Below the pieces are notes generated by a model, which saw only the letters and a program-made list of their open reading frames with translations, was not told the DNA's origin and ran no database searches. Position numbers and translations under genes: made by a program. 64,000 nt of DNA from Burkholderiales bacterium (GTDB lineage Bacteria > Pseudomonadota > Gammaproteobacteria > Burkholderiales > Ga0077523): the NCBI GenBank assembly GCA_965279325.1, contig OZ257154.1, positions 4,865,340 to 4,929,339 on the forward strand, in the 5' to 3' direction. Positions 1 to 64,000 of this stretch are shown here, piece by piece (the first letter of the stretch is position 1; each line of letters opens with the position of its first letter).

Positions 1-1
1 C

Positions 2-445
2 CAGCGTCCGCTCTCCGTGATGATGGTCGACGTGGATCGCTTCAAGACCGTGAACGACACCTACGGTCACGACGTCGGCGACCAGACGCTCCGACACATC
101 GCACTCACCCTGCGCAAGGGTGCGCGCGGCGAAGACGTCATCTGCCGCCTCGGCGGCGAAGAATTTCTCGTGGTCTCCCCGGACACCGGACTCGCGGCCG
201 CCATGCGGCTCGCCGAGCGCCTGCGCGTCGCCGTTGCCGGAGCCCCCGCGATGCTGGGCGCGATCCAGTATTCGGTGACCGTCTCCATCGGGGTTGCCGA
301 GCGAGACGCGGTGATGGTCAAGTTCGACGAACTGCTCAAGGCGGCCGACCAGGTGCTTTATCACTCCAAGCACCTGGGCGGTAATCAGATCCACGCCGCG
401 AATGCATCGGCGATCGGTCCGGCGAGCAGCCCGAACGTCCGCTGA
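2..445 (+). CDS. GGDEF-domain diguanylate cyclase, C-terminal fragment (5' end lies outside the window)
   Basis: ORF 17..445 stays open in frame to the window edge. It contains DVDRFKTVNDTYGHDVGD and the RLGGEEFLV (GGEEF) active-site motif. Confidence 0.85.
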   Translation, partial: QRPLSVMMVDVDRFKTVNDTYGHDVGDQTLRHIALTLRKGARGEDVICRLGGEEFLVVSPDTGLAAAMRLAERLRVAVAGAPAMLGAIQYSVTVSIGVAERDAVMVKFDELLKAADQVLYHSKHLGGNQIHAANASAIGPASSPNVR

Positions 446-462
446 GATCGAGGCCAAAGACA

Positions 463-494
463 AAGCCCCCGGTGAGTCACCTCACCGGGGGCTT
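463..494. terminator. Bidirectional intrinsic terminator hairpin between convergent genes
   Basis: Perfect 14-bp stem AAGCCCCCGGTGAG / CTCACCGGGGGCTT with a TCAC loop. An A-rich run lies upstream and GTCGTTT downstream, so a U-rich tail is available on either strand. Confidence 0.7.
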
Positions 495-524
495 GTCGTT
501 TGCGCGGTCGAGGACCGCGGAAGC

Positions 525-1043
525 TCAGGCGGCCTTCTTGCGCGCGGGCGTCGGAACGCTCGTCTCGACCAGGGTGCTGATGCCCTGGAACGACTTCACG
601 AAGGATTCGTAGGCCTGGTTGGCCGTGCCGAAAGCCTGCTTGAATGCGGCGACAGCGACTTCCGATCCGGCCGGGGAATTCTTCACGACGGAATCCAGGG
701 CCACGACGGCTTGCTTGTTGAACTCGGCAACCTGCGTTTCCAGCAGCTTGGTGAACTCGGCCTGCGTGGTCGCCACGCTTTCGTAGACCTCGCGGGCGTA
801 GGCGGTGGCCTTGTCCACGGCGGGCTGGAACAGCTTGGTCGACAGGGCTTGCAGTTCGGCGGGTTCCTTCACCGCGGCGAACGCCTTCACTTGCTTGACA
901 CCGTCTTCGAAGCCGGACTTTACCGCCTTCAACTGGAGTTCGGTGAAACGCTCGGCACCTTCGGCGGCAACCGTGGCGACACGCACGGCGGTTTCGAACT
1001 GGGCCTTCACGACTGCATTCAGGTCTTGGGAAACAGCATTCAT
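525..1043 (-). CDS. phaP: Phasin family (PHA granule-associated) protein
   Basis: 172-aa Ala/Glu/Lys/Gln-rich helical protein with phasin-like sequence (QFETAVRVATVAAEGAERFTELQLKAVKSGFEDGVKQ). A GGAGG Shine-Dalgarno lies 7 nt upstream of the ATG. Confidence 0.75.
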   Translation of the reverse strand: MNAVSQDLNAVVKAQFETAVRVATVAAEGAERFTELQLKAVKSGFEDGVKQVKAFAAVKEPAELQALSTKLFQPAVDKATAYAREVYESVATTQAEFTKLLETQVAEFNKQAVVALDSVVKNSPAGSEVAVAAFKQAFGTANQAYESFVKSFQGISTLVETSVPTPARKKAA

Positions 1044-1261
1044 GGCAACACCTCCGAGTAAATTGAATATTCAGGGAACCGCCCGGCGGCGGATCGGCGG
1101 CCGGGGAACAGCGCCCGAATTGGAATGTTGCGCTGCACAAAACGGATTATAGGGATGGTCAAGCCCGTGTCAAGGGTTAATTCGAGGGATCTTGAAGGAA
1201 TGGACGAGGTCGGGATGTTGCGACGCGCCATGCCTTGCCAGAAGCCAGGTCAGGTGCCTCG

Positions 1262-2176
1262 TTACGGCTCGGTTCGAGGGCTGTGGGCTACCGCGGACAG
1301 GGATCGGAACGACGGCAATCGGCTGTGATTCCAATGGGTTACAGCCCAGGCGAGCAGCTCGGTGCTCGCAGCGGATTGGAGTTCCAGGGGCGGCTGGAAT
1401 CCCAGGAACGCCAGGGCCGGGGCCAGGGTCATCCAGGGTCGGCTCGGGTCGATGGCGTCTGCCTTCGTCTGCTTCGAGAGCTTTGCGCCGGTGGAATCCA
1501 GCGCGACCGGAAGATGGAGGTACTCCGGCGTCGGCAGGCCGAGCAGGCGTTGCAGGTGGATCTGCCGGGCGGTGGAATCGATCAGATCCGCCCCGCGGAC
1601 GACGTGGGTGAAGCCGGCGTCGGCGTCGTCGACCACGCAGGCGAGGTGGTAGGCATGGACGCCGTCGGTGCGGCGGAGGACGAAATCGCCGGTTGCCAAG
1701 TCGAGCACCTGCCGCACCCGGCCCTGCAACCGGTCGACGAACTCGACGGTCACGCCGCGCACGTCGAGCCGCAGCGCGTGGCCTGCCCGAGGCAGGTCAG
1801 TCCGGTCGCGGCAGGTGCCCGGGTAGCGGGGGCCTTCGATGCCGGGCAGGCCCGCGGCCGCAATCTCCTTGCGGCTGCACGCACAGGGGTAGACGTGCGC
1901 GCGTTGCCCGATCCGTTTCAACGCGTCCGCGTAGGCCGGGCCGCACCTGCTCTGATGGACGACCGGACCATCCCAACGGAGCCCGAGCCGATCGAGATCG
2001 GCGAGGATTGCGTCCGCTGCGCCAGCGACCACTCGAGGTGGATCCAGGTCGTCGATGCGCACGTGCCATTCGCCGCCGTGGGCGCGGGCGTCGAGCCAGC
2101 TGCCCAGCGCGGCGACGATGGAGCCGAAATGCAGGGGTCCGGACGGGGTCGGCGCGAACCGTCCGCGATAGATCAC
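1262..2176 (-). CDS. gluQ: tRNA glutamyl-Q(34) synthetase (GluQRS, YadB family)
   Basis: Truncated class-I GluRS catalytic domain: RGRFAPTPSGPLHFGS (HIGH-type), YHLACVVDD, THVVRGADL, KLSKQ (KMSKS-type). The start is set at the GTG giving (M)IYRGRFAPTPSG, because the Arg-rich N-terminal extension of the 368-aa track ORF looks non-coding. Confidence 0.85.
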   Translation of the reverse strand: MIYRGRFAPTPSGPLHFGSIVAALGSWLDARAHGGEWHVRIDDLDPPRVVAGAADAILADLDRLGLRWDGPVVHQSRCGPAYADALKRIGQRAHVYPCACSRKEIAAAGLPGIEGPRYPGTCRDRTDLPRAGHALRLDVRGVTVEFVDRLQGRVRQVLDLATGDFVLRRTDGVHAYHLACVVDDADAGFTHVVRGADLIDSTARQIHLQRLLGLPTPEYLHLPVALDSTGAKLSKQTKADAIDPSRPWMTLAPALAFLGFQPPLELQSAASTELLAWAVTHWNHSRLPSFRSLSAVAHSPRTEP

Positions 2177-2192
2177 CGCCGTGGCGTCCGGA

Positions 2193-2534
2193 TCAGGCGG
2201 CTGCGCCGCGCCGCGCGTGCACGTAGGCGAGCGAGCTCGCGAACAGCACGAGCGAGAGCGCGATCTCCGTCTGCGCCAGCGTGCGCGCGAGGCCGGTGTC
2301 AGCCCAGCTCCGCACGGCACCTTCGCAGAAATAGCCGAGCGAGAGCAGGCTCGTCCACTGGTACGCACGCACTCTTTCGCGCAACACCCCGAACAGCGGA
2401 ACGAGCAGCGGCAGCGCCTTCAACATGAGCATCGAGCCTCCGGGCCGCAGCGGCGCGAGGAAGGTTTCCCACGTCACGCACAGCAGGGCGAGCAGGCTCA
2501 GGCTGCCGATGGCGCCGAGGTGCGCCGCCTGCAT
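2193..2534 (-). CDS. Small integral membrane protein (DUF2069-like)
   Basis: 113-aa hydrophobic product (MQAAHLGAIGSLSLLALLCVTWETFLAPL...) forming the 3' end of an otherwise spurious 578-aa track ORF. Its ATG overlaps the stop of the upstream gene (ATGA). The family name is from memory. Confidence 0.6.
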   Translation of the reverse strand: MQAAHLGAIGSLSLLALLCVTWETFLAPLRPGGSMLMLKALPLLVPLFGVLRERVRAYQWTSLLSLGYFCEGAVRSWADTGLARTLAQTEIALSLVLFASSLAYVHARRGAAA

Positions 2535-3241
2535 CACAGGCGACGGCTCTCCGTACGCGCCTCCAGGGCCAATGTCACCAGCTGCTTGCGGGCCGCACCG
2601 GCATCGGTGACCGGATTGACGAACTCCATTCGCAGCACGCGGTGATCGGCACGCACATCGAAGCCGTCGCAGTCGATCGTGAGCATCTCCACGTCCTGCG
2701 CTTCGATCCGATGGAAGTGAAGGCAGAAATCGCGCAGCGCCGGCCTGTGGTCGGTGTTCATGTGCTCGACGATGTCGGCCTCGCGATCGTTCAGCGCGCA
2801 GGGCTTGACCATATAGCTGTCGCGGTCGAAGGTCCGGATGTCGCCGAAGCCGCCGATGTAGTGGCCGCCCTGCGGGTCGATGCGGAACAGGTGGAAGTCG
2901 CCGAAGGCGGCGTAGGCGAGGGCATCGGGAAACATCGTGAGGTAGCGCGAGCGCGCCGCGCCGTCGTCGTCGACGATCGACGCGGTGCCGACGATGGTGA
3001 CCCGGCTTCCGGCCAGCACGTCGTCCTGGTGCGCGCACAGGCTCACCTGCGCGTTCTCGCGCATGTTCTGCGTATGCGCCGCGAGGTCGCTCACGAGGAT
3101 CAGCGGGCACCCGATCGGATCCACCGCGTAGGGCAACGCCGAGCCGAACGGGAAGCCGGGAAACTGCACCGAGACGGTGGCGAGGACGCCCTTCCGGAGC
3201 GATCGCAGCAACAGGCGTGCGGTGCGCATGGAGGTGCTCAT
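2534..3241 (-). CDS. HugZ/pyridoxamine-5'-phosphate-oxidase-like FMN-binding split-barrel protein with DUF2470-like C-terminus
   Basis: 235 aa. The N-terminal half resembles PNPOx-like split-barrel proteins (GVLATVSVQFPGFPFGSALPYAVD, VSLCAHQDD). The C-terminal half (IVEHMNTDHRPALRDFC) resembles DUF2470. Confidence 0.6.
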   Translation of the reverse strand: MSTSMRTARLLLRSLRKGVLATVSVQFPGFPFGSALPYAVDPIGCPLILVSDLAAHTQNMRENAQVSLCAHQDDVLAGSRVTIVGTASIVDDDGAARSRYLTMFPDALAYAAFGDFHLFRIDPQGGHYIGGFGDIRTFDRDSYMVKPCALNDREADIVEHMNTDHRPALRDFCLHFHRIEAQDVEMLTIDCDGFDVRADHRVLRMEFVNPVTDAGAARKQLVTLALEARTESRRL

Positions 3242-3244
3242 GGT

Positions 3245-3871
<627 letters not shown>

Positions 3872-3932
3872 TCAGCAAAGCGCCGCGTATTATAGGTGCC
3901 GCGCCGGCGTTCCCGGCCGCGCTCGCCACCCC

Positions 3933-5234
3933 ATGACATCCGTATTCTCGACCGTCCGCAATTTCAGCCGCTTCCTCGTGACGCGATTTCGCGAGGATGC
4001 GCTCGCCCAGGTGGCGGGGAGCCTCACCTTCACCACGCTGCTCGCGCTGGTGCCGATCATCACCATCGCACTGACGGTGTTCTCGGCCTTTCCCGTCTTC
4101 GGGGCGGTTACCGCGTCGCTCAAGACGTTCATCCTGGCCAATTTCGTCCCGGGTTCGGCGAGCAAGCTGATCACGGTCTACATGCAGCAGTTCGCGGACA
4201 AGGCCTCGCGCCTCACCGCAGTGGGTATCGCCTTGCTGGGCGTGACCTCCGTGATGCTGATGCTCACCATCGACCGCGTGTTCAACCGGATCTGGCGCGT
4301 GCGCCGGCCGCGCCCGCTGCTGCAGCGGCTGCTCGTCTACTGGACGGTGCTCACCATCGGACCGCTGCTGATCGGCGTCAGCCTGTACGTGACCTCCTGG
4401 CTGATCACCGCGTCGCTGGGCCTGCTGAACGAACGCGATGCCGGCGGCCTGCTGTTCAAGCTGTTCGCGACGGCGCTCACGTGCGTAGCACTAGCCTTCC
4501 TCTACCGGACCGTGCCCAACCGGAAGGTCGAACCGGTCGATGCACTGATCGGGGGCGTACTCGCGGGCCTCGCGTTCGAGGCGATGAAATCGGCCTTCGC
4601 GAATTTCATCACGCAGTTCGGCAGCTACAAGCTGGTCTACGGCGCCTTCGCCGGGCTGCCGGTGTTCCTGCTGTGGATCTACCTGTCCTGGATCGTGGTG
4701 CTCGCGGGCGCGGTGATCACTGCCGCGATCCCCTTCATTCGCGCCGGCGGCTGGAAGACGCATCGCGTTCCGGGCAGCCGCTTCGTCGAAGCGCTGCAGT
4801 TGCTCAGGCTGCTCACCGACGCGCACCGCGAAGGTCACGTCGTGTCCCTGGATGCGTTGTCGCAGGGTTCGCACCTGTCGCTCGACGATGCCGAGTCGAT
4901 GCTCGATCACATGCGCCGCGAAGGCTGGGTCGCCCGCTCCGGCGCCGACGGCTGGTTGCTCGCGCGCGATCCACGCGCGATCCAGGTGAGCGAGATCTAT
5001 CGCGAGTTCGTATTTCGCGTCGATGTGGTGCGCACCGAAGCGCGGGCCATCGGACTGGAGAGTCTCACCGCGACGCTGGCGCAAGGCATGGAACGCGAGG
5101 CCGCGATGACGCTCGAGGAAGCTTTCACCGCGCTCGCAGCGGAGGGTCGCGGTCCGCTCAGCGGCCCAGAAAGCGCGACAACCACCCGCCGATCGGCCCG
5201 GGCTGCGCCTGGCTCGGTGCGTGCCGCGCCTTGA
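3933..5234 (+). CDS. YihY/BrkB family inner membrane protein with a C-terminal soluble extension
   Basis: AQVAGSLTFTTLLALVPIITIAL, NRIWRVRRPRP and several predicted TM segments match the YihY family. The 3' end overlaps the convergent FkbM gene by 77 nt. Confidence 0.8.
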   Translation: MTSVFSTVRNFSRFLVTRFREDALAQVAGSLTFTTLLALVPIITIALTVFSAFPVFGAVTASLKTFILANFVPGSASKLITVYMQQFADKASRLTAVGIALLGVTSVMLMLTIDRVFNRIWRVRRPRPLLQRLLVYWTVLTIGPLLIGVSLYVTSWLITASLGLLNERDAGGLLFKLFATALTCVALAFLYRTVPNRKVEPVDALIGGVLAGLAFEAMKSAFANFITQFGSYKLVYGAFAGLPVFLLWIYLSWIVVLAGAVITAAIPFIRAGGWKTHRVPGSRFVEALQLLRLLTDAHREGHVVSLDALSQGSHLSLDDAESMLDHMRREGWVARSGADGWLLARDPRAIQVSEIYREFVFRVDVVRTEARAIGLESLTATLAQGMEREAAMTLEEAFTALAAEGRGPLSGPESATTTRRSARAAPGSVRAAP

Positions 5235-6114
5235 AGGTCGCGGCGCGCCTTGCCGCGATCTCGCCCGCGTCGCGGTAGCGGGACGCCAGCTTGGTGCCCG
5301 AGAGTCGATCCGCATGGGAAAGGGCGAGCCACGCCAGGTCCCAGGCATCGTAGAGCGCGTGCGCGATCACGGCGAGCCTGATCCAGCGTTCCGGGGACTG
5401 TGAGGCTGCGTCGGTGAAATCCTTGACGTAGACCACATCCGCCCACAGCACCTGGCTCATGAACGCCGGCGGCGAACTCGGAAAACTGCCGGGCTGCAAC
5501 GTGCGCCCGCCGCTGGTCAGGAACCGATGAACGATGAATCCGTTGGCGCGGAGCAGCGTATCGATTTCGCCGATCGTGGGGGCGTCGCGGTACAACGGCG
5601 TGAGGCTGACCTCGGTATGCACGAACATCGTCTGCTCCAGCAGTCGGGCAGCGTTGGCCAGGGTGTCGCGCTCGGCACCCTGGATGTCCAGCTTGAGGAA
5701 GTCGCAGCCGTGCTCGCGCAGCTCCTCGATGTCGTCCATGCGCAGTGTCCGGACGCGCTGTGTCCCCAGCACCTCCATCAACGGCGCAAGGTCCTGGAAC
5801 AGTTCGAGGAACGGCATGTTCGGCTCGTAGAGCGAGGTGCAGGCGCTGAATCGGGTGATGTGCAGTGTCCGCTCGGCGCCATCGCCGACGGCATAGGGCA
5901 GAAAGCGCATGGGGCCTTCGGCCATCGCGTTCAGCTTGTCGCATTCCGCGGCGACGGGTTCGAAACCGATGACCCGCGCGAGCCCTTCGTCCGCCAGCGG
6001 TTGCCACAGCGGATCGCTGCCGATATCCATCGCGCCCACGTCGACGACATTGATGATCGGCGGGTCCACCAGCGCTTCGGAGACGGTGAAGTGAAAATCC
6101 TGGCCGTCGCTCAT
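5158..6114 (-). CDS. FkbM-family methyltransferase, paralogue 1
   Basis: VVDVGAMDIG glycine-rich motif, FEPVAAEC, KLDIQGAERDTL, RANGFIVHRF. The start is taken at MSDGQDF, whose ATG overlaps the upstream stop as ATGA. Confidence 0.7.
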   Translation of the reverse strand: MSDGQDFHFTVSEALVDPPIINVVDVGAMDIGSDPLWQPLADEGLARVIGFEPVAAECDKLNAMAEGPMRFLPYAVGDGAERTLHITRFSACTSLYEPNMPFLELFQDLAPLMEVLGTQRVRTLRMDDIEELREHGCDFLKLDIQGAERDTLANAARLLEQTMFVHTEVSLTPLYRDAPTIGEIDTLLRANGFIVHRFLTSGGRTLQPGSFPSSPPAFMSQVLWADVVYVKDFTDAASQSPERWIRLAVIAHALYDAWDLAWLALSHADRLSGTKLASRYRDAGEIAARRAATFKARHAPSQAQPGPIGGWLSRFLGR

Positions 6115-6974
6115 GTCGGTAAGCGTTCGAGCGCGGCGGTCTCGTAGGCTGCCAGGTAGCGCGGTGCGAGATCGCCGCCGGAACACGCGTCCGCGTGCCT
6201 GAAAGCGAGGTGGGCGAGGTCGTACGCCTGATACAGTTCATGCGCCAGCACGGCGAGCTTCACCCACCGCTCGCGCGGTTGCGAAGCCGTCTGGGCGAAG
6301 TCCTTCACGTACACGAAATCTCCCCACAACTCCTGGTTGAGATAGGTGCCGGGACCGCCATCGATCGACGGATGGTTCAGCGCGCCTCTTCCGCTCTGTA
6401 GATAGCGATGCACGATGAAACCGTTGCGCCGCAGGAGGCGGTCGATCTCGCCCAGCATCGGCTGGTCGCGATACATCGGCGTGAGAGGCACGCGGAGCTC
6501 GAGGACCATGACACCTTCGAGCAAGTGCGTGCCATGGGCCAGCACATCGTAGGCTGCTCCGCCGACGTCGAGATTCATGAAATCGCACCCCGACCTTCGC
6601 AGTTCATCGACGTCGTCGAGGCGGTGGGTCCGAACGCGCTCCGTCGCAATGACTTCGAAGGGGGCGGCCAGATTCTGGAACAGCAGCAGGAACGGCTGGT
6701 TCGGCTCGTACAGCGAGCTGCAGCCATCGAATGCGGTGCGATACAGCGTCCGCTCCGACCCGTCCGCGATGGCCAGCGGGAGGAACGTATGTCTTGCGCT
6801 TGCCACGTCGCGGAGTTGTGCGCAGGTCTTCTCCAGTGCCTCCAGGCCCACCACGCGCCCGGCATCCACATCCAGCAGGCCTTGCCAGCGCCGCGGGGTA
6901 CCGGGATGGGCCGGACCGACGTCGACGATCACGATGGCTGGTGGCTCCACAAGCATCTGTGTGACGTTGAACAT
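6111..6974 (-). CDS. FkbM-family methyltransferase-like protein, paralogue 2 (motifs degenerate)
   Basis: Colinear with paralogue 1 over its whole length (SSLYEPNQPFL, LTPMYRDQPMLGEIDRLLRRNGFIVHRY). The corresponding motifs read IVDVGPAHPG and NLDVGGAAYDVL. Start taken at MFNVTQ (6974). Confidence 0.65.
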   Translation of the reverse strand: MFNVTQMLVEPPAIVIVDVGPAHPGTPRRWQGLLDVDAGRVVGLEALEKTCAQLRDVASARHTFLPLAIADGSERTLYRTAFDGCSSLYEPNQPFLLLFQNLAAPFEVIATERVRTHRLDDVDELRRSGCDFMNLDVGGAAYDVLAHGTHLLEGVMVLELRVPLTPMYRDQPMLGEIDRLLRRNGFIVHRYLQSGRGALNHPSIDGGPGTYLNQELWGDFVYVKDFAQTASQPRERWVKLAVLAHELYQAYDLAHLAFRHADACSGGDLAPRYLAAYETAALERLPT

Positions 6975-6990
6975 GATGTAAGCCGGCGAC

Positions 6991-7677
6991 TCAACTCTGC
7001 CCGAGGTGGCGCTGCGGACGGGAAGGCGCGGACATGCTCTCGCGCGCCGGTTTCGCCTCCTGTTCGTAGCGCCAGGTCTGCATCCACGCCCGTTGCACCA
7101 GCTTCGGATACTCCGCCTTGCCGAGGCTGCCGTTGTAGCGGCCGAGCGCGCGGAAGACGTTGCCGTGTTCGATGTCGAGGTAGTGCCGCAGGATCGTGCA
7201 GCCATAACGCAGGTTGGTGCGCAGGTTGAAGAGGTTTTGCCCGCTTGCGCCGATGGTGTCGACCCAGAAGGGCATCACCTGCATGTAGCCGCGCGCGCCG
7301 GCGCGCGACACCGCGAACTTGCGAAAGCGGCTTTCCACCTGGATCAATCCGAGCACCATCTGCGGATCCAGCCCTGCCCGCGTGGCTTCGTAATGGATGG
7401 CGGTCAGCAGTTCCGTCCGATCACCATCGTTCGGCACGTAGCGAGCGAGACGCGCGGACATGGTCTTCAACCACACCTGCGCATCGAAGGGATCATCGAA
7501 GGCGAGCCGCGGCGGGGCGTGGTCGGCGATGGCCCGCTGCATTTGAGCCTGCACCGAGGCCGACAGCGGTTCGTAGCGCTGCGCACCGGCGAGCACCAGT
7601 CCCGCGTGCAGCGCCATCGCCACGGCGAGCGCGGCACGCCACTGCCGCCGTGTCAGGCGAGCTTCGCGAGCAGCCAT
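6991..7677 (-). CDS. Lytic transglycosylase (SLT domain), membrane-anchored or exported
   Basis: [26 protein letters not shown] carries the SLT catalytic Glu-Ser motif, and the N-terminus has a hydrophobic anchor ([17 protein letters not shown]). Start at MAAREARL; overlaps the proS 3' end by 25 nt. Confidence 0.8.
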
Positions 7678-9362
7678 GCGGCCGCTCCATCGGCCGGGAT
7701 GGGTTGCGACTTGGCGTCGCGGCGATGCTGGTATTCGAACTCGCCGTTCTTGAGTCCGCGATCGCCGATGGTCACGCGATGCGGAATGCCGGTGAGCTCC
7801 ATGTCCGCGAACATCACGCCCGGGCGCTCGTCGCGATCGTCCATCAGCACTTCGATGCCTGCCTCCGCAAGCGTGCGGTGGAGTTCGTCCGCGGCCTTGC
7901 GCACCGCCTCGCTCTTGCCATAGCCGATCGGCACCAGCGCCACGCGGAACGGCGCCATCGCATCCGGAAAGATGATGCCGCGTTCGTCGTGATTCTGCTC
8001 GATGGCCGCGGCGACGATGCGCGATACGCCGATGCCGTAGCAGCCCATTTCCATCGGCTTCGACTGGCCCTGTTCGTCGAGGTAGGCTGCATTCATCGCG
8101 ACCGAATACTTGGTGCGCAACTGGAACACGTGGCCGACCTCGATGCCGCGGAGGATGTCGAGGCTGCCCTTGCCGTCGGGACTGGGGTCGCCGGCCACGA
8201 CGTTGCGGATGTCTGCGTACTCGGCGGGTTCGGGCAGGTCGCGTCCGAAGTTCACGCCGGTGAGGTGGAAGCCATCGGCGTTCGCGCCGCACACGAAATC
8301 GCTCATGGACATCAAGGCGCGATCGGCGACGATGGGCAGGGATGCGCCAACCGGTCCGACCGACCCGGCTCCGGCACCGAGGCGCGCGCGAATCTCGCCC
8401 TCCGTCGCGAAACGGAAACCTTCCTTCAGGGCGGCCAACTTGCCGGCCTTCACCTCGTTCAGCATGTGATCGCCCCGCAGGAGCAGCAGCACTTCACCGC
8501 CGCCGTTTGCCACCAGCATGAGCGTCTTGACGACCTTCTCGGGCGGCACCTTCAGGAACGCGCTCACTGCGTCGATGGTGTGCGCACTCGGCGTGGCTAC
8601 CTTGCTCATCGGCTGCGCCGGTGCGGCACGCGGCGCCGACGGCGCGACGGCCTCGGCCAGTTCGACGTTGGCCGCGTACTGGGAATCAGGACTGTAGGCG
8701 ATCGCGTCCTCGCCCGAATCGGCAAGCACGTGGAACTCGTGCGAGCCGGTGCCGCCGATGGCGCCGGTGTCGGCGGCCACCGCGCGGAATCCGAGACCGA
8801 GCCGCGTGAAGATGCGCGAGTACGCATCCACCATGTTGCGATACTCGCGTTCGAGATCCTCGAAGCTCGTGTGGAAGGAGTACGCGTCCTTCATGAGGAA
8901 CTCGCGCGCCCGCATGACGCCGAAGCGCGGGCGGATTTCGTCGCGGAACTTGGTCTGGATCTGATAAAAATTCACCGGCAGCTGGCGATAGCTGCGGATC
9001 TCGCGGCGCGCGATGTCGGTGATGACTTCCTCGTGCGTCGGGCCGAAGCAGAAATCGCGGTCGTGGCGATCCTTGATCTTGAGCATCTGCGGGCCGAACA
9101 CCTGCCAGCGGCCGGACTCCTGCCAGAGCTCGGCGGGCTGCACCGCGGGCATCGAGACTTCCACGGCGCCGGCGGCGTTCATTTCCTCGCGGACGACGGC
9201 TTCGACCTTGCGCAGCACGCGCAGGCCGAGCGGCATCCAGGTATAGAGGCCGCTGCCGAGCTTGCGGATGAGGCCGGCACGCAGCATGAGCCGGTGACTG
9301 ACGAGCTCGGCTTCCGCCGGGGCTTCCTTGAGCGTGGAGATGAAGAATTGACTGACGCGCAT
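7653..9362 (-). CDS. proS: Proline--tRNA ligase
   Basis: 569 aa. [46 protein letters not shown] and full-length class-II ProRS architecture with an editing insertion. Confidence 0.95.
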
Positions 9363-9415
9363 GACGGGTGGGGTGGTCGAAAAGCGTTGATTTTAGCGGG
9401 CATAATCGCCGGATC

Positions 9416-10204
9416 ATGAGTCTTTTGTCGAGATTGCGAATCCACCGGGCCCGGACCGGCGATGCTTCGGTCGAGGTAAGCGAGAAGGACGGCCTGCGTT
9501 CCCTGCACCTGGGCAGCTCCACCGTCCAGAGCACCATGCGCATCGACGACCCGGTGGAACTGGTGCTGTCGTACACCCGGGCGATGATGGGGTTCCTGCT
9601 GTTCCATCCACGGCCGCGGCGGATCGCGATGATCGGCCTTGGCGGAGGGTCGCTGGCGAAATTCGCGTATCACCGCATTCCCGATTCGCGCATCGTCGTG
9701 GTGGAGAACAGCGCGCAGGTCATCGGCGCGGCGCGCAGCTACTTCGAAGTACCGCCGGACGACGGGCGGTTCGAAGTGATCCATGGCGACGGCGCCGAGC
9801 ATGTACGCGAGCATCCCGACTCGTGCGACATCCTGATGGTCGACGGCTACGACAGCGAATCCCAGGTCGAAGAGCTCGCCACGGAATCGTTCTATGCCGA
9901 CGCGCGGGCCGCGCTCGAGCGCGAGGGAATCCTCGTGGTCAATCTGTGGAGCTCCGACACGCGCTTCGACACCTACCTCCAGCGCATCGAGCGCGCCTTC
10001 GACAGCCGGGTGGTCTGCCTGCCGGCGGAGCGACGAGGAAACGTGGCGGTGTTCGGCTTCCGGCGCACGCCGGACACCACGGCCTGGGAGGCCCTCAAGA
10101 CCCGAGCGAAGCAGCTGGAGAAGACCTTCGGGCTGGAATTCCCCCGCTTCGTGCCGCGCCTGAAGGACATGAATCCGCACACGGACAAACGCCTGATTAT
10201 CTGA
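9416..10204 (+). CDS. Spermidine-synthase-like SAM-dependent methyltransferase-fold protein
   Basis: IAMIGLGGGSLAKF (GxGxG), VVENSAQVIGAAR, DILMVDGYD, ILVVNLW. Start taken at MSLLSRL. Confidence 0.65.
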   Translation: MSLLSRLRIHRARTGDASVEVSEKDGLRSLHLGSSTVQSTMRIDDPVELVLSYTRAMMGFLLFHPRPRRIAMIGLGGGSLAKFAYHRIPDSRIVVVENSAQVIGAARSYFEVPPDDGRFEVIHGDGAEHVREHPDSCDILMVDGYDSESQVEELATESFYADARAALEREGILVVNLWSSDTRFDTYLQRIERAFDSRVVCLPAERRGNVAVFGFRRTPDTTAWEALKTRAKQLEKTFGLEFPRFVPRLKDMNPHTDKRLII

Positions 10205-10310
10205 CGCAATTCGTAACGGGTTGTGGCGGGTTCCGGGCTCGCCGGCCTTCCTCCGCCCGGGGAAGTGTGAAAGAATTTCGACGGCGCCACGATCGTGAGG
10301 TAAAGGAAGA

Positions 10311-10847
10311 ATGATCGATCGCGACGGTTATCGGCCGAATGTCGGGATCATCCTCGCCAACGCGAGGAACGAGGTCTTCTGGGGCAAGCGCGTTCGTGAA
10401 CACGCCTGGCAGTTTCCGCAGGGTGGGATCAAACCCGGCGAGACCCCGGAGCAGGCCATGTATCGCGAGCTGATGGAAGAGGTCGGGCTCGAGCACTCGC
10501 ACGTGCGCATCCTGGGCCGCACGCGGGACTGGCTGCGCTACGACGTTCCGAAGCACTGGGTACGCCGCGAGGGCCGCAGCCAGTATCGGGGCCAGAAGCA
10601 GATCTGGTATCTCCTGCGGCTCGTGGGCCGCGATTGCGACGTCTGCCTGCGCCGCTCGGAGAAGCCCGAGTTCGACGCCTGGCGCTGGAATCAGTACTGG
10701 GTGCCCCTGGACAGCGTCGTCGACTTCAAGCGCGAGGTCTACCAGATGGCTTTGACCGAATTGTCCCGCTTCATCTTCTCGCGGATCGAACCTGGCTGGG
10801 AGCTATCGATCACCCACGCCCAGAGCCTCGGTGAGCCGGGTCTCTAG
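10311..10847 (+). CDS. rppH: RNA pyrophosphohydrolase (Nudix)
   Basis: [17 protein letters not shown]... with [28 protein letters not shown] (Nudix box) and a [10 protein letters not shown] tail typical of RppH/NudH. Confidence 0.9.
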
Positions 10848-10853
10848 CCGGTC

Positions 10854-11282
10854 CTAGGCTTCCATGCTCGGCAGGTCGGCACCGACCCGTCCGGTCCCGC
10901 CCATCAGGATGAGCAAGCGGCCGCTCCGGGTGCGCCAGAATTCGGCAGCATCCGAAAAAGCCTTGATTCCAATGGATAGTTCCTTGGGGGCTTCGCGAGC
11001 GAATCGGCCCAGGCCCTGGATTTCGATGACCAATCCGGGCACTTTCGCCCGCTCGAGGTCCGTCAGGCAGTCATAGAGCGCGTCCCAATTGACGCCGAAA
11101 TGGTCCGGAAAGGGCAGCGTGGCGGCCAGAGTGTCCAGCAGCGCCCGTTTCCCCGGCGGGGCATCGATCCGGACATGCCCAGGACCGGGGCCCGCCATCC
11201 GCTTCAGGGCATCGGCGCTGTCGCCCTCGAAGCGGAACACCCCGCACCCGTCGCCGGCGAGCACTTCCTGAAGCGTCTTCAT
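10854..11282 (-). CDS. Barstar-family ribonuclease inhibitor with an N-terminal extension
   Basis: LLDTLAATLPFPDHFGVNWDALYDCLTDL is the barstar core. At 142 aa it is about 50 aa longer at the N-terminus than classical barstar. Its ATG overlaps the RNase stop (ATGA). Confidence 0.8.
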   Translation of the reverse strand: MKTLQEVLAGDGCGVFRFEGDSADALKRMAGPGPGHVRIDAPPGKRALLDTLAATLPFPDHFGVNWDALYDCLTDLERAKVPGLVIEIQGLGRFAREAPKELSIGIKAFSDAAEFWRTRSGRLLILMGGTGRVGADLPSMEA

Positions 11283-11644
11283 GGAACCCCCGTGATTCGC
11301 TGAAAGCTGCGGTAATGATCGGCCGTCCAGTAGAACTCCCGGCCCCCGCCCACCACGAGGCGCCGGGCGCCCCTGTCGCTGCGGCCCGGGGTGCGCACGG
11401 TGTATTCGCGATAGAACTTGCGGGAACGGGGTGGCAGCAGCCGTTCCCGGTTGCCGAAGGTGGCGCCGTCCTTTTCGTAGGGAAACGGCCCGCCGGAGCG
11501 GATCAGGGCCAGCGTTTCGTGGGCCTCGGCGGGCAACGAAGCCAAGGCGACCGTGTCCGGAACGACCGGTCCCCGGGCGAATCCTCCCAGCGCCGTAAGC
11601 AGCAGGAGGGCCCCCGCCGAGGCTCGCACAAGGCCTTTCAACAT
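11279..11644 (-). CDS. Secreted guanyl-specific ribonuclease (RNase Sa / barnase N1-T1 family)
   Basis: Signal peptide MLKGLVRASAGALLLLTALGG, then LPAEAHETLALIRSGGPFPYEKDGATFGNRERLLP...YREYTV.TPG...RGARRLV...ADHYRSF. This is colinear with RNase Sa and includes the catalytic Glu, Arg and His positions. Confidence 0.85.
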   Translation of the reverse strand: MLKGLVRASAGALLLLTALGGFARGPVVPDTVALASLPAEAHETLALIRSGGPFPYEKDGATFGNRERLLPPRSRKFYREYTVRTPGRSDRGARRLVVGGGREFYWTADHYRSFQRITGVP

Positions 11645-11752
11645 GGCATAGTGACGCCAAATGGCGACAGTCATCGAAATTGACGTTCTGGAAGTATTCA
11701 GAAACAAGGCATTGGGGTCGATATTTGGAATGAATCCTGCTGGGGTTGTCCC

Positions 11753-12778
11753 TTGGCGGGTACCAGCGTGTCCCACCAACTGCTAAACATGACGATCCGG
11801 CGCAACGATTTCGACGTCACCGACCAGATCCGCACCACCGATCCCCAGGCGGTGCAGGACGAAGTCTCGCGCATCTATGCGCAGTTGTACGAACCGGCGT
11901 CCGACGCAGCCCTGCGGCGTCCCTTCACCGACGCCTGCCGCCTCTACCGCGGCGAGTATCCCGGCTACCGGCCCTGCGATACCGCGTACCACAACCTCCA
12001 GCACATCCTCGACGTGACGCTGGCGATGGCGCGCCTGATGGATGGCTACGAGCGTGCGGCCCGCCGGGTGGCGCCGCTCGGCGAGCGCCTGTTCCGTTTC
12101 GGCGTGGTGCTGGCCCTGTTCCACGATGCCGGCTACATCCGCTTGAAGCACGACTCCCGCAGCCACAACGGCGCGGCCTATACCCGGACCCACGTCTCCA
12201 GGGGCGCTCGCTTCCTCGAGCAATACCTGATCGACATCGGGCTCGGCGACCTCGAACCGCTCGCCCGGCCGCTGGTGCATTTCACCGGCTACGAGATGGC
12301 CGTCGCCGACATCGACGTGAGCGATCCGACGCTGCGCATGCTCGGACAACTGCTCGGTTCCGCGGACATCGTCGCGCAGATGTCTGATCGCTGCTATCTC
12401 GAGAAATGCCGGGATCGGCTGTACCCGGAGTTCGTCATCGGCGGCATCGCGGAGCGCCACCTCCATGACGGCGGCACGGAGATCCTGTTCGCCTCTGCCG
12501 AGGATCTCGTGGTGAAGACGCCGCATTTCTACCGCAGCGCCGCTGCGCGACTCGAGCGCGACCTCCAAGGCGTGTACCGGTTTGCGGAGCCGCATTTCCG
12601 CGGCCAGAATCTCTACCTCGAGGAACTCGAGAAGAACATCCGCCACGCCGAGACCGTTGCGGCCGAACACGATCTGACCTTGCTGCGCCGCACTCCGCCG
12701 CCGGTGACGTCAGAGGATGTTGTCATCGAGCTGCCGCCGTCGTTCGGGTGGCCGGTCAAGTCCCCAGTCGCAGCATGA
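11753..12778 (+). CDS. HD-domain metal-dependent phosphohydrolase-like protein
   Basis: YHNLQHILDV and VLALFHDAGY form an H...HD signature. The start is uncertain (TTG at 11753 or ATG at 11789). The 3' end overlaps the convergent qor by 23 nt. Confidence 0.6.
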   Translation: MAGTSVSHQLLNMTIRRNDFDVTDQIRTTDPQAVQDEVSRIYAQLYEPASDAALRRPFTDACRLYRGEYPGYRPCDTAYHNLQHILDVTLAMARLMDGYERAARRVAPLGERLFRFGVVLALFHDAGYIRLKHDSRSHNGAAYTRTHVSRGARFLEQYLIDIGLGDLEPLARPLVHFTGYEMAVADIDVSDPTLRMLGQLLGSADIVAQMSDRCYLEKCRDRLYPEFVIGGIAERHLHDGGTEILFASAEDLVVKTPHFYRSAAARLERDLQGVYRFAEPHFRGQNLYLEELEKNIRHAETVAAEHDLTLLRRTPPPVTSEDVVIELPPSFGWPVKSPVAA

Positions 12779-13760
12779 TCTTGCCCACGTGCGCGCTCGA
12801 TTCCATGAGCGCGTGGGCCTTCGACGCCTCGGCCAGCGCGAACGTCGAGTGAATCACCGGCCGGATCTTGCCGGCCTCGATCAGCGGCCACACCTTTGCA
12901 CGTAGCGCGGCTGCTATCGCGGTCTTGAACTCGACGGTGCGCGGCCGCAGCGTCGAGCCGGTGATCGTGAGCCGCCGGTAGAGAATGTCGCCCATGTCGA
13001 GCGTCGTCGTGGTGCCACCGAGGAACGCGATGATCGACAGCCGTCCATCGGCGGCCAGGCATTTCAGCTCCCGCGGCACGTAGTCGCCGCCGACCATGTC
13101 GAGGATCACGTCCACGCCCTTGCCGCCGGTCAGCTCCTTCACCACCGCGACGAAATCCGCGGTGCGGTAGTTGATCCCGCGTTCCGCCCCGAGCGCTTCG
13201 CACGCCCGGCATTTTTCATCACTCCCCGCGGTCGCGAACACGCGGTGGCCCATCGCACGCGCGAGCTGGATGGCGGTCACGCCGATGCCGCTCGATCCAC
13301 CCTGCACGAGCAGCGTTTCGCCTGGAGCAAGCCGACCGCGCTCGAACACGTTGATCCACACCGTGAAGAAGGTTTCCGGCAACGACGCGGCTTCGACCAT
13401 GCTGAAACCCTTCGGTACCGGCAGGCAATGTCCCGCCGGCGTCGCGCAATACTGTGCGTAGCCGCCGCCCGGCGTCAGCGCGCACACCGCGTCCCCGATC
13501 TTCCACTGCATCACGTCCGCCCCGACCTGCACGATCGTGCCTGCCACTTCCAGTCCGGGCAGGTCGGATGCTCCCGGCGGCGGGTTGTAGCTGCCCGCGC
13601 GCTGGAAGCAGTCCGGGCGGTTGACGCCGGCCGCCGCCACCTCGATCAGCACTTCATGCGGCTTGATGGCCGGCATGGGTCGCGTCGTGGGCTGAAGCAC
13701 TTCGGGACCGCCCGGTTTCGTGATCTCGATGGCGGTCATGGTGGCGGGCAATGCGGTCAT
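12756..13760 (-). CDS. NAD(P)H:quinone oxidoreductase (zeta-crystallin/PIG3-type MDR family)
   Basis: EVLIEVAAAGVNRPD, LVQGGSSGIGVTAIQLA (Rossmann motif), GKIMLRL C-terminus. An alternative start lies at 13739. Confidence 0.85.
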   Translation of the reverse strand: MTALPATMTAIEITKPGGPEVLQPTTRPMPAIKPHEVLIEVAAAGVNRPDCFQRAGSYNPPPGASDLPGLEVAGTIVQVGADVMQWKIGDAVCALTPGGGYAQYCATPAGHCLPVPKGFSMVEAASLPETFFTVWINVFERGRLAPGETLLVQGGSSGIGVTAIQLARAMGHRVFATAGSDEKCRACEALGAERGINYRTADFVAVVKELTGGKGVDVILDMVGGDYVPRELKCLAADGRLSIIAFLGGTTTTLDMGDILYRRLTITGSTLRPRTVEFKTAIAAALRAKVWPLIEAGKIRPVIHSTFALAEASKAHALMESSAHVGKIMLRLGT

Positions 13761-13982
13761 CGCGGAATCTCCTGGTTCGAAGCCGCGGATTGTAGAGGCC
13801 TATGGCATCATCCCGCGCTTCAACCAGCGTGCATCTTGGCGAAGGCACGATCCCCTCCGCCCTTGAACACGCACCGGGCGCCGGGCCGCCCCAAGCCCGG
13901 TGCGCAAGTATCATCCGGTCGAAGTGCACGTGCATCGGCGGAACGCCGATGCGTACACTTCGGCCGCACCCAAGGAGAGGAC

Positions 13983-14987
13983 ATGGAATATCGCAATCTC
14001 GGCACCAGTGGGCTGAAGGTCTCGCCGCTGTGCGTGGGCACCATGATGTTCGGCGACCGCACCGACTACGCCGAATCGGAACGCATCGTGAAGTCCGCCC
14101 GCGACTCGGGCGTGAACTTCATCGACACCGCCGACCAGTATGCGAAGGGCGAATCCGAACGCATCGTCGGCAAGATCATCAAGAAGGATCGGGACGCCTG
14201 GGTGCTCGCCACGAAGTTCGGCAACGCCATGGGCGAAGGGCCCAACGAGATCGGCCTGAGCCGCGGCTGGATGCACAAGGCCTGCGACGCGAGTCTCAAG
14301 CGCATGGGCACCGACTACATCGACCTGTACTACGTGCATCGCGATTTTTCCGATGCGCCGCTCGACGAGATGGTGCAGGCCATGGGCGACCTGATCCGCT
14401 CGGGCAAGGTGCGCTATTTCGCGGTGTCGAACTTCCGCGGCTGGCGCATCAGCGAGATCGTGTGGCTGTGTCGCCAGTTCGGCGTGCCGCGCCCCGTCGC
14501 CTGCCAGCCCTACTACAACGCCTTCAACCGGATGCCGGAAGTGGAAGTGCTGCCGGTCTGCGAGTATCACGGCCTCGGGGTCGTCCCCTACAGCCCGATC
14601 GCGCGCGGCGTGCTGACCGGCAAGTATCTCCCCGGACAGCAGCCGCCCGGCGACACGCGGGCTGGCCGGGGCGACAAGCGCATGATGCAGACCGAGTTCC
14701 GCCAAGAGTCGCTCGCGATGGCGCAAACCGTCAAGACCCATGCCGAGAAGAAGGGCATCACCACCGGGCAGTTCGCCACCGCCTGGGTATTGGCCAACCG
14801 GATCATCACGAGCGTGATCGCGGGTCCGCGCACGCTGGAACAATGGGTCGACTATCCGAAGGCGCTGGAGTACCGGTGGTCGGCGGACGACGAGGCGCTG
14901 ATCGATTCACTGGTCAGCCCCGGGCATCCGTCCACGCCCGGGTACAACGATCCGCAGTACCCGTTGATCGGGCGGTTCATGCGCTGA
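13983..14987 (+). CDS. Aldo/keto reductase
   Basis: MEYRNLGTSGLKVSPLCVGTMMFG, FIDTADQYAKGESE, YIDLYYVHR, VRYFAVSNF. Only the last 334 codons of the 580-aa track ORF look coding. Confidence 0.9.
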   Translation: MEYRNLGTSGLKVSPLCVGTMMFGDRTDYAESERIVKSARDSGVNFIDTADQYAKGESERIVGKIIKKDRDAWVLATKFGNAMGEGPNEIGLSRGWMHKACDASLKRMGTDYIDLYYVHRDFSDAPLDEMVQAMGDLIRSGKVRYFAVSNFRGWRISEIVWLCRQFGVPRPVACQPYYNAFNRMPEVEVLPVCEYHGLGVVPYSPIARGVLTGKYLPGQQPPGDTRAGRGDKRMMQTEFRQESLAMAQTVKTHAEKKGITTGQFATAWVLANRIITSVIAGPRTLEQWVDYPKALEYRWSADDEALIDSLVSPGHPSTPGYNDPQYPLIGRFMR

Positions 14988-14993
14988 GCGCGC

Positions 14994-15434
14994 CTAGCTG
15001 CCGACGGTGATCCGAAGGAGGGCGATGCGCATCATTTCCGGCAACGCCGTCGGTCGCCGCGTCGCGCGATCCACGTACACGTGGACGAAATGTCCCTGTG
15101 CGGAGGCGAGCGGCTCGTCGTTGCGGAACAGTCCTACTTCGTAGCGGACGCTGCTGGTTCCGAGCTTCACGACCCGCAGCCCCGCGTGCACCAGATCGGG
15201 GAAGCTGATCGGACTGAAATAGTTGCACTGGGTTTCCACGACCAGTCCGACCACGGTGCTGCGTTCGATGTCCAGTACGCCCTGCTCCATCAGATACTGG
15301 TTCACGACCGTGTCGAAGTACGAGTAGTAGACGACGTTGTTCACGTGGCCGTAGACGTCGTTGTCCATCCATCGCGTCGAGATCGAACGGAAGTGATGGT
15401 AATCGGCGCGCGCGTCGGGTTTCGGTTTGGTCAT
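14994..15434 (-). CDS. Acyl-CoA thioesterase, 4HBT/YbgC hotdog fold
   Basis: STRWMDNDVYGHVNNVVYYSYFD is the hotdog thioesterase signature. The start lies 1 nt after the stop of the upstream DMT gene. Confidence 0.8.
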   Translation of the reverse strand: MTKPKPDARADYHHFRSISTRWMDNDVYGHVNNVVYYSYFDTVVNQYLMEQGVLDIERSTVVGLVVETQCNYFSPISFPDLVHAGLRVVKLGTSSVRYEVGLFRNDEPLASAQGHFVHVYVDRATRRPTALPEMMRIALLRITVGS

Positions 15435-15435
15435 G

Positions 15436-16344
15436 TCAGTGGTTTTGTGCCTGGTCTGCGGCGTCGGTCTTGCGACGCATGTGGCGCCAGTTCACGGCGA
15501 GCAGGCCGGCGATGATGATGACCAGCATGCCCGCGAGCGAGCCGCCGTCGGGAAACTCGCGAAACGCGATCCACGCGAGCAGCGTGGACCACACGAGTTG
15601 CGTGTAGACGAAGGGTGCGAGCGCCATGGGCGAGGCGTGTTCCACGGCACGGATCAGGAGGAAGTGGCCGGTGCCGCCCAGTGCGCCGATGGCGAGCATC
15701 ATTCCCACCTGCGGCATCGTCGGCGTCTGCCAGGCCAACGGCAGGGCGAGGCTGGTGAGTCCCGCGCCGACGAGTGCGGTATAGAACAATGTCGTGACCG
15801 GATGATCGCGGCCAGCCACCTTGCGCGTGGCGATCTGGTAGAGCGCGAACAGCAGCGCCGTCGCGAGCGGAAACAGCACCGTGGGACTGAACACCGCGCC
15901 GCCCGGGCGGATGATCACCACCACCCCGATGAAACCCAGCACCACGGCGGCCCACTGCCGGCGCGACACGCGTTCCCTTAACAGCGGCCCCGAAAGGACG
16001 GTGACCAGCACCGGTCCGACGAAGCTGATGGCGGCCGCCTCCGCGAGGGGCAGGAACTTGAGCGACAGGTAGAACATGGCGGTGGAACTCACCAGCAGCA
16101 CGCCGCGCAGGATCTGGAGTCCGGGATGCTCGGTGCGGACCAACCCGAAGCCCATCCGGGGAACGAACAGGATCAGCATGAACAGCAGGTGGGTGCTGTA
16201 GCGGGCCCAGATGAGTGGCCCGAGCGGATACGACTTCAGCATCAGCTTCGCGAGAGTGTCCATGGACGAAAACATGAACACCGCCATCATCATCATGCCT
16301 ACGCCACGAAAGAAGTGCTTATGGTGGTGATCGTGGCTGCTCAT
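15436..16344 (-). CDS. DMT-superfamily (EamA) transporter
   Basis: 302-aa product with about ten hydrophobic helices and a two-EamA-repeat layout. N-terminus MSSHDHHHKH. The ATG overlaps the enolase-like stop (ATGA). Confidence 0.8.
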   Translation of the reverse strand: MSSHDHHHKHFFRGVGMMMMAVFMFSSMDTLAKLMLKSYPLGPLIWARYSTHLLFMLILFVPRMGFGLVRTEHPGLQILRGVLLVSSTAMFYLSLKFLPLAEAAAISFVGPVLVTVLSGPLLRERVSRRQWAAVVLGFIGVVVIIRPGGAVFSPTVLFPLATALLFALYQIATRKVAGRDHPVTTLFYTALVGAGLTSLALPLAWQTPTMPQVGMMLAIGALGGTGHFLLIRAVEHASPMALAPFVYTQLVWSTLLAWIAFREFPDGGSLAGMLVIIIAGLLAVNWRHMRRKTDAADQAQNH

Positions 16345-17642
16345 CGAAGCGGTTGCCCTGCGCCGGCCGGAAGCGCGGCACGTCCCGAGAAGCGCGCCGC
16401 CTTGCCGAGCGATTCCTCGAGCCGCAGCGCTTCGTTCCACTTGGCCATCCGTTCGGAGCGCGTGAACGAGCCGACCTTCAACTGGCCTGCGTCCCAGCCG
16501 GTGGCGAGATGCACGATCGTCACGTCCTCGGTTTCGCCGGAACGCGCGGACACGATGGTCCCGAATCCCGCTGCCTTGCCCGCTTCGAGCGCGGCCCGTG
16601 TCTCGGTGATGGTGCCGGCCTGGTTGGGCTTGATCAGGACCGCGTTGCAGGCGCGATCCGACGCCGCGGCCCGCACGCGATCGGCGTTCGTGACGAGGTA
16701 GTCGTCGCCGATGATCTGGAGGCTGCCGCCCGCCGCCGTGGTGAAGGCGCGCATGCCTTCCGCGTCGTCCTCGGCCAGCGGGTCCTCGATGGAAGCGACG
16801 GGGTAGCGGCGGCACCAGTCGAGCAGCATCGCGATCATGCCGTCGCGATCGAGCTCGCGGCCTTCCAGCCCCAGCGTGTAGCGGCCGTCGCGTCCGAATT
16901 CCGAAGCGGCAATGTCGAGCGAGATGGCGACTTCGTCGCCGGCCCGGTAGCCCGCCTTCTCGATCGCGCGGGCGAGCATCGAGAGTGCGTCCTCGTTCGA
17001 GTCGAACATTGGCCAGAAGCCGCCTTCGTCTGCGACGCCGGCGAGCTTGCCTGCGTCGCTCATCAACTGTCCGGCCGCGCGATACACCTCCGCGGTCATC
17101 ACGAGCGCTTCGTCGAAGCTCTCGGCGCCGAGCGCCATCACCATGAAGTCCTGGATGTCGACGCGCCGGCCCGCATGCGCACCGCCGCCGAAGATCTGGA
17201 TCTCCGGGAGCGGCAGGCGCACGGGACGCCCACCCGCGAGGTAGGACCAGAGCGGTTCGCGCCGAGACGCCGCTGCGGCATGCAGTACCGCCATGGATAC
17301 GGCGATGGTCGCGTTGCCGCCGAGACGTGCCTTGTTCGGCGTGCCGTCGAGCGCGATCAGCGCCGCATCGACGGCGGCCTGGTCGGTCGCGTCCATGCCA
17401 TCGAGACGGTTGGCAATCTCGCCGCTGACGTTCGCGACCGCGCGAGCCACGTCGAGACCACCCAGCAGTGGGCCACCGTCGCGCAGGTCGATGGCCTCAT
17501 GCGTGCCGCGCGAAGCGCCGGCCGGGGCGATGGCGCGGCCGATGGCGCCGCCCGCGAGGTGTACTTCGGCTTCGACGGTGGGGCGGCCGCGGGAGTCCCA
17601 GACACGGCGGCCGAGGATGCGGCTGATGGTGGAGTTGGTCAT
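16341..17642 (-). CDS. Enolase-family paralogue with non-canonical active-site residues
   Basis: Colinear with enolase: DSRGRPTVEAEVHL, AGASRGTHEAIDLRDG, GGGAHAG, VADEGGF, LDIAASEF, SIEDPL, IGDDYLVTN, LIKPNQAGTITE, QLKVGS. However, IQDFMV replaces IQEFMI and VSARSGETED replaces SHRSGETED. Confidence 0.8.
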   Translation of the reverse strand: MTNSTISRILGRRVWDSRGRPTVEAEVHLAGGAIGRAIAPAGASRGTHEAIDLRDGGPLLGGLDVARAVANVSGEIANRLDGMDATDQAAVDAALIALDGTPNKARLGGNATIAVSMAVLHAAAASRREPLWSYLAGGRPVRLPLPEIQIFGGGAHAGRRVDIQDFMVMALGAESFDEALVMTAEVYRAAGQLMSDAGKLAGVADEGGFWPMFDSNEDALSMLARAIEKAGYRAGDEVAISLDIAASEFGRDGRYTLGLEGRELDRDGMIAMLLDWCRRYPVASIEDPLAEDDAEGMRAFTTAAGGSLQIIGDDYLVTNADRVRAAASDRACNAVLIKPNQAGTITETRAALEAGKAAGFGTIVSARSGETEDVTIVHLATGWDAGQLKVGSFTRSERMAKWNEALRLEESLGKAARFSGRAALPAGAGQPLR

Positions 17643-17717
17643 CTGGATCGAAGGTGGCTGCGCAGGGTGCGCGAATGCTGGAACGACGTTGCTGGGGGAT
17701 GTTCGGAGCGGAAACGA

Positions 17718-18116
17718 TCAGGCCGTGAGTTCGATGCGATTGCCGTCGGGGTCGAGGACGACGCTCTCGTAGTAGCCGTCACCCGTGCGGCGCGGTCCAT
17801 CGACGACCGGTACTCCAGCCTCGCGCAGGTGCGCGGTCAGCGAATCGACGGCGGCATCGGAACCGAGCGCCAGCGCGATGTGAGCGTAGCCCGTCGCAGG
17901 AGGTGCAGGCGCATCGCCGACGGCGGGCGTCTGCATCACCTCGATCCTTGCGCCGGAGGTGAAACGCAGGAAATAGGAGCGGAACTGCTTCTTCGGATTT
18001 TCGTAGCCGTCGTTGGACTCGGCGCCGAACCAGCGGACATAGAAATCGCGGAGCTGTTCGATGTTCCGCGACCAAAGGGCGACATGTTCGATGCGGGCCG
18101 ACACGGCGTTCACCAT
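17718..18116 (-). CDS. VOC (glyoxalase/bleomycin-resistance/dioxygenase) family protein
   Basis: 132 aa. RIEHVALWSRNIEQLRDFY...GYAHIALALG...YYESVVLDPDGNRIEL is a typical paired beta-alpha-beta-beta-beta VOC pattern. Overlaps the kinase stop by 7 nt. Confidence 0.75.
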   Translation of the reverse strand: MVNAVSARIEHVALWSRNIEQLRDFYVRWFGAESNDGYENPKKQFRSYFLRFTSGARIEVMQTPAVGDAPAPPATGYAHIALALGSDAAVDSLTAHLREAGVPVVDGPRRTGDGYYESVVLDPDGNRIELTA

Positions 18117-19075
18117 TTCGCGATCTCTGCGCGCCAGGCGTCGCGGATCGCAGCGAGCCTGTCCACCGGTTGCAGCAGCAGCGGGCGCGCCACGCGGCGC
18201 ACCTTCTCGCGGTCGCGGTTGTCGGAGATGTACTCGACCGGCGACTTGCCGTCCACGCGCGCGAGAAACAGCCCGGGCAACAGGTGGGCGACGCGGGCTT
18301 CCAGGCCAGCCACGGGCTCCCACGCGACGCCCGCCAGGTAGGTCTCGAACAGCGTCGTGAAGCCTTGCAGGTAAACGGCCCACCAGCGCGGGCGCCACAC
18401 GCATTTGAGCAGCAGGTGATTCAGGCAGAAGGCCAGGTCGAAGGCCGGGTCTCCGTACCACGCGCACTCCGCATCGACGAACACGGGTCCGTGCGGACCC
18501 ACGAGGATGTTCTTCGGGCTCACGTCACCGTGCACCAGCGTGCGCTTGGTCGATGCCGTCACTCGGACCAGTTCCTCCAGAGCCGGCGCGCAATCGGGAT
18601 GGGCGCGCGCCGTGGCTTCGAGATAGGGCTCGAGGCGGATCGGAAAGAAGATGTGATCGGTGGCGAAACGCGTCGCGAGATCGCTGCGGTCCGCGGTGCG
18701 CGAGTGGATGAGGGCGAGCCGGCGACCCACTTCGCGCGCAGTGGAGCCATCCACGATGCCGTCGCGCAACTGGAGCTTCCACACCGGATGGTCGGCTGGA
18801 TCGAGCCAGGCCATCGCGAACAGGTTCGACTCCGCATCTTCGCCCAGGATCGCCGGTACGGCGTCGGGCGCGATGGCGCCCGCCACCCGCATCCATTCCA
18901 CCTCGAAGCGATTGCGCTCCGTCGGCGCACGCCAGTCGGCCTCGACCTTCAGCTTCGGCAGCGCGCGCTTGATGCAGATCGAGCCCCGCGGCAGGACGGC
19001 GCGGAAGATGTCCGATGAAACGCCCCCCGCCAGCGGCTCCAGTGCGAGCGATTCGCCAGGGTTGAGCAACCCCAT
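18110..19075 (-). CDS. APH-fold phosphotransferase, methylthioribose-kinase-like
   Basis: LEPLAGGVSSDIFRAV (nucleotide loop), ICIKRALPKLKV, catalytic loop LVHGDVSPKNILV, VDAECAWYGDPAFDLAFCLNHLLL. These are the last 321 codons of a spurious 1439-aa track ORF. The start is uncertain (ATG 19075, or an upstream TTG near 19111). Confidence 0.7.
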   Translation of the reverse strand: MGLLNPGESLALEPLAGGVSSDIFRAVLPRGSICIKRALPKLKVEADWRAPTERNRFEVEWMRVAGAIAPDAVPAILGEDAESNLFAMAWLDPADHPVWKLQLRDGIVDGSTAREVGRRLALIHSRTADRSDLATRFATDHIFFPIRLEPYLEATARAHPDCAPALEELVRVTASTKRTLVHGDVSPKNILVGPHGPVFVDAECAWYGDPAFDLAFCLNHLLLKCVWRPRWWAVYLQGFTTLFETYLAGVAWEPVAGLEARVAHLLPGLFLARVDGKSPVEYISDNRDREKVRRVARPLLLQPVDRLAAIRDAWRAEIAKW

Positions 19076-19222
19076 GCGTTCCAGCGCGGGGCGAAAGGCG
19101 GCGTCGTGATCCTCCAAGGCGGTGACGGCGTAACATCGGGGCGTCGCGCGCTCTCTCCGAAACCTGCCCGTCGCGACGAAATGATCGGACTGAAACTCTA
19201 GCACAGCGGACCCCGCGAACCC

Positions 19223-20710
19223 ATGAAGGTCATCCTCGCGCTGGACCAGGGCACCACGAGCTCGCGCGCGCTCGTCTTCGACGCGGCCGGCCGGATCATG
19301 GGACTCGGACAGCGGGAGCTTCCGCAGATATATCCGCAGCCGGGATGGGTCGAGCAGGACCCCGAAACGATCTGGGCCACGCAGCTCGCGACTGCACGCG
19401 AAGCCCTCGGGCAGGCCGGGCTCGCGGCACGCGACGTCGCGGCCATCGGCATCACGAACCAGCGTGAGACCACCGTCGTCTGGGAGCGCGCCACGGGCCG
19501 GCCGATCGCCAACGCCATCGTGTGGCAGGACCGGCGCACGGCCGCCCGGTGCGAACAGCTGCGGGCCGATGGTCTCGAGGGGCTGTTCCAGTCGCGGACG
19601 GGTCTCGTGCTGGATGCCTACTTCTCGGGCACCAAGCTCGCGTGGATCCTCGATCACGTGCCGGGTGCTCGGGCGCGTGCGGAGCGCGGGGAACTCGCCT
19701 TCGGCACCGTGGATGCCTGGCTCATCTGGAAGCTGACCGGTGGCCGGGTGCATGCGACCGACGCGAGCAACGCATCGCGCACGTTGCTCTACGACATCCG
19801 CGCTCGGGGCTGGAGCGACGAGCTGCTCTCGTCCATCGGCGTACCGCGCGCGGTACTGCCCACGGTGTGTGCGTCCAGTGGCGTCGTGGCGGAGACGGAC
19901 GCCGACGTGCTGGGTGCGTCGATCCCCATCGCCGGAATCGCGGGCGACCAGCAGGCCGCGCTCTTCGGTCAGCGCTGCATCACGCCTGGCCGCGTCAAGA
20001 ATACCTACGGCACCGGCTGCTTCATGCTGATGCACACGGGGGAGGTCGTTCCCGAGTCGCGTCACAATCTCCTGGCGACGGTCGCATGGCAAGTCGATGG
20101 CCGGACGGAGTACGCACTGGAAGGCAGCGTCTTCATCGCCGGCGCGGCGGTGCAGTGGTTGCGCGACGGCCTCGGTCTCATCGGGCACGCGGCGGAGGTC
20201 GAAGCGCTCGCGGCTTCGGTGCCGGACACGGACGGCGTGTACTTCGTGCCGGCGTTCACCGGCCTGGGCGCACCGCACTGGGACCCGCACGCGCGTGGCA
20301 CGGTGTGCGGCATCACGCGCGGGACGACTCGCGCGCACCTGGCGCGAGCGGCGCTCGAAGCCATCGCGTTCCAGACTTCGGACATCCTCGACTGCATGCG
20401 CGCGGACGCCGGCATCGAACTGGCTGACCTGCGCGTCGATGGCGGTGCGACACGCAACAATCTGCTGATGCAATTCCAGGCCGACCTGCTCGGCGCACCG
20501 GTGGTGCGGGCGAGCAACCCCGAAGCGACCGCCATGGGGGCGGCGATGCTGGCCGGGCTCGCGGTGGGAACCTGGCCGGACACGGCGGCGCTGGATGCCC
20601 TGTGGCGAACGGAGAAGACCTTCGTGCCTGCGATGGAACGATCCAGGGTCGATCGAATGACCGCCCGCTGGCACGCAGCGGTGGAACGAGCGAAAGGATG
20701 GGCAGCCTGA
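19223..20710 (+). CDS. glpK: Glycerol kinase
   Basis: [57 protein letters not shown]. Full-length FGGY kinase of 495 aa. Confidence 0.95.
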
Positions 20711-20764
20711 GCGCGACGACCGGTCGCGCACACAACAACGAAACCTGATTCGGGGAGGACAGAG

Positions 20765-22816
20765 ATGGCCGCTTACACGACCGAAAGCATCCGAACGGTG
20801 GCCCTGGTCGGTCACGGTGCCGCGGGCAAGACCACACTCGCGGAGGCGCTGCTGCGAGGGTCCGGAACCATCGCGAGCAATGGCAGCGTAGAGCGTGGCA
20901 CCACCGTGAGCGACCATCTGCCGCTCGAGAAGGAATACCGCCACTCGCTGCAATCCTCGGTGCTCCATCTCGAAACCCAGGGGACGCGCGTGCATCTGCT
21001 CGACACGCCCGGATTTCCCGATTTCATCGGCCAGTCCATCGGTGCGCTCGATGCCGTCGAGACCGCGGCGGTGGTGGTGAGCGCGCAGTCCGGCATCGAG
21101 ATGATCACCTCCCGCATGATGCAGTGGGCCGCGAAGCGCAGACTGTGCCGCCTTGTGATCGTCAACAAGATCGACGCCGACAACATCGACTTGCCGGGAC
21201 TGCTGAGCGAGATCCAGGCGACCTTCGGCAAGGAATGCCTGCCCATCAACCTGCCGGCGGGGGGTGGCACACGGGTCGTAGACTGCTTCTTCAATCCCGG
21301 CGGCGAATCGGATTTCCTGTCGGTGGCGCAGGCTCATCGCGCGCTGGTCGACCAGGTGGTGGAGGTCGACGAGGAATTGATGGCGCTGTACCTGGAGCAG
21401 GGCGAGATCGCGCCGGAGCAGTTGCACGCGCCGTTCGAGCAGGCGCTGCGCGACGGCCACCTCATTCCCGTCTGCTTCGTTTCGGCACGCAACGGCGCCG
21501 GCGTCGCGGAGCTGCTCGACGTGTTCGCGAAGTTGCTGCCGAATCCGGCCGAAGGCAACCCGCCGCTGTTCTACAAGGGCGAAGGCGCGGACATCGTCGA
21601 ATTCCGTTCCGATCCCGACCCGGGAAAGCACGTGCTGGCGCACGTCTTCAAGATCGTCATCGACCCTTTCGTCGGCAAGCTGGGCGTGTTCCGCGTGCAC
21701 CAGGGCACGGTCACGCGCGACACGCAGCTCTTCGTCGGCAGCGGCCGCAAGCCTTTCAAGGTCGGGCACCTGTTCCTGTTGCAGGGCAAGGACCACGTCG
21801 AGGTTCCCACCTGCGTCCCGGGCGACATCGCTGCCGTGTCGAAAGTGGAGGAGATCCAGTTCGACTGCGTGCTGCACGATTCCCACGACGAGGATCACAT
21901 CCACATGCGGCCGCTGGAGTTTCCGGTGCCCATGCACGGGCTCGCGATCCAGCCGAAGCGGCGCGGCGAGGAGCAGCGCCTGTCCGATGCCCTGCACAAG
22001 CTGACGGCGGAGGATCCGACCCTGAAGGTCGAACACGATCCGCATCTCAACGAGTCCGTGTTGCGCGGCCTGGGCGAGTTGCATCTGCGTGCGACCATCG
22101 AACGCATGGCCCAGCAGTACAAGGTGGAGATCGAGACGCGGCCGCCGCGCGTGCCCTATCGGGAAACCATCACCGCACCGGCCGAGGGACACAGCCGGCA
22201 CAAGAAGCAGACGGGTGGGGCCGGGCAATTCGGCGAAGTGTTCCTGCGGGTGGAGCCGCTCGGCCGCGGTGAAGGGTTCGAGTTCGTCGACGCGGTGAAA
22301 GGTGGTGTCATTCCCACGCAACTCATTCCGGCCGTGCAGAAAGGTGTGGAGCAGGTGCTCGCCTCGGGACCGTTGGCGGGATTCCCCGTGCAGGATCTGC
22401 GCGTCACGGTTTACGACGGCAAGCATCACCCCGTCGATTCCAAGGAAGTCGCCTTCGTCGCGGCAGGCCGCAAGGCATTCCTCGATGCGTTGGCGAAGGC
22501 CGGTCCGATCGTGCTCGAACCCATCGTCAACGTCGAGGTGTTCTGTCCTGAGGCGAACATGGGTGACATCACCGGCGACCTGTCGGCGCGTCGAGGTCAG
22601 ATCACGGGCACGCGCGCATCGCAGGTATCGACGCTGACGGTAAGCGGCATGGCGCCGCTGGCGGAGTTGAACGGCTACGCCTCACGCCTGAAGGCATTCA
22701 CCGGCGGCCACGGCTCGTACTCGATGGAGCTCAGTCACTACGAGCCCGCACCGCCGACGGTGCAGCAGCAACTCGCGGCCGACTACAAGGCGACGCGGAA
22801 ACAGGAAGAAGACTGA
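20765..22816 (+). CDS. Elongation factor G paralogue (EF-G II-like) with a divergent G domain
   Basis: Five-domain EF-G architecture. G1 is GHGAAGKTT, G3 is DTPGFPDF (Phe at the catalytic His position) and G4 is NKID. Confidence 0.85.
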   Translation: MAAYTTESIRTVALVGHGAAGKTTLAEALLRGSGTIASNGSVERGTTVSDHLPLEKEYRHSLQSSVLHLETQGTRVHLLDTPGFPDFIGQSIGALDAVETAAVVVSAQSGIEMITSRMMQWAAKRRLCRLVIVNKIDADNIDLPGLLSEIQATFGKECLPINLPAGGGTRVVDCFFNPGGESDFLSVAQAHRALVDQVVEVDEELMALYLEQGEIAPEQLHAPFEQALRDGHLIPVCFVSARNGAGVAELLDVFAKLLPNPAEGNPPLFYKGEGADIVEFRSDPDPGKHVLAHVFKIVIDPFVGKLGVFRVHQGTVTRDTQLFVGSGRKPFKVGHLFLLQGKDHVEVPTCVPGDIAAVSKVEEIQFDCVLHDSHDEDHIHMRPLEFPVPMHGLAIQPKRRGEEQRLSDALHKLTAEDPTLKVEHDPHLNESVLRGLGELHLRATIERMAQQYKVEIETRPPRVPYRETITAPAEGHSRHKKQTGGAGQFGEVFLRVEPLGRGEGFEFVDAVKGGVIPTQLIPAVQKGVEQVLASGPLAGFPVQDLRVTVYDGKHHPVDSKEVAFVAAGRKAFLDALAKAGPIVLEPIVNVEVFCPEANMGDITGDLSARRGQITGTRASQVSTLTVSGMAPLAELNGYASRLKAFTGGHGSYSMELSHYEPAPPTVQQQLAADYKATRKQEED

Positions 22817-22819
22817 CCC

Positions 22820-23281
22820 TCAGCAGCTGCCGCTCGCGCAGCGGATCATCCGCTGGGCGCAGGTCACCTGTTCGAAGTCCGCACGCAGCACATACTCGGT
22901 ATCGACGCCGATGTGCTGGACGATGGCGTTGTTGCACTGGGTCCGGCTGGTGACGTACTTGGCCGGAGCGAGCCACTGCACGTTGGCGCAGCCCGGATCG
23001 CCATGGCCGAAGCGCACCCCGACCTCGTAGGTTGCGCACAGCAGCCCCCGGTGCTGGACCCAGGTTTCCACGTACAACTCGCCCTTGCGTGCGAGCCAGC
23101 CCTTGCCGCGATTGCGGCCGAAATCGAATTCGAGCCGATCGGTCTTGCCATCGGCGGTGATGGCTATCGCGGGGACCGCGGGTGCGTTGGCGCGGCGGAT
23201 GGCGGGGTCTTCGTCGTCCTGGGCGAGGAGGGGCAGTGCCCACAGCAGGGCCGGAAGAATCGCAACTCGGGTGACACGCAT
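22820..23281 (-). CDS. Secreted Cys-containing hypothetical protein
   Basis: Signal peptide MRVTRVAILPALLWALPLLAQD, six Cys in the mature part, C-terminus CASGSC. An AAGGAG Shine-Dalgarno lies 7 nt upstream. No recognisable family. Confidence 0.6.
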   Translation of the reverse strand: MRVTRVAILPALLWALPLLAQDDEDPAIRRANAPAVPAIAITADGKTDRLEFDFGRNRGKGWLARKGELYVETWVQHRGLLCATYEVGVRFGHGDPGCANVQWLAPAKYVTSRTQCNNAIVQHIGVDTEYVLRADFEQVTCAQRMIRCASGSC

Positions 23282-23437
23282 CGACAGCTCCTTGGGATCG
23301 GTGCCATGGTAAGGCCTGGCCGATTCGTTCCCAAGTGTCGCGGCCGTCGTGAGGTGCGCGGCCTTGCCGATGCCTGACGAAAGCGAAGGCGCCTCAGGCC
23401 TGCCGAAAGATCGACCGCGCGCCGCGACGAATCCGAT

Positions 23438-23770
23438 TCAGCGGTCGCAGTGCCAGTCGGGGAAGTACGACAATTCGCTCAGCACCGGAGAACCGGATTC
23501 CGTGCCCCTGGGCGGTGTCCGTACGGTGAGGTCCGCAACGGTTCGCCGCGACATCTCTTCGCCTGCCGCTTGCTCGGAGCCATAGGGCCCGGAGTAGTGC
23601 GCATGTGCGTCGAATAGTGGCTCCTCGATGTCTTCGGGCCACGACACCACGTACCAGTAACCCGGCAGCAACGGATGGCCGTCGGCCGTCCGGTAGCGGC
23701 AGTCGTGTCCCATCGTGTCGGTGAGGTGATTGCCGCTGTTCACGAAGACGATGCGCGCGTGTGTGACCAT
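23438..23770 (-). CDS. Hypothetical cytoplasmic protein (110 aa)
   Basis: MVTHARIVFVNSGNHLTDTMGHDCRYRTADGHPLLPGYWYVVSWPED..., preceded by an AGGGGG Shine-Dalgarno. Only the 3' end of a 630-aa track ORF is credible. No recognisable family. Confidence 0.55.
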   Translation of the reverse strand: MVTHARIVFVNSGNHLTDTMGHDCRYRTADGHPLLPGYWYVVSWPEDIEEPLFDAHAHYSGPYGSEQAAGEEMSRRTVADLTVRTPPRGTESGSPVLSELSYFPDWHCDR

Positions 23771-23806
23771 GGTGCCCCCTGCTCGTAGCACTGTCCCTGC
23801 GGCCGC

Positions 23807-23842
23807 AAAAAAATGGTGGCGCGAACGAAGCGAGCGCCCACC
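23807..23842 (-). terminator. Intrinsic terminator (minus strand) with no annotated upstream gene; candidate attenuator or sRNA 3' end
   Basis: Minus strand reads GGTGGGCGC-TCGCTTCGTTC-GCGCCACC followed by A-TTTTTTT. This is an 8-bp GC stem with one bulged G plus a U7 tract. It ends 36 nt upstream of the ATG at 23770. Confidence 0.7.
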
Positions 23843-23979
23843 GCAGTACAGTCGACTGCAAACCTGACAACAGGAAGAATTCGGGGCGCTCATCACACGT
23901 GACCCCCCGATCATGCATCGGCGGATTCGTTTTCCGCCGCCCCGCAGGATCGCCTCGACTTCCCTGTATCCGAACCATC

Positions 23980-24009
23980 CTTTTACTCGCTTTTTCGACT
24001 TTTTGTCAT
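23980..24009 (-). promoter_or_regulatory. Candidate sigma70-type promoter for the leader/sRNA (minus strand)
   Basis: Minus strand has ATGACA, an 18-nt spacer, then TAAAAG in the only AT-rich patch of this intergenic region. The match to consensus is weak. Confidence 0.25.
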
Positions 24010-24151
24010 TGATGCCGATCAAGGCGGATCGCTGGTTCGTCGAGGGCGTTTTCGGCAGCGCGCAGGGATCGACAAGGGCATGGCGATGCCCCGATCCGCG
24101 ACCCGAAACGTTCTCGTACACTGCATCCATTCTCCCCTGGCGAGCCCATCG

Positions 24152-25102
24152 ATGACCGACACCACATTCAATCCCCAGAACACGCCGCGCTACATGGAGA
24201 TCCCCACCTTCATGCGCTCGCCGCTGCAACGCGATCCGGCGGGGCTCGACGTCGCCATGATCGGCGTGCCCTACGACGGCGGCGTCACCTGTCGCGCCGG
24301 CGCGCGCCATGGACCGCGCGAGATTCGCAACCAGTCGTCCATGTGCCGCGGCATCCATCATGTCTCGCGCATCAATCCGTTCGAGATCTGCCGCGTCGCC
24401 GACGTGGGCGACGTCGCTTTCTCGAAGATCTTCGATCGTGATGCCGTGCTCGCCGACATCGAGGGCTTCTATCGACGCGTCCTCGAATCGGGCGCGATGC
24501 CGCTCACCGCCGGCGGCGATCATTCGATCACGTACCCTATCTTCCGCGGCATCGCACGCCATCGACCGATCGGCATGATCCACATCGATGCGCACACCGA
24601 CACCTGGGGCGAGTGGGGCGGCAGCCGCTTTCATCACGGTTCGCCCTTTCGCTATGCGGTGGAGGAGGGCCTGCTCGATCCGAAGCGCACGATCCAGATC
24701 GGGATCCGGGGTGGGCAGGGCGTCGACGACGGCTGGCGCTACTCGGCCGAGTCGGGCATGCGCGTGGTCTTCATCGACGAGTTCGTCGAACTGGGCGTGG
24801 AGCGCGTCATCGCCGAAGCACGCCGCGTGGTGGGCGACGGTCCCACCTACATCACCTTCGACGTGGATGGCCTCGATCCGGTCTATGCGCCGGGTACCGG
24901 CACGCCCGAGATCGGTGGTCTCACCACGCGCGAGGCGCAACAGTTTCTCCGAGGGTTGCGCCATCTCAACCTGATCGGCGGCGACGTCGTCGAAGTGTGT
25001 CCGCCGTTCGATCCTTCGGGCAACACCGCGCTGGTAGGTGCCACGATCATGTACGAGATCCTGTGTCTGCTGGCGGAGGTGGCGGCGAAGCGCAGGGCGT
25101 GA
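24152..25102 (+). CDS. Ureohydrolase of the agmatinase / guanidino-acid hydrolase family
   Basis: GVPYDGG, GARHGPREIR, LTAGGDHSITYPI, IHIDAHTDT, ITFDVDGLDPVYAPGTGTPEIGGLT, DVVEVCPPFD. All arginase-fold Mn-binding motifs are present. Substrate is not assignable by eye. Confidence 0.85.
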   Translation: MTDTTFNPQNTPRYMEIPTFMRSPLQRDPAGLDVAMIGVPYDGGVTCRAGARHGPREIRNQSSMCRGIHHVSRINPFEICRVADVGDVAFSKIFDRDAVLADIEGFYRRVLESGAMPLTAGGDHSITYPIFRGIARHRPIGMIHIDAHTDTWGEWGGSRFHHGSPFRYAVEEGLLDPKRTIQIGIRGGQGVDDGWRYSAESGMRVVFIDEFVELGVERVIAEARRVVGDGPTYITFDVDGLDPVYAPGTGTPEIGGLTTREAQQFLRGLRHLNLIGGDVVEVCPPFDPSGNTALVGATIMYEILCLLAEVAAKRRA

Positions 25103-25200
25103 AGCGTGTGGGGTGAGGCGCGAGGCGTGGTGCCTCATGGGCGAGACAGGACAGGCTATCATCGTCGGTCGTTCCGCGTCCTTCCCAATCGCCGCTCCGC

Positions 25201-26760
<1,560 letters not shown>

Positions 26761-26866
26761 CACGCAATCGCGCCGCGTGACGGCGGTGCGAGGCATCGGG
26801 TATCGTCGGTGCTGCCGGAGGACGCGGAGCGTCCGGCAAACACAATAAGAGGGGGAGGGAAGAAGC

Positions 26867-27817
26867 ATGACCAGAATGCTCGAGCTCAAGGGTCGGGAGG
26901 TGACGTCCGGTTTGCAGTTTCCGGAAGGGCCGGTGGCGATGCCGGACGGTTCCGTGCTCGTCGTGGAGATCGCCCGCGGCACGCTCACGCGCGTGCGGCC
27001 TGACGGGCGCAAGGAAGTCGTGGCCGAGGTTGGCGGTGGGCCGAACGGTGCGGCCATCGGCCCCGACGGCAAGTGCTACGTGTGCAACAACGGCGGGTTC
27101 GTGTTCGGCCGCGAGGCCGACGGCCTGGTGCGCCCCGTCCGGCGCTCCGACGACTACAGCGGCGGTCGCATCGAGCGGATCGATCTCGATAGCGGCAAAG
27201 TCGAGGTGCTCTACACCGAATGCGACGGCGTATCGCTCAAGGGCCCCAACGACATCGTGTTCGATGACCAGGGCGGGTTCTGGTTCACCGACCTCGGCAA
27301 GATCTACGACCGGAAGATGGATCGCGGCGCGGTGTACTACGCGCGCACCGACGGCAGTCTCATCCGTGAAGTCGTGCATCCGATCCTCACGCCCAATGGC
27401 ATCGGTCTGTCGCCTGACGGCCGCACGCTCTACGTGGCCGAGACCGAGACCAGCCGCCTGTGGTCGTTCGAAGTCGTCGGCCCGGGCGAATTGCGGAAAC
27501 TCCCGTTCCCTTCGCCCCACGGCGGTACGCTCGTGGCGGGCCTGCCCGGCTATCAGCGCTTCGATTCGCTGAAGGTCGAGGCCGGCGGCAATATCTGCGT
27601 CGCGACGTTGATCCGCGGCGGCGTGAGCGTGATCTCGCCCGGCGGTGAACTGCTCGAGTTCTACAACGCTCCCGAAATCTACTGCACCAACCTCGCCTTC
27701 GGCGGCGCGGACCTGCGCAAGGTCTACGTGACGCTGTCCGGCTTCGGCACGTTGCTCGAAGTGGACTGGCCGCGTGCCGGGTTGAAACTGCCCGGACAGG
27801 TGTTGCCGAAGCATTGA
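26867..27817 (+). CDS. SMP-30/gluconolactonase/LRE-family lactonase-like protein
   Basis: FPEGPVAMPDGSVLVVE, GGPNGAAIGPDGKCYVCNNGG, GPNDIVFDDQGGFWFTD, PNGIGLSPDGRTLYVAET. Six-bladed propeller lactonase pattern. Confidence 0.8.
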   Translation: MTRMLELKGREVTSGLQFPEGPVAMPDGSVLVVEIARGTLTRVRPDGRKEVVAEVGGGPNGAAIGPDGKCYVCNNGGFVFGREADGLVRPVRRSDDYSGGRIERIDLDSGKVEVLYTECDGVSLKGPNDIVFDDQGGFWFTDLGKIYDRKMDRGAVYYARTDGSLIREVVHPILTPNGIGLSPDGRTLYVAETETSRLWSFEVVGPGELRKLPFPSPHGGTLVAGLPGYQRFDSLKVEAGGNICVATLIRGGVSVISPGGELLEFYNAPEIYCTNLAFGGADLRKVYVTLSGFGTLLEVDWPRAGLKLPGQVLPKH

Positions 27818-27837
27818 GCGAACAGAGGAACCAACCC

Positions 27838-28509
27838 ATGACCCCCGCACAGGAATCCATCCGCAGCCGCTTTCTCGCCGTAGACACCACCACGGTGTCG
27901 GATGTGCTGGAGAAAGTCGGTCTCTTCGACCAGGCGCTTTCCACCGCACTGACGCCGATCGCGGAGGCGCAACCGAAGCTCGCAGGCTTCGCCTACACCG
28001 TGCGTATGCACATGCTGCCCTACGAGGGCCCGGGCGATCCGGACAAGATGCAGGCCATCAACGGCATGATGCCCGGCGTCGTGTCGGTATGGGCGGGCGA
28101 CGCGGAGGGCATGGCTTCCTTTGGCGAGTTGCTCGCACTCGGCATGAAGGTGCGGGGCTGCACGGGAATCGTCGTCAACGGCGGCGTGCGCGATAGCGCG
28201 TGGATCGCGAAGCACGGCATGCCGGTCTACGCGAAGTACCGTTCGCCGGTGCAATCCATCGGACGGTTGAAAGTCACCGGCTGCCAGGTGCCCGTCGTCA
28301 TGCCAGGCGCCACGAGCCGCCGTGTCGAGATACACCCCGGCGATTTCATCCTGGGTGACGCCGATGGCGTCGTCGTCGTGCCAGCCGAACACATCGAGCC
28401 CGTGCTCGCCGAGGCGGAGAAGATCACCGAGCGGGAAAAGAGCATCCGCATCGACATCGACAGCGGAGCACCGCTGGACATCATCCTGAAGCGGTACGGG
28501 AGGATCTGA
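27838..28509 (+). CDS. RraA-family protein (RNase E inhibitor / HMG-CHA aldolase-like)
   Basis: VDTTTVSDVLEKVG, GELLALGMKVRGCTGIVVNGGVRDS, GDFILGDADGVVVVP. Start placed at the ATG with an AGAGGAA Shine-Dalgarno; the TTG at 27814 is an alternative. Confidence 0.75.
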   Translation: MTPAQESIRSRFLAVDTTTVSDVLEKVGLFDQALSTALTPIAEAQPKLAGFAYTVRMHMLPYEGPGDPDKMQAINGMMPGVVSVWAGDAEGMASFGELLALGMKVRGCTGIVVNGGVRDSAWIAKHGMPVYAKYRSPVQSIGRLKVTGCQVPVVMPGATSRRVEIHPGDFILGDADGVVVVPAEHIEPVLAEAEKITEREKSIRIDIDSGAPLDIILKRYGRI

Positions 28510-28525
28510 GCCGTTTCCGAGGGGA

Positions 28526-28549
28526 GAACGTCGCCGGAAAGCGACGTTC
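28526..28549 (+). terminator. Stem-loop downstream of the RraA-like gene (no U tract)
   Basis: GAACGTCGC-CGGAAA-GCGACGTTC, a 9-bp perfect stem 17 nt after the stop. With no T run, it is at best a weak or factor-dependent terminator. Confidence 0.35.
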
Positions 28550-28571
28550 CGTCGAGCGACTTCGCTTTTCG

Positions 28572-28592
28572 CTATTCGCGATTCGCGAATAG
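28572..28592. promoter_or_regulatory. Perfect palindrome overlapping a -10-like TAGAAT; candidate operator
   Basis: CTATTCGCG-ATT-CGCGAATAG (9-bp arms). TAGAAT at 28590..28595 lies only 9 nt before the ATG at 28605, and no Shine-Dalgarno lies between them. Confidence 0.5.
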
Positions 28593-28604
28593 AATGGGCG
28601 CACC

Positions 28605-29237
28605 ATGCTCAAGCCTCAGGACGTGTGCCTCCTGCTCAAGATCGTGGCTCGCGGCCCCGAGCCGTGGAGCTACAACCAGCTCGCCTGGGAGCTGGGCATG
28701 TCCGCGTCTGAAGTGCACGCGGCGGTCAAGCGCTCCGGCGAGGCGGGACTGCTGCGGCTGAATGAAGGCTGGGGCGTCCCGGACGCCAAGGGCCTCGACG
28801 AGTTGCTGATCTACGGCGTGCGCTACGTCTGGGCGGCGGACCGTGGCGGGCTGGTGCAGGGCATGCCGACGGCCGAGTCGACCTCGCCGCTCGTGGACCT
28901 GCTGCCGCCGAGCGACGAGCCGCCCGCCGTATGGCCCGACCCTTCGGGCGATGTTCGTGGCGTGGCGCTGGAGCCGCTCTACAAGTCGGTCCCCATCGCG
29001 GCCTCCCGCGACCCCGTGCTGCACGAGCTGTTTGCACTCGTCGATGCGATCCGGGGTGGGCCGGAGGCGGTGCGGACCATCGCGATCCGCGAGCTGCGCA
29101 AGCGCCTCGGCACCGACCAGCCGGCGGTTGCGCCCAAGATTTCCCATGCCGCCGGCCAACGCCACGCGGCACACCAGGTTCTCTCGAAAGAAAAAGATGG
29201 CAAGGAAAGACAACGCGTACACCGCGGAAGACATTGA
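28605..29237 (+). CDS. Hypothetical protein with a winged-helix-like N-terminus
   Basis: MLKPQDVCLLLKIVARGPEPWSYNQLAWELGMSASEVHAAVKRSGEAGLL resembles a wHTH DNA-binding domain. The 3' end overlaps parE by 41 nt. No named family recognised. Confidence 0.55.
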   Translation: MLKPQDVCLLLKIVARGPEPWSYNQLAWELGMSASEVHAAVKRSGEAGLLRLNEGWGVPDAKGLDELLIYGVRYVWAADRGGLVQGMPTAESTSPLVDLLPPSDEPPAVWPDPSGDVRGVALEPLYKSVPIAASRDPVLHELFALVDAIRGGPEAVRTIAIRELRKRLGTDQPAVAPKISHAAGQRHAAHQVLSKEKDGKERQRVHRGRH

Positions 29238-31188
29238 GATCCTCGAGGATCTTTCGCCGATCCTGCATCGGCCGGGGATGTACACCGACCCGGTCAACCC
29301 GAATCACGCCCTGGTCGAGATCGTCGACAACTCGGCGGACGAGGGCCTGGCGGGTTTTGCAAAGAACGTCGCGGTAACGCTGTGGGAGGATGGTTCCGCG
29401 GAAGTCGTGGACGACGGCCGCGGCATCCCGGTGGACATCCACCCGAAGAAGAAGGTGCCGGCGGTGCAGGTGATCTTCACCACGCTGCATTCGGGCGGCA
29501 AGTTCCGCAAGACCGACAAGGATGCGGTCTATCGCATCGCCGGCGGCCTGCACGGGGTGGGCGTATGCGTGAGCAACGCGCTGTCCACCAAACTCGAGGT
29601 GGACGTAAAGCGCGACGGCGCGGCCTGGCGCATCGTGTTCGCGCCGAACGGGCAGTTGAAGGAACCACTGCGCAAGACCGGCAACGCCGGCCCGCGCGAG
29701 AGCGGCACGCGGGTGCGATTCTGGCCCGACGCCAAGTATTTCGATTCGCCGAAGATCGTTCCGGCAGACATCGCCGCGCTGCTGCGCGCGAAGGCGATGC
29801 TGCTCCCCGGCGTGAAATTCACGCTGAACATCGAGAAGAACGGCAAGCTCGAAACGACCCAGTGGCATTTTCCCGAAGGCATCCGCGGCTACTTCGCCAA
29901 TGCCATGGCGGGCGCCGAGCCGGTTGCCTCGAGCTTCTTCGGCGAGCGCTACGTCACCGCGCAGTCCGAATCGGATAGCTTCGCGGAGGGCGAAGGCGCG
30001 CTGTGGGCGATCGCATGGACGCCCGATGGCGAGCTGGTGAACGAAGGCTACGTCAACATGATCCCGACACGGCACGGCGGCACGCACGTGTCCGGTTTGC
30101 GCGAAGGCGTCTACAACGCGATCCGCAATTTCATCGATCTGCACGCGATGGGCCAGCGTGGATTGAAGGTGGTGCCCGAGGATGTCTGGTCGCGCGCGAG
30201 CTATGTGCTCGCCGTGAAGATGCTCGATCCGCAGTTCAAGGGGCAGGTGAAGAACGAACTCATTTCACGCGATGCCGTGAAGCTCGTGGCGCAGATGGTG
30301 CGCGATCCGTTCGAGCTGTGGTTGAACCAGCACGTGGACGAGGCCAAGCGCATCGCCGAGCTGGTGATCCGCCAGGCCATGGCGCGCACGCGGGCGGCGC
30401 AGAAAGTGGAGCGGCGCAAGAGTTCCGGCGTGGCCGTGCTGCCCGGCAAGCTGACCGATTGCGCCTCGGACGATCCGGATCGCAACGAGCTCTTCATCGT
30501 CGAAGGCGACAGCGCGGGCGGGTCCGCGAAGCAGGCGCGCGACAAGGAATTCCAGGCGGTGCTGCCGCTCAAGGGCAAGCCCAAGAACACCTGGCAGGAT
30601 TCGCCCGACACGCTGTACGCGAACAAGGAGATCGAGGCTATCGCGCTGGCGGTGGGCGTGGATCATCACAAGCCCGGCGACAGTCCCGATCTCTCGGGCC
30701 TGCGCTATCGCAAGGTCATCATCCTCGCGGATGCCGACGTGGACGGGTCGCACATCCAGGTGCTACTGCTCACGCTGTTCTTCCGGCATTTCCCGAAGCT
30801 GATCGAGAAGGGCAACGTCTACGTGGCGCAGCCGCCGCTGTTCCGGATCGACGTGCCCGCCCACGGCAAGAACAAGCCGGCGCGCAAGCTCTATGCGCTC
30901 GACAAGCAGGAACTCGTGAGCCTCGAAGAGAAGCTCGCCGACGAAGGCGTGAAGGAAGGTTCGTGGGCGGTGAGCCGCTTCAAGGGCCTGGGCGAGATGA
31001 GCCCCGAACAGTTGTGGGAGACCACGCTCAACCCCGATACGCGGCGCATGCTGCCGGTGCTGGTGGAAGACGGGCAGATGGAAATCTCCAACGACATCTT
31101 CAACATGATGATGGCGAAGGAGAACGCGTCGCAGCGGCGGGAGTGGATGGAGACCTACGGCAATCTGGTGGATGCGGATATCTCATGA
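29197..31188 (+). CDS. parE: DNA topoisomerase IV subunit B
   Basis: LEDLSPILHRPGMYT, EIVDNSADE, VVDDGRGIPVD, LHGVG, EGDSAGGSAKQARD, IILADADVDGSHI. GHKL plus TOPRIM layout, adjacent to parC. Start at MARKDNAY. Confidence 0.9.
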   Translation: MARKDNAYTAEDIEILEDLSPILHRPGMYTDPVNPNHALVEIVDNSADEGLAGFAKNVAVTLWEDGSAEVVDDGRGIPVDIHPKKKVPAVQVIFTTLHSGGKFRKTDKDAVYRIAGGLHGVGVCVSNALSTKLEVDVKRDGAAWRIVFAPNGQLKEPLRKTGNAGPRESGTRVRFWPDAKYFDSPKIVPADIAALLRAKAMLLPGVKFTLNIEKNGKLETTQWHFPEGIRGYFANAMAGAEPVASSFFGERYVTAQSESDSFAEGEGALWAIAWTPDGELVNEGYVNMIPTRHGGTHVSGLREGVYNAIRNFIDLHAMGQRGLKVVPEDVWSRASYVLAVKMLDPQFKGQVKNELISRDAVKLVAQMVRDPFELWLNQHVDEAKRIAELVIRQAMARTRAAQKVERRKSSGVAVLPGKLTDCASDDPDRNELFIVEGDSAGGSAKQARDKEFQAVLPLKGKPKNTWQDSPDTLYANKEIEAIALAVGVDHHKPGDSPDLSGLRYRKVIILADADVDGSHIQVLLLTLFFRHFPKLIEKGNVYVAQPPLFRIDVPAHGKNKPARKLYALDKQELVSLEEKLADEGVKEGSWAVSRFKGLGEMSPEQLWETTLNPDTRRMLPVLVEDGQMEISNDIFNMMMAKENASQRREWMETYGNLVDADIS

Positions 31189-31223
31189 GGTTTCCTGCGT
31201 ACGACGAAAGGAACCGCTTTCAA

Positions 31224-31325
31224 CACAGAGGGCACAGAGGATCACAGAGGAAGAACATGAGGATGAGGATGACCCCGATTCGACGCAAGGATGGTTTTCC
31301 TCTGTGGACCTCTGTGTCCTCTGTG
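31224..31325. repeat. Mirrored array: 3x CACAGAGG, 48-nt centre, 3x CCTCTGTG
   Basis: CACAGAGG at 31224, 31233 and 31243. CCTCTGTG at 31299, 31309 and 31318. The 27-nt arms are complementary at 24 of 27 positions, differing only in the spacer bases. Confidence 0.85.
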
Positions 31326-31769
31326 GTGAAAGCGTTTGCCCTTCTTTGCCTGGTATCTACCCCGTTCCCTGCGCAAGCCCAGGGCGTGCCATCCGGAAAG
31401 ATTTCCGAGTTCGGCCTCTACAAGATAGTGGACGGCAAGCCCGTGCTGGAGAAGCAGACCAACCGCATTCCGGCCCGCAAGGGCGTGCGCTTCGGTTTCT
31501 GTGCCGATCTTGCGGGTCTGAACGAGGTCGACGGCAAGACGATGCTGTCCGAATTCGTGCGGCATCCCGTGTTGACGCAACCCAACGGCATCGAGAGCAA
31601 CGGTTGGAACGCCCCGCACATGGTTGCCGTGACGAACGGTCGCGGCCGCTGGTGCGGAGGCCATGAACTGCGCAACGACTGGCAGCTCGTGCCCGGCAAG
31701 TGGCGTTTCGCCGTCACCGACGGCGTGCGCGACATCGTGGTGCAGGATTTCGAATTGGTAGCTGATTGA
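31257..31769 (+). CDS. Exported hypothetical protein
   Basis: Hydrophobic signal-like segment [19 protein letters not shown], then a beta-rich body ([11 protein letters not shown]...WRFAVTDG). The ATG at 31257 has a GAGGAA Shine-Dalgarno. The GTG at 31326 is an alternative that would leave the whole repeat array untranslated. Confidence 0.6.
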
Positions 31770-31785
31770 TCGCAAGGACGCAAGT

Positions 31786-34233
31786 ATGGAAGACCAGGGA
31801 GATCTCTTCGCCAACGCGGGCGGCAACACCGCCATAGCCGAAGCTCCGCCCAAGGACGAAGCACCGAAGCCGCCGCGGGCTCCTGCAGGCGGTGGGGGAG
31901 GCGACGGCAAGCTGCCGCCGCATTTCGCGCCCATGGAGGGCGAGTTCGGCGACGCGCTGCCCATCGGGCGCTATGCGTCGCTGCAATACCTGCAGTACGC
32001 CATCGCCACGGTGAAGGATCGCGCGCTGCCGCGCGTGGGTGACGGTCAGAAGCCGGTGCAGGCGCGCATCCTTTACGCGATGTGGGAGATGGGCGGTCGC
32101 GCCGGTACACCACGGAAGAAGTCCGCGCGTGTCGTCGGTGACGTGCTCGGCAAATTCCACCCGCACGGCGATCAGTCGGTGTACGACGCCCTGGTGCGGC
32201 TCGCGCAGGATTTCACGCTGCGCTATCCGCTCATCGACGGCGAAGGCAACTTCGGTTCACGCGATGGCGACGAGCCGGCGGCCATGCGTTACACGGAAGC
32301 GCGGCTGACGAAGTTCTCCGAGGTGCTGCTGGCCGAGCTCGACCAGGGTACGGTCGATTTCGTTCCCAACTACGACGGCTCCACGCAGGAACCCGCCGTG
32401 CTGCCGGCACGGCTGCCGGTGTTGTTGCTGAACGGTGCGTCGGGCATCGCGGTCGGCATGGCCACCGAGATCCCGAGCCACAACCTGGTGGAAGTGGGCA
32501 ATGCGGCGATCGCGATGATCCGCGATCCGAAGCTCGACACGGCCGGCATCGTGCAGTACATCCAGGGCCCCGACTTCCCGGGCGGCGCGCAGATCATCAC
32601 GCCGCGAGAGGAGATGATCGCGGCCTACGAGAGCGGTCGCGGCTCGGTGCGGGTGCGCGCGCGCTGGACCATCGAGCGCCTCGCACGCGGCCAGTGGCAG
32701 GTGGTCGTGACCGAGATGCCGCCGGGCGCTTCGGCCCGCAAGGTGCTGGAGGAGATCGACGCGCTCACCAATCCGCAGCCCAAGCCGGGCAAGAAGTCGC
32801 TCACGCCCGAGCAGCAGCGCGAGAAGGCGCTGATGCTGTCGATGCTCGACAAGGCGCGCGACGAATCCGACCGCACGCATCCCGTGCGGCTGGTGCTGGA
32901 ACCCAAGACCTCGAAGGTCGACGAGACCGAATTCGTCAACCTGCTGCTGGCGAAGACGAGCCTCGAAGGCAACGCGTCCATCAACATGGTGATGGTCGGC
33001 CTCGATGGGCGGCCCACCGGCAAGTCGTTGCGGGAGCTGCTGCTCGAATGGACCGAATTCCGGCTCGCAACCGTCACGCGGCGATCGCAGTATCGGCTCG
33101 ACCAGGTACTCGACCGCATCCACGTGCTCGAAGGCCGGATGATCGTCCTGCTCAACGTGGACAAGGTCATCAAGGTCATCCGCAATGCCGACGAACCGAA
33201 GGCCGAGCTGATGGCCGAGTTCGGGCTGACCGACCGCCAGGCCGAGGACATCCTGGAGATGCGGCTGCGGCAGTTGGCCAAGCTCGAGCACATCAAGGTG
33301 GAGAAGGAACTGGGCGAGAAGCGCAAGGAGCAGAAGGATCTCGAGAAGATCCTCGGTTCGCGCAAGACGCTGGAGAACCTGGTGGTGAAGGAGATCGAGG
33401 CCGACATCAAGGCCTTCGGCGATGCGCGGCGCACGGTCATCGAGGTGTCCGAGAAGGCCGTCATGGCGAAGCCGATCATCGACGAACCGGTGACGGTGAT
33501 CTTCTCCCGCAATGGCTGGATTCGCGGCCGGCAGGGTTGGGAGGTGGATCCGTCCGCGTTGTCGTTCAAGGAAGGCGACGGCCTGCAGACGCTCATCCAG
33601 TGCCGCACCGTCGACCCGGTCGTGTTCCTCGACTCGAAGGGTCGCGCGTATTCCGTCGACGCCTCGACCTTGCCGTCCGGTCGCGGCGATGGTGTGCCGG
33701 CTTCGTCGCTGGTGGAAGTCCAGGACGGCGCGAAGATCCTGTATTGCCTAGCGGGCAAGCCGGACACGCAGGTGCTGGTGGCCTCCACCGGCGGCTATGC
33801 GTTCCACACGAAGCTCGCCGACATGGTGTCCAACCGGCGCGCGGGCCGCGAGTTCATGACGCTGGAGGCATCGGAAGCGCCGGTGCCGCCGATGGTGTTC
33901 ACGGACACCCCAGGCAGCTACGTCGCCTCCGTCTCCGAAGGCGGGAAGCTGCTGCTCGTACAGCTCGCCGAACTCAAATATCAGCCGAAGGGACGAGGCC
34001 TGATCCTGATGGGTCTCGACAAGGGCGAGAAGCTGGTCGCGGTGATGGTGTCGGATCAGCCGACGCTGACCGTCCTGGGCATCGGGCGCGGCGGCAAGGA
34101 CAAGGAAGTCGTGGTGGGCAAGAAGGACATCGGCCACTTCGCGAGCACGCGCGCGCACAAGGGGCGGGTGCTGCCGGAAAAGGTGAAGCCGACGGGATTC
34201 AAGGCGGCGCCGAAGCTGGAGTTGAATGGGTGA
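31786..34233 (+). CDS. parC: DNA topoisomerase IV subunit A
   Basis: [50 protein letters not shown] (catalytic Tyr). No GyrA-box seen in the C-terminal domain. Carries a Pro/Ala/Gly-rich N-terminal extension of about 55 aa. Confidence 0.9.
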
Positions 34234-34252
34234 TTGCCGAGTAGCGGCCGCG

Positions 34253-34342
34253 GCCCCCACCCCAGCCCTCCCCCGACGAAGTCGGGGGAGGGAGCGGTAC
34301 ACCCCTTCCTCCGCGATAGCGGGGGAAGGTTGGGATGGGGGC
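34253..34342. repeat. GC-rich nested-hairpin REP-like element, two-hairpin copy
   Basis: Outer arms GCCCCCACCCCAGCC / GGTTGGGATGGGGGC enclose the hairpins CCCTCCCCCGAC-GAA-GTCGGGGGAGGG and CCTTCCTCCGC-GATA-GCGGGGGAAGG. It starts 20 nt after the parC stop. Confidence 0.85.
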
Positions 34343-34386
34343 AACCATCTCTCGCCAACGACGAAGACGACATCAGGTCCCGGACG

Positions 34387-35406
34387 ATGAAGCTGCTATC
34401 AACCCTGCTGCTCGCGCTGATCGCAACAGCTATCGCCGCGCCGACCACCCACGCCGCACCACCCGAGAAACCCAACCTCACCATCGCCGTTGGCGGCAAG
34501 ACGACGCTCTACTACCTGCCGCTCACGCTCGCGGAGCGGCTGGGCTATTTCAAGGACGAGGGCCTCGAAGTGGAGGTCCTCGACTTCCCCGGCGGCGCCA
34601 AGGCCCTGCAGGCGCTGATCGGCGGCAGCGCCGACATCGTGTCGGGTGGTTTCGAGCACACGCTCCAGATGCAGGCGAAGGGGCAGAAGGTGCAGGCCTT
34701 CGTGCTCCAGGGCAATGCAGCGCTCGCGCTCGGGTTGGTGAAAGGCAAGTTCGCGTCCTACGCCGGACCGCAGGACCTCAAGGGACGCAAGATCGGAGTG
34801 ACCGCACCCGGATCGAGCACGCACACGTTCCTCAACCAGTTGCTCGCTGCGGCGAAGCTCAAGCCTGAGGATGTGTCCGCGATCGGCGTCGGCACGGGTG
34901 CGACCGCTGTCGCTGCGGGACGCAGCGGCCAGCTCGATGCCATCGCCAACGTCGAGCCCGCCATCGTGATGCTGGAAAAATCCGGCGACCTCAAGGTGGT
35001 CCACGAGACTTTCAGCGATGCCGGTACGCGTGCGGTCTACGGTGGTCCCGTGCCATCGGCTTGCCTGTATGCCAGGGACACGTTCATCCAGGCGAACCCG
35101 AAGACGGTGCAGGCGTTGACCAATGCGATGGTGCGCGCGCTGCGCTGGCTGCGGAAGGCCTCGGCGGACGAGGTGATGAAGGCGGTTCCGCCGGAGTACG
35201 CGCTCGGTGATCGCGCGGTGTACGCAGCGGCACTGGAGCGGTTGAGGTCCGTGTACTCCGCCGATGGCATGTTCTCCCCGGATGGCGTGGAACGGTCCTA
35301 CAGGATGACCGCCGCGAGCGACGCATCGGTGCGCGACGCAGGCGCGAATATCCGCCTCGATCAGGCCTGGACCAACGCGTTCGTCGAGAAGGTGCCGGCG
35401 CGCTAG
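34387..35406 (+). CDS. ABC-transporter substrate-binding protein (NMT1/THI5, sulfonate-nitrate-type), orphan
   Basis: Signal peptide MKLLSTLLLALIATAIAAPTTHA, then LTIAVGGKTTLYYLPLTLAERLGYFKDEGLEVEV..FPGGAKALQALIGGSADI. No permease or ATPase gene is adjacent. Confidence 0.75.
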   Translation: MKLLSTLLLALIATAIAAPTTHAAPPEKPNLTIAVGGKTTLYYLPLTLAERLGYFKDEGLEVEVLDFPGGAKALQALIGGSADIVSGGFEHTLQMQAKGQKVQAFVLQGNAALALGLVKGKFASYAGPQDLKGRKIGVTAPGSSTHTFLNQLLAAAKLKPEDVSAIGVGTGATAVAAGRSGQLDAIANVEPAIVMLEKSGDLKVVHETFSDAGTRAVYGGPVPSACLYARDTFIQANPKTVQALTNAMVRALRWLRKASADEVMKAVPPEYALGDRAVYAAALERLRSVYSADGMFSPDGVERSYRMTAASDASVRDAGANIRLDQAWTNAFVEKVPAR

Positions 35407-35666
35407 CCTCCTGACCATCATGGGGCTATCGCGGCTGTCGTGTCGGCGTCCAGCGTCGACTCTCCTGTCTGTCGATCCCCGTTCTCCGAACGGGGCGGCG
35501 AACGCGGCGGAGCAGGGGCCACAACGTTTGGGGATGCGACCCGCGGTTCGGCGCAAGGGGATCGCCGCCCCGACGATCGATTCCGCGGTCAGATCCCCAT
35601 CTTGCGATGGGGCCCCTCTTCCGCGCTGCATCGATCCCCTCGCCAGGTGGCTCGCGCCGCTAGCCC

Positions 35667-38600
35667 TCAGGGCTTCGGGGCAGGCTCGGTCTTCGCACCC
35701 TTCCCGTTGGCTTCCGTCGACATCGTGGTCACGAGATCCACGGGCAGCTTCACCGTGTTCCCAATGATGTCTACGAGGCGGGAGGCGACAGCCCGGGCGC
35801 CGAGCGGAATGATGATGGGCTTGTCGAAGGTTCCGCCCACTCGCACGGGGAGTGCCAGCACCGTACCGCCAAAGATCCGGCCGATGATGGGCAATTTGTC
35901 GAGGAACCGGTTGGCTGTCTGCAGCGGGGCCACCAGCACGTTGACATCCACCTTGCGCGTGCCGTAGCTGGCGCTGCCCTGCGCGGCGATCTTGACGCCG
36001 GTCGCGTCGAGCACCGCTTCGTCGAAGTGGACCGTCCGCCCGGCAATGCGGCCCTTGATACTGGCGGAGCGGTAGGCCATGCCCTTGGTCTTCAGATCGG
36101 GAAGGGAGCCGTTCACGACCTCGGTCACGTTGAGCAGGTCGAAGACCTTGGTGAGCGTGTCGAACTTCTCGATGCGGCCGTCGCGCGACAGGGCCGAGAA
36201 CATTCCCTCCACGTGATCGAGCAGCGCGCCAGGCTCGCCTTGCGCCTTCATCTCGATGTCGACGTCCACGCGGCCGGTCACGCTCAGGCGTTGCTCCGTG
36301 AGACAGGCGACCGACTTGTCCAGATCGACGTCCCGGGCATGCGCGGCGATTTCGAGGCTCATCGTGGTCGACGTGAGGCCTCCGCTACCCACGAGCGAGA
36401 TGGCGCACACCGACGCTTCCCGGATCCGCAGATCGAGGTGCCCGGTTTCCAGGGCGGCACTGCCAACGAGGGGCGTGACCTCGAGCGGACCGCGGCGCAG
36501 CCGGCGGATGTCGAACCGTACTTCGCCCGTCAGCGGAACCCGATCCAGAATGCTGAGATTTTGGCGAGTCTCGGCTGCAGCGGTAGTCTGATCGGGCTTG
36601 GTTTCGGTCGTTTCCTTCGGCGCCGGCAGCGTGATCTCATCGGAGCGCAGATCAGCATCCACGCGGTACTTCTCCTTCGACCGATCGATGCTGCCGCTGA
36701 TCGCCAGTCGATTCGGACCCGCTTCGAGCATCGCCGACTGGATCGTGATCAGGGATCCCTTCGCTTCGAGCGAGAACGCCTCGATGTTCAGAGGTTCGGG
36801 CACGCGCAGCGGCAGGTGGATGCCCGATCCGCTGAGGAAGCCCGTGCCCGTGCCGTGACCGGCCCTTTTCCAATCACCGTCGATCTGCAGGTCGCCGCTC
36901 ATTTCGGTGAGCGTGACCGGTGGCTGCATGAACATGTTCGCGATGCTGGTGCCGGCCAGCTTTCCCTTGAACGTCGCTTCGAAACGAGTGCCTTCCAGGC
37001 GGCCGCCCAGCGTGGCATCGGAACCGTCGTCGCGCACCGTGAGGTTCGACAGTTCGATCCGGTCAGGCGTCCGGCTGACTGCGAATCCGATGGCTGGCCC
37101 ACCCGTGACCGCCACTTTCCCACTCGCATTCATTGCGCCGCTCTTGCGCCATTTTGCGCTCACGTCCGACAGGGCGACTGCGCCCCGCAATCGCAAGCCA
37201 TCGGGGAGGCTTGCCTTCATGTGAAGCCATCCGAGCAATTCGAGACCGAGGCGTCCGGCGACGTTCGCTTCGAGTTCGTCGATGCCGTCGCGATAGTCGT
37301 CCGTGTGTCCGGAAATCTCGAGCCTTCCATCGAGTGCGGATACGCTCACGCCGCTGGCCGCGAGGGCGCGAGGATCGACAGCGATCGTACCGCCATGGAG
37401 CGTGACCGGTGGCGCCAGGGTCGGTGCCTTGATCGTCACTTGTTGCGGCGAGGCTGTCACGCGGAACAGCAGGTCCTTCGGCGTGCGCACGGAGCCTTCG
37501 AGTCCGGACAACTTCACCACGAGGTTGCCGGAGGCACTGGTCAGGGGCTCGAGGCTCTGCTTGAAGTCGGGCTGCTGCTTCGCCCACCGAAGCAGAGGCT
37601 CGAGCGCGATGATCGCAGACCCGTGCCCGCCGATGACCCGATACGGCGATTTCAGGGCGAGGTGCGCACCCAGGCCGTCGAACGCGATCGGACCAAGGGA
37701 TCCATCGACACCCTCCGCGGAGATCGCGGTGTCCGCATAGAGCACCGTGCCGCGTGCGATCCGGAGCGGAAACGGAAGGGTGTCGTGCGTCATCGTCCCA
37801 TTCAACGACTGAACGAGGACTGACGGGCGCATGTGCTCGACATCGCCCGCGAGCATGACGCGCACGACAGCGCTGCCTTCGAGTTGCTTCAGGCGATCCA
37901 TCTGCTCGCGGGCGCCGCGATCGGTGACTACGCGCTTCGAAATCGCCAGGGCTTCCGGCAGATTCGTATCGACGACGAGCTCGACGTGCAGTGGCATCGG
38001 CGTTGCGCCCAGCCGGGTCACGAACAGGCCATCGCGTGCCTTCGATTGCTCCAGCCGTGCACCGACCTGTTCCACGCGCAGTTCTCCCTCCTTCAGGGAG
38101 GCTGTCGCTGTCACCTCGTGCAGGTGGAGATCGTAGGCCGGCACGACGAGCTCGACACCGGCGATCTCTCCCTGGGCCTGCATCGCGGCGGGTTGCGCCA
38201 GCCCATCGATCGTGAGCGCATGACTGGCGAATTGCAGCGTGAGAATGGTGCCCGCCGCCAGGCTTGCCGGTGGATGTGCGAGCCAGTCGACATCCGGTGC
38301 GAGGCCCTGCGCCAAGGAATGCAAGACGGGAATGTCCAGATCGCCGGTCCGCGCTTCCACCTGGTAGCCGGCAGCTTCGCTCCACTTGAGGTTTGCCGTT
38401 GCCGCGATCTCGGGCGTCTCCAGTGACGCTCGACCTACCGTCACCGACATCACACCGCCATGGATGCGTGCCGTAGCGTCGATGGCAGCGCCTTGGGCGT
38501 CGAGGCGTCCCTTGCCGGCGCGGACGACGAGCGAAGGCGAGGTGAGGGACGCCTCGGCCTGTGCGTCGACGAGTCCGCGCATCTGCCACTTGAGCGTGCC

Positions 38601-39335
38601 CTGCACCGTGGCCCGTTCCACCGGCCATTGGTCACCGAGACCCGCGATCGCGCCGATCCTGTCCAACGCCAGCCCGGCGATTTCGATACGGCCTTCACCC
38701 GCAAGGCTGTCGCGTGCCAGTCGAGCCGTGGCGTCCAGTTTCTGCCACAGGTCGGCGGTGCCGGACACATGGGCCTCGAGCGTGCCATCGACTACGGCGA
38801 AACGGATGCCGACGTTGCGCGCCTGCAACGGCGCACGCGAGCCGATGCGAAATTCGAGATTTCCGTCGACGATCTCGACGACCGCGTCCGGCGCTGCGTC
38901 TGCGATCGCGGCCACGACCTTGCGCAGACTGTCCTCCGTCTGCTTGAGGGAGAACGGTGTCGGATCGGGTTCCGGTTCCGGGAGGCTCACCCGAACCGTC
39001 GGATGTTCCAGGCGGACGCTGCGGGGCTGGACCCGCCCTCGCAGAAGCGCCAGGAAATCCAGATCGATCGTGCCCGACTTCGCGGCGACCTCGACCATGC
39101 CAGGCATCGAGTAGCCGGGCTCGATGAGCACGATGCCCGGCAGCGGCAGGTAGTGCAGGTCGACGCGGGCGAAGCGGGCGTGGCCTCCCGATGCCTCGCC
39201 GACCCACTGCGCGACCTTCGCCTGCACGCTGCCGGCGTCGATCCAGAGGGGTGCACACAGCACCAGCACCACGACGGCCAGCAGCGACACCGCACATGCG
39301 GCGGCGATCCATCGCAGGACGGACCATCGCGCCAT
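35667..39335 (-). CDS. AsmA-like / YhdP-like giant envelope protein
   Basis: 1222 aa with an N-terminal membrane anchor (WIAAACAVSLLAVVVLVLCAPLW), a long repetitive beta-rich body, and a C-terminal PIIGRIFGGTVLALPVRVGGTFDKPII segment typical of AsmA-like C-terminal regions. Confidence 0.7.
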   Translation of the reverse strand: MARWSVLRWIAAACAVSLLAVVVLVLCAPLWIDAGSVQAKVAQWVGEASGGHARFARVDLHYLPLPGIVLIEPGYSMPGMVEVAAKSGTIDLDFLALLRGRVQPRSVRLEHPTVRVSLPEPEPDPTPFSLKQTEDSLRKVVAAIADAAPDAVVEIVDGNLEFRIGSRAPLQARNVGIRFAVVDGTLEAHVSGTADLWQKLDATARLARDSLAGEGRIEIAGLALDRIGAIAGLGDQWPVERATVQGTLKWQMRGLVDAQAEASLTSPSLVVRAGKGRLDAQGAAIDATARIHGGVMSVTVGRASLETPEIAATANLKWSEAAGYQVEARTGDLDIPVLHSLAQGLAPDVDWLAHPPASLAAGTILTLQFASHALTIDGLAQPAAMQAQGEIAGVELVVPAYDLHLHEVTATASLKEGELRVEQVGARLEQSKARDGLFVTRLGATPMPLHVELVVDTNLPEALAISKRVVTDRGAREQMDRLKQLEGSAVVRVMLAGDVEHMRPSVLVQSLNGTMTHDTLPFPLRIARGTVLYADTAISAEGVDGSLGPIAFDGLGAHLALKSPYRVIGGHGSAIIALEPLLRWAKQQPDFKQSLEPLTSASGNLVVKLSGLEGSVRTPKDLLFRVTASPQQVTIKAPTLAPPVTLHGGTIAVDPRALAASGVSVSALDGRLEISGHTDDYRDGIDELEANVAGRLGLELLGWLHMKASLPDGLRLRGAVALSDVSAKWRKSGAMNASGKVAVTGGPAIGFAVSRTPDRIELSNLTVRDDGSDATLGGRLEGTRFEATFKGKLAGTSIANMFMQPPVTLTEMSGDLQIDGDWKRAGHGTGTGFLSGSGIHLPLRVPEPLNIEAFSLEAKGSLITIQSAMLEAGPNRLAISGSIDRSKEKYRVDADLRSDEITLPAPKETTETKPDQTTAAAETRQNLSILDRVPLTGEVRFDIRRLRRGPLEVTPLVGSAALETGHLDLRIREASVCAISLVGSGGLTSTTMSLEIAAHARDVDLDKSVACLTEQRLSVTGRVDVDIEMKAQGEPGALLDHVEGMFSALSRDGRIEKFDTLTKVFDLLNVTEVVNGSLPDLKTKGMAYRSASIKGRIAGRTVHFDEAVLDATGVKIAAQGSASYGTRKVDVNVLVAPLQTANRFLDKLPIIGRIFGGTVLALPVRVGGTFDKPIIIPLGARAVASRLVDIIGNTVKLPVDLVTTMSTEANGKGAKTEPAPKP

Positions 39336-39428
39336 GCGGTTACAGCCCGGGCGCGACCGAAGCTGCGCCAGGGTCGCGGAACATCACCGACCCATGGCGC
39401 GAAGCGGAGGGGGGCGCCTCGTCTGCGA

Positions 39429-39965
39429 TCAGTACTTCACCTTGGCGGTGATCGGCTTGCCGGACACGGCATCCACTTCCACGGTTGCCTGTTGCCCGCC
39501 GGGCAGCGTGAGCGTGTAGGTGTAGTAGGGAGAGCCGCGGACGCTGATGGACAGCTCCATCCTCGTGAACTTGACCGGAGGCAGGAAGACCGCCGGTGCG
39601 ACCGCCCGGGCCGCCGGCTCCGCCACCTTGACGCGTTCGTACATCTCGTACCGGACCAGCCCCGTCTTCTTGGTGAAATCCAGCGGGGCCTCGCTGGCCG
39701 GCCGGCACTCCGTCAGTCCGATACCGCCGTCCTTGCTGACGATGCGTACGTAGTAGCCTTCATCGGACGTGCTGGACAGCTCCTGCCAGCCCGTGATGAT
39801 GCCGGGACGCGCAGCCGCTGCCTTCGCCAGGCACTGGTCCAGCGTGCCTGAGGGGGCGGAGACGGGGGCAGGCGCAGGCGCAGGGGCTTCGTCCGCCCGC
39901 GCAACCATCGACAGCGGAATGCAAAGCATCAGCGCCCAGCGGCGCCATTGGTGAAAACGGATCAT
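39429..39965 (-). CDS. Exported PepSY-like domain protein
   Basis: Signal peptide MIRFHQWRRWALMLCIPLSMVARA and a C-terminal TVEVDAVSGKPITAKVKY PepSY-like end. A GAGGAG Shine-Dalgarno lies upstream. Confidence 0.5.
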   Translation of the reverse strand: MIRFHQWRRWALMLCIPLSMVARADEAPAPAPAPVSAPSGTLDQCLAKAAAARPGIITGWQELSSTSDEGYYVRIVSKDGGIGLTECRPASEAPLDFTKKTGLVRYEMYERVKVAEPAARAVAPAVFLPPVKFTRMELSISVRGSPYYTYTLTLPGGQQATVEVDAVSGKPITAKVKY

Positions 39966-40029
39966 GGAATCTCCTCGTTGAACGTGCGATGTGACCGCAA
40001 ATCCGACAGCGCGCATCGCCGAAACGTTC

Positions 40030-40446
40030 TCAGGGCTTGAACACGTCCACTGCCACGACCACCGTCGGCACGGTACCCTTGTTCTCCGCCCAATGGGTCA
40101 CGTCCTTGCCCTCGGTCCAGCTCTCGCCCGGCTGATGCACCTTCACCCAGTCGCCTTCGCGCCGCTCGGTGAGCACGCCACTCACCAGATGCGCCACCGT
40201 CGGACGGCCCTTGTGGCTGTGGTTGGCCACGACGCCACCCGGTTCGATGGTGACGATGCGCAGGCGCAATTGTCGGCCGTCGAGATTATCCAGTTCCTGA
40301 GGCAGATCGAGGAAGGTGGCCGGACCGACGATCACGCCCTGGTTCGCCGCGGGCGGTGTCTGTTGGCCGACGGCGACACCGATGCCGAAGGCGGCGGCCG
40401 CGATGGCGGTTCCCGCCAGAACGGCGAGGGAAGTGCGCTGATTCAT
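40030..40446 (-). CDS. Exported cupin-domain protein
   Basis: Signal-like N-terminus MNQRTSLAVLAGTAIAAAAFGIG. Cupin core IEPGGVVANHSHKGRPTVAHLVSG...THWAENKG. An AGGAGA Shine-Dalgarno lies upstream. Confidence 0.65.
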   Translation of the reverse strand: MNQRTSLAVLAGTAIAAAAFGIGVAVGQQTPPAANQGVIVGPATFLDLPQELDNLDGRQLRLRIVTIEPGGVVANHSHKGRPTVAHLVSGVLTERREGDWVKVHQPGESWTEGKDVTHWAENKGTVPTVVVAVDVFKP

Positions 40447-40657
40447 GGGGGTCTCCTGGAATCGTTGTTGTTGTGACGACGAGGCGTACCGGTCTCGTTT
40501 CGAGACCGAGTCCGACGACCCGTGACCATACGCCGATCCGCCCGCGCCTGCAGCCGTCCATCGCCACGGCGCCCCGCTCGCGCTACGATGCCGGCTTGTG
40601 GCCCGGGTGCGGGCCGAAAGAGCCCGCCTTGTCGTGACCCAAGCCGGAGGAAATACC

Positions 40658-41977
40658 GTGATTCCCGATCGTATCGAAGTGAGCATCGCAGGCGGACTCG
40701 ATTTTCCGCTGCCGTCCATGGCCCGGGTGCGCCAGAAGTTCGATCCGGCCCGGCTGGACGACATCGCCGGTGCGGTGCGACGCGAGTTCCAGCGGCCGGA
40801 GATCCGGGCGCGGGTGAAACCCGGGCAATCGATCGCCGTGGGTTGCGGGAGCCGCGGTGTCGCGAACATCGGGCTCATCGCCCGGACGGTCGTCGAGGAG
40901 CTGCGCGGGCTCGGCGCCAAACCCTTCATCTTCCCCTGCATGGGCAGCCATGGTGCCGCTACTGCCGAAGGTCAGCGCAAGGTGCTCGAGACCTACGGCA
41001 TCACGGAAGAGGCCACCGGCGTGCCGATCCGCGCCAGCATGGACACCGTCATCACCGGGACGCTCGACGACGGCACGCCGGTGCACATGGACCGCAATGC
41101 TTCCGAGGCCGACGGCATCGTCGTCATCAATCGCATCAAGCCCCACACCGGTTTTCGCGGGCCCACCGAAAGCGGCCTCACCAAGATGCTGTCCATCGGC
41201 ATCGGCAAGATCGTCGGCGCGGCGACGTATCACCGGCACGGCATGGATCGCTTCCCCGACCTGCTGCCGAAGATCCGCGACGTGCATCTCGCGCATCGCA
41301 ACGTGCTGTTCGGCGTGGGCATCGTCGAGAACGCCTACGACGAAACCGCGCGGATCGAACTGGTGCCGTCGGAACAGCTCGCGACCCGCGAGCCGGTGCT
41401 CCAGGACATGGCCAAGAAGATGATGCCGCAACTGTTCTTCGACGAGATCGACGTGCTGATCATCGAGGAGATGGGCAAGAACATCTCGGGAGCAGGCTTC
41501 GACCCGAACATCACCGGACGCAACCGTCGCAACGTGCAGTGGACGCCGAAGCCGCTGGTCAAGAAGATCGTCGTGCTGGGGCTCACGCGCGTCTCGCACG
41601 GCAACGCCACCGGCATCGGCGGAGCGGACGTGATCACGATGCGGCTGTTCCGTGACCTCGATGTGTCGTCCACCTACGCCAACGTGATCACCGCGGGCAA
41701 TCTCGACGGTGCGGCGATCCCGATCGTCATGAACAACGATCACGACGCCATTGCGCTGGCAGTGAAGACCGTCGTGCGCGTGAAGCCGGAGGATTGCCGG
41801 GTGGTGCGCATCCGCAACACGCTGCACCTGTCCGAGATCGAGGTGTCGGCCCCGATGCTCGCCGAGGTTCGTGCGCAGCAGGAGCGGTTCGAACTGGTTG
41901 GGGATGCTCGTGGGTGGAGCTTCGATGCGCAGGGGAATCTGGGGCCGTTGACGGGGCATATTGAGGCGGCGGCGTGA
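40658..41977 (+). CDS. LarA-N-terminal-like (DUF2088-type) protein; function uncertain
   Basis: IAVGCGSRGVANI...GAKPFIFPCMGSHGAATAEGQ...INRIKPHTGF resembles lactate-racemase-domain proteins, from memory only. The start is set at a GTG with a GGAGG Shine-Dalgarno 8 nt upstream. Confidence 0.4.
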   Translation: MIPDRIEVSIAGGLDFPLPSMARVRQKFDPARLDDIAGAVRREFQRPEIRARVKPGQSIAVGCGSRGVANIGLIARTVVEELRGLGAKPFIFPCMGSHGAATAEGQRKVLETYGITEEATGVPIRASMDTVITGTLDDGTPVHMDRNASEADGIVVINRIKPHTGFRGPTESGLTKMLSIGIGKIVGAATYHRHGMDRFPDLLPKIRDVHLAHRNVLFGVGIVENAYDETARIELVPSEQLATREPVLQDMAKKMMPQLFFDEIDVLIIEEMGKNISGAGFDPNITGRNRRNVQWTPKPLVKKIVVLGLTRVSHGNATGIGGADVITMRLFRDLDVSSTYANVITAGNLDGAAIPIVMNNDHDAIALAVKTVVRVKPEDCRVVRIRNTLHLSEIEVSAPMLAEVRAQQERFELVGDARGWSFDAQGNLGPLTGHIEAAA

Positions 41978-41989
41978 GGCACTGCCTCC

Positions 41990-42118
41990 GCCCCCTCCCC
42001 GGCCCTCCCCCATCTTCGACGGGGGAGGGGGTACTTGCACTCCTTCCCCCACCAATGGTGAGGGAAGGGATGTACGTCCCCTCCCCCGGCTTTGCCGGGG
42101 GAGGGTCAGGGTGGGGGC
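41990..42118. repeat. GC-rich nested-hairpin REP-like element, three-hairpin copy
   Basis: Outer arms GCCCCCTCCCCGGCC / GGTCAGGGTGGGGGC enclose three hairpins: CCCTCCCCC..GGGGGAGGG, CCTTCCCCCACC-AAT-GGTGAGGGAAGG and CCCTCCCCCGGC-TTT-GCCGGGGGAGGG. Same family as the copy at 34253..34342. Confidence 0.85.
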
Positions 42119-42210
42119 TGCACGCAATTCTGGCGAGCGTTCACAGCGGCAGCGACCTGCCACGGTTTGCGGCGTAACCGACTTCAGATCGACACCCGCG
42201 GGGGGACGCA

Positions 42211-42603
42211 TTGGCCGGGCACGAGCGACGTCGTTATTTCGTGAAAGCAGGAGAAGTCCCTGGATATCATCCCGCCAATCACACCGGCACGACCAACCAT
42301 CGGTTGATCGGCGCCGATACCGTCGGCGCGAGGCAGGTCGAGGTCATTCTCGGTGTCATCGAGAAGGGAAAAGGCGCGATGCCGCACGCCCATCCCGGCA
42401 TCGAGCAGGTCTGCTACCTGCTGGAGGGTGAAGCCCGCGCGGAAGTCGGTGGCGAGGCTTGCGACCTGAGCCCCGGCGATTGCTGCTTCTTTCCGGCCGA
42501 CGTGCCGCACAGCTTCACGGTGTTGAGCGACACACCGGTCAAGGTGCTCGTCATCTATTCGCCACCCTACGAAGAGCAACCGGATCGTGTGGTCCGGTAC
42601 TGA
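42211..42603 (+). CDS. Cupin-domain protein
   Basis: GAMPHAHPGIEQVCYLLEGEA...GDCCFFPADVPHSF are cupin motifs 1 and 2. TTG start with a GGGGGA Shine-Dalgarno. Confidence 0.7.
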   Translation: MAGHERRRYFVKAGEVPGYHPANHTGTTNHRLIGADTVGARQVEVILGVIEKGKGAMPHAHPGIEQVCYLLEGEARAEVGGEACDLSPGDCCFFPADVPHSFTVLSDTPVKVLVIYSPPYEEQPDRVVRY

Positions 42604-42619
42604 ATCGCGCGGATCGTCG

Positions 42620-43591
42620 ATGCGGGGTCGCGGAATTCTCTGCGTGCTCGCGGTCGTGTGCGCCGTTGCCACGGCACCGTGCATGTCTGCGGAGCCGTCG
42701 AACTATCCGGCCCGTCCCATCCGTCTGGTCGTGCCGTTCGCGGCCGGCAGCGCGACCGACAGCATGGCGCGCGTCCTGGCGCAGGAGCTGGGCCAGCGCC
42801 TTGGCCAGAACGTCGTGGTGGACGACCGGCCCGGTGCGTTCGGCCAGATCGCGGCCGTGTTCGTCGCGAAGAGCAAACCCGATGGATACACGATCTTCGT
42901 CACGACCAACACCACGCACTCCGCGAATCCGCATCTCTACAAGTCGCTGCCGTACGATCCGGTGAAGGATTTCGAGCCCGTGGCGCGTACCGCGACGCTG
43001 CCCTTCATGCTGGTGGTGAATCCTGCGTTGCCGGTCAAGTCCACGGCGGAATTCATCACCCATGCCCGTGCCAATCCAGGCAAGCTCGCCTACGCCACGG
43101 CCAGCAGCACTTCCCTCGTCGCCGCGGAGAGTCTCAACGTCCAGGCCAGGATCGCGATGACCGGCGTCACGTACAAGTCGAGTCCGCAGGCGATGCTCGA
43201 CGTGGTGTCCGGCGAGGTGCCCGTGATGGTGGCGGACTTCGCCACTGCCCTTCCGCACATCGCGGGCGGACGCGTGAAAGTGCTCGGCGTCACGACTGCG
43301 AAACGCTCCGCGCTCGTGCCCGAAGCGCCGCCGATCGCGGACACGGTGAAGGGTTTCGACGTGACGTCCTGGAACGGCCTGTTCGTTCCGGCCGGTACCC
43401 CGAAGGCCATCGTGGAGCGCCTCGCGCGCGAGACGCTGGATATCCTCGCCAGGAAGGACGTCGTCGATCGGCTGGCGACGATCGGTTTCGAAGTGGACCC
43501 TCTCGGTCCCAATGATTTTTCACAGTACTTGCGAGCGCAGCTCGAGTACTGGGGCAAGCTGATCCACGACGCCGGCATCAAACCCGAGTAA
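42620..43591 (+). CDS. Bug-family (TctC-like) tripartite tricarboxylate transporter substrate-binding protein
   Basis: Signal peptide, then YPARPIRLVVPFAAGSATDSMARVLAQEL...KPDGYT...ANPGKLAYATASSTS...VTSWNGLFVPAGTP. This is a classical Bug signature. Confidence 0.85.
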   Translation: MRGRGILCVLAVVCAVATAPCMSAEPSNYPARPIRLVVPFAAGSATDSMARVLAQELGQRLGQNVVVDDRPGAFGQIAAVFVAKSKPDGYTIFVTTNTTHSANPHLYKSLPYDPVKDFEPVARTATLPFMLVVNPALPVKSTAEFITHARANPGKLAYATASSTSLVAAESLNVQARIAMTGVTYKSSPQAMLDVVSGEVPVMVADFATALPHIAGGRVKVLGVTTAKRSALVPEAPPIADTVKGFDVTSWNGLFVPAGTPKAIVERLARETLDILARKDVVDRLATIGFEVDPLGPNDFSQYLRAQLEYWGKLIHDAGIKPE

Positions 43592-43604
43592 CAAACACGC
43601 ATCC

Positions 43605-44801
43605 ATGGCAGGCCCTCTTTCCGGCATCAGGATCCTGGACCTCACGACCGTCGTGATGGGTCCTTTCGCCACGCAGATCCTCGCCGAACTCGGTGCGGAC
43701 GTGATCAAGGTCGAACCGCGCGAGGGCGACAACATGCGGTACGTCGGCCCCATGAAGTCCGCAGGCATGGGGCATCTTTACCTGCACTTGAATCGCGGCA
43801 AGCGCGATCTCGTGCTGGATCTGAAGCAGCCCGAGGGGCGCGAGGCGTTGTTGCGGCTCGCGAAGAGCGCAGACGTACTCATCTACAACGTGCGCCCGTC
43901 GGCCATGAAGCGGCTGGGGCTTTCCTACGACGACATTCGCGCGGTGAACCCGCGCATCATCTACGTGGGCGCTTATGGCTATTCCGAGCGCGGACCGAAC
44001 GCCGGCAAGGCCGCTTACGACGATCTGATCCAGGGCGGCACCGGCTTGCCCTGGCTCGCTTCGCGCAACGGTGCCTCCACGCCGCAGTACGCGCCCGTCA
44101 ACCTCGCCGACCGCGTCACGGGTCTGCACGTCACCTATGCCGTGACGGCCGCGCTGTTTCATCGCGAACGCACCGGCGAGGGACAATCCGTCGAGGTCCC
44201 GATGTACGAGAGCGTCGCGCAGTTCGTGCTCGGCGATCATCTGGCCGGACTGTCGTATCTGCCACCCATCGGTGGCACCGGCTACGCGCGTCTGCAGGAG
44301 CGCCGGCCCTACGCGACGAAGGACGGCTGGCTATGCGTGCTTGTCTACAACGACAAGCAGTGGGGCAAGTTTCTCCAGGCCGTTGGTCGCGCGGATCTGC
44401 TGGAGGACGAGCGCTTCACGTCCCACGGCAAGCGCGCTGAACACATCGCGGACATCTACGCGTTTCTCGCCGACCTGCTCAAGACCCGTACCAACGCGGA
44501 GTGGGTGACGTTGCTCGAAACGCTCGACATTCCCGTGGGGCCGATGCACACGGTCGCCGACCTGGTGACCGATCCCCATCTGGTACAGAGCGGCTTCTTC
44601 GAGACCGAGCAGCATCCGACCGAAGGCGAAGTGCTGGCGCCGCGAACACCCACGGACTGGTCGGCCTCGAAACCCGGTCCACGTCAGCCGGCACCAAGGT
44701 TGGGTGAGCACTCGGTGGAGATTCTCCGTGAAGCGGGGTATACGGATGCCGAGATCGCCGAACTCGCGCGCAAGCGGGTGACGCAGGTCATCGACCGGTA
44801 G
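43605..44801 (+). CDS. CaiB/BaiF family III CoA-transferase
   Basis: GPLSGIRILDLTTVVMGPFATQILAELGADVIKVEP, LNRGKR and an interlocked-dimer family III layout. Confidence 0.85.
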   Translation: MAGPLSGIRILDLTTVVMGPFATQILAELGADVIKVEPREGDNMRYVGPMKSAGMGHLYLHLNRGKRDLVLDLKQPEGREALLRLAKSADVLIYNVRPSAMKRLGLSYDDIRAVNPRIIYVGAYGYSERGPNAGKAAYDDLIQGGTGLPWLASRNGASTPQYAPVNLADRVTGLHVTYAVTAALFHRERTGEGQSVEVPMYESVAQFVLGDHLAGLSYLPPIGGTGYARLQERRPYATKDGWLCVLVYNDKQWGKFLQAVGRADLLEDERFTSHGKRAEHIADIYAFLADLLKTRTNAEWVTLLETLDIPVGPMHTVADLVTDPHLVQSGFFETEQHPTEGEVLAPRTPTDWSASKPGPRQPAPRLGEHSVEILREAGYTDAEIAELARKRVTQVIDR

Positions 44802-44807
44802 TCGGCA

Positions 44808-45974
44808 TTGGACTTCGCCTTCACTCCGGAACAACGCTCGATCCACGACGCGATCGTTCGTCTGTGCGAGCCGTTCGACGCACAGTACTGGCTCGAGCGC
44901 GATCGCAATGGCGGTTTCCCTGACGACTTTCACGCCGCGATCGCTCGCGATGGCTGGCTGGGCATCGCGATGCCCGAGGCGTACGGCGGTGCAGGCCTGG
45001 GCATCGCCGAAGCGGCGGTGATGATGCAGGCAGTGAGCGAATCGGGCGCCGGGTTCTCGGGCGCTTCCGCGATTCACATGAACATCTTCGGCCTGAATCC
45101 GGTCGTGGTGTTCGGCTCGGAGGAACAGAAGGCACGCTGGCTGCCGCCGCTGATACGCGGGGAGGAGAAGGCGTGCTTCGCCGTGACCGAACCGAACGTG
45201 GGTCTCAACACGACGCGCATCGAGACCATCGCGCGGCGCAATGGCGACCGGTACGTGCTGCAGGGGCGCAAGATCTGGATCTCGACCGCGCAGGTCGCCG
45301 AGCGGATGCTGATCCTCGCAAGGACGACGCCGTTGGCCGAGTGCCGGAAACCGACCGAAGGCCTGTCGCTGTTCTATACCCGGCTCGATCGTGATCGCGT
45401 GGAAGTGCGCGAGATCGAGAAGATGGGTCGCAAGGCGGTGGACTCCAACCTGCTGTTCATCGAGGATCTGTCGGTGCCGATGGAGGATCGCATCGGTGAA
45501 GAAGGCAAAGGCTTCGAATGCATCCTCCACGGCATGAACCCCGAGCGCATTCTCATCGCGGCCGAGGCCGTCGGGCTGGGCCGGGCCGCGCTGAAGCGCG
45601 CGGTCGACTATGCGAACGAGCGGATCGTGTTCGACCGCCCCATCGGCCAGAACCAGGCGATCCAGCATCCGCTCGCGGCCAGCTGGATGGAACTCGAGGC
45701 CGCGAATCTCATGGTGTTCAAGGCCGCATCGCTCTACGACGCAGGTCAGCCCTGCGGGGCGGAAGCGAATGCCGCCAAGTACCTCTCGGCCGAAGCGTGC
45801 TTCCGCACCTGCGAGCAGGCGATGCTCACGCTCGGGGGCATGGGCTACGCGAAGGAGTACCACGTGGAGCGCTACCTACGCGAAGCGATGGTCCCCCGAC
45901 TCGCGCCCGTGAGTCCGCACCTCATCCTGTGCTTCATCGCCGAGAAGGTGCTGGGACTGCCGAAGTCGTACTGA
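44808..45974 (+). CDS. Acyl-CoA dehydrogenase
   Basis: FTPEQRSIHDA, CFAVTEPNVGLNT, GRKIWISTA, GGMGYAKEYHVERYLREA. TTG start 6 nt after the CoA-transferase stop. Confidence 0.85.
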   Translation: MDFAFTPEQRSIHDAIVRLCEPFDAQYWLERDRNGGFPDDFHAAIARDGWLGIAMPEAYGGAGLGIAEAAVMMQAVSESGAGFSGASAIHMNIFGLNPVVVFGSEEQKARWLPPLIRGEEKACFAVTEPNVGLNTTRIETIARRNGDRYVLQGRKIWISTAQVAERMLILARTTPLAECRKPTEGLSLFYTRLDRDRVEVREIEKMGRKAVDSNLLFIEDLSVPMEDRIGEEGKGFECILHGMNPERILIAAEAVGLGRAALKRAVDYANERIVFDRPIGQNQAIQHPLAASWMELEAANLMVFKAASLYDAGQPCGAEANAAKYLSAEACFRTCEQAMLTLGGMGYAKEYHVERYLREAMVPRLAPVSPHLILCFIAEKVLGLPKSY

Positions 45975-45998
45975 ACGGCCTCCCAACGCGAGGAAAAA

Positions 45999-46370
45999 TT
46001 ACGCTCGGCCGAAGTCGTCGTCGCCGAGCACGATCGGCTTGCCGTGCGGTGTCGCGCGCGCCGCACGATCCCAAGCGTCCTTGCAGGAAAGCAGCTCACC
46101 CACGGACACCAGTTGCTTCTGCGTGGTGAGCCGCTCCAACGTTGCGAGCCAGTGCTCGTAGTAGCGGGTGCCGTCGTCGGGACCCTCGCGCTCGGTGGCG
46201 GCAGTGATCTCCGCACCGAGCGTCGCTGCCCATTCCTGCCAGGTGAATGCCCCCCGTTCATAGAGGGCAAGTGCGAGTCCGAACGCCTGCGCTTCCCAAG
46301 GCGCGCGGAACACCGGGCCGTCGTCGTCGATGCGCAGGCCGGGAGACTGCGAGAGGTCCGGGGGATTCAT
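45999..46370 (-). CDS. Nitrile hydratase accessory (activator) protein
   Basis: 123 aa. GPVFRAPWEAQAFGLALALYERGAFTWQEWAATLG resembles the beta-subunit N-terminus, as NHase accessory proteins do. ATGA overlap with the beta subunit gene. Confidence 0.75.
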   Translation of the reverse strand: MNPPDLSQSPGLRIDDDGPVFRAPWEAQAFGLALALYERGAFTWQEWAATLGAEITAATEREGPDDGTRYYEHWLATLERLTTQKQLVSVGELLSCKDAWDRAARATPHGKPIVLGDDDFGRA

Positions 46371-47026
46371 GCCGGATCGAGGTGATCGTTCCAGAGGTCG
46401 ATCAGCACGCGGTCGGCGACCGGTGCCTCGGGACCGAACAGTTCCCGCGCAGCGAATCGCACGGAGTAAAGGTGCTGCGGCTTGTCGCCCAGTTTCGAGC
46501 CGCTCGCATCCGCGAAGATGAAGACGCCATGGACCCTTTCGATCACACCCTGGCGAGCGCGTGCGTAGCGCGGCAGACGCGTATGGCCGAGCGGATGATC
46601 GTTGCGGGTCACGATCGCGTCGCCGACGCGGAAGCGGGGCTCGATGTCGGCCTCCACGCGGAAGTTGCGGCCCGTCGCCGCGATCCTGTCGACGTCGTCC
46701 GGTGCCGGCACGCGCAGCGACGCCGGTGCCGCTCCCGCGGGTACCCCGGAGTCGATTTCCTCCCGCGTCGCGAGCCCGGCCTCGATCAGCAGCGTCTCCA
46801 GGCTGGCCAGCCAGCGTTCGTAGTAGGTCGAAGCGAGATAGTCGGCCGGATCCATGCGCTCCACGGCGTGGCGGCCGATGTCGATGTTCCAGCGGCCGAG
46901 CATGCTCGCGGCGAGGCGCATCGCGAATACGCGGCCTTCCCATGCGTGATGGAACACCGGCTCGTCACCCTCAGGCCCGACGGGTCCGAACCCGTGCATG
47001 CCGCCCATGTCGTGGACGCCGTTCAT
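46367..47026 (-). CDS. Nitrile hydratase beta subunit
   Basis: [16 protein letters not shown]...[15 protein letters not shown]...[10 protein letters not shown]...[20 protein letters not shown] overlap with the alpha subunit gene. Confidence 0.9.
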
Positions 47027-47670
47027 GGGTGGGTGCCTGCGCGGCCGGCGCGCGCCACGCCGATCATCGAATCGCGCGAGACCAGATCGGCGAGTGCATT
47101 CTCGTCCAGTCCTGCAGACCCTTCGGGGCGCTCCGGCAACACCAGATAGCGAATCTCGGCAGTGCTGTCCCAGACCCGCACCTCGACCTTCGGATCCAGC
47201 GTGAGCCCGAACTCCGCGAGGACGCCGCGCGGATCGATCACCGCCCTGGAGCGGTACGCATAGGATTTGTACCAGACGGGTGGCAGACCGAGCACGGGCC
47301 AGGGGTAGCACGAGCACAGCGTGCAGACCACGAGGTTGTGCACCTGCGGCGTGTTCTCCACGACCACCATGTGCTCCCCCTGAAGGCCGGTGTAGCCCAG
47401 TTCCGCGATGGCGGCGGTGGCGTCCTCGAACAGGCGGTGCCGGTAGGCGGGGTCGGTCCACGCACGCGCAACCACCCGGGCACCGTTGCGTGGCCCGATC
47501 CGCGTTTCGTAGGTCTCGACCAGCCGGTCCAGCGTGGCCGGGTCCACCAGGCCCTTGCGCACGAGCAGGGATTCCAGCGCCTTGACGCGCAGCTCCACGT
47601 CGGAGAAGCGCGAGCCCGCGTCGTGATCGTGATGATCATGAGGATGATCGTGGTGGTCTTGGTCGCTCAC
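47023..47670 (-). CDS. Nitrile hydratase alpha subunit, cobalt type, with a His/Asp-rich N-terminal tail
   Basis: The metal-binding claw [17 protein letters not shown] carries the Thr/Tyr variant typical of Co-type enzymes. The N-terminus is [17 protein letters not shown]. Confidence 0.9.
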
Positions 47671-47775
47671 GGGTCCCGTCCTGGTGCGAAGGTCTCGTGG
47701 CGCGAATGATAGACCGCCTGGCGTGAGGGAGGCGAAGGGGCGCGAGGGGAGGTGCGTTCCAAGTGCCGGCAGGCC

Positions 47776-48621
47776 CTAGTCGGGCGTTTCGACCTTCGTT
47801 CCCGACTCCGAAAACACCCAGGCGATCGCAATGCCGCCAGCCAGCGCCGTGTTCTGCCGCACGAGCGGACTCGGCTCGAACGTCGCGCCGTTCAACAGAT
47901 CGTAGCGGAGGTAGGCACCGACCCACACCTTGCCGATATGACGACTGATGGAGGCGAGGAACATGGTTCCCGAATAGCCGCCGTGCGCTTCGTAGGCCGG
48001 CCGATCGGGCGTCGCGTACTGCGGCGCAACGCCATAGAAGTACTGATGAAACTTCTGCGTGCCGAACAGCGGGCCGGCGTTGAAGCCGACGTTCCAGCGG
48101 CCACCGAGAAATTCAGGACGCAGGTCGAGGTTGAGGTGTGGATAGGTCACCCAGCCCTCGGCATGTACCTGTCGGAAGTCCGTTGCGATCACGGCACGGA
48201 CCGGGAGCCGCAGCCGCAGCCGGTAGGTGTAGTCGATCTCGCGGTCGCGTGCGAGCACGATGCCGAGCACGGGACCGACTTCGATGGTGGCATTGAGGTC
48301 GGGCATGCCCTGCCGCGCCTGATTCTTCTCGCTGTTCACCGGCTGCGTGGCGTACAGGCTCACGTCCAGTTCGACGCGGTCGGACGTGAAGAAGATGCCG
48401 CGGATGCCTTCGCGGTCCATCCTGAACCGATCGCCCCGATAGACGACGAGCGGGAGCGGGTACACGTAGCTTCGCCCCTGGTCCGAGCCGCGATAGTCCG
48501 GCAGGTAGAGGCCGACGGGTCCGACCCCGAATTCCCAAAGCGGTCGTTGTTCCCCGTGTCCGAGTCGCGGCAGGACGGCGATGGCGAACGCGAGCACCGA
48601 GAGAGCGGCGAGCTTCCTCAA
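47776..48621 (-). CDS. MipA/OmpV family outer-membrane protein
   Basis: Signal peptide, then WEFGVGPVGLYLPDYRGSDQ...YPLPLVVYRGD and alternating beta-strand patterns. TTG start. Confidence 0.75.
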   Translation of the reverse strand: MRKLAALSVLAFAIAVLPRLGHGEQRPLWEFGVGPVGLYLPDYRGSDQGRSYVYPLPLVVYRGDRFRMDREGIRGIFFTSDRVELDVSLYATQPVNSEKNQARQGMPDLNATIEVGPVLGIVLARDREIDYTYRLRLRLPVRAVIATDFRQVHAEGWVTYPHLNLDLRPEFLGGRWNVGFNAGPLFGTQKFHQYFYGVAPQYATPDRPAYEAHGGYSGTMFLASISRHIGKVWVGAYLRYDLLNGATFEPSPLVRQNTALAGGIAIAWVFSESGTKVETPD

Positions 48622-48869
48622 TGCGTCAGCACCGAACGCAAGGGGCCTGCAGGGTGATCAGCGCGTGAGACCGATGCTGTCGGGCACTTGCCGTTGCATG
48701 GGTGTGCAGGCGGGAGCAAGAAGATACCGTCGTGGACGACCGCGGCTGACCAGGAAGTCCACCGTACCACGCCCTCCAGGTGGACTCAAGGTAACGTCGG
48801 AGATCCTGCGGGTCGGTTGCCCCGTCTGCGCAGTGCCTTCGCCGCGCCGGTCCGGCGACGGCGCGAGGC

Positions 48870-49352
48870 TCAACGCGAGTCGAGGGCTTCCTCGATGGCT
48901 TCCCGCTCCAGCGTCTGCTGCAGCAGGCGCTCGAGCATGTCGACGCGTTGTTCCATCTTCTTGTGCATCTTCATCATGCCGCCCCCTTTCATCATGTCCC
49001 CGTCCTTCTTCTCCGGCGGTTTCATGGCGGTCTTCATGCTCGCCCCCTGGCTGCGCAGCCGCTTCATCTGGTCGAGCAGCGCGCGCAGGTGTTCCCCGAG
49101 CAGCGCGCGCTTGCGATCGGGCTCTTCGGCCTGCTGAATCTGCTTCATCGAGGCTTCGATGCGCTGCATGTTCTCCTGCAACGGATCGGATTTCGCCGCG
49201 CCGTGGTCATGTTCGGCCGGTGGTGCCGCCTCCTCGGGTTGGCCGGCAGGCGGATGATGGGCCGAGTGATCTTCCTCTTCCGCGGCCTGGGTGACGGCAG
49301 CCGGTGCCGCGCAGATCAGACCGAGGGTGAGCAATAGTGATGATGGCTTCAT
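48870..49352 (-). CDS. Periplasmic His/Met-rich helical protein (possible metal-binding or CpxP/Spy-like)
   Basis: Signal peptide MKPSSLLLTLGLICAAPAAVTQA, EEDHSAHHPP...AEHDHG, DGDMMKGGGMMKMHKKM, and coiled-coil-like heptads. A GGAGG Shine-Dalgarno lies upstream. Confidence 0.55.
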   Translation of the reverse strand: MKPSSLLLTLGLICAAPAAVTQAAEEEDHSAHHPPAGQPEEAAPPAEHDHGAAKSDPLQENMQRIEASMKQIQQAEEPDRKRALLGEHLRALLDQMKRLRSQGASMKTAMKPPEKKDGDMMKGGGMMKMHKKMEQRVDMLERLLQQTLEREAIEEALDSR

Positions 49353-49701
49353 GGTGCACCTCCTTCGGAAGCCGATGCTCCGTCCACAGCGACCGTACTG
49401 AAAAGCACCCGACGTGGAATCGGCGGTTTCCGCAAGGTGCAGCGTAAGCCGCCGGAGCGGCCACCCATTGACGCAGGTCAAGGGACGACGATCCGGCGTG
49501 CGCGAATCACTCGGGATACTTGATCGTCGTCGTCCCGATCGTTACGTGGCCACCGCACGCGTTTTTTCATCGACCCTTGATCCATCACAGGAGGAAAGGC
49601 GCGGTGCATGGCCTATGCTTGCGCGAATCACTGGATGAGCGGGTGATACACCCATGGTGTGTCCGCGCCTTCGATCTGGGCCGGAATTCAAGGGGGACGT
49701 C

Positions 49702-50334
49702 ATGAGCTTTACATACGAGCATCCGATCCGCATCGGTTCGGTGCTGCTCGCTGCGATCCTGGCATGGAGCAGTTCGGCCATGGCGCAATCGGATCAGGCG
49801 ATCTCCGAGGCCGCCTTGCGCGAGCCCTGGAATCTCGAACTCGCGGTCCTGCAATCGCTGGCGGCCACGATGTCCACGGCCGACGCCGGCACTCGCACCC
49901 GGCTCGACCCTGTGCTCACCTTGCTCGAGACCGATCTCGCGAAGTTCGAGGAGCGGGTGGACCGTGTGATCGACCGTGTCGTGGGCGATCCGCAGTTCTC
50001 CTACGCTGCCGCGGAAGTTTCGCAGGAGCTGGCGGTTCGGATCGGCGAAGTCCACGCGCGATTCGAGACGCTGTACGCCACGCTCGATGCGGGGAACCGT
50101 ACGGATGTGCGGGAGGCGCAGGCTTCGCTGGAGTCGCTTCGGCAGACTCTGGAAGCCAGGGTGCACTTCGAGCGCGACGTCGTGGGCGCACTCGGTTCGG
50201 GATCCCGCCAGCAGATCGTGGAACTCGCGACGCGCTGGTGGTACGGCGAGGAAAGGGCGATCGCGGTGAAGCGCGAGGTGGCGGACCTGCGCCGGAAGCT
50301 GGGGGCCGGAGCCGAAGGCGACAAGACCCACTGA
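49702..50334 (+). CDS. Exported helical hypothetical protein
   Basis: MSFTYEHPIRIGSVLLAAILAWSSSAMA signal-like N-terminus, then a Leu/Glu/Arg-rich helical body. A GGGGGA Shine-Dalgarno lies upstream. No family recognised. Confidence 0.5.
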   Translation: MSFTYEHPIRIGSVLLAAILAWSSSAMAQSDQAISEAALREPWNLELAVLQSLAATMSTADAGTRTRLDPVLTLLETDLAKFEERVDRVIDRVVGDPQFSYAAAEVSQELAVRIGEVHARFETLYATLDAGNRTDVREAQASLESLRQTLEARVHFERDVVGALGSGSRQQIVELATRWWYGEERAIAVKREVADLRRKLGAGAEGDKTH

Positions 50335-50486
50335 CGAATCGACGGGTGCGGCCGGCGTGGTCATCGAAACGCTGGTCCGATGCGCGTGCACTGCACCGGT
50401 GCGTGGATGGACAGCGACGATGGGGACCGGCACGATTCGAGCGGCCACGAGCACCCGGCCCGGGTGCGGCCCACCGGAGAGAAGCC

Positions 50487-51125
50487 TTGTACCGACTGCA
50501 CTACGCGCCCGGCTACAGCAGCATGGCGCCGCACATGGTCCTGCGTCACATCGGCGCGCCTTTCGAGCTGGTGGTCGTGGACACGGCCAACGGCGAGCAT
50601 CTGCGCGAGCCGTTTCTTCGGCTCAATCCGCTCGGCCGTATCCCGGTGCTGGAGGACGGGCCACTCGTGCTGACCGAGTCCGCGGCGATCTGCCTGCATC
50701 TGGCGGACCAGCATCCCGAAGCGGGATTGATGCCGCCGGTCGGCACTCCGGAGCGGGCCGAGCTGTATCGCTGGCTTTTCTACCTCAGCAACACGCTGCA
50801 GGCGGAAATGTTCACCTGGTTCTATCCGGATCGGTTGACCGACGACGAAGCGGCCGCTGTGCAGGTGAAGGCGCATGCGGAAACCCGGATCGCGGGAATG
50901 TTCGACTACCTCGCAGATCACTTGTCGATGCGCGGGCCGAATCTCTGCGGCGATCGTTTCACGGTGGCGGACCCGTTCCTGGTGATGCTCACGTACTGGG
51001 CGCTCGACATGAAGCGCCCGGCTCGGGAGGTGACGCATCTCGGCGACTACCTGACGAGGCAGACGGAGGTTCCGTCGGTTCGCGCGGCCCTGGATGCGGA
51101 GGGGTTGGTCGGACCGTGGTTCTGA
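50487..51125 (+). CDS. Glutathione S-transferase
   Basis: (M)YRLHYAPGYSSMAPHMVL...NPLGRIPVLEDGPLVLTESAAICLHLA is a GST N-terminal thioredoxin-like motif. TTG start with a GGAGAG Shine-Dalgarno. Confidence 0.8.
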   Translation: MYRLHYAPGYSSMAPHMVLRHIGAPFELVVVDTANGEHLREPFLRLNPLGRIPVLEDGPLVLTESAAICLHLADQHPEAGLMPPVGTPERAELYRWLFYLSNTLQAEMFTWFYPDRLTDDEAAAVQVKAHAETRIAGMFDYLADHLSMRGPNLCGDRFTVADPFLVMLTYWALDMKRPAREVTHLGDYLTRQTEVPSVRAALDAEGLVGPWF

Positions 51126-51192
51126 ACGTAGACAGGCGCTAGGCTCGAACGAGAGCTGCTGCCGCGGCGCCCGGACCGCGGCGTTGCGGCCT

Positions 51193-52143
51193 TCAGGCAA
51201 CCGCCCGCCGTCGTAGCGGCGGCACATTCGGCGCGATGCGTTCCACCGCCGACGGCAGTGTCGTGAGGACGACCTCCGCCAGCCGCTTGATCGTCTTCTC
51301 GCGCGGATAGCGGTGCCGCCACGCGATGCCGATCACGCGATAAGGTACTGGTGCCTTGAAGGGACGGATCTGCACGAGCCCATCGCGTACCGAGCTCACG
51401 CCCGGCAGCGTCGCGAGCGCGGGCAGCAACGTACAGCCCACGCCCGCCGCCACCATCTGGCGCAGGGTTTCGAGGCTGGTGGCTTTCAGTTCCTCACGAT
51501 CGTGCGACGTCGTGGTGCCGCAGATCGCCAGCGCCTGATCCCGCATGCAGTGTCCTTCCTCGAGCAACAGCACGTTCTGGCCGGCCAGCTCGCCTTCCTC
51601 GATCTCCTGATTGTGTCCGAGCGGATGGCCTGCCGGCAGCGCCATGCAGAACGGCTCGCGAAACAGTTCGATGAATTCGAGGTCGTCTCCGTGAACCGGC
51701 AACGCGAGCAGCAGCGCATCGAGTCGGCCTTGACGCAACCGCTCCAGCAGATTGGCCGTGAGATCCTCGCGCAGGAACAGCCGCAACTTCGGATACGCCT
51801 CACGTATGGTCGGTATCAGGTGAGGTACGAGGTAGGGGCCGAGGGTGGGGATCACGCCCAGGCGCACGGCGCCGTCCATCGGATCGTCTCCCTGGCGCGC
51901 AAGTTGCCGGATCTGTTCCACCACGTCGAGCGCGATCCGCGCGCGTTCGATGATGTGTTCCCCGACCGGGGTCGGCAGCAGGTAGTGCTTGTTGCGTTCG
52001 AACAGCGTGACGCCGAGATAGTCCTCCAGCTTCTTGAGCTGCGTGCTTACGGTGGGTTGCCCCACGTGACAGGCCTCGGCGGCGCGGACGAAACGCCCCT
52101 GGTCCGCGACCGCAACGAGATAACGTAGCTCTTTCAACGTCAT
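51193..52143 (-). CDS. oxyR: LysR-family hydrogen-peroxide-responsive regulator OxyR
   Basis: MTLKELRYLVAVADQGRFVRAAEACHVGQPTVSTQLKKLE (HTH) and LLEEGHCMRDQALAIC, which carries the two redox Cys spaced as in OxyR C199/C208. Confidence 0.85.
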   Translation of the reverse strand: MTLKELRYLVAVADQGRFVRAAEACHVGQPTVSTQLKKLEDYLGVTLFERNKHYLLPTPVGEHIIERARIALDVVEQIRQLARQGDDPMDGAVRLGVIPTLGPYLVPHLIPTIREAYPKLRLFLREDLTANLLERLRQGRLDALLLALPVHGDDLEFIELFREPFCMALPAGHPLGHNQEIEEGELAGQNVLLLEEGHCMRDQALAICGTTTSHDREELKATSLETLRQMVAAGVGCTLLPALATLPGVSSVRDGLVQIRPFKAPVPYRVIGIAWRHRYPREKTIKRLAEVVLTTLPSAVERIAPNVPPLRRRAVA

Positions 52144-52381
52144 GGCTGTCTCCCCCACGTTTCGTGTGTTTTATCTCCGGTCGATTGCGGCTTACCCCAA
52201 GCCTCCCGACAACCCCTCGACCGAATCCTCCGGACGTCGTCCAGCGCGAGCCACCTCCGGTTCGGCCCCCGTGCGACGCCATCGGCAATCTACCCATTCC
52301 CCGCACATGAGGGAATAAGAAAACACGCCTCCATTGACGTTATCGATAGTAGATATCGAGTGCCGCGTTGATACATCCGTT

Positions 52382-52459
52382 TCGATATCCAACATTCAAA
52401 CATTGAATTTGCGGGCCAATGACGATGTTTGGTTCACTAGGGGAGGTGAAGAACGCGTA
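52382..52459. promoter_or_regulatory. AT-rich control region with TCGATA/TATCGA half-sites and an ATTCAA-ACA-TTGAAT palindrome
   Basis: TATCGATA (52441..52448), TCGATA-GTAGA-TATCGA (52443..52459), TCGATATC (52382..52389) and the palindrome at 52394..52408. All lie 30-110 nt upstream of the ATG at 52492. Confidence 0.45.
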
Positions 52460-52491
52460 GCAGTGCGACAAGAAAAAGGGGAGATCGGTCG

Positions 52492-53211
52492 ATGAAGCGC
52501 ACTCTGTCTGCAGCGAACTGTCTGTTTCTCGTCACTTCGTCGTTGCTGGGTGCATCTGCCCAAAGCTATGACGTCGTCACGGTCTCCGGCGGCGGTTCGA
52601 TCGAAGGCAAGGTCATCTACCAGGGTGCCGTGCCGATCAAGAAGATCATTCCGACCAAGGACAAGGAAGTGTGCGGCAGTGCGCGCGACGAGCCGCAGGT
52701 GCGCGTCGGTGGGGACAAGAGTGTCCAGGACGCCGTGGTCTATCTGAAGGAAGTGCCCAAGGGCAAGGCCTGGGGCAAGCAGGATGCGGCTCCGGTGCTG
52801 GATCAGGAGCACTGCCAGTTCCATCCCGCGGTGCAGGTGATCCGCGCCGGCCCCGTCGACGTGCTCAACTCCGATCCCGTGCTGCACAACACGCACGGTT
52901 TCTACGGCAAGCGCACGGCCTTCAATCTCGCGCTGCCCAACAAGGGCGTCAAGATAGCCGCGGATCTGCCCAGGCCGGGGCTGGTGCGAGTCGAATGCGA
53001 CGCGCACGGCTGGATGCTGGCTCACATCTACGTGGCGGACAGCCCCTACTACGCACTCACCGGCAAGGACGGCGGCTTCAGTCTGGCCGACGTGCCGCCC
53101 GGAGACTACACGCTGGTGGTGTCGCAGTACTTCCTCGGCGACCAGGAGATACCGGTGACGGTCAAGGGTGGTGAGACCGTCAAGCTCCCGGTCGAACTCA
53201 AGAAGAAATAG
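52492..53211 (+). CDS. Exported cupredoxin-like protein with a C-terminal CarboxypepD_reg-like beta-sandwich
   Basis: Signal peptide MKRTLSAANCLFLVTSSLLGASA. Candidate type-1 Cu ligands are H132/H135 (LHNTHG), C169, H172 and M175 (ECDAHGWM). C-terminus GFSLADVPPGDYTLVV. An AAGGGGAG Shine-Dalgarno lies upstream. Confidence 0.6.
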   Translation: MKRTLSAANCLFLVTSSLLGASAQSYDVVTVSGGGSIEGKVIYQGAVPIKKIIPTKDKEVCGSARDEPQVRVGGDKSVQDAVVYLKEVPKGKAWGKQDAAPVLDQEHCQFHPAVQVIRAGPVDVLNSDPVLHNTHGFYGKRTAFNLALPNKGVKIAADLPRPGLVRVECDAHGWMLAHIYVADSPYYALTGKDGGFSLADVPPGDYTLVVSQYFLGDQEIPVTVKGGETVKLPVELKKK

Positions 53212-53263
53212 TGCCGGCGGCGACCGGCGTAGCACCTACCGCAGCTCAAAGGAGGACATTCAG

Positions 53264-54388
53264 ATGAGCGAACGTGAACGGATGCGACGCGAGATGGACC
53301 GCATGCTGCGGCCGGCGGGAGAACATCCCGACGCCTGTACCTCGATCACCCGCAGGACTTTCCTGCACAAGTCGGCCGTGCTCGGCACCGGCGTGGCCGC
53401 GTGTGGCCTGTTCCCGAGCTTGAGCACCATCGATCTCGCCTTCGGCGCGGACGGACCGGCCTTCAAGTTCGCGTGGATTTCCGATACGCATCTCTATCCC
53501 AAGGAGCTGAATTCCCGCTTCGTGGAGAAGACGGTTCGTGCGGTGAAGGAAGTGCAGGCGATGAATCCGCCGGCCGATTTCCTCGTCTTCGGCGGCGACA
53601 TCGCCCAGCTCGGCGACCCGGTGGAGTTGCGCCTGGGGGCGGAGCTGCTGAAGGAGATCAAGATCAAGAAGGTCTACATCCCGGGCGAGCACGACTGGTA
53701 CCTGGACATGGGCGCGACCTGGAACAAGATGTTCGGCGCGTCGCCCTGGACGTTCGATCACAAGGGCGTGCGCTTCATCGGACTCGACACCGTCAGTCGC
53801 GCAGAGGATTTCTGGACATCGAGAAAGATGTCGCCGAAGGAGCGCATGGGCCACATGGCGACCCTCGACGGTACGCTGGGCGGCGCCTGGGCCGCGGTCG
53901 GTCCCGAGCAGCTCAAGTGGCTCAACAGCACGCTGGCGAGCTGGCCCAAGGACAAGCCGGTGATCATCTTCACCCACAACCCGCTGTGGGAGTACTACCC
54001 GCCGTGGAACTTCTGGGTGCGCGACTGGCGCGAGACGCAGGAGATCCTGAAGCCCTTCGCCAACGTCACCAACATCCATGGTCACGTGCACCAGCCGCTC
54101 TACAACGAGATCGGGAAAGTGCGCTCGATCGGGATGCTCGCGACCTCCTGGCCGTGGCCCTATGCGCCCGAAGGTGCTCCGCCTTTGACCAAGCCGATGA
54201 TCCGCGTCGACCCGGGTGATCATTTCGACGGCGTGGGCTGGGGCAAGTTGAGCATGTCGGGTGCGGCGAAGATCGACGGCGAATACATGATGTGGCGCAA
54301 GGAGGTGTTCGCTTCGGCGGACGTGGATTCCGGCACGGGCGACAACCGCAACCAGGTGCTGACCCCGCGGATCGCGGACCGTCCATGA
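53264..54388 (+). CDS. Tat-exported calcineurin-like metallophosphoesterase
   Basis: Twin-arginine motif TRRTFLHKSAVLG. Metallophosphoesterase motifs are ISDTH, FGGDI, PGEHDW (Glu where GNHD/E usually has Asn), FTHNP and GHVH. An AAGGAGG Shine-Dalgarno lies upstream. Confidence 0.75.
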   Translation: MSERERMRREMDRMLRPAGEHPDACTSITRRTFLHKSAVLGTGVAACGLFPSLSTIDLAFGADGPAFKFAWISDTHLYPKELNSRFVEKTVRAVKEVQAMNPPADFLVFGGDIAQLGDPVELRLGAELLKEIKIKKVYIPGEHDWYLDMGATWNKMFGASPWTFDHKGVRFIGLDTVSRAEDFWTSRKMSPKERMGHMATLDGTLGGAWAAVGPEQLKWLNSTLASWPKDKPVIIFTHNPLWEYYPPWNFWVRDWRETQEILKPFANVTNIHGHVHQPLYNEIGKVRSIGMLATSWPWPYAPEGAPPLTKPMIRVDPGDHFDGVGWGKLSMSGAAKIDGEYMMWRKEVFASADVDSGTGDNRNQVLTPRIADRP

Positions 54389-54426
54389 CGAAACGCAGCG
54401 CAACCAGGTCAAGAGGAGGGGACAAG

Positions 54427-54885
54427 ATGACTCGCAAATGGTTTCGCTATTCGCTCATCGCGGCAGGCATCGCGGCGTTGATCGTCGGCGGCGGCAGCGC
54501 GCACCTGGCGTTTGCCCACAAGGAGAAGCATTCGAGCGAACAGTTGCAGGCCTTCGAGGACGTGTTCATCGAACAGGTGAAGACCGGCGACCTGCTGTTC
54601 CATGGCGACGGAGCCACGGAGAAACGGCTCGGCGTGAAGCTCTCCAACACGGGAATGGCCTGTGCGATGTGCCATCCGTTCACGTCGGATACGCATCCGC
54701 ACGAGTTCCCGAAGTTCCAGGAACAGATGAACGAGTTCGCGGCGCTGCGCAACATGATCAACTGGTGCATCGAGAAGCCGAACGAGGGCGAGAAGATCGA
54801 TCCGGACGGCGAGGCGATGAAGGCGCTGGAAGCCTACATCTACTGGTCGAACCGCAACTCGAAGTTGGACCCCGGGCGGCACTGA
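54427..54885 (+). CDS. Membrane-anchored or exported monohaem cytochrome c
   Basis: N-terminal hydrophobic segment. Single CAMCH (C79, C82, H83) followed by FPKFQEQMNEFAALRNMINWCIEKP (C114). An AGAGGAGGGG Shine-Dalgarno lies upstream. Confidence 0.8.
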   Translation: MTRKWFRYSLIAAGIAALIVGGGSAHLAFAHKEKHSSEQLQAFEDVFIEQVKTGDLLFHGDGATEKRLGVKLSNTGMACAMCHPFTSDTHPHEFPKFQEQMNEFAALRNMINWCIEKPNEGEKIDPDGEAMKALEAYIYWSNRNSKLDPGRH

Positions 54886-54889
54886 TCCG

Positions 54890-54925
54890 TCGATTCCCTC
54901 CGTCGCTCAGGCGGTGGAGGGAATC
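54890..54925 (+). promoter_or_regulatory. Strong intercistronic stem-loop between the cytochrome c gene and ccoN
   Basis: CGATTCCCTCC-(14 nt)-GGAGGGAATCG, an 11-bp perfect stem starting 5 nt after the stop. No U tract follows. Confidence 0.5.
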
Positions 54926-55034
54926 GGTTGGTGACCGGGAGGATGCGTCCATGACCCGCTCGGCGTGCAGCCGGCGCGGTGGGGACGCTCGCACCAGACG
55001 ACGAACAGGAAATCGCCAGTGAGGAGCCCAGACG

Positions 55035-56471
55035 ATGGCCAGTGCAGGTGAAGCCCAAGCCGCGTTCCCGGATCTCGATTCGCTGATCGACCGGGAACTC
55101 ATCCTGAAGTGGCTGTACTGGGGTCTGTTCTGGCTGATGTTCACGCCCACGATCGGCGTGACCATCTCGACGCTGTTCAACTATCCCGACTATCTCGGCA
55201 GCTCGCCGTACCTCACGTTCGGGCGGTTGCGGCCGATGCACGTGAACGGCGTGATCTTCGGCGCCTTCTCCACCCTGTTCATCGGGCTGTGCTACTACCT
55301 GCTGCCGCGCCTGTGCGGCGTGCGCATCTGGAACGGTCACTGGGGGCACTGGCTGGTGTGGGTGTGGAACCTCGGGCTGGCCGCGGGGATGCTCTCGCTG
55401 TTCCTCGGCTACAACCAGGGCCTCGAGGCCGGCGAGTTTCCGCTGCCGATCGACGCGCTGATCTTCGTCGTGCTCACCATCGTCACGGTGCAGTTCCTCG
55501 TGACCATCGCCAGGCGCCGCGAGCCGCAGCTCTACGTGGCGCTGTGGTACCTCATCGGTGCCTTCGTCTGGACGGTGATCAACCTGATCCTGGGCAGCTT
55601 CATCCTTCCCTACTCGTTCACCGGGATCAACAGCGCGGCGTTCCACGGCCTGTTCATCCACTACATCGTCGGCCTGTGGATCACGCCGGCGGGTTACGTG
55701 CTGATCTACTACTTCCTCCCGGCCAGCGTCAGGAACCCCGTGTACAGCCACAAACTGTCCCTCGTCGGTTTCTGGTCGCTGGCTCTGTTCTATCCGTTCG
55801 TGGGCATCCACCACTACCTGTTCAGTCCCATCGCGGACTGGGCGGAGACGCTCGCGATCATCACCTCCATGCTGCTGATCGTGCCGGTGTGGACCGTGTT
55901 GCAGAACTTCTTCGGAACGATGATTGGCCGATGGCACACCTTCGGGACCAACCTGACGGCGAAGTTCATGATCATGGGCTCGCTCATGTACCTCGTCGGC
56001 TGCTTCCAGGGCTCGACCGAGGCATTGCGCTCGATCCAGGAACCCACCCACTTCAGCGATTTCGTCATCTCGCATTCGCACCTGACGGTGTTCGGCACCT
56101 TCGTCGTGTGGGCCATCGGCGGCACGGTCTACGTGATTCCCAAGCTGGCAGGCCGACCGTTGTGGTCGTTCAAGATGGGCAACTGGTCCTTCTGGCTCAT
56201 CACCTGCGGCATCTCGCTCATGGGACTGGATCTGACCATGGCGGGTCTGCAGCAGGGCTACATGCTGATGGCCGGCGCGGAGTGGCTCGACACGCTCGTG
56301 GCGATCAGGCCCTACTGGCTGATACGAACCGTCGCCGGCGCCAGCATGGACATCGGCATGTCGTTGCTGGTGATCAACCTGATGCGCACCGTGCTTTCCG
56401 CGTCCAGTGCGGCAGCGGCGGTCTCGCGACCTTCGCCCGGTAACGCTGCAACGCAGGGAGCGGCGTCATGA
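55035..56471 (+). CDS. ccoN: cbb3-type (C-family) haem-copper oxidase subunit I, divergent
   Basis: Twelve-helix protein colinear with CcoN. H69 (haem b), H209 (CuB), Y253 six residues before H259/H260 (cross-link Tyr and CuB), H347/H349 (b3 and b). The helix-VI signature reads FHGLFIHYIVGL. Confidence 0.85.
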   Translation: MASAGEAQAAFPDLDSLIDRELILKWLYWGLFWLMFTPTIGVTISTLFNYPDYLGSSPYLTFGRLRPMHVNGVIFGAFSTLFIGLCYYLLPRLCGVRIWNGHWGHWLVWVWNLGLAAGMLSLFLGYNQGLEAGEFPLPIDALIFVVLTIVTVQFLVTIARRREPQLYVALWYLIGAFVWTVINLILGSFILPYSFTGINSAAFHGLFIHYIVGLWITPAGYVLIYYFLPASVRNPVYSHKLSLVGFWSLALFYPFVGIHHYLFSPIADWAETLAIITSMLLIVPVWTVLQNFFGTMIGRWHTFGTNLTAKFMIMGSLMYLVGCFQGSTEALRSIQEPTHFSDFVISHSHLTVFGTFVVWAIGGTVYVIPKLAGRPLWSFKMGNWSFWLITCGISLMGLDLTMAGLQQGYMLMAGAEWLDTLVAIRPYWLIRTVAGASMDIGMSLLVINLMRTVLSASSAAAAVSRPSPGNAATQGAAS

Positions 56472-58186
56472 GCAGCAACCGATACGGTCTTCGTTTTTAC
56501 GCCCTGGTCGGCGGCTTCTTCTGCATCACGCTGGCCGCGTTCGTCCAGGGCGTTCTTCCCATGCTCGAGCCGCAGTCGCGCACGACCAAGGTCACGAAGG
56601 TCGTCCGCAACGACCTGGGCGAGCTGAAGTGGATGGAGCATCAGGCGAGCGACTACACGGCGCTCGAGCAGCGCGGCCGTCACGTCTACACGCGCGAAGG
56701 CTGCTGGTATTGCCACTCGCAGTACGTGCGGCCGGTGACGGGCGAGACGCGGCGCTGGGGGCCGGTGACGCAGGCGGGCGAGTACGCCTTCGACATGCCC
56801 CACCTGTTCTCCACGCGGCGCATCGGTCCCGACCTGTCGCGCGTCGGGCTCAAGTACAGCGATGCCTGGCACCTCGCGCACTTCTGGAATCCGCGCATGC
56901 TCTCGCCGGACTCGATCATGCCGCGCTTCCGGGCGCTGTTCGAAGGACCCTACCAGGCGAAGGTCGCGAAGGATGCGAGCGGCAACGTCACGCTGGAGCA
57001 GACACCGGCCACGCAGAAGCTGTTCGACTTCAAGAGCGACAAGCAGATCCTCCTCACGCCCAATGCCGACGGCCTGCTGTTCGTGCCGGAGCGCGGCCGG
57101 TATCCGGTCATCTTCACGCCGAACAAGGAATTCACCGGCGACACGGTGACCCTGGTGGCCGACAGCGAGGACCTGAAGGCGGTGATCGCCTATCTGCAGA
57201 AGCTCGGCACCAACCGGGGCAAGTGGCGTGATCGCTTCGAGCCGCAGTTGATGGAGGCGTCCCAGGTCACGGTACCGCGCTCGGAAGAATGGACCGCCTA
57301 CGGCAAGAATGTCTACGAGCGCCGCTGTCTCGGTTGCCACGGCGTGAACGGCGACGGCAACGGCCCGGCGGCCGCCTTCATGCAGCACGACCGGCCGCGC
57401 AATTTCAGCCTCGGCGTATTCAAGTTCCGGCTCACCCCTTCGGGCTCGCTGCCCGATGACGGCGACCTGCTGCGCACCATCACGCGCGGCGTGCGCGGCA
57501 CCTCGATGCCCACGTGGCACGAACTCCAGGAGAAGGACCGGCTCGCGGTGATCCAGTACATCAAGTATCACCTCGCTGCCGATCGCAGCGATGCGAGCAA
57601 GCCGTACCTGTATTTCGTGGAGGAGCCGGCGAAGGCACCGATCTTCATCGGCCAGCCGCCCAAGCCGTCGATGGAACTGGTGAAGCGCGGCCACGACGTA
57701 TGGAAGGACGCCAAGTGCTGGGAGTGCCATGGCGACGGCGGCAAGGGCGACGGCCAGAAAGCGGCGGGGCTCAAGGACGATCTCGGTTTCCCGATTCCGC
57801 CTGCCAATCTGACCACCGGGCAATTCAAGTCCGGCGCGAGCGTGAAGGACATCTTCCGCACCATGTCGACCGGATTGTCCGGGACGCCGATGCCCTCGTT
57901 CAGCGATTCACTGTCGGAGGCCGATCGATGGGCTCTGTCCTACTACGTGCTGTCGTTGTCGGCGTTTACCGATCCGCTGACCGGCGAGAAGATGCAGATC
58001 TCCGACAAGGATCGTGCGGCGCTCAACGATCCGGCCGTGACGGCAGCGGAGTCCCACTACGCCTACAAGTCGCAGACGGAGGTGCCGCCCACGCTGTTCG
58101 CGGGTGCGGCCTGGGCCCGCAAGCACGGCTTCGATTTTGCCGTGGCTCGGCCGTTGGCGGATGTCACGGATCCACGTCCAAGATAG
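56468..58186 (+). CDS. ccoO: CcoO (monohaem subunit II) fused to a C-terminal dihaem cytochrome c domain
   Basis: N-terminal TM segment, then GCWYCHSQYVRP...RRIGPDLSRVG...WHLAHFWNPR...SIMP...AVIAYLQKLG (CcoO). Two further CXXCH motifs follow (CLGCH 287-291, CWECH 417-421). 572 aa; ATGA overlap with ccoN. Confidence 0.85.
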   Translation: MSSNRYGLRFYALVGGFFCITLAAFVQGVLPMLEPQSRTTKVTKVVRNDLGELKWMEHQASDYTALEQRGRHVYTREGCWYCHSQYVRPVTGETRRWGPVTQAGEYAFDMPHLFSTRRIGPDLSRVGLKYSDAWHLAHFWNPRMLSPDSIMPRFRALFEGPYQAKVAKDASGNVTLEQTPATQKLFDFKSDKQILLTPNADGLLFVPERGRYPVIFTPNKEFTGDTVTLVADSEDLKAVIAYLQKLGTNRGKWRDRFEPQLMEASQVTVPRSEEWTAYGKNVYERRCLGCHGVNGDGNGPAAAFMQHDRPRNFSLGVFKFRLTPSGSLPDDGDLLRTITRGVRGTSMPTWHELQEKDRLAVIQYIKYHLAADRSDASKPYLYFVEEPAKAPIFIGQPPKPSMELVKRGHDVWKDAKCWECHGDGGKGDGQKAAGLKDDLGFPIPPANLTTGQFKSGASVKDIFRTMSTGLSGTPMPSFSDSLSEADRWALSYYVLSLSAFTDPLTGEKMQISDKDRAALNDPAVTAAESHYAYKSQTEVPPTLFAGAAWARKHGFDFAVARPLADVTDPRPR

Positions 58187-58195
58187 GGAGCAGCG

Positions 58196-58351
58196 ATGGC
58201 GGAACTCACCCTGATCCAGTTCTTCGTAGCCCTGTGCATGGGCCTGGGCGCGGTGTGCCTGTTCATCTGGGGCGTGCTGTCCGGTTCGTTCAACGATGTC
58301 GAGGCCATCAAGTTGAGAGCCTATCGCACGGAGGTCAACGAGGATGAGTGA
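58196..58351 (+). CDS. ccoS: CcoS/FixS-like cbb3 oxidase maturation protein (51 aa; not in the ORF track)
   Basis: Hand translation gives MAELTLIQFFVALCMGLGAVCLFIWGVLSGSFNDVEAIKLRAYRTEVNEDE. One TM helix followed by W..SG.F.D.E, as in CcoS. An AGGGAG Shine-Dalgarno lies upstream. Confidence 0.65.
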   Translation: MAELTLIQFFVALCMGLGAVCLFIWGVLSGSFNDVEAIKLRAYRTEVNEDE

Positions 58352-58553
58352 CGACACGCACCAGGCAGGGAGCCCTGGCCACGAGGACATTCCTCACCAT
58401 CAGCAGGTCGAGAGCTACGGCGGCGGAGACGTGCAGGCGCGCCACGGGCGCATCAACGGCTGGCTGCTCGTGGTCTACGCGATCATGTGGGTGTGGGCGC
58501 TCTACTACGGCATCACCTACTGGGGCGGGCTCGGGCCCGGGCTCGATTTCTAG
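58344..58553 (+). CDS. Small single-pass membrane protein (69 aa)
   Basis: His-rich N-terminus (HQAGSPGHEDIPHHQQ), then the TM helix INGWLLVVYAIMWVWALYYGITYW. The ATG overlaps the ccoS-like stop region. Confidence 0.5.
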   Translation: MSDDTHQAGSPGHEDIPHHQQVESYGGGDVQARHGRINGWLLVVYAIMWVWALYYGITYWGGLGPGLDF

Positions 58554-58574
58554 CCGGCGAGGAGGGCGAAGACG

Positions 58575-58682
58575 ATGGAAAACCACATGGGAGCCAAGGT
58601 CGTGCTGGCGATCGCGATCGTGAACCTGATCTTCCTGTTCAGCGAGCTGGCGCTCAACGTGTTCGGCGTGGCGTTGTCGTAG
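58575..58682 (+). CDS. Tiny hydrophobic ORF (35 aa; not in the ORF track)
   Basis: Hand translation gives MENHMGAKVVLAIAIVNLIFLFSELALNVFGVALS. A GAGGAGGG Shine-Dalgarno lies 6-8 nt upstream. Confidence 0.45.
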   Translation: MENHMGAKVVLAIAIVNLIFLFSELALNVFGVALS

Positions 58683-58707
58683 GAAGCGGCGTTCGAGAGG
58701 GGAAATC

Positions 58708-58800
58708 ATGACCACGTCTGAAAGCATCGCGTTCTGGATCTTCGTCGTCATGACGATGACGTTCTTCCTCTGGGTCTGCTACCTCGCGTTCAGGAAGTAG
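58708..58800 (+). CDS. Tiny hydrophobic ORF (30 aa), CcoQ-like in shape (not in the ORF track)
   Basis: Hand translation gives MTTSESIAFWIFVVMTMTFFLWVCYLAFRK. A GAGAGGGG Shine-Dalgarno lies upstream. Single TM helix ending in a W..Y..(R/K)K-like tail. Confidence 0.45.
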   Translation: MTTSESIAFWIFVVMTMTFFLWVCYLAFRK

Positions 58801-58828
58801 CGCGGCACCGGTACCCGGGAAGGCAAAC

Positions 58829-59575
58829 GTGCTCCAGTACCTGCTGGTGTTTCTCGCGGGCCTGGCGGGGAGCGTCCACTGTATCGGCATGTGCGGTGGC
58901 TTCGCCTGCGCGCTGGGCAGCGACCCGCGCGGCGCCGCCGCCAGTCTGCGCCGCCACCTGATCTACAACTTCGGCCGGGCCACGACCTACTGCTTCATCG
59001 GTGCGATCGTGGGATTCCTGGGATTGCTGCTGGTGGGTCACCAGGGCGAGAACACGACGGCGAGCCTGGCGCAACGTCTCCTGGCACTGATCTCCGGCCT
59101 GCTCATCATCTTCGTGGGCTTGCAGTTTCTCGGGGTTTCATTCGCGAGGCGGTGGCGGCTCGGCGACGCCGGCGCGCTGCGAATCACCAGCGCGCTATCC
59201 CGTTTGCTCAAAGCGCCCGGCAGCGGTGCGCCACTCGTGCTCGGCGTGCTCAATGGCTTCCTGCCCTGTCCGCTCGTGTACGCCTTTGCCGCGCAGGCGG
59301 CCGGCACGGGCGGCCCGCTGCCGGGTTTTCTCACCATGGCGGCGTTCAGCCTGGGGACCTTCCCCGCGATGCTCGCGATGGGTGGGGCGGGCCTCTGGAT
59401 GCGTTCCCGAAGCGCAACCGCCGTTTCCGTCCGTGCGCGAGGTGGCACCGTGTTGCTGCGGGCTGATCGTCGCCAACAGATCCTCCGCGTTGCCGGCGGT
59501 CTCATCATCGTGCTCGGCCTCGTCACGGTCGGTCGCGGCCTGATGCCCATGAGCGCCCATCTGCACGGGCCATGA
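58829..59575 (+). CDS. HCxxMCGG membrane protein (TauE/SafE- or DsbD_2-like), commonly linked to cbb3 or metal maturation
   Basis: GSVHCIGMCGGFACALG near the N-terminus, six hydrophobic helices, LNGFLPCPLVYAF. GTG start; ATGA overlap with the ATPase gene. Confidence 0.7.
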   Translation: MLQYLLVFLAGLAGSVHCIGMCGGFACALGSDPRGAAASLRRHLIYNFGRATTYCFIGAIVGFLGLLLVGHQGENTTASLAQRLLALISGLLIIFVGLQFLGVSFARRWRLGDAGALRITSALSRLLKAPGSGAPLVLGVLNGFLPCPLVYAFAAQAAGTGGPLPGFLTMAAFSLGTFPAMLAMGGAGLWMRSRSATAVSVRARGGTVLLRADRRQQILRVAGGLIIVLGLVTVGRGLMPMSAHLHGP

Positions 59576-61683
59576 GCGAAACCTGCAGCCATTGCCTGCT
59601 GCCGCTCGGTCGTCTGGCGCAACGCCGGGAGGTCAGCGGCGAGCCGTACCAGTTCTGCTGCTACGGCTGTTGCCTCGCCTACCAGGTGCACCACGGCGAA
59701 CGGGACGAGCCAGAAGCAGCGGCGCTGTTGATTCGACTGGGCGCGGGTGCGTTCCTGGCCATGAACATCATGCTGTTCAGCGTGCTGCTGTACTCCGGCA
59801 CTTTCGGTCCGGGTGACGGTCTGGCCGTTCGGATGGTGCATTGGCTGCTGTGGATCCTGGCCACTCCGCTGGTCGTCGTGCTGGGCGGTCCGTTCCTCGC
59901 TGGTGCGTGGCTGGCGGCCCGGCAGCGTCAGGTGGGCACCGACACCCTGGTCAGTGTTGCCGTACTGGCGGCCTATGGCTACTCGGCCTGGCAGGTCGTC
60001 TCCGGCGCCTCGGCGGTGTACTTCGATACCGTCACCATGGTGCTCGTCCTTTTCGTGCTCGGACGTTATCTGGAGGCGCGCGCGCGGGTGCAGGCTGCAC
60101 GCAGCCTCGCGCCGATGCTCGCAGCCGAACGCGCGCAGGTACGCGTGGTCGAGGACGGCGTCGAGACCCAGCGGCAGGTCACCGGTGTCCCGGCGGGTGC
60201 CGTGGTTCGCATCCTTCCCGGCGAGCGTATCCCCGTGGACGGCGTGGTGCTGGAGGGTCGTTCCGAGTGCGACGAAGCCATCCTCACGGGTCAGGCCGAG
60301 CGCGAGCCCAAGATGCCATCTGCGCGTGTCCACGCAGGCAGCATCAACGGGGCGGGGCAGTTGGTGGTGCGCGCTACGGTCGCAGGCTCGGCCACGCGCT
60401 GGATCCGGATCAGCCGGCAGGTGCAACAGGCGCTGGCGCGCAAATCGGCGCTCGGCAACGCGGTGGATCGCCTGGCGGCGACCTTTCTTCCGCTGGTGCT
60501 GCTGGTCGCGATCGGGACGGTGGCGTTCTGGAGCATGACAGTGCCCCTGGATCAGGCGCTGCTCATCGGGTTGGCGGTGCTGGTGGTCGCGTGTCCCTGT
60601 TCGCTCGGGCTGGCGGCGTCCCTGGCCACCACGCTGGCCATCGCGCAGGCAGCCCAGCGCGGCATCCTGGTGCGAGGCGGCGGCGTCCTGGAGCGACTGG
60701 CGCTAGTGCGGGCGGTCGCTTTCGACAAGACCGGGACCCTGACCCAGGGGCGACCGCAGGTGACCGCTGTTGCGCTCGATGCAGCGACCGAACGCGTGGC
60801 ACTGGCCCGTGCTTCAGCGCTGGCGATGACTTCCGATCACCCGCTGTCGAAAGCGATCGCCCGGTTCTGCCATGACAGTGGTGCAGACACGGTTCCCGCA
60901 TCGGGAGCAACGACACTCCCTGGTGCCGGTGTTGGCGGAACGGTGGACGGCGAGCCCCTGGTGCTGGGGTCCGCTGCGTTCATGGCCGCGCAAGGCCTGG
61001 AATTGCCCCGCGCATGGAGGACACCCGGCGACGGCACGGACACGCACGTATTCCTCGCGTGGGCCGGCAAGGTCCGTGCACGGTTCAGTCTCGCCGACCA
61101 GCCCATTCCCGAAGCGAGTGGCGTGACGGCGACCCTGGGCAAGCGTGGAATGCATCTGATCGTCCTGAGCGGCGATCGCGAGGCCGCGGTGGCGAGTACG
61201 GCGCGAGCGCTGGGCATTCCCGACTGGCGCTCGGGGCTCCTGCCCGAGGCGAAGGTGGCGGCCATCGCGGCACTGACCGAACATCATGGTCCCGTCGCGA
61301 TGGTGGGCGACGGGCTGAACGACGGCCCGGTGCTGGCCGCCGCATCGGTGGGTATCGCAGTAGGTGGCGCCGCCGACCTGGCGCGCGAGAGCGCGGACAT
61401 CGTCCTGCCGGAGCGGGCGCTCGAAAGTCTGCCCTGGGTGCTGGATCTGGCGGCGCGGGCGCGCCGATCCGTACTGGCCAACATCGCCTGGGCGCTCGGG
61501 TACAACTCGATCGCACTGACGCTGGCCGTTGCGGGGGTGTTGCAACCAGTCATCGCGGCAGCCCTCATGGCGGGTTCCAGCCTGCTGGTCGTAGCGAGGT
61601 CGTTGCGCTCCAATCGCGCCGGGGCCGATCGCTCCACTGCAGGCAATTCGCTCGGCATGGTTGCGGTGCCGGCGCGGCCCTGA
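59572..61683 (+). CDS. ccoI: Copper-translocating P1B-type ATPase, CcoI/FixI-like
   Basis: N-terminal Cys-rich domain CSHC...FCCYGCCLAY, TM CPC motif (VVACPCSLGLA), DKTGTLT, GDGLNDGP. Confidence 0.85.
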   Translation: MSETCSHCLLPLGRLAQRREVSGEPYQFCCYGCCLAYQVHHGERDEPEAAALLIRLGAGAFLAMNIMLFSVLLYSGTFGPGDGLAVRMVHWLLWILATPLVVVLGGPFLAGAWLAARQRQVGTDTLVSVAVLAAYGYSAWQVVSGASAVYFDTVTMVLVLFVLGRYLEARARVQAARSLAPMLAAERAQVRVVEDGVETQRQVTGVPAGAVVRILPGERIPVDGVVLEGRSECDEAILTGQAEREPKMPSARVHAGSINGAGQLVVRATVAGSATRWIRISRQVQQALARKSALGNAVDRLAATFLPLVLLVAIGTVAFWSMTVPLDQALLIGLAVLVVACPCSLGLAASLATTLAIAQAAQRGILVRGGGVLERLALVRAVAFDKTGTLTQGRPQVTAVALDAATERVALARASALAMTSDHPLSKAIARFCHDSGADTVPASGATTLPGAGVGGTVDGEPLVLGSAAFMAAQGLELPRAWRTPGDGTDTHVFLAWAGKVRARFSLADQPIPEASGVTATLGKRGMHLIVLSGDREAAVASTARALGIPDWRSGLLPEAKVAAIAALTEHHGPVAMVGDGLNDGPVLAAASVGIAVGGAADLARESADIVLPERALESLPWVLDLAARARRSVLANIAWALGYNSIALTLAVAGVLQPVIAAALMAGSSLLVVARSLRSNRAGADRSTAGNSLGMVAVPARP

Positions 61684-61686
61684 GCC

Positions 61687-62274
61687 ATGACAAGAAGCAG
61701 ATTCGCGGTGCTGGCCCTGCTGTTCTTCGGTCTGGTTTCGACCGTATCCGCCGACACACGCAGTCCACAGCGCGTGACGCGCGTCAACGGCGGCTGGCCG
61801 CTCGACGCCTTCAAGCTGGTTGACCAGAACGGCCGGAAGTTCACGCACGAGCAGCTTCGGGGGCAGTGGACCCTGGTGCTCATGGGCGATACCCGCTGCG
61901 GTGAACGCTGCGCGGCACCGTTGTCTGCGCTCACGGGCATGTACGAGCGGATCGCGCGCACGCAGAAGCTGCAGACCACGCAGGTGCTGTTCGTTTCCGT
62001 TGCCGGCGACTCGCCGGAGCAACTACGGCAATACCTCGCGCCGTTCGATCAGCACTTCCTCGGCGTTACCGGCACGCCGAAGACCCTGACGAAGCTGGCG
62101 GAAGACCTGGGGATCAGCGAATCGCTACCCGCTTCGCTCGTCCTGCCGAACGGCGACTACCCCGGCGTGCTGTCGGTGGTGGATCCCGAAGGTGTCGTGT
62201 GGGGCCAGTACCTGCCGCCGTTCGATGTAAAGCTCCTTACCGCCCGGTACTTGAAGACGCGCGTCGGACGGTAG
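61687..62274 (+). CDS. SCO1/SenC-family copper chaperone
   Basis: Signal/anchor MTRSRFAVLALLFFGLVS. Thioredoxin-like fold with the CxxxC motif TRCGERC. Starts 3 nt after the ATPase stop. Confidence 0.8.
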   Translation: MTRSRFAVLALLFFGLVSTVSADTRSPQRVTRVNGGWPLDAFKLVDQNGRKFTHEQLRGQWTLVLMGDTRCGERCAAPLSALTGMYERIARTQKLQTTQVLFVSVAGDSPEQLRQYLAPFDQHFLGVTGTPKTLTKLAEDLGISESLPASLVLPNGDYPGVLSVVDPEGVVWGQYLPPFDVKLLTARYLKTRVGR

Positions 62275-62324
62275 CTGTCGGGAACGCAGGAAGACGTAGC
62301 GGGCGTGCATCGAGGCTGCGTCGA

Positions 62325-63320
62325 TCACTTCGACTGCGCGGCCTCGTCCCTCGCGCCCTGAACGAACTTCACCACGTCCTCGGCGATACGCTTCGTCGCT
62401 CCCGGCGAGAGGATGTCCCCGGCCAGCACGTGCTGCATGGGGTCTTCCGCGTAGTCGACCACCACGAGCTGCTTGCGGGGTGCCCCGATCTGCGAGAAGC
62501 GTCGTTCGATCGCCTTCGGATCCACCAGCTGGTCGCCGTGCGCATAGAAAGCGAGAGTGGGCGTTTTCACGGTCCGTAGATCGAGAGCATCGAGCATCGC
62601 GATGCTCTGCATCATCGGAATCAGCGCACGCACGGGATAGCGCATGGTCCAGTGTTCCGCCTGCCGTGCATTGGTCGCTTCCCAGGTGCGGTAGTCGCCG
62701 ACGATCAGCCTGGCGATCTGTTCGCCCCAGGGCCAGAGGATGATCGGTGCGTTCCACTGCCGCACGCCGAAGTTGGGTGACAGGAGCACGAGCGCGTGCA
62801 TGTCCTTCGCTTCCGGGCGCGCCGCGAGCAGGGTCGCGAGGCCTCCACCTGTCGAGGTCCCCATGACGATGACGCGATCGCCGAGCCGCTGGCCGATGGT
62901 GTAGGCCTCGAGGACGTCGTTGAGCCAGGCGCTCAGCGTGGCCTCGCCCATCGCGTCGTCGCTGCGGCCATGGCCGGCCAGGCGGGTGAAGAAGAGGTTC
63001 GCGCCGAGCTTTTTCGCGACCGTTTCTTCCAGTGGACTCGTTTCCATCCTCGTGGCCGAAAAGCCATGGATGTAGACGATTGCATAGCGGGTGCGCGCTT
63101 TCGAGGCCCGGTTGGCCCAGACGATGCGCTTGCCGGCGTCGCGCCGCAGATCCGTGTAGCGGGATTCGGATTGCGCGATCCACGCATCCAGGTCGGCCGG
63201 CAACACCACGGGATCGATCCGGATGTCGACACGCGCCCGGGGGCCGAGCGTGAAGGCCAGCGCCATGGCGAGCAGGACCCCGGCGATCCACCACTCGATT
63301 CTCTTGATTCTCGTGCTCAT
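62325..63320 (-). CDS. Alpha/beta hydrolase (lysophospholipase / S33-like), membrane-anchored
   Basis: N-terminal TM segment (WWIAGVLLAMALAF), HGFSATR, nucleophile elbow GTSTGG, and a C-terminal Asp/His region (HGDQLVD, MQHVL). Confidence 0.75.
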   Translation of the reverse strand: MSTRIKRIEWWIAGVLLAMALAFTLGPRARVDIRIDPVVLPADLDAWIAQSESRYTDLRRDAGKRIVWANRASKARTRYAIVYIHGFSATRMETSPLEETVAKKLGANLFFTRLAGHGRSDDAMGEATLSAWLNDVLEAYTIGQRLGDRVIVMGTSTGGGLATLLAARPEAKDMHALVLLSPNFGVRQWNAPIILWPWGEQIARLIVGDYRTWEATNARQAEHWTMRYPVRALIPMMQSIAMLDALDLRTVKTPTLAFYAHGDQLVDPKAIERRFSQIGAPRKQLVVVDYAEDPMQHVLAGDILSPGATKRIAEDVVKFVQGARDEAAQSK

Positions 63321-64000
63321 GCCTTCGCACCCGTCCGTGCGGGGCGCAGGCTCATGCCCACGGCCACCAGCATCAACGCCGCGCCGAGAAACTCGAGCGC
63401 GGTGTAGCGCTCTCCTGCGAGCGCGATGCCGACGCCCACGGCGATGATCGGCGACACGAACGCGTAGGTGCCGGCGCGATACGGGCCCCAGTCGCGCAGC
63501 AGGCGCAGGAAGACGGTGAACGCGACCAGCGAGGCGAACAGGATCAGGAAGGCCAGGCTCGCGAGGACCGGTGGCTCGGCAAGCCGGCGGACGGCGTCGG
63601 CATCTACCTGCTCGAACGCGAGCGACAACACGGCCAGACCCGCGCCGCCGATGACGTTGTGCACGGCGGCGAGCGACAGGGCGGGTACTCGATCCAGCAA
63701 CGGCCGGCTCAGGACCGACCCGAGACAGTACGAGAAGGTCGCGGCGATGACGGCGAGCGAGCCCGCCACCGCCATCGGCGAGGGTTCGATCGACAATCGC
63801 GCGCGCATCAGCACCAGCAGGCCGACCACGCCCAGCGCCAGTGCCGCGGCGCGCGCCCGGGTGAAGCGCTCCAGGCCGAAGAAGATGCCCAGTACGAACA
63901 GCGTGATCGGGATCAGCGAAAGATTCACCACGCCCGCGAATCCGGAAGGCACGTACTGCATGCCCCAGAACAAGGTGGCGTAGCAGCCGGTGTTGATCAG
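63317..64000 (-). CDS. DMT-superfamily (EamA) transporter, N-terminus outside the window
   Basis: Hydrophobic multi-helix product (FAGVVNLSLIPITLFVLGIFFGLERF...). The frame stays open to position 64000. The stop overlaps the hydrolase ATG (ATGA). Confidence 0.75.
   Translation of the reverse strand: MINTGCYATLFWGMQYVPSGFAGVVNLSLIPITLFVLGIFFGLERFTRARAAALALGVVGLLVLMRARLSIEPSPMAVAGSLAVIAATFSYCLGSVLSRPLLDRVPALSLAAVHNVIGGAGLAVLSLAFEQVDADAVRRLAEPPVLASLAFLILFASLVAFTVFLRLLRDWGPYRAGTYAFVSPIIAVGVGIALAGERYTALEFLGAALMLVAVGMSLRPARTGAKA

Follow-up and report, generated by a model that had tools for sequence, protein, structure and literature searches.

A SoxA/TsdA-family monohaem cytochrome with a candidate cysteine haem ligand is paired with a metallophosphoesterase within a cbb3-type oxidase operon

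The cytochrome described here is a monohaem member of the SoxA/TsdA domain family. On balance we favour the reading that it is neither a free electron carrier nor a thiosulfate dehydrogenase but a periplasmic protein of SoxA/TsdA fold with a haem ligated by His83 and Cys114 (the cysteine at least in the ferric state), which serves as dedicated haem subunit or partner of a metallophosphoesterase and is wired here to a cupredoxin and a self-contained cbb3 operon. The metallophosphoesterase and the cytochrome form a conserved unit with obligate pairing. Together they appear to be a periplasmic redox enzyme that has not been described so far, and a literature search found no published description of such a pair or module. 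Metallophosphoesterases treated in papers on Paraburkholderia and Thioalkalivibrio are unrelated to the partner protein.

The gene lies in a 64-kb window, the whole stretch of DNA that was analysed. The features of the gene and its product are listed here.

54427 to 54885, plus strand: c-type cytochrome with one haem, SoxA/TsdA domain family, 152 aa and stop (ORF with Shine-Dalgarno sequence, Pfam PF21342)
54427 to 54516, plus strand: Sec signal peptide as predicted for residues 1-30, with a hydrophobic core and with A-F-A followed by HKEKH
54661 to 54675, plus strand: CAMCH haem-attachment motif, residues 79-83 (C79, C82), invariant in 120 of 120 close homologues
54754 to 54756, plus strand: codon of Met110 (Cys-4), at the TsdA/SoxA catalytic-Arg position, candidate alternative or redox-switch ligand
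54766 to 54768, plus strand: codon TGC of Cys114, proposed as distal ligand of the haem and as a reactive cysteine (alignment, conservation)
54880 to 54882, plus strand: codon of the C-terminal His152, within a near-invariant tail ...PG(R/K)H-COOH
54880 to 54933, plus strand: strong stem-loop without a U-tract, immediately behind the stop codon of the cytochrome gene (RNA fold)

The reading frame starts with ATG, just preceded by GAGGAGG, and ends with TGA. The stem-loop that follows has a folding energy of −35 kcal/mol (z = −2.9), and none of 200 shuffled sequences was equally stable. Gene calls rest on homology and on called genes in public records; greedy and GC3 ORF callers were unreliable in this GC-rich DNA, and one of them picked the antisense frame of the cytochrome gene. 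Two antisense ORFs (54409 to 54882 and 54447 to 54770) have no homology support and were dismissed as high-GC shadow frames. In the full-length AlphaFold model residues 2-28 form a lone helix, and the signal-peptide region A..AHKekH is kept in 80 orthologues; the cleavage site is a predicted one.

Pfam PF21342 (SoxA/TsdA cytochrome c domain) matches residues 74-143 with 35.5 bits (gathering cut-off 27), and it also matched all ten distant relatives that were scanned, nine of them above the cut-off. We found at least 2478 homologues (E ≤ 0.001), and a distant subfamily comprises at least 6138 further sequences. Most matches stem from soil metagenomes. Carriers belong to the Beta- and Gammaproteobacteria, Rokubacteria, Methylomirabilota, Nitrospirota, Binatota and Acidobacteria, among other groups. 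The Nitrospirota carriers include the genome of a manganese oxidiser. The operon is also present in cultured, genetically tractable Cupriavidus, Pseudothauera and Thiocapsa.

Cys-ligated c-type haems are rare, and the known cases are found mostly in dedicated sulfur enzymes such as SoxAX, TsdA and DsrJ. A preliminary description of this DNA, made from the letters alone, had proposed such a ligand for the cytochrome. It pointed to a single CAMCH motif with H83, to C114 located 31 residues downstream of H83, and to M101 and M110. All of these were recovered by script, and the quoted peptide HEFPKFQEQMNEFAALRNMINWCIEKPNEGEKIDPDGEAMKALEAYIYW is indeed part of the protein. As read from the motif, H83 is the proximal haem ligand. 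The protein has three cysteines in all (79, 82, 114), and Cys114 is the sole one outside CXXCH. This cysteine had been called conserved-looking, which turned out to be correct: it is kept in 120 of 120 close and 118 of 118 distant homologues, and in 79 of 85 representatives (clustered at 50% identity and retaining CXXCH). Five of the six representatives that lack it look frameshifted or truncated. The pattern FP.[FY]...L..RI..C....G......A..AY..W, given in the description, holds residue by residue against TsdA (4WQ7) and SoxA (1H31, 2C1D). In the alignment with the two families, which had been suggested there as a check, Cys114 shares a column with TsdA Cys96 and with the SoxA haem-1 cysteine. 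TsdA Cys96 is a haem ligand seen in crystal structures and essential by mutation (PMC6879331). Because Cys114 occupies the ligand column of both families, is the only cysteine outside CXXCH and is so strongly conserved, the haem is probably His/Cys-ligated with Cys114 in the distal position. Thus the family, the aligned column and the conservation behind the proposed SoxA/TsdA-type ligand stood up, while the ligation itself is what we infer from them.

Cys114 is the best-conserved candidate ligand of the cytochrome family, but it is not the only conserved residue that has to be considered. M101, which according to the preliminary description would, like M110, argue against Cys114 if it took the distal position, is replaced by Leu in the distant subfamily and was discarded as a ligand. 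Neither large subfamily shows any variation at Met110, His59 or His90 (Met110: 120/120 and 118/118). A haem with His/Met110 ligation, or one whose ligand is Cys114 when ferric and Met110 when ferrous, would leave Cys114 as a reactive or sensing residue and not as a permanent sixth ligand. Met110 is located four residues before Cys114 in the predicted helix 107-116. As its counterpart in TsdA is the Arg in contact with the substrate beside the ligand sulfur, Met110 should line the distal pocket. Moreover, a redox-linked ligand change from Lys208 to Met209 is documented for haem 2 of TsdA (PMC6879331). Some intact representatives that retain the cysteine have nevertheless exchanged Met110 for Gln, Lys, Ile or Phe. 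The haem-1 domain of Rhodovulum sulfidophilum SoxA likewise carries Met at Cys-4 (QMINAC), and Bamford et al. are said to have reported in 2002 that the ligand of this haem is the cysteine, the haem being His/Cys-ligated and non-catalytic. We consider Met110 ligation, permanent or switched, distinctly unlikely. Even less probable is a bis-His haem that uses His59, His90 or His152, with Cys114 as a merely catalytic cysteine or one engaged in an intermolecular disulfide. Such ligation would give a role to conserved His residues that have no assigned one, including the last residue of the protein, which is His in 118 of 120 close and in all 118 distant homologues. Yet the ligand column of the family holds none of the three. 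Some intact representatives have Asn or Gln in place of His90, which lies opposite Ala or Met in the alignment to TsdA and SoxA; the C-terminal tail is disordered in the model and missing from some representatives. Cys114, in turn, is retained in intact representatives without Met110 or His90, and His83/Cys114 remains the ligation that we prefer.

An AlphaFold run on the full-length protein with 38 close homologues reached a pLDDT of 73.9 (47-54 for the other four models), and its matches to TsdA were insignificant (E about 0.9). A second run on the mature domain used 89 sequences from both subfamilies and gave a pLDDT of 79 and a pTM of 0.76, with Cys114 in a confident helix. The only meaningful PDB matches of this model were TsdA (probability 0.94-1.0, TM 0.55) and then SoxA; by E-value the PDB matches are weak (0.0013-0.18 for sequence, 0.02 for Foldseek). 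The haem loop (residues 71-100) has a pLDDT of just 54-66, and pLDDT is also low for the C-terminal tail of the monomer.

The cytochrome shares its Pfam family with the N-terminal catalytic haem domain of TsdA from Allochromatium vinosum (4WQ7, 4V2K), and CXXCHP, FP.[FY], the L..[RM]I..C helix and A..AY..W align in both proteins. Many family members are named thiosulfate dehydrogenase by JGI, and the best fold matches are to TsdA. That the protein is a genuine thiosulfate dehydrogenase/tetrathionate reductase is still scarcely credible. TsdA is a dihaem protein of about 250 aa with a second, class-I electron-transfer domain, while the cytochrome has one CXXCH in 152 aa and no second domain, and the sequence match to TsdA has an E-value of only 0.18. 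TsdA residues Arg82 (109 in the precursor), Arg92 (119) and Ser100 (127) correspond to Gln100, Met110 and Pro118, so that Arg is lost at Cys-4 and at the second Arg position and Ser at Cys+4. The Arg at Cys-4 is stated to be invariant in the catalytic domains of TsdA and SoxA (PMC4423706). With Met110 in place of the catalytic Arg and Gln100 in place of the second one, the known thiosulfate pocket is absent from the cytochrome. Compared to TsdA, the family adds the invariant His59 and His90, ...G(R/K)H at the C-terminus and, as an obligatory partner, the metallophosphoesterase. These data contradict the database label "thiosulfate dehydrogenase" for this protein.

The best PDB match by sequence is the N-terminal haem-1 domain of SoxA (R. 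sulfidophilum 1H31; Paracoccus pantotrophus 2C1D) with E = 0.0013 over residues 72-139. Here MINWC of the cytochrome is aligned to MINAC of SoxA, with Met at Cys-4 in both. The NCBIfam SoxA model (TIGR04484) scores 28.8 bits (cut-off 110) and covers only the N-terminal domain, positions 18-95 of the 212 in the model. SoxA consists of two domains and works with SoxX; the second SoxA domain and SoxX are both absent here. As the defining features failed, we rejected the cytochrome as a TsdA or a SoxA. DsrJ, the triheme cytochrome PufC of R. sulfidophilum, NaxLS of anammox bacteria and PsbV2 are c-type cytochromes with the rare thiolate as sixth ligand of a CXXCH haem (His/Cys). They show no detectable sequence relationship to the cytochrome, and their folds and contexts differ.

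The genes around the cytochrome gene, from the divergent regulator to the end of the oxidase operon, are as follows.

51193 to 52158, minus strand: OxyR-like LysR regulator, divergently transcribed (GHCMRDQALAIC; NCBIfam OxyR)
52492 to 53211, plus strand: secreted 239-aa protein with an amicyanin-like cupredoxin domain and a CarboxypepD_reg Ig-like domain (Pfam, family profile)
53264 to 54388, plus strand: Tat-exported metallophosphoesterase, 374 aa from ATG (Pfam Metallophos; the longest ORF starts at GTG 53168)
55035 to 56471, plus strand: CcoN-like catalytic subunit of a C-family (cbb3-type) haem-copper oxidase (Pfam COX1, 244 bits)
56468 to 58186, plus strand: fused CcoO-CcoP-like trihaem subunit (FixO and two cytochrome c domains)
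58196 to 62274, plus strand: oxidase maturation genes of the cbb3 operon, namely the five that follow
58196 to 58351, plus strand: FixS/CcoS
58344 to 58553, plus strand: 69-aa membrane ORF
58829 to 59575, plus strand: DsbD_2
59572 to 61683, plus strand: P-type ATPase (Cu-ATPase), named from its Cupriavidus counterpart and from tblastn matches of 31-72%
61687 to 62274, plus strand: Sco1/SenC

The partner protein scores 43.8 bits with Pfam Metallophos and has a conserved twin-arginine motif, TRRTFLH. All five metal-binding motif positions of the calcineurin-like metallophosphoesterases (DxH, GD, GNH[DE], H, GHxH) are present. The motifs SD.H, GGD, H.PL and HGH.H are invariant, and motif III is invariably GEHD, compared to the standard GNH[DE], an exchange of Asn for Glu. 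The gene is located directly upstream of the cytochrome gene in 78 of 80 genome loci; for the distant subfamily this arrangement was found in 55 of 56 metagenome loci and in 4 of 4 annotated contigs. Between the two subfamilies the metallophosphoesterases are orthologues, with 44% identity and E = 1e-102. The SoxB model did not match the protein, which resembles only enzymes of the CpdA/GpdQ type, and for lack of specific similarity we rejected it as a SoxB. Its database label "3',5'-cyclic-AMP phosphodiesterase" is implausible for a periplasmic protein.

The predicted cupredoxin domain of the first gene covers about residues 100-181, and its candidate ligands H132, H135, C169, H172 and M175 are invariant. 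The motif C-x2-H-x2-M together with an upstream His resembles amicyanin and type-1 blue copper sites, and residues 20-104 of amicyanin are covered by the match to the family profile. Matches of this profile to a blue-copper domain (5fc9), amicyanin, CuA and the cupredoxin of nitrite reductase are weak (E = 0.004-0.3). Unlike amicyanin, the protein is extended at its N-terminus by a region with two conserved Cys and at its C-terminus by the Ig-like domain. Downstream, the components CcoN, CcoO, CcoP, CcoS, Cu-ATPase and Sco identify the operon as that of a cbb3-type oxidase, and the order of the maturation genes is the same in Cupriavidus and Pseudothauera. NCBIfam ccoN gives 235 bits, under its cut-off of 583, and since both the ccoN and the ccoO scores are below their equivalog cut-offs, the oxidase is of a divergent cbb3 subtype. 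The regulator reaches 278.6 bits with NCBIfam OxyR, its best match, yet under the cut-off of 329. It carries both redox cysteines and is syntenic in loci of Burkholderiales/Rhodocyclales.

Most of the 80 loci have cbb3 genes next to the trio of cupredoxin, metallophosphoesterase and cytochrome genes, in three different arrangements; in the Nitrospirota and Deltaproteobacteria-type loci, the trio is found between ccoS and the ATPase/DsbD_2 genes. Several loci of the close family (L050, L055, L066, L067 and L074) have the pair without a nearby oxidase, and so do all distant-subfamily loci examined. In the distant subfamily the first position is taken by a CCP/MauG dihaem peroxidase (42/42), and rubrerythrin-like and AhpC genes are nearby in some lineages. 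A fused SoxY-SoxZ-like carrier directly follows the cytochrome gene in 28-30 of the 80 related loci (Pfam SoxY 56.6 bits, SoxZ 50.1 bits). Its GGC arm is present in 27 of 28 copies, while its SoxY-like domain passes the Pfam Desulfoferrodoxin cut-off, with a complete His4Cys ligand set of the superoxide-reductase type in 18 of 28.

These data bear on the sulfur-type substrate that the preliminary description had proposed for the upstream module. The 64-kb window contains no sox, dsr or other sulfur genes and no SoxYZ-like gene, the catalytic Arg is replaced, and the neighbouring operon encodes a cbb3 oxidase; the best SoxA match, moreover, is to the N-terminal, non-catalytic haem-1 domain. A sulfur substrate is thus not established in the window, and the carrier in the related loci is the part of the evidence that speaks for it. 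There are also parallels to the Sox system as a whole: the cytochrome belongs to the SoxA family and would have a Cys-haem, its Tat-exported partner is a two-metal enzyme from the metallophosphoesterase superfamily, to which SoxB belongs as well, and the SoxY-SoxZ-like carrier joins them where it occurs. The module differs from Sox in that SoxX is absent, a cupredoxin or CCP/MauG protein fills the third position, and the linkage is to cbb3 oxidase operons and not to sox clusters.

Sox-like chemistry is our leading guess for the pair. A small, probably anionic substrate would react at a site formed by the metallophosphoesterase and the Cys-haem, and the cysteine may leave the iron for covalent chemistry, as in TsdA and SoxA. 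The partner with its hydrolase fold would resolve the adduct in a SoxB-like role. Electrons would then pass to the cupredoxin, and from there via CcoO/P and CcoN of the oxidase to O2. Tentatively, the pair may be an unrecognised periplasmic oxidoreductase, a two-protein "mini-Sox" that combines SoxA-like oxidative conjugation with SoxB-like hydrolysis and uses the SoxYZ-like carrier where present. Its substrate might be a sulfur species or an oxyanion such as phosphite, and electrons would leave via blue copper to a cbb3 oxidase of its own or, where the distant subfamily is concerned, to the CCP/MauG peroxidase.

Several features of the context suggest oxygen radicals or peroxide instead of sulfur, namely the OxyR-like regulator, the CCP/MauG protein, the superoxide-reductase-like ligands and the rubrerythrin-like and AhpC genes. 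They would fit a trio that serves periplasmic ROS defence or repair and is attached to the oxidase, with electrons flowing into the pair to reduce peroxide or superoxide and with the Cys-haem as redox sensor or switch. The Glu in the metal site of the metallophosphoesterase would provide an extra carboxylate. On the other hand, the link to OxyR is limited to one clade, the near-invariant GGC arm is a feature of SoxY carriers, and we know of no peroxide or superoxide enzyme with a metallophosphoesterase fold or a SoxA-type haem. We regard a role in ROS defence as unlikely. That the trio has no substrate of its own and provides assembly or copper-delivery factors for the cbb3 oxidase would agree with its insertion among the maturation genes in the Nitrospirota and Deltaproteobacteria-type loci, with the putative copper-site protein encoded by the first gene, and with an operon that has no recognisable CcoG, CcoH or PCuAC genes. 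The loci of both subfamilies that carry the pair without an oxidase argue against such a role, which we hold to be improbable.

If Cys114 ligates the haem, the family would add thousands of members to the rare Cys-ligated c-haems. The invariant pairing suggests that a two-metal hydrolase scaffold was recruited into respiratory electron transfer. As the operon occurs in cultured and tractable bacteria, its role is directly testable, and so is the question of what feeds the divergent cbb3 oxidase.

The cytochrome gene is transcribed from the + strand and runs from the ATG at 54427 to the TGA at 54885 (152 residues), with GAGGAGG eight bases 5′ of the ATG. A script check of the protein sequence found three cysteines in total and all motifs read in the preliminary description, namely one CAMCH at 79–83 with H83 as well as C114, M101 and M110. 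The N-terminus is a Sec-type signal (hydrophobic core, A-F-A, then HKEKH) that is conserved in 80 orthologues, and the cleavage site was placed by inference before HKEKH. The predicted mature protein starts with H-K-E-K-H (54517–54531; His 1 and 5 conserved in the close family) and ends with ...L-D-P-G-R-H-COOH (54865–54882). Both ends could be metal-binding or docking elements. A 16-bp GC-rich stem-loop (54880–54933; −35 kcal/mol, z = −2.9) begins at the last codon. It is not followed by a U-tract, and the gap ahead of ccoN is 149 nt. This stem-loop could stabilise or attenuate the transcript, dividing the first three genes of the operon from the oxidase genes.

Residues 74–143 belong to the Pfam SoxA/TsdA cytochrome c domain family (35.5 bits, curated threshold 27), and the NCBIfam SoxA model matched with its N-terminal part only (28.8 bits, cut-off 110). 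Comparison of the family profile with PDB sequences revealed SoxA of R. sulfidophilum (1H31, residues 72–139, E = 0.0013), SoxA of P. pantotrophus (2C1D) and, weakly, TsdA of A. vinosum (4WQ7, E = 0.18). Cys114 had been proposed as distal haem ligand by likeness to TsdA/SoxA-type cytochromes, and it aligned on a cysteine in all three proteins: "MINWC" lies over "MINAC" in 1H31 (chain position 114), and Cys114 falls on the Cys of "VNAC" in 2C1D and on Cys96 of "IGDC" in 4WQ7. Haem 1 of SoxA is reportedly ligated by His80 and Cys114. In TsdA, crystallography shows haem 1 ligated by His53 and Cys96, of which Cys96 is essential (PMC6879331).

Conservation of candidate haem ligands and of the C-terminal His (close homologues; distant subfamily; representatives at 50% identity with CXXCH)
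Cys114: 120/120; 118/118; 79/85
Met110: 120/120; 118/118; 74/85
His59: 120/120; 118/118; 75/85
His90: 120/120; 118/118; 76/85
Met101: 107/120; 0/118 (Leu in 113); 13/85
C-terminal His: 118/120; 118/118; 38/85

The conservation suspected for Cys114 was borne out in the three sets, and five of its six exceptions diverge wholly past some point, like frameshifted fragments. Met110, His59, His90 and the last residue (...PG[R/K]H-COOH) are likewise near-invariant in both big subfamilies. Some intact representatives carry Gln, Lys, Ile or Phe instead of Met110, or Asn or Gln instead of His90, and retain the Trp-Cys pair. Met101, named earlier with Met110 as an alternative ligand, is excluded by its absence from the distant subfamily. 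For a lone invariant Cys in a periplasmic protein there are three possible roles (ligand, catalytic residue, partner in an intermolecular disulfide); we infer that the haem is probably ligated by His83 and Cys114.

Unlike TsdA and SoxA, the cytochrome contains a single haem and lacks a second domain. The catalytic domains of TsdA and SoxA share an invariant Arg at Cys−4 (Arg119 in TsdA precursor numbering), and thiosulfate binding in TsdA also involves Arg109 and Ser127 (PMC4423706). At the aligned positions the cytochrome has Met110, Gln100 and Pro118, respectively. Its nearest PDB sequence relative is the N-terminal domain of SoxA, not the catalytic one. The cytochrome was therefore rejected as a TsdA or SoxA, and for the same reasons the JGI label "thiosulfate dehydrogenase" for its family is unsupported.

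A first AlphaFold model was poor. The second, which covered the mature domain and drew on 89 sequences of the two subfamilies, reached a pLDDT of 79.4 and a pTM of 0.76, and all five models agreed. Cys114 is located in a confidently modelled helix; the haem-binding loop is of low confidence, as might be expected when modelled without cofactor. In a Foldseek search of the PDB with this model the top nine matches were TsdA (probability 0.94–1.0, TM 0.55, E = 0.02–0.08), followed by three SoxA structures, and no other cytochrome classes were found.

The cytochrome gene is the third in an operon at 52492–62274.

Operon genes and the divergent regulator
51193–52158, − strand: OxyR-like LysR regulator, divergent from the operon
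Gene 1: secreted 239-aa protein, amicyanin-like with CarboxypepD_reg Ig-like domain
Gene 2, 53264–54388: metallophosphoesterase, 374 aa, twin-arginine signal TRRTFLH
Gene 3, 54427–54885, + strand: cytochrome
Gene 4: CcoN
Gene 5, 56468–58186: fused CcoO-CcoP
Gene 6: FixS
Gene 7, 58344–58553: 69-aa membrane ORF
Gene 8: DsbD_2
Gene 9: predicted P-type ATPase
Gene 10: Sco1/SenC

In the 239-aa protein H132, H135, C169, H172 and M175 are invariant, with C-x2-H-x2-M as in amicyanin. Its profile weakly matches a blue-copper domain, amicyanin, CuA and nitrite reductase cupredoxins (E = 0.004–0.3), and the Ig-like domain lies C-terminal to the cupredoxin-like domain. The fused CcoO-CcoP subunit has 572 aa and three haem motifs. 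The 69-aa ORF (GRINGWLLVVYAIMWVWALYYGITYW) resembles the N-terminal FixP helix; it has no match in Pfam, while its counterpart in the related locus L061 matches FixP_N. CcoN scored 235 against NCBIfam ccoN, far under the cut-off of 583. By its sequence, the oxidase looks like a divergent cbb3 subtype. The operon is flanked by genes for MipA, nitrile hydratase, acyl-CoA dehydrogenase, CoA transferase and TctC, and no sulfur genes were found in the window. The nitrile hydratase alpha subunit (47023–47670, − strand; Pfam 302.7 bits) lies 5′ of the operon, and the TctC receptor, family III CoA-transferase and acyl-CoA dehydrogenase lie upstream at 42587–45974; all are unrelated to it.

When each species is represented by one genome, a relative is encoded in 245 stretches, of which the best 80 were fetched. 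Their hosts are Beta- and Gammaproteobacteria (Thauera, Pseudothauera, Thiobacillus, Thiocapsa, Cupriavidus), Rokubacteria, Methylomirabilota, Nitrospirota, Deltaproteobacteria, Entotheonella and others. In these best 80, tblastn placed the cupredoxin-like gene upstream of the cytochrome at 72 loci and the metallophosphoesterase at 78, in the same order; several loci with no match are truncated by a contig end. Genes of cbb3 type adjoin the module in most of the 80 loci in three arrangements (downstream, upstream, or with different subunit organisation); at a few loci an oxidase is absent within 8 kb. In L046, from the Nitrospirota MAG of a Mn oxidiser, the cytochrome gene is followed by a gene of the cytochrome P460 family (8528–9217; Pfam 37.2 bits).

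A distant subfamily with about 40% identity comprises at least 6138 proteins (Binatota, Blastocatellia, Methylocella, soils). The gene order here is CCP/MauG dihaem peroxidase, metallophosphoesterase, cytochrome (4/4 annotated contigs), and among metagenome loci 55/56 had the metallophosphoesterase upstream and 42/42 had CCP upstream. Pairing with the metallophosphoesterase is thus obligatory. The metallophosphoesterases of the two subfamilies share 44% identity (E = 1e-102) and, judged by this similarity, are orthologous. Their metal-binding motifs are invariant, except that GEHD (residues 141–144 of the 374-aa protein; at least 97% of 181 sequences from both subfamilies) replaces the canonical third motif GNH[DE]. 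With this extra carboxylate the site may bind a different metal or become redox-active. WNFW and WPWPYAP are invariant too, and the 80 loci of the close family share a conserved C-terminal tail, VDSGTGDN.NQ.L.PRIADR. Distant-subfamily cytochromes (L084–L087, L088–L167, P0171, P0153) end with ...YGKH and carry an N-terminal extension of 70–230 residues with a conserved (V/L)CDGxT(S/Y) motif, whose Cys might be a built-in carrier. Since the pair occurs with a cupredoxin or with CCP/MauG across the subfamilies, it is the pair that is conserved as a unit, and the third protein is a redox partner that can be exchanged.

A Tat-signal SoxY-SoxZ-like protein is encoded directly 3′ of the cytochrome gene in 28–30 of the best 80 of 245 loci, also at loci without oxidase; no such gene was found in the window.

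Fused SoxY-SoxZ-like genes
L020, 8480–9349: directly downstream of the cytochrome gene
Other loci: L018, L022, L024, L028–L030, L033, L036, L038, L040, L045, L050, L053–L055, L057, L060, L062, L064, L066, L067, L071, L073–L075

In Pfam the protein scores above threshold both for SoxY (56.6 bits) and for SoxZ (50.1 bits), and the SoxY match finishes on a near-invariant GGC (27/28 copies). A SoxA-family Cys-haem, a hydrolase of the metallophosphoesterase superfamily, to which SoxB also belongs, and, in related loci, a SoxYZ-like carrier together resemble the Sox pathway, and this analogy is the best lead for the chemistry of the module. Action on peroxide or superoxide is a serious rival. The SoxY-like domain also exceeds the Desulfoferrodoxin threshold (44.7 bits) and in 18/28 copies has all His4Cys ligands of the superoxide-reductase type, so that the protein, from its motifs, appears to combine a sulfur carrier with an iron centre of that type. 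The same role is favoured by the CCP/MauG partner of the distant subfamily, by rubrerythrin-like and AhpC neighbours in Binatota and by the divergent regulator, for which OxyR is the best match by far (278.6 bits, under the cut-off of 329). Both redox cysteines of this regulator are present (GHCMRDQALAIC), and its synteny with the operon is confined to loci of Burkholderiales and Rhodocyclales.

The exchange of cupredoxin and oxidase for a peroxidase in the same place fits a dehydrogenase, which would deliver its electrons to O2 or H2O2. In the proposed mechanism His83 and Cys114 would ligate the haem, and the cytochrome would form a physical complex with the metallophosphoesterase, for which its invariant C-terminal His tail, disordered in the model, is a candidate contact. 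Substrate chemistry would take place at the Cys-haem and the two-metal site, and electrons would leave through the blue-copper protein to the CcoO/P-CcoN oxidase. Literature searches found no description of the cytochrome subfamily or of the module. If real, a metallophosphoesterase-cytochrome enzyme would be further from anything known than the cytochrome alone.
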